Shown here piece after piece: positions 1-39,406 of a stretch of DNA of 39,406 nt; position 1 is the first letter of the stretch; the number at the start of each line of letters is the position of its first letter. The DNA comes from an uncultured Candidatus Peribacteria bacterium (lineage in GTDB: Bacteria > Patescibacteriota > Gracilibacteria > BD1-5 > JAGOOR01). Made by a program: the position numbers and the translations under genes. Below the pieces are notes generated by a model, which was given only the letters and a program-made list of their open reading frames with translations, was not told the origin of the DNA and did not search any database. The DNA lies in assembly GCA_964603225.1 (NCBI GenBank), contig CAZRUI010000002.1, positions 1 through 39,406 of the forward strand, given 5' to 3'.

Positions 1-26
1 GCGCCCCCTGTAATAAGTATTTTCAT
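1..26 (-). CDS. First 9 codons of a Rossmann-fold NAD(P)-binding protein (SDR epimerase/dehydratase type); the gene runs off the window
   Basis: Reverse-strand ATG at 24-26 followed by MKILITGGA, the typical start of a GxxGxxG dinucleotide-binding fold. Only 9 codons are visible. Confidence 0.3.
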
Positions 27-61
27 GCTCTCTATGATAGAGAAAAATAGATGAAGACAAG

Positions 62-92
62 AAAAAACTCCCCGAAAATCGAGGAGTTTTTT
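62..92 (-). terminator. Rho-independent terminator downstream of rplS (palindromic, could act in both directions)
   Basis: AAAAAACTCC (62-71) pairs with GGAGTTTTTT (83-92). On the minus strand the stem is followed by a T-run, 13 nt after the rplS stop. Confidence 0.6.
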
Positions 93-104
93 CTTGAAAA
101 TATA

Positions 105-518
105 CTATTCAGCAGATTCAGCTTTTGTTGCTTTTTTTGCCTTCTTTGCGACTGGAGCATTCTTTGCTTTGACTTCTTTGAGACGAGCTGATTTTCCTTC
201 GAGACCACGAACGTAGCGGATATTTTTGCGATTGACCTTGTACTGACGAATAACAGTCACGGCTTCAACAGTAGGACAAGAAACTGGGAAAGTTTTCTCA
301 ATTCCGAGACCACCTGATACACGACGTACTGTGTATGTCTTTTCACCATGAGTCTTACCTCCAGTGCGGATAACGACACCTTCGAATTTCTGAACACGAG
401 ATTTGTCTCCTTCAGTAATGCGCTGAGAGACTTCTACCTGCATACCAGTACGAATTTCTGGGAATTCTTTCTTACCAGCAGCGAGATTTTGGATATGTGC
501 GATGAGTTTTGCGTCCAT
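105..518 (-). CDS. rplS: 50S ribosomal protein L19
   Basis: The 137-aa ORF aligns by eye with L19 (FPEIRTGMQVEV..., QKFEGVVI, TVRR.S.G.G.E..F). It has a Lys/Ala-rich C-terminal tail. Confidence 0.93.
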   Translation of the reverse strand: MDAKLIAHIQNLAAGKKEFPEIRTGMQVEVSQRITEGDKSRVQKFEGVVIRTGGKTHGEKTYTVRRVSGGLGIEKTFPVSCPTVEAVTVIRQYKVNRKNIRYVRGLEGKSARLKEVKAKNAPVAKKAKKATKAESAE

Positions 519-542
519 AAAAGAAATAAAGTAAAATAAGTA

Positions 543-1898
543 TTAGAAGAAACGGCGATAATCGTATGCCTGAGATTCAGCCTTGAAACGGCGGAGAAGC
601 TCGAGAATAACACCAACAACGATAATAAGACCTGATCCTGAGATAAGGAAATCTATCTGAGCGATATCGAGTGCTGGGATATTATTTGCTTTGAGCATGT
701 TATTGACGAGTGTCGCAACATAAGGGAAAACCGCGATGATGGCGATGAATCCTCCTCCGAAAAAGTTGAGATGATTTGAGACATTGCGGAGATAGTCAGC
801 TGTCTGACGACCTGGACGAATACCAGGAATATAACCACCACGTTTCTGGATACCTTCTGCTACTTCCTTTGTATCAAATGTGATAGAGAGATAGAAATAT
901 GAAAACCCGAGAACAAGTGCTACAAAGATGAGAACAAACCACCATGTTGGAGCATTTGGATTAAAGACTTGTACCATGAGATTCGCAGCACTTCTGACAA
1001 ATTCTGGCATACCAGCGCTACGAATAGAAATAGCCTGACCCATGATATATGGGAAAGTCACAAGCGACATGGCAAAGATAATCGGAACCATACCAGCCTG
1101 ACTGACACGAATCGGGAAATATGAACGCTCATCACGACCAGTACGTGTATAGACGAGAGGGATGCGTCGGTAGCCTTCTGTGAATCTGATAATGATATAG
1201 ATCACGATAAGAGTTGCAACGAGAAGAGCGATAAATGGAAGTATTTGTGTGACAATAGAGCCAATAGAGCCAGACCATACTACAGTACCGAGTTGTGTCG
1301 CGATACGGCTTGGCACATCCGCGAGAACACCCGCGAAGATAATCATAGAGATACCGTTACCGATACCTGACTCATTGATTTGTTCACCGAGCCACATGAG
1401 AAAGACGGTACCAGCAGTGATAATCGTCATCATTGAAAGGAGGTTTCCCCAATCAGATGTATCAACAATAGGTGTCCCCTGAACGAGACTATTGAGGAGG
1501 AGAATCATACCGTAACTCTGGATAAATGCGAGAGGCACAGTGAGGATACGTGTGTAGGTATTGATTTTCTTCTGGCCTTGTGCTCCTTCTTTTTTGATCT
1601 CTTCGAGTTTTGGGACAACAACTGTGAGGAGCTGGAGAATGATCGAAGCGTTGATGTATGGAGAGAGACCCATGAGGATAATCGAGAATCGCTCGAGACT
1701 ACCACCCATGAGAGAGCTAAAGAAAGCAAGTCCTGGCTGAGCAGAAAATACACTTCTCATGCTCGCAAGAGAATCTGTCGAAACACCTGGAACAGGAATA
1801 ACTGAGAGGAGTTTATAGATGACAATGAGACCCAGAGTAAGACCTATCTTCTTTCGGAGACTTGTAGAACGGAGGATTTGTTTCCAGGAATTCTTCAT
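543..1898 (-). CDS. secY: Preprotein translocase subunit SecY
   Basis: 451-aa polytopic membrane protein with SecY-type N-terminus and loops (PYINASIILQLL, GEQI.E.GIGNGIS.IIF.G). It sits in the canonical position after rplO and has no in-frame TGA. Confidence 0.96.
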   Translation of the reverse strand: MKNSWKQILRSTSLRKKIGLTLGLIVIYKLLSVIPVPGVSTDSLASMRSVFSAQPGLAFFSSLMGGSLERFSIILMGLSPYINASIILQLLTVVVPKLEEIKKEGAQGQKKINTYTRILTVPLAFIQSYGMILLLNSLVQGTPIVDTSDWGNLLSMMTIITAGTVFLMWLGEQINESGIGNGISMIIFAGVLADVPSRIATQLGTVVWSGSIGSIVTQILPFIALLVATLIVIYIIIRFTEGYRRIPLVYTRTGRDERSYFPIRVSQAGMVPIIFAMSLVTFPYIMGQAISIRSAGMPEFVRSAANLMVQVFNPNAPTWWFVLIFVALVLGFSYFYLSITFDTKEVAEGIQKRGGYIPGIRPGRQTADYLRNVSNHLNFFGGGFIAIIAVFPYVATLVNNMLKANNIPALDIAQIDFLISGSGLIIVVGVILELLRRFKAESQAYDYRRFF

Positions 1899-1912
1899 AA
1901 CAATGAATATGA

Positions 1913-2368
1913 TTATGCAACGAGGTTAAGTGTTCCTCCTGCTTTTTCGAGGCTCTTTTTCGCTGTCTCACTCGCAGCATGAACTGAGAGAGTCACGGCC
2001 GTTGTGAGTTCACCACCTGAGAGGAGTTTTACGCGAGGTGATTGACCACGAACGTATCCAGCCTCAATAAGTGTATCAATGGTGATTTCTTTTTTACCAG
2101 CATCAGCGAGTTGTTGGACGTCACTGAGTTGGAGTACTGCAAATGGAGTCTTGGCAGAGTATGCACCTCCACGAAGTTTTGGGAGACGCATGTGAAGAGG
2201 AGTCTGTCCACCTTCGAAAAGAGGGTGAATCTTTTTTCCTGTTCGAGCCTTTTGTCCTTTACAACCGCGGCCACAGAACCCACCTTTTCCAGATGAAGAT
2301 CCACGACCAAGTCGTTTTGATGTGGTGCGAGATGCAGCACGAGGACGAAGAGTAGAATGATTTAGCAT
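1913..2368 (-). CDS. rplO: 50S ribosomal protein L15
   Basis: 151 aa with a Gly/Arg-rich N-terminus (RLGRGSSSGKGGFCGRG.KGQKAR.G), typical of L15. It lies between rpsE and secY. Confidence 0.93.
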   Translation of the reverse strand: MLNHSTLRPRAASRTTSKRLGRGSSSGKGGFCGRGCKGQKARTGKKIHPLFEGGQTPLHMRLPKLRGGAYSAKTPFAVLQLSDVQQLADAGKKEITIDTLIEAGYVRGQSPRVKLLSGGELTTAVTLSVHAASETAKKSLEKAGGTLNLVA

Positions 2369-2425
2369 ACAGCGAGAGTTTAATAAGTGAAATTGATTTT
2401 ATCTATTTTTTACGTTTTGTATATA

Positions 2426-3025
2426 TTATTTTGTCTGGTACATTTTGAGGGCTTCCATAGTTGCGTACGCTGTTGTGATAACGTTACGACCACCATGACG
2501 TTTTGAGAGGATATTTTGGCAACCAGCGAGTTCGAGAATACGACGTGCAGAACCACCTGCGATGATACCAGTACCCTCTTTTGCTGGGTGAATCATGATT
2601 TTTACAGATTTGAACTTGGTATTTACTTGGTATGGAACGGTTCCGTTTTGGAGAGGAACTTTGATGAGATGTCGTTTTGCAGAATTGACAGCTTTTTCAA
2701 CCGCAACAGATACTTCACCTGCTTTACCAAGTCCGAAACCAACACGACCATTTCGATCACCGATGACGACAGCAGCACGGAATCGGAGCTGACGACCACC
2801 ACTCGTGACTTTTGTCACACGACCGACTTCGAGAAGTACTTCTTCGAATTCTTTTTTTACTGGTTCAAAACCAGATTTACCATCGCGACGATTGTCACGA
2901 CGTCCGCCACGGTCGTCACGACGTCCGCGACCACCACGTTCACCACGAGGTGCCGGAGCAGTTGTTTCAGTCGTAGCTTCTGGAGCTTCGTTTGTAGTTG
3001 GAGTTGTAAGTGTCTCTTCTGACAT
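2426..3025 (-). CDS. rpsE: 30S ribosomal protein S5 with an Arg/Gly/Asp-rich N-terminal extension
   Basis: The core matches S5 (V.RV.KV..GGR..RF.A.VV.GD..G.VG.G.GKA.EV..A..KA). About 55 aa of low-complexity N-terminal extension precede it. Confidence 0.93.
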   Translation of the reverse strand: MSEETLTTPTTNEAPEATTETTAPAPRGERGGRGRRDDRGGRRDNRRDGKSGFEPVKKEFEEVLLEVGRVTKVTSGGRQLRFRAAVVIGDRNGRVGFGLGKAGEVSVAVEKAVNSAKRHLIKVPLQNGTVPYQVNTKFKSVKIMIHPAKEGTGIIAGGSARRILELAGCQNILSKRHGGRNVITTAYATMEALKMYQTK

Positions 3026-3036
3026 AAATAAAAAGA

Positions 3037-3381
3037 TTAAAATATGAGGCCACCTTCTCGAGCTGCATCTGCGAGAGCTGCAACACGACCGGTATAGATA
3101 AATCCGCCTCGATCAAAAACAACAGTCTTGATTCCAGCAGCTTGAGCTTTTTTTGCGACTTCAGCACCGACTTTTTGAGCGCGCTCGATCTTAGTTCCCT
3201 TTTTGATTTCTGTGTCATGAGCAGACGCGATGGTCCGACCAGCAACATCATCAATGAGTTGTGCATAGATATATGCATTTGATCGATAGACTGCGAGTCG
3301 AGGACACGTAGCAGTACCACTGATACGAGCTCGTATTCGTTTGTGTCGGTTGTATCGTTTTTCGTGAGAAGTGAGAGTCAT
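3037..3381 (-). CDS. rplR: 50S ribosomal protein L18
   Basis: 114 aa with RHKRIR..I.GT...PRL.V.RSN..IYAQ.IDD and FDRGG..Y.GRV.A.A.AARE.GL.F. Confidence 0.94.
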
Positions 3382-3392
3382 AGTAGAAAATA

Positions 3393-3941
3393 TTAAGCTT
3401 TAGCACCTGTTTTACCTGCCTTACGACGGACGTATTCGTCGACGTATCGGATTCCTTTTCCTTTGTATGGTTCAGGAGTCTTCACAGCACGGATTTTAGC
3501 AGCAAATTCACCAACCTGTTGTGCATCAATACCAGAAATGTGAAGAACGTTTGGATTCTGAGCATCTTGTACGAGTGCTACGTCAGCTGGGATATCGAGT
3601 GTTACTTTGTGTGAGAAACCAACTGCGAGAGTGATTTTTTTACCTGTTACTTCACATCGGTAACCAACACCCTGGATCTCGAGAGATTTTTTAAATTCTC
3701 CTGCGACACCCTTGAGTTTGCTCTGGATGAGAGCCCAAGAGAGACCCCATTGTGCAAAATCTTTTCTCTCAGTCGCTGTAGATGTAAGAAGAAGAGTATT
3801 ACCTTCTAGTTTTGCATTCACAACAGATGGGAGTGTGTAGTCGAGTTTTCCTTTTGGTCCTTGAAAGACGAGTGTCGAACCATCGAGGGTTGCAGTAACA
3901 CCAGCAGGAAATGTAATAGGTTTTTTAGCGAGTCGTGACAT
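3393..3941 (-). CDS. rplF: 50S ribosomal protein L6
   Basis: 182 aa with MSR.AK.PI..P.GV and GVGYR, plus a [12 protein letters not shown]-terminal motif. Confidence 0.94.
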
Positions 3942-3949
3942 ATAGAAAA

Positions 3950-4336
3950 TTAATAAACTTCTCCGATAACCTCTCCACCGACATTGAGAGCACGTGCTTC
4001 GTAGCCAGTGATTACGCCTTTTGGAGTTGAGATAATATAGATACCAGCACCATTTCGAGATTTCTTGATAGCGGTAGAACCAACATACACACGGTGGCCA
4101 GGAGTACTGACACGGCGGAATGTAGGGATCTTTCGATGACGAGAATTATCGAGAGTGATAGTAATGGTTTTTTTGACATCTCCTTCGACGGCAAAATCAA
4201 CGATATACTTATTTTTCTTGAAGATAACCAAGATTCTCTCTTTCAGAGTAGAATATGGGACAACAAGTGACTCATGTCCGCGAACGAGAGCGTTCGAGAG
4301 TGAGACGAAAAGATCAGATATAGAATCAGTAGACAT
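3950..4336 (-). CDS. rpsH: 30S ribosomal protein S8
   Basis: The ORF-track entry (3950-4441) overextends into rpsN. The internal ATG at 4336 gives MSTDSISDLFVSLSNA..., the canonical S8 start, and the protein ends GGEVIGEVY. Confidence 0.9.
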   Translation of the reverse strand: MSTDSISDLFVSLSNALVRGHESLVVPYSTLKERILVIFKKNKYIVDFAVEGDVKKTITITLDNSRHRKIPTFRRVSTPGHRVYVGSTAIKKSRNGAGIYIISTPKGVITGYEARALNVGGEVIGEVY

Positions 4337-4349
4337 AAGAAGAATTAAA

Positions 4350-4574
4350 TTACCAGCTAGATTTACGAACTCCGAGGATTTCACCTTTGTTGACACGTTC
4401 GCGGAGCTCAATACGAGAGAGACCGAAGCGACCGATGACACCTCGACGACGACCTGTCACAATACATTGTGAGTAGATACGTGTTGAGAATGTTACTTTT
4501 TGGCCATTCGCCTTCTGACGTGCTGCGCGGAGCTTGCGTCGATTACATTTTGAGATAAGTGCTTTGCGAGTCAT
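4350..4574 (-). CDS. rpsN: 30S ribosomal protein S14 (short form)
   Basis: 74 aa, MTRKALI.K..RR...., ending RIELRE....GEILGVRKSSW, the S14 C-terminal signature. It lies between rplE and rpsH. Confidence 0.9.
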   Translation of the reverse strand: MTRKALISKCNRRKLRAARQKANGQKVTFSTRIYSQCIVTGRRRGVIGRFGLSRIELRERVNKGEILGVRKSSW

Positions 4575-4579
4575 AGAGA

Positions 4580-5116
4580 TTATTTATGAAATGGGAAACC
4601 AATATTTTGGAGGAGGAGAAGCGAGTCCTCAGGAGATTGTGTTTTTGTAACAACTGTAATCTGCATACCGTGAGTCTTGATCACATCATCTTGGACGATT
4701 TCTGGGAAGAGTGTTTGTTCTTTGAGACCGAGGTTAAAGTTTCCTGTCTTATCGATGCTCTTTGGTCGGAGACCCTGGAAGTCACGAACACGTGGGAGGA
4801 CGACATTGATGAGCTTCTCGAGGAAGTCAAACATACGTTCACCACGGAGTGTGACGGTGAGACCAACTGCGAGACCTTCACGGAGTTTGAAATTCGAAAT
4901 AGCTTTTCGTGATTTTGAGAGAACTGGTTTCTGGCCAGTGATGAGTGTGAGGTGCTTCTCAAAGAGTGAGTAGTCTTTTTGACCACCAGTCACGAGAGAA
5001 CCGATACCCATGTTCACGACTACTTTCTCGAGACGAGGAAGTGCGTTTACATTCTTCTTCAACTCTTTTGCGAGCTTTGGAAGAACAGTCGATGTATAGT
5101 GTTTGCGGAGAGACAT
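4580..5116 (-). CDS. rplE: 50S ribosomal protein L5
   Basis: 178 aa with P.LEKVV.NMG.G, RDF.GL and FPE, matching the L5 family in the canonical position. Confidence 0.94.
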   Translation of the reverse strand: MSLRKHYTSTVLPKLAKELKKNVNALPRLEKVVVNMGIGSLVTGGQKDYSLFEKHLTLITGQKPVLSKSRKAISNFKLREGLAVGLTVTLRGERMFDFLEKLINVVLPRVRDFQGLRPKSIDKTGNFNLGLKEQTLFPEIVQDDVIKTHGMQITVVTKTQSPEDSLLLLQNIGFPFHK

Positions 5117-5130
5117 AAAAAGGAGAGAAA

Positions 5131-5475
5131 TTAATCGATAGCTTTACCTGATTTTTTAGAAATACGAGTTGTTTTTTTGCCCTGCTCGATGCGAACACGA
5201 GTTGGCTTCTTCGAAGATGGATCGATGAGCATAACATTTGAAACGTGAATTGGTTTCTCAAATTGTACTTTTTGTCCTGGAGTAGTTCCCTGCTTCTTCA
5301 CGTGTTTTGTGACGATATTGACACCTTCTACGATAACCATCTGTTCTTTTGGGAATGCACGAAGAACTTTTGCTTCAACTGGTGTGCGTTTTTCAACACC
5401 ATCTTTATTCTTCTCAACGCGGAAACGGTTTTTTCCTGCGATGATACGAACGATGTCTCAAGTGTGGATTTTCAT
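5131..5475 (-). CDS. rplX: 50S ribosomal protein L24 (one in-frame UGA-Gly)
   Basis: The ORF track shows only the C-terminal 69 aa. Reading TGA at 5458-5460 as Gly gives MKIHT[G]DIVRIIAGKN..., the KGD..VIAGK KOW motif of L24. The length is 345 nt, in frame. Confidence 0.9.
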
Positions 5476-5495
5476 AATAATAAGTATTAATTCGA

Positions 5496-5867
5496 TTAGA
5501 TAACTTCTGGAGCCTTACTGATAATAGCCTTGAAACGCTTGTCACCTCGGAGCTCTCGGAATACTGGACCGAAAACACGAGTTCCCTGTGGTTCACCTTT
5601 GTCATTGACGATAACACATGCGTTGTCATCAGAACGAACAGTTGATCCATCAGCACGTTTTACTGGACGAGTTGTACGGATAACAACAGCACGAACAACA
5701 GTATGCGCCTTGACCTGACCATCTGGTTCTGCATCTTTCACAGAACAGACGATGATGTCACCTACACGAGCATAGCGATGACGTGTTCCTTTTGGGATGT
5801 TGAAACAGAGTACTTCTTTAGCACCTGTGTTATCAGCGACGACGAGTCTTGTTTCTTTTTGTATCAT
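5496..5867 (-). CDS. rplN: 50S ribosomal protein L14
   Basis: 123 aa, MIQ.ET.L.VADN.GAK...C and so on; a highly conserved L14 sequence. Confidence 0.96.
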
Positions 5868-5892
5868 AGTAAGGAAAAATTAGAGTGGCTTT

Positions 5893-6111
5893 TTAGATGA
5901 CTTTCCAACAAACTGTTTTTGAGCGAGGAGCTGTTTCTTCGATTGTGACAATCATACCTTCTTCGAGAGGAGTTTCTGCGTGAGCGTGAAACTTCTTTGA
6001 AACCGGGATATCCTTGCCATATTTCGCATGCTTGAGGTATTCAGTTACTTTGATAGTAACAGTGCCTTGCATTTTTGTAGATGTAACAGTACCTGTTTTA
6101 GTTCTTCGCAT
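5893..6111 (-). CDS. rpsQ: 30S ribosomal protein S17
   Basis: 72 aa with G.V.S.KM..TV.V.V......KY.K......KF.AH.E, in the canonical position. Confidence 0.92.
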   Translation of the reverse strand: MRRTKTGTVTSTKMQGTVTIKVTEYLKHAKYGKDIPVSKKFHAHAETPLEEGMIVTIEETAPRSKTVCWKVI

Positions 6112-6112
6112 A

Positions 6113-6316
6113 TTATTTTGACTTATTAAGTTGAGTGAGATGACGAGCTACTGCCTTGCGAGCTTCGCGGAGTTTGTGTACTTCCTTGAGTTCTCGGAGA
6201 GAGTGCTTCATCTTGAGAGAGAAAAGCTCTGCACGGAGACTCTTGAGGTCACCACCCTGAGCCTTCTTAGGTGCTTCAGTTTTTTTTGCAGGTTTTGTAG
6301 TTTTTTTAGTAGGCAT
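6113..6316 (-). CDS. rpmC: 50S ribosomal protein L29 with a Lys-rich N-terminal extension
   Basis: 67 aa with L..LR.ELF.LKM......L...H.LRE.RK.VAR; it lies between rplP and rpsQ. Confidence 0.88.
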   Translation of the reverse strand: MPTKKTTKPAKKTEAPKKAQGGDLKSLRAELFSLKMKHSLRELKEVHKLREARKAVARHLTQLNKSK

Positions 6317-6330
6317 AGTCGAGAGAGAAA

Positions 6331-6759
6331 TTAAGCAGCAAGAGCAAGAAGTGAAGAGCTATCAATAATAGTTGTTTTGAGAGAGAGTTTCGCACCAGCA
6401 AGTGTGAATGCTTCACGAGCGAGAGCGTCAGAGACACCATCGATTTCGAAGATCATTGTTCCAGCTGGGACAGAAGCATGGTAGTATTCTACGCCACCCT
6501 TTCCTCAACCCATTGGAACTTCGAGAGCTTTCTTGGTAAATGGTTTGTGTGGAAAAACACGGCACCATACTTTACCTCCACGTTGGAGTGTATGAGCAAT
6601 AGTTTTTCGAGCTGCTTCGATTTCACGAGCAGTGAGAAAACCTGATGACATCGCCTTGAGACCGTATGATCCGTGAGCGAGCATAAAGCCAACAGTCGCA
6701 TTCCCCTTCTGGGTTCCGCGCATAGCTTTTCGATATTTTGTTCGTGCTGGTTGTTGCAT
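6331..6759 (-). CDS. rplP: 50S ribosomal protein L16 (one in-frame UGA-Gly)
   Basis: The N-terminal 84 aa are in the ORF track. TGA at 6505-6507 falls in the conserved MGKGKG segment (EVPMG[G]GKGGVEYY...). The frame then continues to TAA at 6331-6333 with an EAF.LA..KL tail. Confidence 0.92.
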
Positions 6760-6784
6760 AAGACCTAAATTAAATTATTCGTGA

Positions 6785-7417
6785 TTAGTTGTTAGTAACG
6801 TCACCCTTGTAAATCCATATCTTGAGACCGATGATACCGTACATAGTGAGAGCATGCTCTACAGAGTAATCAATCGATGCCTTGATAGTTTGAGTTGGGA
6901 TATTTCCTTCCTTGTAGACTTCATGACGAGCGATTTCAGCACCTCCGATACGACCAGAGATACGGATCTTGATACCTTTTGCACCTTTTTCCATAGCTTT
7001 CGTGATAGCTTGTTTGATAACACGACGGTATGGGAGACGACGCTCGATCTGACGACCGATGCTGTCACCAACGAGTGTTGCGTGAACATCAGGATTTTTG
7101 ATTTCTTTGACGTCTACATTGACTTTCTTTCCGTAGAGAGCCATGAGCTTCTTCTGGAGTTTTGTGAGATTCTCACCATTCTTACCGAGGATAAGAGCTG
7201 TACGAGAAGTGTAGATGATAACACGGAGACCGGTATCACTGTGAGTGATAGTGACGTGACCAACTGGGAGACCTTTGAAAAATTTTCGAACGAGGTCACG
7301 GATGATAACATCCTGTTGGATAGCGGCTGTGTATTCTGCTTTATCATAGTATCCAGTAGATGCCCAAGAGCGGGTTACTCCGATACGCCAAGAGATGGGG
7401 CTGACTTTGTGTCACAT
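6785..7417 (-). CDS. rpsC: 30S ribosomal protein S3 (UGA-Gly at codon 2)
   Basis: ATG at 7415-7417, then TGA at 7412-7414, gives M[G]HKVSPISWRIG... (S3 consensus MGQKV.P...R.G). The reading is continuous with the 119-aa ORF at 6785-7144. Length is 633 nt. Confidence 0.92.
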
Positions 7418-7436
7418 AAGAGAGAAGTTTTAGATA

Positions 7437-7763
7437 TTATTTGTGAGAGAGTTCGAGAAATACATGACTCGTATGCTTGAGGATACGGTGACTGCGACCA
7501 CGACCAACTGGACGTGCACGCTTGTATGTAGGACCCTGAGCAATTGAGAGTGTATGAATCATGAGATCATCTTTTGAAGCTCCGTCATTATGTGTTGCAT
7601 TTGCAGCAGCACTGAAGAGAACTTTGTAGAGGATTTCACTTCCTTTTTTTGGGAAAAGTCGGAGCATCGCGAGACCATCGTTGACTGATTTTCCTCGTAC
7701 GAGGTTAGCGACAACACGGAGTTTTTTTGGAGAGATGCGGGCGTTTTTGAGAGTAGCTTTCAT
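7437..7763 (-). CDS. rplV: 50S ribosomal protein L22
   Basis: 108 aa with A..K..RISP.K.R.VA.L.RGK.V..A...L and GP..KR..PR..GR; L22 family. Confidence 0.93.
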   Translation of the reverse strand: MKATLKNARISPKKLRVVANLVRGKSVNDGLAMLRLFPKKGSEILYKVLFSAAANATHNDGASKDDLMIHTLSIAQGPTYKRARPVGRGRSHRILKHTSHVFLELSHK

Positions 7764-7774
7764 AGTTTTGGAAA

Positions 7775-8050
7775 TTAAGCAGCAGCAACAGCCTTACCAG
7801 CATGTTTGATAAATTTACGTGTCGGTGCGAATTCGCCGAGACGGTGACCTACCATGTCTTCTGTGACAAACACTGGTGTATGTTCTTTTCCGTTATGAAC
7901 ACCGAATGTGTGACCAACAAAATCAGGGTGAATCACAGAGGCACGAGCCCATGTCTTGATAACACTTTTTTTACCAGTTGTATTGAGAGCTGAAACCTTT
8001 TTCATGAGGTGCTCTGGGACAAACAATCATTTTTTGAGACTACGTGACAT
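7775..8050 (-). CDS. rpsS: 30S ribosomal protein S19 (one in-frame UGA-Gly)
   Basis: ATG at 8048-8050 gives MSRSLKK[G]LFVPEHL..., with TGA (8027-8029) at the invariant Gly of SLKKGPF. The rest matches S19 ([22 protein letters not shown]). Confidence 0.94.
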
Positions 8051-8052
8051 AG

Positions 8053-8907
8053 TTATGAAGCTGAAGAATTAGAAGAGACAATAGAACCTCGCTTATCAGT
8101 TGCGATCCATCGGTTTGTACGTTTGTTTTTACGAGTCTTCACACCGAGAGCTGGTTTACCCCATGGAGTCGTAGGTTGACGACCGATAGATGTATGACCT
8201 TCTCATCCTCCGTGTGGGTGGTCTACAGGGTTCATCGATGTACCGAGGTTGTGCGGACGACGACCTTTCCAACGACTACGACCAGCTTTACCAACAACGA
8301 TTTGATTGTGATCGATATTGCTGACGACACCGACTGTTGCGAAACATTCTTTGTGGATGTATCGTACTTCACCTGAATTGAGTTTGATTTGTGTATAGTC
8401 ACCTTCTTGAGAAACGATCTGAGCACCTGCACCAGCAGAACGAACTGCTTGAGCACCTTTACCGATGATGAGCTCTACATTGTGAACAAAGAGACCTGCA
8501 GGGATGTTACCAATTTTGAGACGGTTACCAGCGACAGGTTTTGCATTTGCTGAAGTGATAATAGTGTCACCAACATTCATAGTTGAGTGAGCAACGACAT
8601 AACGATGTTCTCCATCTGCATCTTTTACGAGAGCGATAAATGCTGATCGGTGTGGATCGTATTCGATAGTCTGAACAACTGCTGGGACATCCATTTTTGC
8701 AAATCGGAAGTCAACGATACGGAGACGACGCTTGTGTCCACCACCACGGAATCGTGATGTCGTACGACCAAGAGAGTTACGACCACCAGTACTCTTGTGA
8801 GCTGTTGTGAGTTTTTTAAATGGTTTGTCTGTTGTGAGTTCAGCAAAAGCGTTTCCAGACATTCCTCGTCGGCCGTTTGTAGTAGGTTTGTAGAGTTTAA
8901 TAGCCAT
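8053..8907 (-). CDS. rplB: 50S ribosomal protein L2 (one in-frame UGA-Gly)
   Basis: TGA at 8203-8205 lies in HPHGG[G]EG. The C-terminal 50 codons (..[19 protein letters not shown]..) follow, to TAA at 8053-8055. Length is 855 nt, in frame. Confidence 0.95.
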
Positions 8908-8909
8908 AA

Positions 8910-9203
8910 TTAGTCTTTAGTATGAAGTTTAGCAAGCTGAGTAATAGGTTTGTCGAGAGTGACGTATGCTTTTTTGAAAGCAGCACGACGACGAATCTGA
9001 CCCTTGCGACCATTTCGGACTTTTGAATAGTTTTTTGCAATCTGAACAGATGATACAGAGCGATCATAGAGTTCAGAAAATGCTTTTTTGATGTCAGTCT
9101 TTGTTGCATCATTTGCTACACGGAATGTGTAGACATTACCAGTCTCGAGCATACGAGATTTGTGTGATTCAACTGGTCAGAGGATAACGTTGTAGATATT
9201 CAT
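8910..9203 (-). CDS. rplW: 50S ribosomal protein L23 (one in-frame UGA-Gly)
   Basis: ATG at 9201-9203 gives MNIYNVIL[G]PVESHKS.., with TGA at 9177-9179, then joins the 80-aa ORF. It lies between rplD and rplB. Confidence 0.88.
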
Positions 9204-9207
9204 AGAA

Positions 9208-9807
9208 TTATGCGTTGAAGTGAGAAGAAAGAGTCTGAAGTGCATCCTTGGTAAATACACAGTAGTCATACTTGAGAATCTCAGCAGGGCTTGCGTGAGT
9301 CACGACATCGACGTGTGTACCGTGGAGATTTGAGAGACCGAGGATTTTCTTTGATTCAGCTGCAGAGACGAATACGAGTGCTGTATTCTCTTTTGTGATA
9401 TCAGCAAAAGCTTTTGCCATAACTGATGTTTTTGCATCGATTTTGTCGATAGTACGGATCTTACCTTCTTGAGCTTTGAGTGTGAGAGCAGATGCGAGAC
9501 CGAGACGACGTTCTTGAGCATTCATGCTGATTTGGAAATTAGCATTGCTGCGAGGACCAAATGCGACACCACCACCTTTACGAGAAGGAGAACGGTTACT
9601 ACCCTTACGAGAAGCACCTGCACCTTTTTGTTTTGTGAGCTTGCGAGTAGAACCACGACGAGCACTACGGCTGAGTGTGTGAGCTATTGGAAAACGACCA
9701 TTGTGATTCTGGAGAATCATGAGTTGAGCGAGAACACCGAGATGAGGAACGATACCAAAGAGTGATACGTCGAGTGTGTCTGGAGTTGGAGTAGAGAGAG
9801 CAGTCAT
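9208..9807 (-). CDS. rplD: 50S ribosomal protein L4
   Basis: 199 aa with T..R..V.GGG.KP..QKGTG.AR.GS.RSP-like segment (RRGSTRKLTKQKGAGASRKGSNRSPSRKGGGVAFGP). Confidence 0.93.
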   Translation of the reverse strand: MTALSTPTPDTLDVSLFGIVPHLGVLAQLMILQNHNGRFPIAHTLSRSARRGSTRKLTKQKGAGASRKGSNRSPSRKGGGVAFGPRSNANFQISMNAQERRLGLASALTLKAQEGKIRTIDKIDAKTSVMAKAFADITKENTALVFVSAAESKKILGLSNLHGTHVDVVTHASPAEILKYDYCVFTKDALQTLSSHFNA

Positions 9808-9834
9808 AGTTGAGAGCGATTATCGGATGGACGA

Positions 9835-10392
9835 TTAGAATGCGAGGTAAACAAATGTATTCATCGCTCCTGGTACTGGTCCTCGGAGAGCAACGATGTT
9901 ATTTTCACGATCGATGAGCTCGACTGGAACAGAAGCAAGAGTGACTGTTTTATTACCGTGACGACCGTGCATTTTCTTACCAGGTTTTGTACGACGTGGT
10001 TTACGAGTACCGATAGAACCAAGTGCTCGGTGAAATTTTGAACCGTGTCCACCAGGACCTCCGGCAAAATTCCAACGCTTCATAGCACCAGTGAAACCTT
10101 TACCTTTTGAGACAGATGTGAGCTTGACTGCTGCGACACCTTCGAGCGTACCGACGTCGAGAGCATCACCAACATTCATAGCAACAGCTGCATCGTATGG
10201 TACTTCTTTTCGTTTTACTGTTTTACCTTTTTTGTTTTTTGCATCGAGAACGAGTGCTGAATAACCATCTTTTTCAGCTGTTTTGATTTGAGCGACAGAG
10301 AGTTGAGGAACACGAAGAAGTGTTACTGGGACGAGAGTATCGCCGCGAGCAATCTGCGTCATTGATATTTTTTGTGCAACGAGTCCAGACAT
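9835..10392 (-). CDS. rplC: 50S ribosomal protein L3
   Basis: MSGLVAQKISMTQI... with VSKGKGF.G.MKRWNF.GGP..HGS..HR..GSIG. The start is taken at the ATG at 10390-10392, not the upstream ATG at 10422. Confidence 0.92.
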   Translation of the reverse strand: MSGLVAQKISMTQIARGDTLVPVTLLRVPQLSVAQIKTAEKDGYSALVLDAKNKKGKTVKRKEVPYDAAVAMNVGDALDVGTLEGVAAVKLTSVSKGKGFTGAMKRWNFAGGPGGHGSKFHRALGSIGTRKPRRTKPGKKMHGRHGNKTVTLASVPVELIDRENNIVALRGPVPGAMNTFVYLAF

Positions 10393-10491
10393 ATAAAAGA
10401 AAAATGAGGCGCTTACGGACATCTCGTGAGATGAAGTATAAGGGCCAAACTAGGAAATGATTCACTCCTGTTACCAGAAGGAAAACGTCGG

Positions 10492-10520
10492 AAGTATAAA
10501 AAGAAGAAAGCAATTGTCAA
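10492..10520 (-). promoter_or_regulatory. Candidate sigma70-type promoter for the ribosomal protein operon
   Basis: On the minus strand, TTGACA (10520-10515), a 17-nt spacer and ATACTT (10497-10492), about 100 nt upstream of the rplC ATG. Confidence 0.35.
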
Positions 10521-10697
10521 AAGATTTTTTTATGTTTTGTAAAGTCTCTAAAAATCATCAAAAACCTGAGTACAAAAATTATGGGTTTAAATTTTAGTTA
10601 AATTTTCTGTCTCCCCAAAAATCCCTAGCAAAGAGGCTCTTGACATGCGGCAATTTTCAATATCCTTTGCGCACTTTATTTTTTAACCCATTTCTTT

Positions 10698-10871
10698 ATG
10701 AAAAGTCTTCTCGACTCCATAGGAAGTCACGTCGTCGCCGAAATGAAGGGTTCACCAACGAGCTCACCAGTTTCCGCTGCTGTACAGAAATTACCTGTAC
10801 CATGAGATAGTGCTGTCGTGGCATTTCTTGCTCAACAAGAAGCCCTCAGACGTGCCAGTCGCCCTCGTTAA
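10698..10871 (+). CDS. Possible 57-aa small protein (one UGA-Gly); alternatively a non-coding transcript
   Basis: The reading frame runs from ATG at 10698 to TAA at 10869-10871 if TGA at 10803-10805 is read as Gly. It is visibly more G+C-rich than its flanks and is followed by a strong terminator. No similarity was recognised. Confidence 0.25.
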
Positions 10872-10916
10872 ATAAAGGGAACGATTGAGGAACATGTGTT
10901 TCTCTTATGAATTATT

Positions 10917-10949
10917 GATAAGCAACTTTTTACTGCTTATCTTTTTTTT
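10917..10949 (+). terminator. Rho-independent terminator
   Basis: GATAAGCA (10917-10924) pairs with TGCTTATC (10934-10941), followed by T8. Confidence 0.7.
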
Positions 10950-10996
10950 CGCAAAAATAACCTATAATGCCACAAATATTTTTAACTTTCTCTTCT

Positions 10997-11506
10997 ATGG
11001 TTAAAACACTCTCATCAGCTCCGGAAATCCCAGAACTCATGACAGCCAAAGAAGCTGCTGATCATATGCGTATCCCTCTTGCTACTGTATATTATCTCGC
11101 ACAAGAAGGGAAAATACCATCGATACGAATCGGTGGCAGATTGCGATTCAAAAAAGCAATAATTGATAGCAAGATACTTCAAAATGAAGAACCAGAAGCA
11201 CACGTGCCCCATGTGAGATTACAGATAGCAGAAGGTGCGATGCACACACTCGTCCGAAAACAGCTCAGAGCAGAAGGTATGGGCATCATGCTCAATCCTC
11301 CAGAAGCAGAGACGGATACTGTTATTACTGATTGATCAGGACCTATTGACGACACTTTTCGTGGCCAAACTATCTTCATACTACCTGACACTGATCCAAA
11401 TACTATTGCTCTCCATGTGAGAGAGGGACAACCAGTGACTCTGACAACAATACAACACGTCTCGCATCCAGAAACACTTAGAAAACTTCTTGGACTCGCA
11501 TCCTAG
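10997..11506 (+). CDS. Excisionase/MerR-superfamily helix-turn-helix DNA-binding protein with an uncharacterised C-terminal domain (one UGA-Gly)
   Basis: MTAKEAADHMRIPLATVYYLAQEGKIPSIRIGGRLRFKK is the HTH_17 / excisionase-family pattern. The ORF-track ATG at 10967 overlaps a TATAAT box (10963-10968), so the start is placed at the next in-frame ATG, 10997. TGA at 11333-11335 is read through to TAG at 11504-11506. Confidence 0.65.
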
Positions 11507-11507
11507 A

Positions 11508-11535
11508 TTGACTTTCAGAACAACTCCCCTACAAT
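11508..11535 (+). promoter_or_regulatory. Sigma70-type promoter of the metK leader
   Basis: TTGACT (11508-11513), a 16-nt spacer and TACAAT (11530-11535), about 8 nt upstream of the riboswitch P1 strand. Confidence 0.6.
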
Positions 11536-11543
11536 ACCCCTAC

Positions 11544-11662
11544 CTTATCAAGAGCAGGCGAGAGACGAAACTCTACGACCCTGCAGCAAGTTCACACGTT
11601 TGTGTGATAGTGCTCCACTTTCGATAGATAATTGGTTCATCTATAATACTTGGTAAGATAAG
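11544..11662 (+). promoter_or_regulatory. SAM-I (S-box)-like riboswitch aptamer
   Basis: CTTATCAAGAGCAGGCGAGAGAC...GCAGCAA...GTGCTCCACTT...(P4-like hairpin ATAGAT/ATCTAT)...AAGATAAG resembles the S-box consensus CUUAUCAAGAG.GG.GGAGGGA...GGCAAC...GUGCCAAUUCC...AAAGAUGAG. P1 is CTTATC/GATAAG. It lies directly upstream of metK, the classical target. Confidence 0.6.
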
Positions 11663-11683
11663 AACTTTTTCTTATCTTTTTTT
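11655..11683 (+). terminator. Intrinsic terminator / expression platform of the metK leader
   Basis: AAGATAAGAA (11655-11664) pairs perfectly with TTCTTATCTT (11669-11678) around a 4-nt loop. TTTTT follows and the metK ATG starts at 11684. Confidence 0.7.
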
Positions 11684-12658
11684 ATGTTCAAAACCGCTGA
11701 ATCCGTGTCTCCAGGACACCCAGACAAAATGTGCGATCAGATCTCTGACGCCATCCTCGATGCCTGCCTCGTGCAGGATCCTCTCGCTCGTGTCGCTATC
11801 GAAACCGTAGGTGGTCATGGCTCAATCGTCGTTATCGGAGAGCTCACCACGACTGCTTTTGTCGATGTGAATCCTATTGCAAAACGTATCTGCTGAGAAA
11901 ATATCGGTGTCCTCGTCAATATCGTCCAACAATCTCCAGAAATCGCGCAAGGCGTCGATACTGGTGGAGCTGGTGATCAGGGTATCATGGTCGGTTACGC
12001 TACTCGCGAAACACCGAACTACATGCCACTCGAATACGAGCTCGCACGCAGACTCAATGAATTCCTCTGGAAACTCCATCCAAACGATGGTAAAACCCAA
12101 ATCACCCTCGATGGAAATAATCTCGTCGCCGTGGTTGCTTCTTGGTGTGGCACTCCGCACGATATACTCCGTGAAGAAGTCACAGAATTTCTGAAAAAAG
12201 AAGAGCTCCTCAAGGGTCACGATATCGCTGCTGCGAAGCTCCATCTCAATCCTGCTGGTGATTGGAATATCGGTGGATTCACTGCCGACACAGGTCTCAC
12301 AGGACGCAAGCTCGCTGTCGATAACTACGGACCTCGTGTACCTATCGGTGGTGGTGCATTCTCAGGAAAAGATCCAACGAAAGTCGACCGCTCTGCTGCC
12401 TACAAGGCTCGCCAAATGGCGGTGAAAATCCTCGAAGAAAAAGGGGCAAACGAAGTCATGGTACAAATCGCCTACGCTATCGGCTACCGCCACCCTGTCT
12501 CATGCGTCGCATGGATAGACGGTGTCGCAGAAAACCAGGACATCCTCCGTGATGACCTCACTCCTCAAGGCATCATCACCTCTCTCGACCTCTGCCGTCC
12601 TATCTACGAACAAACCGCTCGTTATGGGCATTTTGGACGGGGTTATATGTGGGGGTAG
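11684..12658 (+). CDS. metK: S-adenosylmethionine synthetase, short form (one UGA-Gly)
   Basis: FTSESV..GHPDK.CDQISDA.LDA-type N-terminus ([27 protein letters not shown]), plus GAGDQG.M.GYA, TGRK and [18 protein letters not shown]. ORFs 11684-11896 and 11987-12658 share a frame and join through TGA at 11894-11896. Confidence 0.93.
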
Positions 12659-12673
12659 GAAAATAATAAAAAT

Positions 12674-13366
12674 ATGGAACTAAACGAAATTGGTAGAAAT
12701 ATTGAATCTATTTTCCATCAAGTTATTGCTAAGAAAGAAGAATTAGAAACAGAATATGGATGGGAAAATACCGATGCAAGAATGACAATATTTAACAAAA
12801 TGGGCTCTATTTTAAGTGCCGTCAATACTGGTTATTTTTTGATGAATATATATTTAAGTGATATTAATTGGTGGAGACAATTTAACGCCTCCGTTCCAGA
12901 CAGGAATATTAAAAGAGCATTTTGGGATTTTGAAAGATTCTTCAAGATAGGAGTTATCCAAGATTTATTTTCTTGTGTGGAAAGTTCATTCCAAATATAC
13001 GTTAGAACAATTGATCCCTCTGCATGCTCCAATGGAACAACAGAATTTAAAAACATATATACATGGCTTTTAAATAAAACAAATTTGCAAGGTAGCATAC
13101 CCTTACTAGACCTGTGGAGAAATGTAAGAAATACTATGCATAATAATGGTACTTTTTTACCTTCGAATGGCAAAAATCAAACAGTGATATATAAAGAATG
13201 TTCATATGTTTTTAATAATGGGGAAGCAATAAGTTTTATGACTACCGAACTCATCCTTTTACTAATTGCGGATCTTTTAAAATTGGTAGAAAACATCGTT
13301 ATTTCGACACCTATAGTGTCTATTCATGATATAGAAGAGCTTAACTTCTCAGATTATCCTGAATAA
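12674..13366 (+). CDS. Hypothetical protein, A+T-rich ORFan with a HEPN-like Rx6H motif
   Basis: Intact 230-aa ORF starting 15 nt after metK. It is visibly more A+T-rich than its neighbours and has no TGA among its 10 Gly codons. It looks mostly helical, with WRNVRNTMHNNG at aa 148-159. No family was recognised with certainty. Confidence 0.6.
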   Translation: MELNEIGRNIESIFHQVIAKKEELETEYGWENTDARMTIFNKMGSILSAVNTGYFLMNIYLSDINWWRQFNASVPDRNIKRAFWDFERFFKIGVIQDLFSCVESSFQIYVRTIDPSACSNGTTEFKNIYTWLLNKTNLQGSIPLLDLWRNVRNTMHNNGTFLPSNGKNQTVIYKECSYVFNNGEAISFMTTELILLLIADLLKLVENIVISTPIVSIHDIEELNFSDYPE

Positions 13367-13978
13367 TTAATCTCGATGATCAGGTGACGAAGCGGGCGAT
13401 GAGGCGATAGTTGTCTCCACGATATATGCTTTCATTCTCGTCAAATCTTCTACACAAAATCTCTCTTGCCTAAATCTCTCTGCGAGTTCATAAACTGCTC
13501 AAATATTCGCTGTATTTATTCAAATAATTGCTGCAGGTTCGATGTATGGATTTTTTCATCGCAACACAGAATATATCTCTCACTCCTGGACGTCTCCTCA
13601 CTGTGATGATAGTATGATTCTGACTTCATCAGCTGTATGCGTTATTGCATTCGTATCATATCATTCACGCAATCCCATCACAATCCTACAAAAAGTATCC
13701 TTTCGCGGTGTTGCTTCTGTAAAGTCAGGCAATCATAGATGTTGGACGAGTTCTCGAGTCGTTCGTCTGCAAGCTTCGATATCTGGGATACCATATTTAT
13801 AACGGGGATAACGCGTTCTGGTAATACTTTTATCCTGGACTGACCTGAATCAGAGAAAATTTTGTCCATCACTATGGACGGTTTTTTCTATTGCCTCCTG
13901 AAGTTTCCTATCTTCAATGCCTTCTAATGAAAAACTTCCTGACCATAGATCTATTTCCTCTCGTTTGGTAAATTGCAT
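13367..13978 (-). CDS. Hypothetical protein (203 aa, eight UGA-Gly codons)
   Basis: A 204-codon frame from ATG 13976-13978 to TAA 13367-13369 has no TAA or TAG but has 8 TGA. That is very unlikely by chance in A+T-rich DNA. It is on the same strand as, and 25 nt downstream of, the PHP gene. The standard-code ORF track shows only an out-of-frame 64-aa ORF here. Confidence 0.6.
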
Positions 13979-14002
13979 ATTCTATACATGAGTTGTGATA
14001 TA

Positions 14003-14947
14003 TTATACACCCAACTTCTTTCTCAGCAAATTGAGATTACCTTCGACCCTAGTTTCATCTTCGAGGAAGTAGGGATTCATCTGCCCGAGAGTGCCATGTT
14101 TTTTGCTCGGTGTTTTCTCTCCATGATTATCAGATCAGAAAGTCAGAAGGAGATTGTATCGCTCTTTTATTTCTAGAATAACTCGTGCCCATTCAGGTGT
14201 AGCGAGAGCGTTGAGTTCTATACCCATCACGCCCTGGTCGACGAGTTGTGCGATGTCTCGTTGTAATCATTCAATGCCTTCGTATTTCTCCCAACTGAAG
14301 TTCGGATGAGCGATAGAGATAACTCCGCCCATATCTCGGACGATGCGACTCGCCTCTTCAGTCGTTGGTTCGTATTCTGGTATTTCGACCGCACCTATCG
14401 GATTTCGTCCTTCACGCTTGAGACATTCGTTCAGAAATCAGACTCTGTCAGGCTGTGATTTTCTTCTTTGTTGGTCGCGATTTGCCATTACTTTTGCCGC
14501 TTCGACACTATAGACATAACTAGAGAGGTGAGCATTATTGAGACTCTCGGGGTTGTATCATTTTGCTCGTGCCCATTCTTGTAATCCTGCATAACTCAGT
14601 GGATATTTTTGTTCGATGAGTCTCTCGACCTGTTGACGGATTTTCTCCATCTTTCCTGTGCGAGTTTTCTCGAGCATGGCATGTGCTTGCTGGCTAAATG
14701 CAGGCGCATACGCCGTCATATGAAGTCCTATCTTGCTGAGACCTGCGAAAAAATGAGTAGAAATCTCACTCGCGGGAGTCGTATCAATCCCCTTAACGCG
14801 AAGCTCATCTGCGAATCATTCACTCACGAGGTCATGATCAGTGAGTGTCGCAAATTCGACCCCAGAAGATACGAGATTTTCGAGAACTTGTTCTGGTCTG
14901 TCACGCCCATCAGAGAGCGTGGTATGGAAATGGAGGTCGGCTTTCAT
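14003..14947 (-). CDS. PHP-domain metal-dependent phosphoesterase (five UGA-Gly codons)
   Basis: MKADLHFHTTLSDGRD...ATLTDHD (PHP motifs I/II), IAHP, and TF[G]SDNHG with TGA at the Gly of the GSD.HG motif. I translated all 315 codons by hand with no TAA or TAG. Confidence 0.85.
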
Positions 14948-15301
14948 AAAGATAAATTTAAGAAATATTTTTGTTGTTCTGGTTCCTGTAAAACATGAAG
15001 TGAAGATATAGATTTTTAAGGGGCAAACTGTTTGAGCGGGATGAAAACAGTTTTTTCGATGAACGTGGTACATAGCGAGTTTTTGCCCCTTGAATGCTTT
15101 TGGTACTTTTTGCAGAAAAAGTACAAAGGAGTGGTGTGAGTTTCATAGAAGTTATTAATAAATAACACACTCAGTCTAGTACGAATTTTTGTTTTTTACA
15201 AAAATGTCTATAATTTTGAACAAAATAGAAACACTTTTCTCTATTTTTATTATTTTGAAGATTAAAAGTTACTATTTATAAATTGTTAAAAAACTGAACA
15301 T

Positions 15302-16042
15302 ATGAAGTACGAAGCATTTTTTTCACGTCTGGGTTTTGGAAAAATAGAGAGCGATATCTACATCGCTCTGCTCAAGAAATCTCCCCTCTCTATCTCCGAT
15401 ATTGCTCGTGAGATACGATCGTATCGAGGAGTCCTTTATCAGACTCTCCCTCTCCTGCTTGAGAAGTGAGTGATAAGCACCGTGAAAGATGGCAAACGCA
15501 CGCTCTATCGTGCAGAATCTCCAGAAAAACTTCGCACGCTCTACGAAGCAGAACAGGCGACATTTGAGACTATCATTTCGCAGATGGAAAAAGATTATAT
15601 GGTGGATGGAGAGAAGCCAGTTTTACGTTATTTCGAAGGAAAAGAAGAACTCAAAAAAATATTTATCGATGTCGGTCATACACTTCCAAAAAATGGGACC
15701 TGGTATCGCTATTCTTCGAGAAAAGCAGACAGAAGTCCTGATGCCGAACTGGTAAAACGATACAAAGAACTCCGCGATGAAAAAAAGCTCCAACGCATGA
15801 TCATCACGAACGATTCTCTCGCAAAAACCAAGCGATGGGGACTCGATAGCGAAATGGTCTCTATTCCTGCTTCGTACGACCTCTTCGAGGACAATTGTGC
15901 CAAGGCGATTTATGGAAACAAAATCTCGTTTATTGATTGGGATGCGATGACAGGATTTACGATAGAGAGCGAGAAGCTCGCGCGTTTCGAAGAAAAGATA
16001 TTTAAACTCCTCTTCAAATATATGAGGAAAGAAAAAAAATAA
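15302..16042 (+). CDS. TrmB-like winged-helix transcriptional regulator (one UGA-Gly)
   Basis: The N-terminus LGFGKIESDIYIALLKKSPLSISDIAREIRSYRGVLYQTLPLLLEK[G]VI matches the TrmB HTH pattern (LGL...E..VY..LL..G..T..EIA......R..VY..L..L..KG). TGA at 15467-15469 joins it to the 190-aa ORF. Confidence 0.7.
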
Positions 16043-16055
16043 TTATAATTCCCCT

Positions 16056-16994
16056 ATGCGTCTCTGATATATTTTTCGATGGATTGTTATCCTATCACTC
16101 GTGGTGTTTGCGTATGAACAGAAGGGGAATATTGTAAAAAATACTCGAATAATTATTCATGAGCATTTCCCCTGTGTCGTGCCTCTGACCTACTCTCTTG
16201 GGACGTTTGATAGTCGTTTTGGACTCTCTCGAGAAGCATTTCTCAGCCATATTGCTTCAGCAGAAAAATCCTGGGAAGATATTGCTGGCAGAGAACTCTT
16301 TCGCTATGTCGAAACTGAGGGTGATCTCACCGTCAATCTCATCTACGATGAACGTCAGGCTACGACAAATAAACTCCAGGAAATAGGTGGACAGATTGAT
16401 GGGAAAAAAGATACATACGAATCACTCAAAGCAGATTATGACAGACTCTCAGAAAAACTCCGTCAACAACGAACGACATATAATACCAAACTCGGAGAAT
16501 TTCAAACCATGCAAAGAGAATACGAAAAAGAAGTGGCTCGCTGGAACAAGCGCGGTGGGGCTCCTGAAAAAGAATATGCACAACTCGAGCAACAACGAGC
16601 AGAGCTCAATACTCGTGTCACCGCACTGAACAATGCTCTCGCTCAGCTCAATAAAACCGTGACTGATGTAAATACTCTCGGCAACAGAATCAATGCGCTC
16701 ATCGAAGAACTCAATCTGAATGTGGCGAAATATAATACCACACGAAGTGCTCAGGGCGAAGAATTTAGTGAAGGAGAATATGTCTTTGATCCTGCTGGAA
16801 AACTCATCAATATCTACGAATTTGGCAATGTACTACGACTCTCTCGCGTCCTCATCCATGAGCTCGGTCATGCGCTTCAGATGGACCATGTCGATGATTC
16901 CGAAGCCATCATGTATCGACTCAATGCGGGCAAAAGTGAGACACCCACCGAAGCTGATAGAGCTGAGCTTATGAGGGTGTGTCGGATAAATTAG
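16056..16994 (+). CDS. Membrane-anchored matrixin-like (M10, metzincin) zinc metalloprotease with a coiled-coil insert (one UGA-Gly)
   Basis: HELGHALQMDH is the HExxHxxGxxH metzincin zinc site. ATG at 16056 with TGA at 16065-16067 adds a hydrophobic anchor, MRL[G]YIFRWIVILSLVVFA. The central part is a Q/E/K/L-rich heptad-like segment. Confidence 0.8.
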
Positions 16995-18397
16995 CTCTCT
17001 TGTGTACGAACTAATTGTGAAATAGGACCATACCAAAGTGTTGGTTTTTCACGTCCACTTGTTTCATCTTGAATAGCTCACTGTGGAACAAAAACACCAT
17101 TGTGCTCAACAAGTTCGCCGAGTTTACCGGCAGCAATTTGTGCAATAAGTCTTTCATGAACTTGTTTTTGATGGTCAAGCTGTGACATATCTGTCAGTCG
17201 ATGAAAAATAGGATTTTTTTGCGCAATATGATCTCTATATCTCTGTGTTGGTCATAAAATATTGGTAGCATAGTGATTTTCAATAACAGGATTCCCCGTA
17301 TGCACTTCCCAGAGTGGCCGAATTACGGGTCTAAATCCACTAGTAAAATCTCATTGCATATTCACAACATGCCCCCATGCCCGCTGTTCAATAACCTGAG
17401 AGACTGCTTCTCAGACAGTTTTAGCAAGTCGAATATCAGAATCTACAGGATTACAACTACGTGTGGAGATGCCTGGTTCAAGAGTACGAATTTTGATTTT
17501 ACCTCTCGCATTGAGTTGCACATCTCTTTCAATTATTTCACGAACTATATTAATACAACCGAGGAGTACAGGATTTCCAGCACCATCTCTTTTTTTTGCA
17601 TCAATATTTTGCTCTTCGTTTTCAAATGCAAAACCCTCTGAAGCAACAATACAGACGTATCAAAATTTTTCTTTTCTTTGTTGAACAATATCCAAAAAAT
17701 GTTCACGGGAGATAGAAAATTCTGGAATAAGGGTAATTACAGGCGACATCAATTCTTCGGATTCGGCAAGTGTACTGGCATGCAGTGCAAGATGTCCATT
17801 ATCACGACCATATACTCAAACAATACCAATTCATGATTCCCATTCTATTTCACGCTTCATAGCAACAATATTCTCTGCATATTTATGTGCTGAAGTTTCA
17901 AACCCGATGGCGAGACTCCCTTCTGCATCAGCATCAATTGTTTTGATGCAAGCAACAGTATCGGCAACAGGCCTGTTATCCTCACGAAGAGAGTATTGAA
18001 GTGCTTGAGAACCAGAAATAGTACCATCTCCTCATACAACAGCAGTACCAATGAAACCTATCCTTTCTTGAAGCTTTCTCATACAGATAAATTCATCTCT
18101 TTTGAGCATGCCACGACCAGGTCATAAACACGTACCTCATCGTGCCATCATATCATCCAAAATAGAAATTGGGATTTTTGCAAAATCAATAACGCCTCCT
18201 TCACCTCCTGTTTGAACTCATTCCCAGCTTCACACCAAACCAATTGGTCTCATACCTTTGTACAATAATCACTGAACAATACTGAGAGTAGCAGTAACAA
18301 CACCAGGCGCTATTCCACCACCACCCATAACAAGAACTTTTTGACGATCTCCAGGAGCCAGAGATTCAATTTTTTGACGTGGCAAAGGTTCATGTCA
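16991..18397 (-). CDS. pfk: 6-phosphofructokinase family protein (ATP- or PPi-dependent), 15 UGA-Gly codons; start uncertain
   Basis: I translated 469 codons by hand: KVLVMGGGGIAPGVV, AVV[G]GDGT, IKTIDADA, V[G]VYGRDNGHLAL. The only in-frame start candidates upstream of the first beta-strand are TTG at 18397 and ATC/TTG further in. The ATG at 18408 is out of frame. Confidence 0.85.
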
Positions 18398-18547
18398 AAT
18401 TTCAATCATAAATTTATTTTTATATAAGTATTAAATTTATTTATGCACAAAGTCAAATTTTTTTTACAGGACTTGCCGTATAAAAAATCTCGATAAAATA
18501 GGCACATCTTGACCTACTAATCATTTTTTATGTGACGCTGACCAGTT

Positions 18548-19291
18548 ATGGCGGGGAAAAAAGCCGCAAGTGCTCTCCAGAAAGGAAAAATCTACGGCAT
18601 GCACTCGAAACTCATCTCTCTCGCTGCGAAGAGCGGGGCAAATCCTCTCGAAAATCCGACACTCTTTACGGCTATCGAAAAGGCAAAAAAGGATAGTGTT
18701 CCTCGAGATGTCATCGATAAAGCGATTCGCCGTGGTGCTGGTCTCGATAAGGACGCAGCGGCTATCGAGGATATCACCTACGAAGGAACTGCAGCAGGTG
18801 GTATCGCCATCATCGTCCGCGCCCTCACAGATAATCGTAATCGTACAGCGAGTAGTTTCCGATCGTATTTTAGCAAAAATGGTGGAGGCCTCGGAGAGAC
18901 AGGTTCTCTCTCCAATCATATGTTCAAATACCGTGGTGTCTTCATCGTACCGACGAGTAAAATTACTGAAGAACAAATCATTGAGTCAGGCTGTGACGAC
19001 TACGTCGTCGATGGTGAAGAAACTCGACTCATCTGTATGCGTGAGCAGTTTTCTGGGGTGAGCAATTTTCTCAAAAATGCCAACATCGAAGTCACATCAA
19101 GCGGATTTGAATATCTCCCGAATATGGAAATAGAAGTCACTGATTTCGAACAAGGCGTCAAAGTCATGAAACTCCTCCAGGATTTGGATGAAGATGATGA
19201 TGTAGAAAAAGTCTGGACAAATGGAGTATTCGATGATATACTGCGCGAGAAAATAGAATCATTTCTGGATTCAAACGGTTTTCGTTCTTAA
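18548..19291 (+). CDS. yebC: YebC/PmpR (TACO1) family transcriptional/translational regulator
   Basis: KGKIY....KLI..AAK.G.NP..NP.L..AIEKAK....P.D.I..AI.RG, YEG....G.A.IV..LTDN.NRT and a C-terminal D.D.V..V..N. A possible N-terminal extension reaches ATG at 18530, read through two TGA codons. Confidence 0.88.
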   Translation: MAGKKAASALQKGKIYGMHSKLISLAAKSGANPLENPTLFTAIEKAKKDSVPRDVIDKAIRRGAGLDKDAAAIEDITYEGTAAGGIAIIVRALTDNRNRTASSFRSYFSKNGGGLGETGSLSNHMFKYRGVFIVPTSKITEEQIIESGCDDYVVDGEETRLICMREQFSGVSNFLKNANIEVTSSGFEYLPNMEIEVTDFEQGVKVMKLLQDLDEDDDVEKVWTNGVFDDILREKIESFLDSNGFRS

Positions 19292-19303
19292 CAATTTCAT
19301 ACT

Positions 19304-19813
19304 ATGGCAGAGGACACAACAGGCGGAGCACAGGGTCAATCAGGTACAGGTGGACAACCACTTCCAGGATTTGATCCAGCTGCTGCTGAAGCGTTTTTCA
19401 AGGACCTTATCGGTCGATACAACACGGATGACAACCAGATTATCATGGATCTCGTGTCATTTCACCCACTCACACAATTCGAAGAAAAAGAATTCGTCGA
19501 TCTCCTCGAACACTCACTCTCACTCTCAGTCGCTGAGAAAAAACGTGTCGTCGATGCTATCCCAACACTTTCTCAGTATCAGATTGATGAGCTCAAGAAA
19601 GTATTTACCGAAGAACGTGAAGAATTCCGTAAACTCATGCCAAAAGAAGGCGAGACTATCAAAAAACTCGTCGTCGATAAAAAAGCTGAATGGAAACAAC
19701 TCAAACAGATCTATATCGATGAGCTCAAAAACCGCCAAAAGGCCAATGAAGATGCTGGTAAAATCGATGATCTCAAAAAATCTCTCGGTCTCGACGAAGA
19801 AGAAGCAAAATAA
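19304..19813 (+). CDS. Hypothetical acidic / coiled-coil protein
   Basis: Intact 169-aa ORF starting 12 nt after yebC, with a Gly/Gln-rich N-terminus and a Lys/Glu-rich helical C-terminus. No family was recognised. Confidence 0.6.
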   Translation: MAEDTTGGAQGQSGTGGQPLPGFDPAAAEAFFKDLIGRYNTDDNQIIMDLVSFHPLTQFEEKEFVDLLEHSLSLSVAEKKRVVDAIPTLSQYQIDELKKVFTEEREEFRKLMPKEGETIKKLVVDKKAEWKQLKQIYIDELKNRQKANEDAGKIDDLKKSLGLDEEEAK

Positions 19814-19831
19814 AAATAGTATTTCAAAATC

Positions 19832-19856
19832 AAAATGCTCCTTTGGGAGCATTTTT
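19832..19856 (+). terminator. Rho-independent terminator
   Basis: AAAATGCTCC (19832-19841), loop TTTG, GGAGCATTTT (19846-19855), followed by TATT. Confidence 0.7.
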
Positions 19857-19951
19857 ATTGTGAGTATCTTTCTTCCCTTGTCATGCTCGAGATGCTTGCG
19901 AAGGCATAAAAAAAGCTATGCTATATCGTAGAATAGTTTTTATCCTCCCCT

Positions 19952-21046
19952 ATGCGCCAACTCCTCTCTCGTTCTGTTCTCTTGGTGTCAGGTATAGTAT
20001 GTCTCTCGGCATTTGCCTATACGAGCGAAGATGTCGCTATTGCCAATAGTCTCGCAGATGCCAATATCATCGTCGATCAACGCTCAACTCCTGCTGCGTA
20101 TCGTCTCGATGATACCATCACTCGACAAGAGGTTATCGGCATGACACTCAAGCTCAAGGGCATAGCACTTCCCAATAATTACACCTGTAAAGGATATTTC
20201 ACCGATGCGATTTTCGCAAAAGCACACGCTGATGCATGGGTCTGTCGAGCTGTCGAATTGGCGGCTGATCGCGGTCTCATCACACGCGATAGCGCAAAAA
20301 CTCGTCCGAGCGACAAAATAACAAAAGCAGAAGCGCTCGCGCTCGCTTGGAAAGGTTCTGGCATGAGCATCGAAAATCATGACGATGAAGATGGTACTTT
20401 CTATGATAGCGCTGATAAACCAGCAGAGAAATGGCAAGAAAACCTCCTCCAGACAGCACTCGAAGCTGGCGTTATCACGGTCGATCAAGATGCATCAACG
20501 GGTGTTCTCAAGCTCCGCTGGAAACACAACGACGCTGCGACTCGCAAACAAGTCTTTGCTATCATCGCAACACTTCAGACTATCAAAAAAGCGAGTGAAC
20601 AGAGCATGTATCTCAACTTCTCAGGGGAAGTACAATACAAACCAACCAAGACACAAATCATCAGCAGTGATGCTGAGCTCGTAAAGAATATCCAAGAAAA
20701 GAATTTCTCTGCTGTTATCAGCGCTCTGTCACCAACTCCAACACAATATCGCACAGAAGGAAATACTCTCTTTGTGATGCAGAACTCTCCAGAACTCTGG
20801 GGACATGTCACCTATTCGAGCATCACGACACTTTTTGGTAAGGTATTTCAACAATATTCTCCTTATAATCCCTATGAGAAAGCTATGGCAGCGATGCTCA
20901 AACGATTTAATCTCGCTTCTGAGGTAGATTTTTATGCTCTTCCCTATGGTGATCTCTGGGAAAAAACTCGTGACTATATCGAACAATACTATATCGACGA
21001 ATTCATGAATGCTCCTATCGTCTACCCTTCTCCTGAACAACAATAA
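19952..21046 (+). CDS. Secreted protein with SLH-like (S-layer homology) repeats
   Basis: Signal-peptide-like N-terminus (MRQLLSRSVLLVSGIVCLSAFA). YFTDA...HADAWVCRAVELAADRGLITRD....RPSDKITKAEALALAWKG fits the SLH pattern F.D.....W....I..L...GII.G.....RP...ITRAE.A. Confidence 0.65.
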   Translation: MRQLLSRSVLLVSGIVCLSAFAYTSEDVAIANSLADANIIVDQRSTPAAYRLDDTITRQEVIGMTLKLKGIALPNNYTCKGYFTDAIFAKAHADAWVCRAVELAADRGLITRDSAKTRPSDKITKAEALALAWKGSGMSIENHDDEDGTFYDSADKPAEKWQENLLQTALEAGVITVDQDASTGVLKLRWKHNDAATRKQVFAIIATLQTIKKASEQSMYLNFSGEVQYKPTKTQIISSDAELVKNIQEKNFSAVISALSPTPTQYRTEGNTLFVMQNSPELWGHVTYSSITTLFGKVFQQYSPYNPYEKAMAAMLKRFNLASEVDFYALPYGDLWEKTRDYIEQYYIDEFMNAPIVYPSPEQQ

Positions 21047-21049
21047 CAC

Positions 21050-22072
21050 ATGCGCATAGCTCTCCTCACTGGCGGCATCTCAGCTGAACGTCCTATCAGT
21101 CTCCGAAGTAGCGAATGACTCACGAGTTTCATAGCAGAAACGAGTCATACCTGTGATGTATTCGATATCCCTGCACAACTCGACGATTTCCTCTCACACT
21201 ATCAGTCGTATGATATCGTCTTCCCCTATATTCATGGTCGCTACGGTGAAGATGGGATTATCTCAGGACTCTGTGAGACGCTGGGGCTACGATATATCGG
21301 TTCTCCGAGCACGACACACGCTCTCTGTATCAATAAATTTCGTACGAACTGTGTGGTCGAAAAGCTCTGAATTACCAAGGTGCCAAAATCATGGATTCCT
21401 GGTATGAATTCACCAACACTTCTAGGACTCCCAGAAAGTATCACTGAACCGAGTCCAAAAGAAGGCGATACTCCCCCTCTCATCGTCAAACCAAACTGCT
21501 GAGGCAGTACTGTCGCAACTAATAAAGCAACAAATGTCTCTGAACTCCTCTCGGCTATAGAAGAAGTCCATATCAATACTGGTGCTCTCGCGGCTGGTAA
21601 TATCCAACTCCTCGGATCATCAGAGAAATTTGAGAGGCATTTCCCAGACTATGCAGATGCACCGCTCGTACAAGAATTTATCGATGGAGATGAATATACC
21701 GTTGGTGTTGTCGGACCAAATAATGCACCAGAAGTCCTCCCTATCATGCAGATTGTGAATTTGAAATCTGTCCTCTTTGATTGGAAAGAAAAATATGAAT
21801 CAGACGGCAGTAATGAGGTGTTTCCTCTTGCTCTCGATAAAAACCTGGAACAGAGACTCTCTGATGCCTCAAGAAAGATCTACACACTCCTCGGATGTTC
21901 TGGTGTTGCCCGTATCGATTATCGTGTTCGTGGAGACGAGATATTTTTCCTCGAGGTAAATACATTTCCTGGCGCGACAGGCGCCTCATTCATCCCAAAA
22001 ATGTGGAGAAAAAGTGGTCGCAGTATGGGCGATTTTATCACGCTCCTCATCGAAACTGCCCTCAAACACTAG
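21050..22072 (+). CDS. ddl: D-alanine--D-alanine ligase (three UGA-Gly codons)
   Basis: MRIALLTGGISAER.ISL.S, FP..HG.YGEDG...G..E, VKPNC[G]GSTVA, ARIDYR.....IFFLEVNT.PG. Hand translation from ATG 21050 is continuous with ORF 21746-22072. Confidence 0.88.
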
Positions 22073-22869
22073 AGCGTATTTTCTGGAAAGATACTACTAC
22101 TCACCACCTGTGGAACATCAAAATAGTTCGCATGGAAGAATACCCGTAATTCTGGAGAGAGATATGGGAGAGCGGTATTAAATTCGTCATCATTCACGAG
22201 CTGTATCATGCTATAACCTGGCAGACGAACGAGCCACTCTGCTTCTACATCATTGGCGAGATATTCCGTGAAGAGCTGTGGTTCACGGGTTTTTTTACCA
22301 TCAATAGGATCGAGGATATACCATTGCTCATCATCGCCGAGAAAAACCGCTACACGGTGTGCCTGAAGAGCATACGAACGCTTAGTCACGAAACGATACA
22401 CATCAAAAATGGTTTCTACATGTTGATCACGTCGTTCATTCAGGGCTTCTATGAGGGCAGTTTTATCAGTAAATGACGTCAGTGTGCGATTAAAACGACC
22501 AAAACGAATCAGATCATGGGCGTCACCTTGTGGCATCCATGATGGATTTGGGAGGCCCATAGCACCAAGGAGATTCAGGAGATTATGACGAGCCGTAAAA
22601 GAACAAGGGCTCACACTCTTGGAATTGACATCATAGGACTCCACTGTCGATACAACAATACGACCATTTTCGAGAACGGTCGGTATTTTTGATGGTTTCT
22701 GGACACGGAGATGCATCAGCCGCACTTCGGGACTCATGCCACCCTGTGGTGCTGCACTACTGACAGGTACTTCTGTTGATACAAGAGGGGCATCTATTTC
22801 TGCAAAAGAAAGAGACACATTGAATACAAATACTACTCACAGAATCACCGATAAATTCGAAAAATGCAT
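22069..22869 (-). CDS. Hypothetical secreted or membrane-anchored protein (one UGA-Gly)
   Basis: The 249-aa ORF extends upstream through TGA (22837-22839) to ATG at 22867-22869. This adds MHFSNLSVIL[G]VVFVFNVSLSFA, a signal-peptide-like segment. No family was recognised. Confidence 0.6.
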
Positions 22870-22941
22870 AGAAAAGACTCCGCAAATGGTAGTCTGGACT
22901 CGACTGAAGTCAACCAAACACTATTTACAATAAAAACGATG

Positions 22942-22969
22942 TTGCGAAAACAAGGGTCATTCTTATAAT
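22942..22969 (+). promoter_or_regulatory. Sigma70-type promoter placing the TSS at or next to the ATG of the downstream membrane protein gene (leaderless)
   Basis: TTGCGA (22942-22947), a 16-nt spacer and TATAAT (22964-22969). The ATG at 22977 lies only 7 nt after the -10 box. Confidence 0.5.
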
Positions 22970-22976
22970 CATTTTA

Positions 22977-23420
22977 ATGAAAAAAATCTCCATTATTACC
23001 CTTTCTCTCTCGGTTTTTCTCCTGATTGCAAGTGGTCTATTGATATGGCTCGAGGCAACCTATCCTGTCCTCCATATTCCTCGTATGATCATCGGTTCTA
23101 TTGTCGTTTTGGGACTTCCTGGGTATTGGATAACACGTTGGACATTCCCTCTCACAGAACATGAGAAAATCATGGATCCTATCGATACAAATACACATGC
23201 GTCGCTCGAAGCAGAAAACATGCATACCATAGATGGACTCGAGCGTTTTGTTCTCTCAGTTGCACTCTCTATCTCAGCGGTTCCTCTGATTTTATTTTAT
23301 GTGAATTTCCTGGGTGTACCTATAAGCATCTGGAGCGTTTATTGGACGATAGTTGGTGTGACTCTTGTCTCGATGATAGCCACTATTTTTATCGAACGCC
23401 GCCATGCTCACGCTCAATAA
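22977..23420 (+). CDS. Integral membrane protein (about 4 TM), unknown function
   Basis: 147-aa ORF with hydrophobic segments separated by one acidic loop. It overlaps the next gene by 17 nt. Confidence 0.6.
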   Translation: MKKISIITLSLSVFLLIASGLLIWLEATYPVLHIPRMIIGSIVVLGLPGYWITRWTFPLTEHEKIMDPIDTNTHASLEAENMHTIDGLERFVLSVALSISAVPLILFYVNFLGVPISIWSVYWTIVGVTLVSMIATIFIERRHAHAQ

Positions 23421-24066
23421 CATCCACTGGTATATCGTGTGGGGCATCATAGCCCTGATACTCGGGACACTCTCTCTGGGGTATGATTGGTATCCTCAGT
23501 TTCCTTCTATGTGTCTGATTTTGGGTATCGTTTTGGCCATACTGATAGACACTCTCGAGCCTATCCCTCCTATCAAACGACATAACTGGAATAGTCTCTA
23601 CACCGATATAAAATCTGGCAAAATCGATATCGGACGAGGATTTCTTCTGCTTCATTCCAAGGTTATTTTCCCAACTATTTTTAGCATTTACCTCATTCTC
23701 CTTATCCTCCAAAAGGTCAAAGTCGTCCCTCTCGAATGGCAATCGTATGCGGGCTCTGCTATTGATACGCTCCAGCTCCTGTGGGTGACACTCGTCAGTG
23801 CTATCGTTGCCAATTTCACCGGTCTCCCAGAAAATTCATACGAAATAGAAGAACAGCCACCCCTCATCAATACTCTCACCATTGTATTTATCTGTCTCCT
23901 CTCGTATGGCGCTATGTGGGCTGTTTTTGCCGAAATAGCAGTGATTGGGAGAGTTGCCTATTTTGTTGCCTTAAGCGTCGGTGTTTTGATCGCTATGGTG
24001 AGCTGTATGATACTCACTGAACCAGATGAAGAACCAGTGATAGATAATCTCCCTACCAAAGCTTAA
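23404..24066 (+). CDS. Integral membrane protein (about 6 TM), unknown function
   Basis: 220-aa strongly hydrophobic ORF, translationally coupled between the upstream membrane gene and the GT2 gene. Confidence 0.6.
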   Translation: MLTLNNIHWYIVWGIIALILGTLSLGYDWYPQFPSMCLILGIVLAILIDTLEPIPPIKRHNWNSLYTDIKSGKIDIGRGFLLLHSKVIFPTIFSIYLILLILQKVKVVPLEWQSYAGSAIDTLQLLWVTLVSAIVANFTGLPENSYEIEEQPPLINTLTIVFICLLSYGAMWAVFAEIAVIGRVAYFVALSVGVLIAMVSCMILTEPDEEPVIDNLPTKA

Positions 24067-24069
24067 TCT

Positions 24070-25020
24070 ATGATAAAAGTCATTATTCAGATTCCCTGTA
24101 AAAATGAAGAAAAGACCCTTCCTATCACGTTTCGTGATCTGCCAAAACATATACCATGAGTCGATGTCCTGGAATATCTCATTATCAACGATGGAAGCAC
24201 AGACAGAACCTCTGCTGTTGCACGAGAACTCGGTATCCATCATATCATAGAATTTAAGGCCAATCGTGGTCTCGGTATAGCATTTCATCATGGGGTTATG
24301 CACGGACTCATGCTCGGAGCTGATATTATCGTCAATACTGATGGGGATAATCAATATCCTGGCAACCGAATCCCCGACCTCATCCAGCCCATTCTCGAAG
24401 GTCGCGCAGAAGTCGTTGTTGGTAATAGAAATCCTGGCTCAAATCCACACTTTACTCCTTTTAAGCGACTCCTCCAGAGACTCGGAAATCATGTCGTGAG
24501 TTTCGTCGCTGGAGAAAAACTGCCCGATTCTGTGAGTGGTTTTCGTGCCTACTCTCGAGAAGCACTCTATGAAATCAATGTCACTTCTCGTTTTTCTTAT
24601 GTGGTTGATACACTCATACAGGTCTATAAAAAAGGTCTCGCAATAGCCTGGGTGGACATCGAGACACACGCTCCGACACGACCATCGAGACTCTTCCGAA
24701 ATATCTGGGAACATATCGGTAAAACCACGATGAATATCGGACGTGTCTACATGCTCTACGAGCCTCTGAAAATATTTTTTATACTAAGTCTCCCTTCTCT
24801 TATTCTGGGAACTCTTGGTGTACTGCGTTTTGTGCATGCGTATTTTTTCACCAATATCGGTCGTGAGATGATACAGTCACTCTTTATTTCTGGTGTCTCT
24901 ATTACGATTGGAATAACCCTTTTTTCACTCGGTATTATCGGGGATTTGATGTCCAAGAATCGCACACTCTCAGAACAACAGCTCTCCCTCCTCAAGAGAC
25001 AGCGCTATCCACGTGATTAA
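24070..25020 (+). CDS. Family 2 glycosyltransferase (dolichyl/polyprenyl-phosphate sugar transferase-like) with C-terminal TM helices (one UGA-Gly)
   Basis: ATG at 24070 gives MIKVIIQIPCKNEE.TL, ...IINDGSTD.T, NRGLG.A and TDGDNQY (the DxD-type motif). TGA at 24157-24159 joins it to ORF 24298-25020. The tail is hydrophobic. Confidence 0.85.
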
Positions 25021-25047
25021 TTCTTGATTTCGAGAAAAACATAGAGT

Positions 25048-25073
25048 AGAGTATAGGAGTACTCTTATTTTTT
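25048..25073 (+). terminator. Weak candidate terminator after the GT2 gene
   Basis: AGAGTA (25048-25053) pairs with TACTCT (25060-25065), followed by TATTTTTTG. Confidence 0.35.
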
Positions 25074-25082
25074 GTTATTCTT

Positions 25083-25916
25083 ATGTCAAAACACCACCAC
25101 GTCGACCTCTCTGATTTCCGCGTTAAACCAGGAGAAAATATCCACATGAAAAAAATAGATACTGATGCTACTTTTGGCTGGGATGAAGAATCAGCTATGC
25201 ATCGTCTCGAAAAAAATCGAAAAAAAATTATCGAACTCCAGGATACACTCTACGCTGAACACAAGCAAACACTCCTCGTCGTCCTCCAAGCCATGGATGC
25301 TGCTGGTAAAGACTCAACCATCAAAGCCGTCACACAGGGTATCAACCCTCAGGGATGTAGTGTTGTCTCATTCAAACAACCAAGTTCAACGGAGCTCGCT
25401 CATGACTTCCTCTGGCGTATTCATCAGGCAGTTCCTGAAAAAGGAAAGATTGGTATTTTTAATCGAAGTCACTACGAAGATGTCATCATCACTCGTGTTC
25501 ATGATCTCGTCGATCACGAACTCATCAAGAAGCGTTATGATCACATCAATGATTTTGAACGTATGCTTACCGATCACAATGTAAAGATCATAAAAATCAT
25601 GCTCCATATCTCGTCTGACTACCAACTCAAGCGTATCAAGCATCGTCTCGAGAAACCTGAGAAAGCATGGAAATTTCAGGCGTCTGATCTCGCCGAACGT
25701 AAACACTGGGATGATTACATGGATGCATTTGAAAAAGCTATCGAACACACTTCTACGAGTGACTGCCCGTGGTTTATTGTACCAGGCGAAAATAAATGGT
25801 TCCGCTATCTCGTCGTCAGCGAAATCATCCTCCAGGCCCTTGAAGATATGGCACCAGAACTTCCAAAGCCAAACTTTGATATCAAGATCGCGATGAATCC
25901 AGAGTTTTTGAAATAG
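25083..25916 (+). CDS. ppk2: Polyphosphate kinase 2 (PPK2) family phosphotransferase
   Basis: LVVLQAMDAAGKDSTIK (Walker A-like), F.QPS..E..HDFLWR.H...P.KG.I.IFNRSHYEDV and KFQ.SDL.ER..WD.Y are typical PPK2 motifs. Confidence 0.88.
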   Translation: MSKHHHVDLSDFRVKPGENIHMKKIDTDATFGWDEESAMHRLEKNRKKIIELQDTLYAEHKQTLLVVLQAMDAAGKDSTIKAVTQGINPQGCSVVSFKQPSSTELAHDFLWRIHQAVPEKGKIGIFNRSHYEDVIITRVHDLVDHELIKKRYDHINDFERMLTDHNVKIIKIMLHISSDYQLKRIKHRLEKPEKAWKFQASDLAERKHWDDYMDAFEKAIEHTSTSDCPWFIVPGENKWFRYLVVSEIILQALEDMAPELPKPNFDIKIAMNPEFLK

Positions 25917-25943
25917 TATTTCTAAAACCATGAAATTCTCTAC

Positions 25944-25968
25944 AATGCACCTATATGGTGCATTTTTT
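25944..25968 (+). terminator. Rho-independent terminator after ppk2, overlapping the pilD start codon
   Basis: AATGCACC (25944-25951), loop TATAT, GGTGCATT (25957-25964), then TTTTG. Confidence 0.6.
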
Positions 25969-26866
25969 GTTTGCTCTCAGTCTCTTTTTCTTCTGATCAT
26001 GCATTGGGAGTTTCTGTGGTGTGCTGATGGAAACAGACATTAAGAGATCGTTTTGGACGGGTAGAAGTCAATGTCTCTCGTGTAAAAAAACACTTCGTTG
26101 GTTTGAGCTTATACCCGTTCTCTCCTATTTTCTCCAGAGATGACGATGTCGACGATGTGGCTCGATGATTCCTCCATGGATTATTAGTATAGAGACACTC
26201 TGTGGTCTAGCATGGATGTTTTTCTGAAGTATTTTCTACCTCCATGGATATAGTTTTGGGTTGATAGCAATCCACCTCGTGATCATCACCATGTTTCTGA
26301 TGCTGGCTCTCGAGGATATAAAAACCTTTACTATTCCTGATAGGCTCTCTGTTCCAAGTATAGGAATTATAGGTCTCATCCTGATAGCCATGCGCAGTGT
26401 AGAAGTACCTGGACTACTCCTACCCATCAGAGAAGCACTGATAGGAGGTATTATCGGTATGCTCTTTTATATGGTCCAGATGATGATTCCAGGGATACTC
26501 AGTCTCCTGCGAAGAAAACAGTTTTCGGATGTATTCTGAGTTCTTTTTCTCCCCTTCGTATTTCCTTTTTGGCTCGTTATGAAGACATTTTTTGGTGAGA
26601 AACAAGCGGATAGATGGATTCCTACGGTTGAAAAAATGGACCAGCTGCCAACATGGGTTGGCGGAGGCGATGTCCGTCTTGGCATGTTTGTAGGTCTGAT
26701 TGCTGGACCAGTGTATTTCTGGTGGATTATTGGAATTGGATATGTGCTTGGCACTCTTTTTTGGCTCTTCTCGCGAGTCATACAAAAGAGAGATTTTGAT
26801 GTACTTCCCGTGGCTCCTCTGCTTTTTCTGGGTTTTTGTGCGACATGGTTGATACAAATTTTGTGA
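25955..26866 (+). CDS. pilD: Prepilin (type IV leader) peptidase, A24 family (four UGA-Gly codons)
   Basis: Hand translation gives SQCLSCKKTLRWFELIPVLSYFLQR[G]RCRRCGSMI (the Cys-box region) and the catalytic Asp motifs LEDIKTFTIPD and GGGDVRLG. ORFs 26261-26539 and 26579-26866 share a frame. The start could also be GTG at 25958 or TTG at 25967. Confidence 0.85.
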
Positions 26867-26984
26867 TAAAATAGGGGTTTTCTCGACTAAAACTATATAA
26901 GAGAATAAGTGTCAAAACGTACAGGCTCAAACAGTTGAGAACGGAAAAAAAGAAGTGTAGGATGAGAGTAACCAATATTTTTGT

Positions 26985-27557
26985 ATGGCAAAAGACTCTC
27001 ATAAAAACGCTCAACAGCAAGCAAGCCTCCAGGCTCTCCAGGAACTCATCTCGACCGCAGAACGCTCACTCCACCACGCGAAAAATCTCATGACGCAAAT
27101 CGTCGGGAAAAAAGCAGTAGCTCCAGATGAACTCGATATGACAGGCCTCCATACGTATAAGCATGGAAAGGCGAAAGTAATTGAAGGAGCTTTTACGGGC
27201 AAAGATATGCTCGGTGCGGACAAGAAGCTCTACCCTGTCCCAGCAAACTATGCCAGCAAATCCAAAATCGTCGAAGGAAGCAAGCTCAAGATGACTATCA
27301 AGGCTGATGGCTCATACCAGTACAAAATCATCGATGAAATCGACTATATCAGTACGACAGGGACGCTGATCAAAGACGGTGATCACTTTGTTGTCATCTC
27401 TCAAAATGGTATTTATCAGGTTATTCCTGCTGCTGTCACATACATCCAGGCACGTGTTGGCGATCGTGTCTCTATCCGTATTCCAAAAGATATCAAGGCT
27501 ACTTACGCTGCCATCGATACCCTGATCCCTGCTGATCTCGGGCTCATAGAAGCATAA
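26985..27557 (+). CDS. Hypothetical protein
   Basis: Intact 190-aa ORF with a helical N-terminus and a beta-rich C-terminus, followed by a strong terminator. No family was recognised. Confidence 0.6.
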   Translation: MAKDSHKNAQQQASLQALQELISTAERSLHHAKNLMTQIVGKKAVAPDELDMTGLHTYKHGKAKVIEGAFTGKDMLGADKKLYPVPANYASKSKIVEGSKLKMTIKADGSYQYKIIDEIDYISTTGTLIKDGDHFVVISQNGIYQVIPAAVTYIQARVGDRVSIRIPKDIKATYAAIDTLIPADLGLIEA

Positions 27558-27572
27558 AACATACATACTATT

Positions 27573-27605
27573 AAAAAACCGGTCAATTTCTGACCGGTTT
27601 TTTTG
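27573..27605. terminator. Bidirectional rho-independent terminator between convergent genes
   Basis: AAAAAACCGGTCA (27573-27585), loop ATTTC, TGACCGGTTTTTT (27591-27603). A and T runs on both sides. Confidence 0.8.
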
Positions 27606-27614
27606 ATATCTATT

Positions 27615-27965
27615 TTAGAGAATGATACGTTCTCAGTATGTGTATCGTGATTCGATGTCGGTTTTGAGAAGTTCTACCTGTTCTGTTGGCACAAATCCGA
27701 GTGTTATCTGTGTGAGAAAACGTCGAAACATGCTGGGTGTTTTCCTCAGGAAATAGGTGTGAATCACGAATTCTTTTTGAATAATATGGAGCTCACAGTG
27801 CGTCCGAGTAGAGGTTATCTCTGCACGAAGAGCGCGACTCGACGGAAGTGTCAGATTGATATCACTGATAGCTGCGATGATGTGCATGTATTGATTAGCC
27901 TCCTGCGATGACTCTTGAGCGAGTGTAAGGGAAGGAAAATCAGAATATGCAATCGAGTGATTCAT
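27615..27965 (-). CDS. Hypothetical protein (116 aa, one UGA-Gly near the C-terminus)
   Basis: A 110-aa ORF lying 36 nt downstream of murC on the same strand. Its apparent TGA stop (27633-27635) reads through 5 more codons to TAA at 27615-27617. Confidence 0.5.
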
Positions 27966-28001
27966 ATCTCTATCCTACCCTATTTTTTGTACGAAAACAA
28001 A

Positions 28002-29369
28002 TTATTGCAGAGTATTTCTGAGCTCATCGATATTTCCTGCCCCGAGGAGGAGGATGAGAGCATTTTGCTCTTCTTCATCGACTTTTTTGAGTTGTACGCC
28101 AGCGTCTGACAGTGTACCAATATACGTGCACGGAGCATTTTTGGCAATCATCTCAGCAAGCATTTTTGCATCGATGAGATCCCGACGCTTATCTATATCA
28201 CGTGCAGCATAAATATCGGATATATACGTCATATCTGCATGTTCAAAACTCGTCGCAAAATCATCTCTGAGATCATAGGTTCGTGAGTATTGGTGAGGTT
28301 CAAAGAAAACAATGATTTTTTTGTCTGGATGAGCTTTTCGGAGTGCATGCAGGGTTGCACGAATCTCGGTCGGATGATGCCCGTAGTCACTCATAAAGAG
28401 ATTGCTGTGGGTGGTTGTCCCGAGGATTTCCATACGTCTCCAGCTCCCTGGATACTTCTCGAGAGAAGTCGCTGATTTCGCTGGGTCAATCCCTACGAGC
28501 TGACTCACAACATAGGCTAAGCTCGCATCGAGTCGGATATGATCACCCGGGACCGTCAGATATGGAAGTGTATAGGGATATTTTCCTGGCATTTTACCAT
28601 TGAATGGTTCACCCACGAGTTCATATTCCGTGTCTGAAACAAGGACTGTCGTCGGTGCAAAATCTATCATATCATGTTTGATGGCTTCATCTCTGAGCAT
28701 CACAACACACTGTGCTGACTCTGCAAAAGTATAAAAAGCATCAAAATATGCTGCTTCGGTTTTGAAAAAATCGAGATGATCAGGGTCGATATTCGTAATA
28801 ACGGCGATATCGGGGTGATAGTTCAGGAAAGCATGGCGGTACTCACAGGCCTCGATATTCATCACTCGATTCCCATTTACACGGACATTTTTACCATCAA
28901 ATGCCTTCACCAGTGTCCCCGTAATAGTCGTTGCTTCGGCTCCAGCATCATGCAAAATCGTGCCAATCATAGCGCTTGTCGTCGATTTTCCATGTGCACC
29001 AGCGACAGCGATTTTCATCGGAAATGTATGAAATACTTCTGCCAATGCCTGAGGATACGAGAGAATCTGCGCGTTATGTTTCTTTCCTGCTGCTATTTCA
29101 GCGGTATGATTGGCTCTCACGCCATCGAGACCGAGTGCATGGTCATCGATTATTGCTTCTGTGTAAATGATTTTCTCTGTGTGTTCATTGATAGCACTCG
29201 CACCGTCAGATACGATCTCTATTCCCTCTTCCTGCAACGCATCTATCAGAGGAGAGTGCCCCATATTTGTGCCCGTCACCCGATACCCATGAGTTCTATA
29301 ATATCGAGCAAGAGCTGAGATACCTATCCCGCCAATACCAATACAGTGAATATGTTTTTGTGGTGTCAT
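28002..29369 (-). CDS. murC: UDP-N-acetylmuramate--L-alanine ligase
   Basis: MTPQKHIHCIGIGGIGISALARYY...G..V.G.N and AVAG.HGKSTT.AM; Mur ligase middle and C-terminal domains. The start is taken at ATG 29367-29369 because the upstream ATG (29405) lies inside a terminator hairpin. Confidence 0.9.
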   Translation of the reverse strand: MTPQKHIHCIGIGGIGISALARYYRTHGYRVTGTNMGHSPLIDALQEEGIEIVSDGASAINEHTEKIIYTEAIIDDHALGLDGVRANHTAEIAAGKKHNAQILSYPQALAEVFHTFPMKIAVAGAHGKSTTSAMIGTILHDAGAEATTITGTLVKAFDGKNVRVNGNRVMNIEACEYRHAFLNYHPDIAVITNIDPDHLDFFKTEAAYFDAFYTFAESAQCVVMLRDEAIKHDMIDFAPTTVLVSDTEYELVGEPFNGKMPGKYPYTLPYLTVPGDHIRLDASLAYVVSQLVGIDPAKSATSLEKYPGSWRRMEILGTTTHSNLFMSDYGHHPTEIRATLHALRKAHPDKKIIVFFEPHQYSRTYDLRDDFATSFEHADMTYISDIYAARDIDKRRDLIDAKMLAEMIAKNAPCTYIGTLSDAGVQLKKVDEEEQNALILLLGAGNIDELRNTLQ

Positions 29370-29386
29370 GATATGCTGAGTATACG

Positions 29387-29414
29387 AATAAAAAATCCCT
29401 CGCAAGGAGGGATT
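29387..29414 (-). terminator. Rho-independent terminator closing the tRNA-Val transcription unit
   Basis: On the minus strand, AATCCCTC, loop CTTGC, GAGGGATT, followed by TTTTTATT. Confidence 0.7.
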
Positions 29415-29428
29415 CTGAAATCAAAATA

Positions 29429-29446
29429 GTGGGTGATAGTGGACTC
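29429..29446 (-). repeat. 18-nt exact copy of the tRNA-Val 3' end (T-loop/T-stem/acceptor, without CCA)
   Basis: GTGGGTGATAGTGGACTC at 29429-29446 is identical to 29601-29618 inside the tRNA gene. Confidence 0.85.
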
Positions 29447-29512
29447 TCGAAGCTGTGGCCGGAGAAATGCCTTGAATGGCATTTCGAGTGGCAATGGCCA
29501 TGGGAGAAAAAA

Positions 29513-29569
29513 TGGTGGGTGATAGGCGAAAAGTGAGTGAATCTCACTTTGAGCCGAACCACTGGCCTC
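29513..29569 (-). repeat. Disrupted copy of the tRNA-Val 3' half (variable loop to CCA), with the T-loop replaced by a 29-nt hairpin-containing insert
   Basis: TGGTGGGTGATAG (29513-29525) equals 29599-29611, and CGAACCACTGGCCTC (29555-29569) equals 29618-29632. The 29 nt between them contain the perfect hairpin AAAGTGAG/CTCACTTT. Confidence 0.8.
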
Positions 29570-29598
29570 GTAAAACAAATACTGTGGTGGAGTTTAAA

Positions 29599-29675
29599 TG
29601 GTGGGTGATAGTGGACTCGAACCACTGGCCTCTTCCATGTCATAGAAGCGCTCTAACCAACTGAGCTAATCACCC
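29599..29675 (-). tRNA. tRNA-Val (anticodon GAC) with encoded CCA
   Basis: Minus strand: GGGTGAT-TA-GCTC-AGTTGGTTA-GAGC-G-CTTCT-ATGACAT-GGAAG-AGGCC-AGTGG-TTCGAGT-CCACT-ATCACCC-A-CCA. This folds as a full cloverleaf with T33, GAC and A37 in a 7-nt anticodon loop. Confidence 0.85.
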
Positions 29676-29686
29676 GAACATGTCGG

Positions 29687-29713
29687 ATTGTAGAGAAAAA
29701 GACTGAAAATCAA
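29687..29713 (-). promoter_or_regulatory. Candidate promoter of tRNA-Val
   Basis: On the minus strand, TTGATT (29713-29708), a 15-nt spacer and TACAAT (29692-29687), 11 nt upstream of tRNA position 1. Confidence 0.4.
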
Positions 29714-29723
29714 AAGTTTTTCA

Positions 29724-30137
29724 TTATTTCGAGAGCTCTCGGAGGATTTGAAATTCTCCAATAATACCTCCTTCTTCAGCTGTTCACTCATCCAAGACTC
29801 GCTGTTTGAGAAGTATTTTCCCTTGTTCCAAGAAAAGTCACACATCATCACCACCTCCAGCCCACCAACAACGAACACCACTTATTTCTCCTGTTCCCAT
29901 CTCCTCGTGAGGGCGATCAAAACAGGTCCCAGCATATGTCCCCACAGTATATTTTTGTGTATCTATATCGAGCACAACTGTCGTCTGTGGAGCATCTCCA
30001 TTATCAGCGTCTTGAGTTGTATATGACCATGATACAGCAGGATTTGGATTCTGCGTACCTCTCTGAGAACGATAGAAGAAAACTGTTGTCACCAGCAACA
30101 AGACAATGATGAGAAAAAGTGGAAGAATTTTTTTCAT
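29724..30137 (-). CDS. Small secreted or membrane-anchored hypothetical protein (137 aa, two UGA-Gly)
   Basis: MKKILPLFLIIVLLLVTTVFF is a signal anchor. The 99-aa ORF continues through TGA at 29838-29840 and 29784-29786 to TAA at 29724-29726. Confidence 0.6.
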
Positions 30138-30139
30138 AC

Positions 30140-30805
30140 TTAGAGTATTTGAGCGAGGAGAGATTTTTGTTTTTCTGTGAGCTTATTTGGCATTCGTGCA
30201 TCCAATTTCAAATATAAATCTCCTGCCTTTTTACCAGCTGTTTTACCCTTTCCTTTGACCTTGAGTCGTGTTCCTGGCTTGGTGCATTCTGGAACAGTTA
30301 CCTTGAATTTCCCAGAATAGGGAGAGTCGATGGAGATTTTTGTCCCGAGAAGAAAATCCCAGATAGGCAGCTCGACGACTTGTTCCATATCGAGACTCTC
30401 TTCTTCGAAATCATCATAATACGTCTGCTTTCGTGAGGACTTTTTACCACCTCAGAAGTTCCCGAAGAGATCACCCAGGTCAAATTCAAAACTCTGTGAT
30501 GAGCCACGACCGCCCATATTGCCAAATATATCACCAAAATCAAATCCTCCGAAACCACCCTGTGCACCACCACCGCCCATATTTCAAAAATCTGCTGTGC
30601 CAAATGTATCATATTTTTGACGCTTCTCTTTGTCTCACAGAACCTGGTACGCTTCGTTTATTTCCTTAAATTTATCTTCCGCTTTTTTATCCCCCTGATG
30701 TCGGTCAGGATGCCATTGCATGGCGAGTTTTTTGTAGGCTTTTTTTATATCTGCTTCGCTCGATGATTTTGTCACTCAGAGAATATTGTAGTAATCTTTT
30801 TTCAT
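30140..30805 (-). CDS. DnaJ/CbpA-like J-domain co-chaperone, truncated architecture (four UGA-Gly)
   Basis: Hand translation gives MKKDYYNIL[G][46 protein letters not shown][G]DKEKRQKYD (J domain with HPD). A G/F-rich linker and a single beta-rich C-terminal domain follow. There is no CxxCxGxG zinc finger. Length is 221 aa. Confidence 0.85.
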
Positions 30806-30976
30806 GAGAAAATACTAACTAATGAGGATGAGAATGCAAGAAAATTAGCTAACTCAATATGTCCATTTCATTGGTTGAGAAACAGATTTTCATGACTGTG
30901 GGATATCTAAGTATGTAACTTCAAAATGACAACCATATCGTAAGAGTTGTGATTCAAAATTTTCTAAATATAGATT

Positions 30977-32155
30977 TCATTTTTCTTTTAAACCTTTAAT
31001 TTCAATGGTATAATTATCATCAGAACTATCGATAACCTGCCAATTAACGCGTTCTTGATTTCTTTCTAGCTGAAGTACTAGATCATCAAATAATATACTT
31101 CTGTGTGCTTGCGATAAAAATCTGTACCTTCTTTGGCGAGAATAATAACATAGTGCTCTTTTTTTCACTTCTTCCATTTTAGTATCATCGATATTTGCCC
31201 CAGATAATATACACGCTATAGTTCTATCTCGGATACTGTCTAAAATGCCACCCATACCCGCCACAGACAATCCACCAGATGTCTCCACGCGTATACCATC
31301 TTCATTGAGAAGATTTGCTACACTAACCGCAAGTCTATTTTTCCCAACAGCATAAACAGGTACTCGATTTTGACTAAGAATGTCAAAAGTAGATGATCAT
31401 GGGAGCTTTACGGCAGTTCATTCAGCGAAAACATCAATATCACGAAATTGTACCAGTCGACCTTGTTGTAATGATGTTCTCATAACATCAGAACCTACTT
31501 GTTCTACACCAATTAATTTGACATGAGGATGAAATTTGGTAGCAAGTGTCGTAATACCAGCAGCCAATCCTCAACCGCCAACAGGGAAAATAATAGTGTT
31601 AATGTCTGGATTTTGAGAAAATATTTCACAAGCGATAGTCCCTTGTCATGCCTGCACCAGAGGGTCATCAAATGGATCAATAAATACCGCTCCTTTTTTC
31701 TTCGCAAATTCCAAAGCAGCTTTTTTAGCATCATCAAATGTAGCTCATTCAATCTGAATACTTACATTTTCCCCTCAGAATTCTTGCGTCTTTCTCTGCT
31801 TGATATCTGGAGTTCATTCGGGCATAAACACATACCCTTGATTGCCAAAAAAACTACATGCCAGCGCAACTCATTGAGCATGATTACCGGCGCTCGCACA
31901 GACAATAAGAGGCTTTGATGAATGAACTTCATTTGTTTTTTTAATCGCCCAGAATGCTCCTCGTATTTTATATGATTTCACCCTCTGCAAATCTTCTCTT
32001 TTTAGAAAAACAGATCATTTTCAAGACAAAAAATGAGACAAACGTTTATTGTAGTCCAATTGTGTTTCCAATACACAAGAATTTCAAGGGCATTCCTGTC
32101 TGTGTTGTATAAAAAATTCATGTGCCTCAAGAATCGCATCAGGAGTAACAGACAT
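30977..32155 (-). CDS. ilvA: Threonine ammonia-lyase (threonine dehydratase, IlvA/TdcB family) with one C-terminal ACT-like domain; 11 UGA-Gly codons
   Basis: I translated 393 codons by hand: FLKREDLQ...SYKIRGA (PLP Lys), SAGNHAQ[G]VA, FPVGG[G]GLAAG, FAE[G][11 protein letters not shown]. Confidence 0.85.
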
Positions 32156-32247
32156 GTTTATCAAATTAATAGTAATTTTGTCAATTATATAGACCACTTT
32201 GACAAAATCAACTTTGCTATTTGTATATTTTTTCTATACTGCGCGTA

Positions 32248-33651
32248 ATGAAACTCCCCTACGTCCTCATCGTCTGACGCCCAAATGTTGGGAAAAGCAG
32301 CCTCTTCAATGCCTTTACAGGTCGAAAGATAGCTATTGTCGACGAAACTGCGAACACCACTCGTGACATCCTCGAATATCCGATGAAGGATTTTGAGACA
32401 GATTTTCAGTGGACTATTGCTGACAGTGGAGGACTCAATTTCGGTTCTCAACATCAGATTCTTCAAGATGTGAATAAGCGTGTCAACGAATGTGCAGAGC
32501 AAGCTGATCTCATCCTCTTTATCTGTGAATATGATCATCTGACTGACATCGATGACCACATCATCAATATGCTCCGAAAACTCGGAAAACCAGTCTGGCT
32601 CGTGGCGAACAAGGCGGACAATATAACACGTGTGAATGAAGCCTACGCACTGCTCTCAACTGGTTTCCCTGTCTACCCCGTCAGTGCTTCTCATCGAAAA
32701 ATAGATGAGCTCGAGACAGCCATTGTCGACTTTCTCCGAAAAAAATATCCAGAGCATACCGGTGCAGAAGAAGATGAAGGTATAAAAATAGCGCTTGTCG
32801 GACGTCCAAATGTGGGAAAAAGTAGCACATTTAATGCGCTCGTTGGATACGACAAAGTGATGGTCTCTGCAGAAGCTGGAACGACACGCGACCCTACCGA
32901 TACTGTCCTCATGTACAAAGGTCAGAAGCTCACCCTCATCGATACAGCAGGATTTCGAAAGCCAGGAAAAATCGGTGTCTACAATGTCGAGAGCTGGTCA
33001 GTTCTCAGAACAAAGGCCGCTGTCGAACGAGCTGATATCTGTGTCCTCCTCATAGACAGTGTCGAGGGAATCGTCCAACAAGACAAACACATCCTCGCAG
33101 AAGTTCTGGAACAGAAAAAAGGTGTCATCATCATGGTCAATAAATGGGATCTCTCTCAGGCAAAAACAGACATGGAACCAGAGATGTTTCATAAGCGTTA
33201 TCTCGCCTATCTCCAGCGTGAATTTGCCTACTGTCCTTGGGCAATGACTGTCTTCGCTACGGCCAGTGAAGGAAAGGGTGTCCGTGATATTCTGGAACAT
33301 GCTATCGGTATCTATCACGAACGTCAGAAACGTATCGCTACTGGTGAATTTAATCGATTCCTCACGAGAACCTGTCTCGAACATGCGCCAAGTGGAAGCC
33401 GAAAAATCCACAATCCAAAGGTCTACTACGGCTCACAAGTTGCCATCAATCCACCAAAATTTGTCGTGAATGTGAATAAACCTGAATTTATCCACTTTAG
33501 CTGGAGACGCTATCTCGAAAATCGTATTCGTGAGACATTTGGTTTCTTTGGAACACCAATAGAAGTCGATTATCATGGCAAAGATCCTGATAAAAACCCG
33601 TACAAACCAACGAAAGTGATGTCGAAGGCAATCAAAGTACCGAGAAAATAA
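32248..33651 (+). CDS. der: Ribosome-associated GTPase Der/EngA (one UGA-Gly in the first P-loop)
   Basis: MKLPYVLIV[G]RPNVGKSSLFNA (TGA at 32275-32277), a second G domain (IALVGRPNVGKSS.FNAL, DTAG.R) and a KH-like C-terminus. Confidence 0.92.
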
Positions 33652-33722
33652 ATCATGATCTGTTTTTATTAAAAATACTTTTTAAATTTGTTTTTCTGGA
33701 CAATGTATGGTAGATTTGTCTT

Positions 33723-36545
33723 ATGACAACTACTTATTTTGAAAAAAAAGGTGAACCGAAATCACCTGAAACACCACCTTCAACACCTTCAGAAACGCTG
33801 AATAGGAACGCAAATGCTCGGAATAATCTACAAGAAGCTCGACCTGTCGCTGATCTCAGACCGACAGTATCAATCAAACCACCCCCCCTTAAAAAAGATA
33901 CACAGGCACCAAATCCACGTCCATCAAATTGACGTAAAATGAATGCCGCACCTGTCACTTCAAGGGTTGATGGTATGAATAAACCAACTACAAAATGAGG
34001 TCTTCCTGAATACAATCTACAGAGAAATAATAATCCAATAAATAATGGTATAATAGATAATATAGAAAATCCGCCACCTGCCGCAGCACAAAATATCAAT
34101 GCAACATCTCCAGTAAAACAAAATACAAATAAACAACCTGAAAAAAAATCGGATACATCAACTCGCCAAAAAGTACAAGATTTCAATCGAGGATCACGTG
34201 AACACATAGCCAACAGCCCAGATATTCCAGCACCAAGATCAGATGAAACTGGACCACTACGAAACATGCGAGAGTATGCTCGAGAACAGCAAGAGAAATA
34301 TAGAAAGGAACAAGAGGATTCGACGCCGTCTAGCGATAGCGCCTCTTTTCGCGAATATCAAAGAAGAGAAGCTGGCCCTGGGTATCGCGATCCTCATTCC
34401 GACACTCTCTATACTCGTACCGCTCCTCAGGGACTTCATGTAGGTGCTATACCCTCTGCAGGAAGACAAAATTCACCGGAACAGCGAGATACGAAAACAA
34501 ACAAAAAACAACCCCATAATAGCCAAGCAAACAGGGAAGCAGCTAAAAACACTTCTTCTCCTTCTACAAACTCTGAAACAACGCCAGTCAAACAATGAGA
34601 AACAACAAATTCTGGTGCTCCACGAGTACGTCACAATACAGATACAGAAAGCAGAGTAGTAGTCGACAGAGAAGGTAGAAAAACAGGTGGAGAGAGACTC
34701 TCAGAAAGACGTACAGAAACTCCTGTAAGCCAGCCCGTAGTATCTCCATCGGATAGGACAAATTCTGGTGCTCCACGAGTACGCCATAATATAGATACTG
34801 GATCTACTGTTGTCGTCGATAGTGAATGACGTAAAATATCTGGTACTCGACAATCTGATAGGCCCCTCGAAAGAACAACAGTGCCAGAGACACAAACATC
34901 AAATACTTCATCTCGAGAGACACAAACAGAGACACAAGAAGCCACTCAAAAACCAGAAAAATCTGCAGTAAATACACCCTCAGCATCTCAAACACAAGAA
35001 ATGGAATTTGTAACAAGAGTAAATACACAGACTGGACAGAAAACTCTGCACTGGAAAAAGGCTACTGAAACAGCATGGCAAGGAAGTGATGGTTCTACGT
35101 CAAGTGACAATTTCCCCCAGCATTCTATTACAAGGGGGTCTCAACCGCCAACTGGATTTGAAAATCTCTACACACCGAATAATGCAACACCAAGCCAATC
35201 AACTGCAGAATCAACTACTCCAAAAAAGCCAGAAATTCCTTCAGAAACAGCACAAAACTTTGAGCCAACAGGTGATATAGATGCAGAAACAGCAAAACGA
35301 GATCAAGAAGAAATGGCAAAATACAAAGCTGACCAAGCAAAAAAGACCCCTGAACAAATAGCACAAGAACGTCGTGAGGCAAAAGAGTTGTTTGATCTAG
35401 GACGCGGAGATACAAGTGGTGTGACCGAAGTGACATGAGAAAAGGCAAGAAAATACAACACGCCTGCAGACGCTCCGGAAAATCCAGATCAAAAAACAGA
35501 TAGATCAACTCAACCGATGACAGATATCGTAGAGGGTCCAACACCGGCAATAGATACAAAGAAAAACCTACCTCCTCTGGGATGAAATCTCGCCCAAGAT
35601 ACACCATTAGCTAAGACAGACGATGGGGTCAGTCAAAATCTTGTACGCGGAGAATGAAATACCATCTACCAACCCGTCAATTTATCACCAACAGAACAAC
35701 ATCCAGAATGAGAAAGAGGACGTATTTCATATACCCCTCCTCCAAAAAATATAACTGGTGCTTTTGACCCCTATGCCGGCATGGATCGTATGCGTCAAGA
35801 AGAACAGCAAGAAGGATGGACACGATTTGAATGACCACAAGATTGGAAAGAAGGAGATAATAGAGAAACTCAATTACGACAATCTTTTGGTGACAAATGA
35901 ACAAGATTGCTCAACAATCAACAAGCTACCCACGACACTGCGGCACTATCAAAATGAGATGGTATGGTTATAAATGGATCTCCCCATCCTGATTTGGCAA
36001 AAAGACGAGCAGAAAGAGTCGCTCAGCGTAGAGCCGAACGAAGACCAACCCCTAATACAAGCCCAGATGGCTCAGTTCTCAACGATGATATCTCTACATT
36101 TGATTTTGGTGCCTCTATAGGATCTCGCCATGCTATTGTTAATAATTCTACAGGAGAAGTATGGCGCTCAAGGCAAGATCGGAGAGAAGGGAAACCGCCA
36201 GTAGCTGTACAAGTCAATCGATGATATGTCAATCGAATAGACAGTGGTGGGAGTCAAAATGCCCCAAACTCAGATCAATTACTCGAATTAAAATGACCCA
36301 ACCCGTACAATCTCCCTTTTAGTACAGAAAATCATAGAGTTTTCGTAGCAAATGGAACTATCTATGCAGGTGGCACAAATGCTGATAAAAACGGACAGAT
36401 AACAACTCGTAGGATCGGAAGATATAATGCTGATAACGGAGAAGTAGTTATCGACCAGAAAGATCCTGCTTTTATCGAATGGAGACGAAAAATGGAAAAA
36501 GATAAAGCAATTCCAACACCATTGCAAGACAATACATTGTTATAG
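33723..36545 (+). CDS. Large (940 aa) low-complexity Pro/Thr/Gln/Asn/Glu/Lys-rich hypothetical protein, 13 UGA-Gly codons
   Basis: ORF-track pieces 33723-, 34266-, 34881- and 35964- all share one frame. I checked every codom between them by hand and found no TAA or TAG from 33723 to TAG at 36543-36545. There are 13 in-frame TGA codons, a 51-aa tandem repeat, and no N-terminal signal peptide. Confidence 0.75.
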
Positions 36546-36820
36546 GATAGATATTTTGTACGGAAAAAGCTCGATAAAGGAGTTTTTGAGAGTCCTGAAT
36601 GAAATAAATCAGGGAGAAAAAATTAAAAAGGCGCTTCCACTTGATCAAAAATATCCTGGTCGAGTAAGGCTCGCAACTATGCATACTCCAATGAGTACAC
36701 TCAAAAACATATAATCAGTCGAGAAAAATAAAACAAAAAATCCTCTCGTAAACAGAGATAGAGGTGACATCAAAAAAAGAGAGAAGTGTTCACAAAGTTG
36801 ATTATAATTATATGAATCAC

Positions 36821-36849
36821 TTGACCCCCCTATCTATAAATGATACAAT
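36821..36849 (+). promoter_or_regulatory. Strong extended -10 sigma70-type promoter; predicted leaderless transcript
   Basis: TTGACC (36821-36826), a 17-nt spacer ending in TGA, and TACAAT (36844-36849). The ATG at 36856 is 6 nt after the -10 box. Confidence 0.6.
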
Positions 36850-36855
36850 AAGCGT

Positions 36856-37434
36856 ATGTCATTTGAAGCTCAAAAAAATCTCGAAAATAACAATCCTTTT
36901 AATCCGAGTCAAAACCTCGAAAAGAGTCAAAAAACTCAGTCTGCTCTCGCAGGACAAGTGCGTGAGGACAGACGAGTAAGAGATATGGCTCCTGATGAAA
37001 AGAAAAAAGTGAATGAAGTCGAGTCAGATATAAGAAATCTGATGCAACATGATGATATCATTGAGCTCAATGCGCGACTCCGAGATCCTTCTCTGAAAAA
37101 TTTCATTAGTGATACACTTCGACGCGTCATAAATGAATGGCTTCGAACTGCCAATAAAGAAAAAATAAGAGGGTATATCAATGCCAATAACATGGGTGCC
37201 GTGACCGACGAGATGGCATCACAACTCCATGAAGTCAAGGGATGATACCACGAGATTTTTCAGCGACTCGATACGGAGCTCGCCCAGCCAGAAGCTCTCA
37301 CGGATGATCGTGAAACTATCCTTGCTCTTCGGGATGAAGTAGAAGAAGCAGAGTTAATGGTGGATACCCTCCTCTCACAGCTGTCGACTATAGGTCAGAG
37401 AATGCCTGAGAGAAATTCTGGATTATCTACTTAA
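36856..37434 (+). CDS. Hypothetical helical / coiled-coil protein (192 aa, one UGA-Gly)
   Basis: The 129-aa ORF continues through TGA at 37243-37245 to TAA at 37432-37434. It is charged with a heptad-like composition. No family was recognised. Confidence 0.6.
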
Positions 37435-37442
37435 AAAAACAT

Positions 37443-37802
37443 ATGCCTACTCCAAAGAAAAAAAAGCCAGAAATACAAGTCATCGAACAAGCTCAAGCTG
37501 CCAATGAGGAGAGAGCCTATAAAGTAAATGAAATGGAGGATTTGGTACATAATTTCGATGTTCAAAAAATCCTCAATCTCAACGAAAAACTCCGAGCGTA
37601 TTATGAGAAAAAGGAAGATGAAGAAATCCTCGAGCTCCTCGATCGTATGACCGTCGTCATGAATGAGGTGAGAGAAATCATCGATCAGGTCAAAGCAAAG
37701 AGAATCTCTCTCGAACAAGGGCAGAGAGAGATACAAGAAAAACTCCAGGAAATCAACCAAGTTCTCCAGATGATGCAAGACTGGCAAGCAACTGGCCTCT
37801 AA
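37443..37802 (+). CDS. Hypothetical coiled-coil protein (119 aa)
   Basis: Intact ORF starting 8 nt after the previous gene, E/K/Q/L-rich, followed directly by a terminator. Confidence 0.6.
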   Translation: MPTPKKKKPEIQVIEQAQAANEERAYKVNEMEDLVHNFDVQKILNLNEKLRAYYEKKEDEEILELLDRMTVVMNEVREIIDQVKAKRISLEQGQREIQEKLQEINQVLQMMQDWQATGL

Positions 37803-37829
37803 AAATCCTCCATTGCTGGAGGATTTTTT
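37802..37829. terminator. Bidirectional rho-independent terminator
   Basis: AAAATCCTCC, loop ATTGCT, GGAGGATTTT, flanked by A-runs and T-runs. It lies between convergent genes. Confidence 0.8.
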
Positions 37830-37847
37830 AAAAAACCGAAAATAGAA

Positions 37848-38354
37848 TTATTTCTTTTTTGGAGCTTCTGTGGTGCAGCAAGCAGTATCACAACATCCCA
37901 TACCACACCAGCTCTTGATGAGCTTGAGTGCTTTTTGAAAGAAGACTGCGAAGAGGAGGAGGTCGAGACGGATTTGTTCGAGAAGACCAGCTGCCTTGAC
38001 GTAGAGATTTCCTTCGAGAGGTTTGAGGTGAGTGAGCTTGAAGAGGAGAGCGATACCCATAACACATGAGAGGAGGAATGCAGCATAACGAGATGTCTTG
38101 CGGCAACCAACAGCGATAGAGAGACCTCAGAGGAGTTCGATAGCAGCAGCAATGGTACCAAGAACGAGAGCAATTTGAGTGTTTTGGACGCCGACGAGAC
38201 CAAGAGCCATACCGCCGACACCAGTCAGCATACCTTTACCAGTGATGAATTTCATCGAACCAGCAGCGATCATAATAAGTCCCGCTACAACTCCCGTTAC
38301 ACTTGGGCAGAACCACTTACCGAGTCCAGTCTTAGAACAACAATCTTTTTGCAT
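37848..38354 (-). CDS. DoxX-family-like membrane protein with Cys-rich N- and C-terminal tails (one UGA-Gly)
   Basis: ORFs 38127-38354 and 37848-38060 join in frame through TGA at 38127-38129, giving AAAIELL[G]GLSIAVGCRKTSRYAAFLL. This fits the DoxX pattern (A..EL.GG..L..G..TR.AA..L). The termini are MQKDCCSK... and ...GMGCCDTACCTTE. Confidence 0.6.
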
Positions 38355-38541
38355 AAAAAACGAAATATAAAATAAAGTGGTCTTATTTTACTCTTTGGCT
38401 TTGGCAAGCAATCTCAATTTGATTGAGATTTTTGTTTTGTGTGTTTCATATATATTTTCCTAAAAACATTTTTTGAAAACTTGTAAAAAAGTCACGTCTT
38501 CATACTATGCTAACATTTCAAAAACAAATCATGTTACCATT

Positions 38542-39246
38542 ATGGAATCACTCTTTTCTGCCCTTGATACACTTCTCGAGCTCCCCTTTCCTGCCTTTGA
38601 AAAAAAACTTATAAAATTTGAGGAAGAATTTAAAAAACTCTCTATTTCTGACGTCTCAGAGGAAGAACTCGAGTGATACTTTCTCCGTGTCAAAAATGAT
38701 TACGAAAAAGCGACCGGTGACCGGGCCAAGACACATCTGTCCATTCTCGGATATTTGTCACATTTTGATACCCTCGTTGAGAAATATTTCCCAGATTATG
38801 TTGCCATTTTTCAAACATCTCTCGAGCGTGATGATCAGGATACCATAGCTCCGGTGAATTATGGTTTTCTCGAACATATGGATGAGATACTCCGCGAATA
38901 CACACATCGCCTCAGTGACCCTGATAATTATCCATCATACACTGCTTACATCCAAGAACTCATACAAAATAGTATGATAGATCTCTATTTCTGGCTCCAG
39001 GAAAGAGAAAGTGCGCAAGAGAAAAAAGCAGGAGCAGAGGACAGAAACACAGAATTACTCATCAAATCGAGTGGCGATACCAAAAATTCAAATCTGCGAT
39101 TCACACGTCAATGCCTCGAACTCATGAATGAATGAGTACTCGAAAAGATATTTTTTGACCACGAGTACCCTATCCGTGTCTCTCCAGCCGATCCAGAACT
39201 ACAACTCATAGGACGCTACGAACACAAGAAAGAAGCAGCATTGTAA
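38542..39246 (+). CDS. Hypothetical protein (234 aa, two UGA-Gly)
   Basis: ORFs 38473-38676 and 38755-39135 share a frame. They join through TGA at 38674-38676 and 39133-39135 and end at TAA 39244-39246. The start is placed at ATG 38542 (MESLFSAL). No family was recognised. Confidence 0.55.
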
Positions 39247-39291
39247 ATAACTATACTCTTTTATTTTGGCGTTTCTGGGTATCATGGACAC

Positions 39292-39406
39292 GTGTCGTCT
39301 ATTCAACACTATTTTTTCCGACGTTATCTCTCGCCTGGTGATGAAATCAGAGCTATTTTTCATAGACACTTCCTCGTCGCATTCCCAAACATTCTTTTTT
39401 GGCTCG
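39292..39406 (+). CDS. 5' end of a hypothetical protein, possibly of the bacterial PH (bPH_2/YdbS-like) membrane-flanked type; runs off the window
   Basis: The frame starting at GTG 39292 reads ..YFFRRYLSPGDEIRAIFHRHFLVAFPNILFWL, which resembles the L..DE.I....R.HW......... start of bPH-type proteins. An ATG at 39284 in another frame is an alternative. Confidence 0.3.
   Translation, partial: MSSIQHYFFRRYLSPGDEIRAIFHRHFLVAFPNILFWL

Follow-up and report, generated by a model that had tools for sequence, protein, structure and literature searches.

A SAM-I-type metK leader below the Rfam cut-off in a code-25 Gracilibacteria genus, with a putative antiterminator on the P1 5′ strand

The metK locus and its host genome

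The window is the whole 39,406-nucleotide stretch of Gracilibacteria DNA analyzed here, and it belongs to a genome of ~0.9 Mb that is 82% complete and reads TGA as glycine (code 25). Activated-sludge and wastewater runs contain the window's DNA. At the locus of interest, metK is preceded by a predicted promoter, a SAM-I-like element and an intrinsic terminator (Table 1). The MetK open reading frame matches all three Pfam S-AdoMet_synt domains; its ATG, at 11684, directly follows a run of five T residues, and we see no Shine-Dalgarno sequence. MetK in this genus is short, with 324 aa against ~380 aa in other Gracilibacteria, and its closest relatives outside the genus are Saccharibacteria proteins with at most 62% identity, the genes for which are preceded by canonical SAM-I leaders. 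Protein length and similarity suggest that the short form may have been acquired laterally. A 230-aa open reading frame (12674-13366), which matches no Pfam family, begins 15 nt past metK and would come under the same riboswitch if it is co-transcribed with metK.

We detected neither AdoHcyase nor MetE in the host genome (G000, 82% complete), which has a single PNP_UDP_1-family gene (G000:C64:911-1462). This gene content agrees with methionine auxotrophy and SAM synthesis from methionine that the cell imports; as an arbiter between ON and OFF logic of the leader, it does not decide. The TTGAC..TACAAT pattern of the predicted promoter is retained across the leaders of the genus, with differing spacer sequence, and from its position the transcript likely starts at ~11542, the first base of the proposed P1.

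Table 1. Features of the metK leader and gene (positions in the window)
Feature	Position	Strand	Basis or remark
Predicted sigma-70-type promoter TTGACT-16-TACAAT	11508..11535	+	10/12 matches
P1 5′ strand (S1), ACCUUAUC	11542..11549	+	RF00162-aligned; proposed toggle among three partners
J1/2 AAGAG, including the G11 equivalent	11550..11554	+	Matches SAM-I consensus
P2 with GA-rich internal loop	11555..11583	+	Covariance-model alignment
P3, GCAA..GUGC binding-site motif kept	11584..11614	+	Covariance-model alignment
J3/4 CCAC and pseudoknot strand UUUCG (11619-23)	11615..11623	+	Complementary to P2 loop
Sequestor hairpin AUAGAU/AUCUAU ("P4" of the initial annotation and of Rfam)	11624..11644	+	Competes with proximal P1
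Proximal P1 3′ strand GAUAA-UU-GGU (GATAATTGGT)	11627..11636	+	RF00162, 35.1 bits; near-invariant in genus
Distal landing pad for S1, proposed antiterminator acceptor	11649..11662	+	Registers 1 and 2
Intrinsic terminator, 10-bp stem, loop CUUU, U-run	11655..11683	+	Covariation in genus
metK (SAM synthetase)	11684..12658	+	324 aa, one TGA=Gly codon

A SAM-I-type aptamer with two possible closing strands

Under permissive settings, the SAM-I covariance model RF00162 spans its full length (1-108) on 11542-11664 with 38.7 bits (E = 1.8e-7 for the region and 1.1e-7 for the genome). The initial annotation had called this an S-box/SAM-I-type metK leader by eye and proposed a covariance-model scan; the match is significant (E ~1e-7) and puts P1, CUUAUC/GAUAAG, exactly where that annotation had placed it, at a score below the RF00162 gathering score of 44.4 bits. 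Standard annotation overlooks the leader because of this score: at the gathering threshold the window has no RF00162 entry, and Rfam lists only a tRNA. The match is the sole SAM-I-like element found in the ~0.9 Mb host genome. RF00162 is the best clan member given by cmscan, which keeps only the best one.

The conserved SAM-I core is present, with P1 UUAUC/GAUAA, J1/2 AAGAG, P2 with its GA motifs and P3 GCAA..GUGC, and it lies in the 5′ leader of a methionine/SAM gene, metK being downstream at 15/15 metK-type genome loci. Judging from these sequence features, the metK leader is a genuine, sub-threshold, lineage-specific SAM-I-type variant.

The same model, run on 11520-11640 alone, gives a second full-length alignment with 35.1 bits, in which P4 is deleted and the P1 3′ strand is at 11627-34. 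In the window the distal-strand alignment outscores this proximal one (38.7 versus 35.1 bits), and distal-strand scores reach 41-44.5 bits in species with a distal helix of 7-8 bp (44.5 in L158). L165 carries a second element type of the genus, and there the alignment preferred by cmscan itself, with 45.6 bits, uses the proximal, P4-less P1. The junction is thus either P4-less, with the proximal P1, or has a P4 and a J4/1 of 11-17 variable nt, with the distal P1. A pairing of CCA (11616-18) with UGG (11651-53), considered as a way to shorten J4/1 in the distal fold, occurs only in the window's subtype and is absent from ACGAUAAGG-type leaders, and we rejected it.

S1 and the proximal strand form 5 bp, a 2-nt bulge and 3 bp, with GGU (11634-36) pairing to ACC (11542-44). 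In P4-less relatives a YGG comes before P1; the proximal P1 of the window has none. Its spacing, GUGCUC-CAC-(5-nt pseudoknot strand)-NNN-GAU, is 11 nt, as in L025 and L029. The segment CGAUAGAUAAUUGGU is near-invariant, yet its hairpin partner shifts in sequence and register; other species pair the 5′ strand of the sequestor hairpin as AUAAUUGG/CCAAAUAU. UUGG is conserved even when placed in the hairpin loop, and its conservation fits a pairing with the invariant 5′ ACC.

The initial annotation had also noted that the P2/P3 region departs from the SAM-I consensus, and we can now say how. The changes in P2 are compensatory (C-G to U-A in L006 and L009), and the P2 loop CGAAA (11566-70) forms a pseudoknot with UUUCG (11619-23) that covaries in the genus (CAUAA/UUAUG in L155 and L165, AUAA/UUAU in L004). 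In P3, G stands at 11590, the equivalent of C47, and a 3x3 internal loop takes the place of the C47-G56 and C48-G55 pairs. Position 47 is G or A in 25/25 metK leaders of the genus; the genus's other element type and almost every relative have C there. SAM stacks its adenine on C47, and the C47-G56 pair caps the ligand site (bioRxiv 10.64898/2026.03.23.713157). A purine at 47 could tune affinity or change the ligand; the same sort of deviation at a ligand-stacking site earlier led to riboswitch classes with a changed ligand. Distally, P3 is hypervariable and carries lineage-specific A/U-rich tip inserts of up to ~150 nt above an invariant base; such inserts are seen in L011-L016, L148, L157, L162, L166 and L171.

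Conservation in the genus

We compared 25 metK leaders from one code-25 Gracilibacteria genus (22 unique, with 18 distinct 3′ segments), comprising genome matches and additions from a pattern scan of metagenomes. One RF00162-type match each occurs in 16/19 genomes of the genus, in 15 of them upstream of metK, so the match is not due to chance. A core of ~80 nt is almost invariant, and divergence is found in the P3 tips, the linkers, the promoter spacers and the terminator arms. On the basis of this alignment, the leader is real and under selection. S1 (ACCUUAUC) is invariant in 22/22 unique leaders, and covariation cannot discriminate among its partners for this reason.

Sister species carry a second SAM-I-type element (L004, L155 and L165, e.g. 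L165:86-240) with the canonical C47 and its own terminator; a 5′ extension, CAUCU, pairs with AGAUG in the terminator arm. It precedes a 144-aa open reading frame without a Pfam match. The element of G006 is followed by no more than a 19-codon frame, and three convergent tRNA genes lie ~560 nt downstream of it (L004:668-942). We found no element of this second type in the window's genome.

Terminator and distal pad

The terminator arms are AAGATAAGAA (11655-64) and TTCTTATCTT (11669-78), separated by the loop CTTT and followed by T5 at 11679-83. CTTATC (11544-49) is complementary to GATAAG (11657-62), which sits within the 5′ arm. This pairing, the perfect 10-bp hairpin, T5 and the 5-nt distance to the ATG are as the initial annotation described them, and its point holds that the P1 helix it drew and the terminator, both using GATAAG, are mutually exclusive.

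Across the genus, the hairpin 5′ arm contains GATAAG in 25/25 leaders and the hairpin is followed by U4-9. Its flanks covary (A-U/C-G/U-G at -1, A-U/G-C at +6, A-U/C-G at +7), so that the comparison of orthologous leaders suggested by the initial annotation finds a hairpin conserved with compensatory changes in the 25 leaders; the position preceding GAUAAG is not a conserved A and changes together with the terminator. The hairpin is kept with metK anywhere from 0 to 457 nt downstream (the ATG abuts the U-run in 9/22 unique leaders), and it is therefore a terminator and not a translation element. An insert of 330-445 nt separates the leader terminator from metK in several species (L002, L012, L013 and L014), and it encodes a 121-aa open reading frame in L012 and a hydrophobic one, also of 121 aa, in L014.

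Upstream of and within the terminator lies a pad to which S1 can pair in two registers. In register 1, CTTATCAAG (11544-52; RNA CUUAUCAAG) pairs with CTTGGTAAG (11649-57; RNA CUUGGUAAG) over 9 bp (shuffle p 0.015); A9-G11 are paired in this register, and it overlaps the terminator base by 3 nt only. In register 2, S1 pairs with GAUAAG (11657-62) over 6 bp, and this is the strand that the initial annotation took as the P1 3′ strand. In ACGAUAAGG-type species the sole acceptor is GAUAAGG(U), nested in a longer terminator arm and not reaching into J1/2; the distal helix of these species is a clean, P1-like one of 7-8 bp that spares J1/2. We rejected GAUAAG-AAC-UUUUU (P1 with a nearby U-run) as a ligand-stabilized terminator, the U-run after P1 being absent in ACGAUAAGG-type leaders.

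Logan contigs from four wastewater/sludge RNA runs, searched with 11300-12300, come from related species only and extend upstream beyond the promoter. One joins leader, spacer and metK. The contigs show neither transcript ends nor level, and nothing can be concluded from them on termination.

Predicted folding of the growing transcript

Stepwise minimum free energy (MFE) structures of the growing transcript were computed with RNAfold. When the RNA reaches 11636-40, the MFE structure is the P4-less aptamer with the proximal P1 (-27.8 to -27.9 kcal/mol). At 11646 the AUAGAU/AUCUAU hairpin is isoenergetic with the proximal P1 (-28.0 versus -27.9 kcal/mol) and frees the 5′ strand; such near-equal modeled energies at the first step are what a ligand-gated decision would need. 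The 9-bp S1/J1-2 helix forms at 11658-72 (-37.2 kcal/mol), and the terminator follows at 11678 (-41.2 kcal/mol), where a 7-bp remnant of the antiterminator coexists with a 9-bp terminator. The fold of the initial annotation has -35.3 kcal/mol and is the MFE structure at no transcript length.

In the genus, terminator states lie 1-6 kcal/mol below both closed-aptamer states. Nearest-neighbor energies were considered as an arbiter between ON and OFF and set aside: they do not discriminate because the terminator is favored equally in the relatives L029, L030 and L037.

Leaders of related bacteria

SAM-I leaders of the same class and order, and those before the Saccharibacteria MetK homologues, score 44-90 bits and have GCAAC in P3. 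Every readable platform among them has an antiterminator, and the metK leaders are OFF-type. The metK leaders of the genus differ from these relatives by the purine at position 47 and by a terminator arm with a perfect mimic of the P1 3′ strand. P4-less leaders of another family of the class, L025 and L029, score 55-57 bits. One leader of another family of the same order, L209 (G228), is a canonical OFF-type metK leader with P3 GCAAGC..GUAGUGC; it has a possible extra G beside the ligand site and is the one further case of a deviation at this motif in ~120 inspected leaders.

In several of the relatives, S1 and J1/2 together pair with a downstream acceptor that lies over the terminator base. 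This helix has 11 bp in L037 (CUUUUAUCAAG/CUUGGUAAAAG), 12 bp in L021 and 11 bp in L026 (shuffle p ≤0.005 for all three), and helices of the same type were read by eye in L163, L034 and L040. A crude scan of 5′- versus 3′-strand complementarity, run on 78 leaders of the class and order, suffers from noise because G-U pairing lets U-tracts match; the long 5′-strand helices of L021, L026 and L037 are the only ones that stand out. The Rfam P1 is unambiguously proximal in L037 and L021 and also clearly proximal in L026. Since P1 of L037 and L021 is proximal, the helix of S1 and J1/2 is a 5′-strand antiterminator. The layout of the window is found in L037, where a small hairpin sequesters the P1 3′ strand and the terminator arm carries GGAUAAGU. 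Literature searches on riboswitches in Gracilibacteria and other CPR bacteria returned nothing relevant, which is no proof of absence.

Proposed regulation and alternatives

We favor, with a probability of about 0.6, a conventional SAM-OFF logic that works through an unusual toggle of the P1 5′ strand; both the ligand-binding fold and the direction of regulation are what we infer. The nascent RNA would first fold a P4-less aptamer from P2, P3 and the pseudoknot CGAAA/UUUCG, which ACCUUAUC and the proximal GAUAA-UU-GGU (11627-36) would close as the SAM-bound P1. With SAM bound, this P1 would be locked and the 5′ strand and J1/2 would stay occupied; the pad would then remain free, and the hairpin at 11655-78 with its U-run would form, terminate transcription and turn metK OFF. 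If SAM is absent, AUCUAU (11639-44) would capture the proximal strand, and the freed 5′ strand with J1/2 would move to the distal pad CUUGGUAAG/GAUAAG (11649-62), part of which belongs to the 5′ arm of the terminator. Pairing there, by register 1 (CUUGGUAAG) or register 2 (GAUAAG), would hinder the terminator and allow metK to be transcribed.

The initial annotation had seen no third strand beside P1 and the terminator, and had predicted SAM-dependent read-through. We find two such segments, the proximal P1 3′ strand at 11627-36 and the antiterminator acceptor at 11649-57. Once the proximal strand is included, aptamer, antiterminator and terminator can all be assigned, and read-through on SAM binding is not the best reading. 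The suspicion of a non-canonical platform stands without its ON consequence, the proposed antiterminator using the P1 5′ strand as in L037, L021 and L026. That annotation had also allowed that P1 might lie elsewhere beside a conventional antiterminator; the first part agrees with the 35.1-bit alignment at 11627-34, and the second does not, the antiterminator being of the 5′-strand kind. The "P1" of that annotation is most likely a second register of the 5′-strand antiterminator, and the ON prediction most likely arose because this register was taken for P1.

The SAM-OFF model explains the invariance of CGAUAGAUAAUUGGU despite its changing hairpin partner, and it explains why the stretch between the hairpin and GAUAAG is long and variable; a true distal P1 would imply a J4/1 of 11-17 nt, also variable. 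Against the model are the weakness of the proposed antiterminator, the bulge and the missing YGG of the proximal P1, and the preference of Rfam for the distal strand. The lower energies of the terminator states, the invariance of S1 and the purine at position 47, which may point to altered ligand recognition, also count against it.

A true ON switch is unlikely. Here the ligand-bound state would be a four-way junction closed by CUUAUC/GAUAAG (11544-49/11657-62) with AUAGAU/AUCUAU as P4, and the ligand would keep GAUAAG from the terminator 3′ arm and thereby allow read-through, as in pbuE. The top RF00162 alignment does close with the distal strand, the distal helix has the length of a P1 (6-8 bp) and leaves J1/2 free, and the terminator arm fully contains this helix and is always more stable. 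GAUAAGG(U) is conserved past what the terminator stem needs (e.g. in L012), and a terminator that overlaps the aptamer generally makes an ON switch (PMC2258182). The reading would have to make the proximal P4-less fold, which is the first to form, unable to bind ligand, and to accept the long and variable J4/1. It is also opposed by the distal-closed fold never being the MFE structure at any transcript length in the window, by the same layout in L037, whose P1 is clearly proximal, and by the OFF type of all related metK leaders. Literature searches found no natural SAM-I ON switch, although this is no proof of absence. An ON switch would probably have to respond to a ligand other than SAM, for instance SAH or methionine, because induction of metK by SAM makes little physiological sense; the purine at position 47 in all 25 metK leaders, set against the C of the other element type and of nearly all relatives, counts in its favor. 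The full form of this idea, a natural SAM-I-derived ON switch with distal GAUAAG closure in which the 47-purine marks a changed ligand (SAH, methionine or another SAM-related compound), is slightly less probable again. If true, the changed ligand would signal a need for SAM synthesis.

We also think it improbable, to about the degree of that full form, that the leader is no small-molecule switch at all and instead a decaying or re-purposed aptamer, with the hairpin as a constitutive attenuator or as the 3′ end of a ~140-nt leader RNA, and with metK expressed by leaky read-through or from other promoters. The score under the Rfam cut-off, the changed binding-site residue, the terminator in all predicted ground states and the distance of 330-457 nt between hairpin and metK in several species would all suit this. 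Decay is hard to reconcile with a ~80 nt core that stays near-invariant while its surroundings diverge, with the retention of balanced alternative pairings, and with metK linkage kept in 15/15 genomes. Translational control, in which the hairpin 5 nt before the AUG would mask or expose the initiation region, draws on the ATG lying directly after the U-run in 9/22 unique leaders and on the lack of a visible Shine-Dalgarno sequence, and is very improbable given that hairpin and U-run keep the same character in leaders with metK 56-457 nt away, in some cases with another open reading frame between, and that the U4-9 run and a preceding A-tract are terminator features.

Comparison with known systems

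SAM-I/IV (RF01725) and SAM-IV (RF00634) riboswitches have a SAM-I-like core without a junction P4, as may be the case in the window. They differ from it in a P4 hairpin 3′ of P1 and a second pseudoknot, whereas the window's hairpin competes with the P1 3′ strand, with which it shares nucleotides.

The spermidine riboswitch is, according to Salvail et al. 2023 (PMC10853860), a rare SAM-I variant and an OFF switch for spermidine in which conserved binding-site positions are changed. It occurs in Bacillota, mostly with polyamine genes (speE, speD, speB, ldcC) and with one representative before metK. It resembles the window's leader in having changes at otherwise conserved SAM-I binding-site positions.

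The adenine riboswitch of pbuE (ydhL), a model transcriptional ON switch, is similar in that the terminator 5′ arm holds the strand that closes the aptamer and in that the terminator is more stable than the closing helix in its 5′ arm. It has one P1 3′ strand and no antiterminator, whereas the window has a proximal closing strand and an acceptor that pairs with J1/2. A pbuE-type terminator over the only closing strand, with no antiterminator, is thus not what we find, given the segments at 11627-36 and 11649-57.

With canonical S-box/SAM-I riboswitches (RF00162; B. subtilis yitJ and metE, T. tengcongensis metF) the leader shares UUAUCAAGAG, the GA motifs of P2, the pseudoknot between P2 loop and J3/4, P3 GCAA..GUGC, metK as a target and the intrinsic terminator. 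It differs from them in its sub-cut-off score, in the purine-rich internal loop that replaces C47-G56/C48-G55, and in its junction, where a true P4 is either absent or followed by a long J4/1. In the textbook S-box the P1 3′ strand takes part in the antiterminator; in the window, as we propose, the P1 5′ strand does so.

The closest likeness is to the P4-less Gracilibacteria leaders (L037, L029, L025, L021, L026 and L034). They have the window's spacing between P3 and the P1 3′ strand, a hairpin that sequesters this strand, and a CUUGGUAA..G-type acceptor that pairs with S1 and J1/2 and overlaps the terminator base. The antiterminator of these relatives has 11-12 bp with an overlap of 4-6 nt and goes with the canonical C47; that of the window has 9 bp and an overlap of 3 nt. 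The window also has an extra register, GAUAAG, which mimics P1; an antiterminator acceptor of this kind can mislead both the eye and a covariance model into inverted logic. The platform with the proposed 5′-strand toggle recurs in several Gracilibacteria families and would be useful for rules that derive ON or OFF logic from sequence.

Follow-up and report, generated by a model that had tools for sequence, protein, structure and literature searches.

Mosaic, modular surface proteins are well known from Gram-positive pathogens: pneumococcal PspA and PspC and the streptococcal M-like proteins carry signal peptides and defined anchors (choline-binding repeats or LPXTG), and they are mostly coiled coil. 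Inside the cell, the C-terminal half of RNase E is a disordered scaffold region with short conserved microdomains, and polar organiser proteins recruit their partners through short conserved microdomains. In BD1-5 Gracilibacteria, a hypervariable protein built on a PTD repeat was regarded by its authors as a possible host-attachment factor (Sieber et al., bioRxiv 10.1101/595074).

Here we describe a 940-codon gene from an uncultured Candidatus Peribacteria bacterium, located in a 39,406-nt stretch of contig CAZRUI010000002.1 that we analysed as a whole and refer to as the window. Like the PTD-repeat protein, its product is lineage-specific, P/T-rich, mostly coil and encoded in a code-25 genome; it is likewise missing from related genomes and belongs to a locus with unusual nucleotide-level variation (bioRxiv 10.1101/595074). 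Unlike the PTD-repeat protein, it has neither an N-terminal transmembrane segment nor a long perfect tripeptide array, its sequence resembles nothing beyond its own family, and its gene varies by block indels and mosaic recombination rather than by short-repeat slippage. The short repeat array expected of a short-tandem-repeat contingency or surface protein was not found by Tandem Repeats Finder, which reported nothing in 33600-36900, and the sole internal repeat is an old duplication of a ~51-residue unit. With the pneumococcal and streptococcal surface proteins it has in common that whole blocks are gained and lost, that lineages recombine, and that the N-terminal region is variable and the C-terminal part (serving for anchoring in PspA/PspC and the M-like proteins) more conserved; their signal peptides, anchors and coiled coil, in contrast, are all missing. 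The likeness to the RNase E C-terminal half lies in a long low-complexity chain that is conserved and predicted to be structured only in short segments; there is, however, no homology, and our protein has no catalytic domain and is accessory and mosaic rather than core.

A 940-codon gene in which TGA encodes glycine

The reading frame extends on the + strand from an ATG at 33723 to a TAG stop at 36543-36545 and contains 940 sense codons, no in-frame TAA or TAG, and 13 in-frame TGA codons (33930, 33996, 34596, 34827, 35436, 35583, 35655, 35709, 35832, 35898, 35955, 36222 and 36294), all exactly as the original prediction had placed them. The other two + frames contain 30 and 38 TAA/TAG codons. 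Given the local base composition, the probability of 940 stop-free codons is ~1e-18, and the longest open run in 500 shuffles was 296 codons. The prediction had also joined four separate pieces of open reading frame into a single gene with TGA as a sense codon, and this was confirmed by two lines of evidence. First, housekeeping proteins encoded in the same window have TGA (#) at universally conserved glycines: S3 (M#HKV), L2 (HPHGG#EG), Der (IV#RPNVGKS, the P-loop Gly) and threonine dehydratase (SAGNHAQ#VA and VGG#GL). Second, TGA and GGN exchange in the orthologue alignment of the 940-codon gene, where GGN accounts for 61 of the 108 non-TGA codons in TGA-containing columns; at two alignment columns TGA is present in all five orthologues. 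Differences between the window and the orthologue L001 are concentrated at the third codon position (80, 64 and 172 at positions 1, 2 and 3), and the synonymous-codon score is clearly positive in the 940-codon frame only. The window's own tRNA complement consists of tRNA-Val(GAC) only. The stretch 33723-36545 truly codes for a protein, in a member of the Gracilibacteria group that reads TGA as Gly (code 25). The gene, its segments and its flanks are arranged as follows.

32248..33651, + strand: der (engA), outside the gene, the conserved left boundary of a variable slot (Der motifs, synteny)
33652..33722, + strand: 71-nt spacer between der and the gene, conserved between the window and L001
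33723..36545, + strand: the 940-codon gene, TGA = Gly, ending in TAG (frame statistics, code 25, orthologues, dN/dS)
33882..34157, + strand: residues 54-145, low-complexity, without a counterpart in L001 and replaced by other sequence in L085/L087 (family alignments)
34170..34316, + strand: conserved module A (KVQDFNRGSREHIANSPDIPAPRSDETGPLRNMREYAREQQEKYRK), with a predicted helix at its end (AlphaFold, orthologue identity)
34320..34520, + strand: residues 200-266, present in the window and L001, missing in L085/L087 (alignment)
34578..34892, + strand: old tandem duplication of the ~51-residue unit (..TNSGAPRVRHNxDTxSxVVVDxEGRK..) (copy comparison)
34998..35177, + strand: conserved module (EMEFVTRVNTQTGQKTLHW...GFENLYTP), predicted beta-hairpin, deleted as a whole block in L087 (AlphaFold, alignment)
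35265..35411, + strand: conserved helical hairpin (GDIDAETAKRDQEE...ERREAKELFDL), predicted, followed by a conserved GRGD (AlphaFold, alignment)
35538..36542, + strand: conserved C-terminal third, residues 606-940, the most constrained part (dN/dS, alignment)
36333..36503, + strand: C-terminal module, residues 871-927, predicted to fold as four beta-strands and then a helix (AlphaFold)
36856..37802, + strand: two small predicted coiled-coil genes (36856-37434, 192 aa; 37443-37802, 119 aa), the conserved right boundary of the slot (synteny)

We also considered that the frame might be non-functional, either opened by chance in A-rich DNA or belonging to a decaying pseudogene whose translation ends at TGA. 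The base composition of the gene region is odd (39% A, AT skew 0.36), the product is of low complexity, and TGA makes up 20% of the Gly codons of the gene compared to 5% in housekeeping genes. Against these features stand the ~1e-18 chance estimate and the shuffles, the swaps between TGA and GGN at the same columns, and the proven TGA = Gly reading of neighbouring essential genes. In addition, the frame is kept in five orthologues, the indels between the window and L001 are all in-frame, and dN/dS is well under 1, especially in the C-terminal third. A non-functional frame is thus extremely improbable, and we consider this explanation effectively refuted.

A small family without detectable outside relatives

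Five orthologues (L001, L082/83, L085, L087 and L089) and a distant C-terminal homologue (L084) were found, all of them in TGA-recoded genomes. The full protein matched no family in Pfam (E <= 1), NCBIfam or PHROGs, and a profile of the C-terminal 155 residues matched none of the PDB sequences at E <= 10. Searching 5.8 billion proteins with the full-length protein and two C-terminal profiles returned orthologue fragments only, and an exhaustive phmmer search of 1.84 billion representatives with the orthologue P0001 gave eight matches, six of which are fragments of the same family. The match to P0006 (3261 residues, 26 FN3 repeats) was rejected, as its 42 bits are scattered over 16 stretches and no FN3 model matches our protein; that to P0008 was rejected as low-complexity. 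Foldseek found nothing significant in PDB or BFVD, the BFVD matches being meaningless coil-on-coil superpositions with an rmsd of ~60 Å. Scans for peptide patterns in GTDB genomes, JGI metagenome contigs and viral contigs yielded no relatives; because these scans require exact short peptide patterns they miss divergent copies, and the GTDB scan missed L087, a family member in an NCBI MAG.

The original prediction had recognised no family and had pictured a lineage-specific factor. The former held throughout Pfam, NCBIfam, PHROGs, the PDB sequences and both large protein collections, and the latter agrees with relatives being confined to a few closely related uncultured lineages. The protein founds a small family of its own, with no detectable relative beyond those lineages. 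What public databases contain of the gene is limited to standard-code fragments of 76-223 residues and a JGI protein in which every TGA position is given as W. Orphan families such as this one are effectively invisible because public databases mishandle code-25 genes.

Selection and conserved modules along the protein

Over the last 335 residues, dN/dS was 0.115-0.158 in all five pairs tested, compared to 0.33-0.73 in the N-terminal part upstream. Relaxed constraint, instead of a role as spacer, could explain the higher N-terminal values. Absence of any homologue together with absence of purifying selection, which the original prediction had named as evidence against itself, was not what we observed: orthologues exist and are under purifying selection. 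A polymorphic toxin was considered and rejected, since the pattern is the reverse of that expected, with a variable N-terminal part (0.33-0.73, block indels) and a conserved C-terminal third (0.12-0.16); no toxin domain was found in the 940-residue protein with Pfam.

Orthologues differ by gain and loss of whole blocks, between which lie several conserved segments. The predicted helix of module A (P0001 residues 102-123) has pLDDT 70-86. The core of this module, approximately nt 34173-34262, has near-frozen synonymous sites in all four orthologues that possess it; codon identity is 0.96-1.0 in every pair compared, and nucleotide identity to L001 is 100% across 34198-34297. No RNA structure or Rfam family was found that would explain the synonymously frozen block. 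The ~51-residue unit occurs twice in the window, L001 and L082/83 and once in L085 and L087; the copies share 58.6% protein identity and 69% over a 36-codon core. Further downstream, the strands of the predicted beta-hairpin (P0001 353-357 and 364-368) have pLDDT 73-78, and the two helices of the helical hairpin (P0001 452-470 and 474-491) have pLDDT 92-94. The RGD tripeptide lies where it had been reported, at 35403-35411 (residues 561-563), and is kept in five of five orthologues. As the surrounding block is conserved regardless, there is no reason to tie the RGD to integrin-type binding.

The C-terminal third is present in every orthologue, and its last ~140 residues align to the distant homologue L084 with 35-36% identity. 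Residues 871-927 adopted the same topology in two independent AlphaFold runs, with pLDDT 86-93 in the full-length model and 72-86 in an 82-residue model. The original prediction had limited the foldable part to the last ~110 residues. This is roughly right for the end of the chain, with the confident region at ~871-927, but three short islands further upstream are also confidently modelled, and strong purifying selection spans the last ~335 residues.

A long chain predicted to be largely disordered

The product has a mass of 103.7 kDa, a pI of 8.65 and no Cys. Its composition (T 10.3%, P 9.0%, R 8.2%, and E, S and N 7.6% each) broadly bears out the dominance of P/T/Q/N/E/K/S noted earlier, except that R, the third commonest residue, had been omitted. 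The charge-hydropathy value of 0.360, compared to a boundary of 0.415, falls on the disordered side, and ~73% of the AlphaFold model of the orthologue is below pLDDT 50. The inputs for modelling were P0001, with W at the TGA sites, and TGA-free fragments from the window, and the alignments were shallow (5-10 rows). For these reasons low pLDDT is not proof of disorder, especially in the conserved residues 606-870. Composition, hydropathy and AlphaFold all agree with the earlier description of a mostly disordered product, and we predict that approximately three quarters of the chain is disordered and that the protein is very hydrophilic.

The best PDB neighbours of the module at 871-927 in Foldseek were the SH3b domains of lysostaphin and ALE-1 (5leo, 4lxc, 1r77). 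The superpositions were below significance (E 0.35-0.89, rmsd 1.8-1.9 Å over 36-39 columns, TM 0.35-0.38), and with membership defined as Foldseek E < 1e-3 or TM >= 0.5, the best E of 0.35 and TM below 0.4 fall short of an SH3b assignment. None of the Pfam SH3-type bacterial domain families matched the whole protein at E <= 1, and hhalign against an approximate lysostaphin SH3b sequence gave a probability of 0.7% and an E of 0.085 for the one comparison. Like the SH3b domains, the module is a small domain of a binding type at the C-terminal end of a larger protein, and a beta-meander of ~38 residues superposes at 1.8-1.9 Å. The superposition covers each domain only partially and comes without sequence or profile similarity, and the module has an extra C-terminal helix. 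Since SH3b was the top compact match for both models, we retain it as a lead rather than as an assignment.

Neither a signal peptide nor a membrane anchor was seen in the N-terminal sequence and hydropathy profile. The protein begins MTTTYFEKKGEPKSPETPP and ends ...IPTPLQDNTLL. The ATG is preceded at a distance of 9 nt by an in-frame stop (33711-33713), which rules out an N-terminal extension and with it a hidden signal peptide, and the highest 19-residue Kyte-Doolittle mean of 0.28 indicates that there is no membrane segment. On both points the earlier reading of the sequence is sustained. Adhesin or sorting domains (LPXTG, choline-binding, Ig-like, FN3 and others) gave no Pfam or NCBIfam match. 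The lack of a signal peptide, membrane segment, Cys and sorting motif argues against a classical surface protein.

A mosaic gene in a variable genomic slot

The slot following der, which ranges from ~100 bp to 5.8 kb, has a well-conserved left boundary, Der being 79-96% identical to Der of 17 related genomes. On its right side, homologues of the coiled-coil pair lie 3' of the slot in L002-L005, L008-L010, L013 and L018 and were not found in the L001 and L087 neighbourhoods; the pair matches no Pfam, NCBIfam or PHROGs family. In the 71-nt spacer, the stretch TAGATTTGTCTTATG shared by the window and L001 continues into the start codon. The spacer presumably carries the promoter and translation start signals of the gene; a simple sigma-70 scan found no canonical promoter on its + strand.

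Conserved synteny, suggested earlier as a check, was not borne out. Among L001-L018, tblastn located our gene behind der in L001 alone, as in the window, and not in the der-adjacent slot of the 16 other relatives; in the MAG shared by L004 and L087 it is located 3' of a radical-SAM gene. A functional link to der was rejected for this lack of conserved adjacency. Synonymous divergence also sets the gene apart from its surroundings, with a dS of 0.34 compared to 1.3-2.9 in four neighbouring genes, and the nearest-relative orthologue switches between segments of the gene. From these comparisons, the gene is accessory and mosaic, found at different genomic positions and exchanged between lineages.

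Other cargo of the slot (L005_1008, L013_772, L004_222 and others) has no homology to our protein at E <= 1, and hhalign found no similarity to the C-terminal half of the unrelated L005_1008. A metallophosphatase domain suspected from motifs in L013_772 was unconfirmed by Pfam. Clearly secreted Cys-rich coiled-coil proteins (L018_563, L084 paralogues) are also among the cargo of the slot or neighbourhood.

The patchy distribution would be accounted for if the gene were mobile-element cargo or came from a phage, encoding for example a structural, injected or defence-related protein. The differing genomic positions in related genomes, the low synonymous divergence compared to the flanks, and a variable slot filled with unrelated cargo in other genomes are all consistent with such an origin. 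However, there was no PHROGs match and no relative in 2.9 million viral contigs (IMG/VR), the structural matches in BFVD were coil on coil, and we noticed no sign of an integrase, a transposase or a flanking repeat, either in the window or in L001/L087. The 13 TGA = Gly sites also look like those of a long-term resident of code-25 genomes. We consider a mobile or phage origin very improbable.

Possible roles of the protein

For the product of this real code-25 orphan gene, accessory and mosaic, we tentatively favour a disordered tether or scaffold with a C-terminal functional core, a reading that in our estimate falls a little short of probable. The C-terminal third might be the functional core that docks the protein to a partner, and one conceivable candidate for that partner, given the sub-threshold resemblance to SH3b, is a ligand in the cell wall or elsewhere in the envelope. 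The long, variable, disordered N-terminal two thirds might then act as an extended spacer presenting short binding modules, so that the protein would work as a multivalent tether or scaffold. Its site of action could be inside the cell, or outside after export by a non-classical route.

The original prediction had speculated about a protein mediating host contact. As an exported adhesin or effector for contact with host or prey, the protein would need non-classical export, for instance through a type IV secretion system or a type IV pilus/type II-like system. Binding to the target envelope would fall to the C-terminal module, and host pressure would drive the evolution of the disordered variable region. 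Accessory distribution, a hypervariable slot and block indels are typical of exposed or interaction proteins, and the higher N-terminal dN/dS, the mosaicism with exchange between lineages and the sub-threshold SH3b-like module point the same way. Gracilibacteria have been described as host-dependent, with expression of pili and secretion systems (PMC11452946), which also fits this proposal. The secreted Cys-rich coiled-coil proteins that share the slot or neighbourhood might be added to this list, but that argument is guilt by association only. The proposal is further weakened by the lack of a signal peptide, membrane segment or sorting motif, with upstream extension impossible, by the absence of any known adhesin or effector domain from our search results, and by the failed SH3b membership test. 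We judge an exported adhesin or effector possible but on the unlikely side.

An intracellular disordered scaffold or hub, recruiting partners inside the cell through its short conserved microdomains, is an unlikely explanation in our assessment. The lack of export signals, a long disordered chain interrupted by short islands that are conserved and structured, and the location in two genomes immediately 3' of der, with both genes on one strand, would suit it. But the link to der is not conserved, the accessory, mosaic and lineage-exchanged behaviour is abnormal for core cellular scaffolds, and 16 relatives lack the family next to der, although it may sit elsewhere in those genomes.

A more far-reaching scheme, which we regard as quite improbable, would place the gene in a pool of host-interaction factors that are interchangeable, exported non-classically, shuffled between Gracilibacteria lineages and parked in hot spots of the der-adjacent type. 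The protein would be a long flexible tether with an SH3b-like module gripping host or prey peptidoglycan or envelope, its mosaic N-terminal modules would diversify under host pressure, and the frozen block of module A would be a recombination junction or a regulatory element for the shuffling.

Significance

The gene is an ordinary orphan with some unusual population genetics, and it currently stands as encoding a well-supported hypothetical protein. It illustrates that a mostly disordered protein of 104 kDa can be clearly under purifying selection while its gene behaves as a mosaic accessory gene exchanged between lineages. Residues 606-940 are a defined candidate for work on binding and localisation. 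If the protein does prove to be a true host-contact factor, it would provide a useful handle on the biology of Gracilibacteria.

The 940-codon frame is a gene under selection

The gene lies directly downstream of der and reads TGA as glycine:

33723-36545, + strand: ATG at 33723, TAG at 36543, 940 sense codons in one frame

The original prediction described a single frame here with 13 TGA codons and neither TAA nor TAG, and on recount the frame and every TGA position were exact. An in-frame stop lies upstream of the ATG (33711-33713), and therefore no further upstream extension of the protein is possible. The remaining two forward frames of the stretch carry 30 and 38 TAA or TAG codons, the chance of 940 codons without a stop is ~1e-18 from the local base composition, and the longest open run in shuffles of the stretch (n = 500) was 296 codons. 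Codon positions differ in base composition, and a synonymous-codon score trained on the window's confident genes was clearly positive in this frame alone (+0.09; one other frame -0.003, four others -0.23 to -0.28).

A first search of 5.8 billion proteins returned a single match, P0001, an 871-residue JGI 'hypothetical protein' translated with W at the TGA sites. At its locus (L001) the orthologue is directly 3' of der, matching the arrangement in the window. Across 860 aligned residues the two proteins share 86% identity; every indel is a multiple of three, ten TGA codons are common to both, two are exchanged for GGA or the reverse, and differences by codon position number 80/64/172. When 1.84 billion representatives were searched exhaustively with HMMER, only eight matched, six of them standard-code fragments of the same family. 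The contigs of these fragments, together with profile-search matches, supplied the following loci:

L082/L083: partial orthologue
L085/L086: orthologue, 833 codons, open at both contig ends
L087/L088: orthologue, 862 residues, 13 TGA
L089: C-terminal fragment of an orthologue
L084: distant C-terminal homologue, 35-36% identity

The orthologues that the original prediction had proposed to look for were recovered, with dN/dS (Nei-Gojobori) below 1 in all five pairs: 0.115-0.158 over the last 335 residues and 0.33-0.73 over the remainder. A chance ORF or a pseudogene is excluded by the frame statistics, the in-frame indels between window and L001, dN/dS and the TGA/GGN swaps; this is a real gene under selection. 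We also saw an apparent frameshift in the L082 orthologue (a Logan contig, ~nt 1413-1550); the overlapping L083, from a sister run, is uninterrupted, and the frameshift is probably an assembly error.

TGA as a glycine codon

Judged by its codons, the window uses code 25. TGA occupies invariant glycines in S3 (M(TGA)HKV), L2 (HPHGG(TGA)EG), Der (IV(TGA)RPNVGKS) and threonine dehydratase (SAGNHAQ(TGA)VA, VGG(TGA)GL). In alignment columns of the 940-codon gene with TGA in any of six homologues, 61/108 non-TGA codons were GGN, and two columns had TGA in all five orthologues. TGA makes up 20% of glycine codons in this gene compared to 5% in the window's housekeeping genes. The nearest genomes, MAGs labelled Candidatus Gracilibacteria or Candidatus Peribacteria, likewise require TGA as a sense codon. 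Being invisible under the standard code, which the original prediction stressed, is ordinary for genes in this clade.

Many of the closest genomes (those of L002-L006, L009, L013, L014, L016 and L017) were deposited as 'Candidatus Peribacteria' (NCBI phylum Peregrinibacteriota), and their genes nonetheless require sense TGA; automated taxonomy mapping probably gave these recoded relatives a wrong label. In the ribosomal-protein operon with secY (100-10400, - strand), most ORFs have no in-frame TGA and the others one, in contrast to 13-14 in accessory genes of the window, which fits TGA avoidance in highly expressed genes. An ORF call with only TAA and TAG as stops (28002-29681, - strand) runs a murC-like gene upstream through tRNA-Val(GAC) (29599-29675, - strand). 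Similarity to Mur ligase begins near 29405, and the extension is an artefact of permissive code-25 ORF calling.

A family without homologues and a product predicted to be mostly disordered

As the original prediction had it, no known family could be recognised. The protein matched nothing in Pfam (E <= 1), NCBIfam or PHROGs. The C-terminal profile found nothing at E <= 10 among all PDB sequences, profiles built on the last 155 and the last 335 residues found only orthologue fragments among 5.8 billion proteins, and scans of viral and metagenome contigs found nothing. A candidate relative with 26 FN3 repeats (P0006) was rejected as noise (42 bits spread over 16 stretches; no FN3 model matches our protein). 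The family is new in that it lacks homologues, but orphan disordered proteins are familiar from recoded CPR genomes. Public protein collections hold the family only as a translation with Trp at every TGA (P0001, JGI 3300056827) or as standard-code fragments of 76-223 residues. Such mis-translation of code-25 proteins hampers both homology searches and structure prediction.

The protein (103.7 kDa, pI 8.65, no Cys) is rich in T (10.3%), P (9.0%), R (8.2%) and E, S and N (7.6% each), its hydrophobicity over 19 residues peaks at just 0.28, and the charge-hydropathy boundary places it among disordered proteins. The AlphaFold2 model of P0001, built from a shallow alignment and with W in place of G at TGA sites, has a mean pLDDT of 49.7, with 638/871 residues below 50; therefore the low pLDDT of the well-conserved residues 606-870 is no proof of disorder. 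Four islands were modelled with confidence: REYAREQQEKYRK contains a helix (pLDDT 70-86) and EFVTRVNTQTGQKTLHW a beta-hairpin (73-78), a helical hairpin (92-94) immediately precedes a conserved GRGD, and a C-terminal module consists of four strands and a helix (86-93). A second model covered the TGA-free last 82 residues as encoded in the window and gave the same topology (72-86, again from a shallow alignment).

Foldseek found no significant neighbour for either model. The best compact neighbour of both, below significance, was the SH3b cell-wall-targeting domain of lysostaphin/ALE-1 (domain-only model: E 0.35-0.89, rmsd 1.8-1.9 A over 36-39 columns, TM 0.35-0.38), and hhalign of our profile against the lysostaphin SH3b sequence gave a probability of 0.7%. 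We treat this predicted resemblance as a lead and do not assign the module to the SH3b domains. A phage or mobile-element origin found no support in the PHROGs, structural or viral-contig comparisons.

The gene is a mosaic

L001 has nothing corresponding to residues 54-145, L085 and L087 lack residues 200-266, a ~51-residue unit is present in one or two copies depending on the orthologue, and L087 carries a deletion of the hairpin block. Between window and L001, dS is 0.34 for this gene compared to 1.3-2.9 for four flanking housekeeping genes. By Der, the window is nearer to the MAG that contains both L004 and L087 (dS 0.87) than to L001; by the 940-codon gene it is much nearer to L001 (0.34) than to L087 (1.05). 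The nearest partner by codon identity, counted over identical residues only, also shifts along the gene: at residues 511-570 codon identity is 0.96 for L001-L087 compared to 0.74-0.78 for window-L001. The low dS relative to the flanks, the conflict with Der and the shifting partner together indicate that the gene has been exchanged between lineages, whole and in pieces.

Within the gene, ~90 nt (~nt 34173-34262) had a codon identity of 0.96-1.0 in every pair compared and are near-identical, synonymous sites included, in all four orthologues carrying the block, while dS elsewhere in the gene reaches ~1.5. Neither an RNA-structure signal nor an Rfam match was found there. The block could be a swept recombination patch or reflect nucleotide-level constraint.

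The slot after der is hypervariable

A Der-based scan gave 17 related species-level genomes (Der identity 79-96%), among which tblastn with code 25 placed the gene next to der in L001 only. The order is otherwise conserved: a dnaJ-like gene, der, a variable slot, two small coiled-coil genes and matches to 37.8-39.4 kb of the window. In the MAG of L004 the orthologue is on a separate contig, 3' of a radical-SAM gene. An intracellular scaffold may be as plausible a role as the adhesin or effector taken up below; its one specific support, the position after der, is not conserved. The two genes 3' of the slot are kept together in most relatives and matched nothing in Pfam, NCBIfam or PHROGs:

36856-37434, + strand: predicted coiled-coil gene 1, 192 aa
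37443-37802, + strand: predicted coiled-coil gene 2, 119 aa, C-terminal end ...LQMMQDWQATGL

A good extended -10 promoter match (TTGACC-17-TACAAT, 36821-36849) is directly 5' of the first.

The slot (33652-36855 in the window; L002-L018 in relatives) ranges from ~100 bp to 5.8 kb and holds, in different species, unrelated, very hydrophilic, TGA-rich ORFs of 100-1008 residues, none similar to the 940-codon gene. The following were compared with each other:

L005 12961-15987: slot ORF, 1008 aa, 32 TGA
L013 12128-14446: slot ORF, 772 aa, 22 TGA

Common to both are a helical N-terminal region and a long stretch rich in Gly and Ala (36% identity over 358 residues), but the C-terminal halves differ. 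The layout recalls that of polymorphic toxins. A metallophosphatase in the C-terminal half of the L013 protein was suggested by GDxxGDR, GNHE and HGH motifs but had no Pfam match. A further orphan family consists of small hydrophilic proteins with an EGNRGEEAWH-like motif; it fills the slot in several relatives and also has a member in L087:

L004 11319-11987, L010 5249-5785, L009 3264-3713, L018 3221-3652 and L087 11099-12010: EGNRGEEAWH-motif family

Its L087 member lies 0.8 kb downstream of the orthologue of the 940-codon gene, and none was found in the window or the fetched part of L001.

Upstream, a PALP-domain threonine dehydratase-like gene (30845-32197, - strand, 14 in-frame TGA) separates the dnaJ-like gene from der. 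It is missing there in all relatives compared; L001 has a DKNYY-domain gene and others a ~50-bp spacer. Downstream of the distant homologue in L084 are tandem paralogues (549-2600 and 2741-4850, ~690 residues each), each of which has a hydrophobic segment at the N-terminus, a long coiled-coil-like region rich in N, T and K, and an end rich in Cys. By eye, the slot gene of L018 (839-2530; weak DUF4215 Cys-repeat match) resembles them in layout; BLASTP found no similarity at E <= 1e-3.

Possible roles

Low-complexity lineage-specific proteins of Gracilibacteria have been proposed as attachment factors, most clearly a PTD-repeat hypervariable protein (10.1101/595074), and the group is described as dependent on hosts and as expressing pili and secretion systems (PMC11452946). 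Our protein lacks both the membrane anchor and the tripeptide array of the PTD-repeat protein. The adhesin or effector role put forward in the original prediction is compatible with our data: the population-genetic behaviour of the gene agrees with it, as would the modelled SH3b-like lead. It is without direct support because the protein lacks an export signal, an anchor and any known adhesin domain.

The original prediction was correct in its description, and the finding is real. The product is a selected, lineage-restricted, accessory and mosaic protein, predicted to be mostly disordered, with a candidate functional core in the C-terminal third. This third may dock to a partner, and the variable N-terminal chain would then be a spacer displaying short binding modules. 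Of these results, we find the mosaicism of the gene and its exchange, together with its location in a hypervariable slot, the most interesting.
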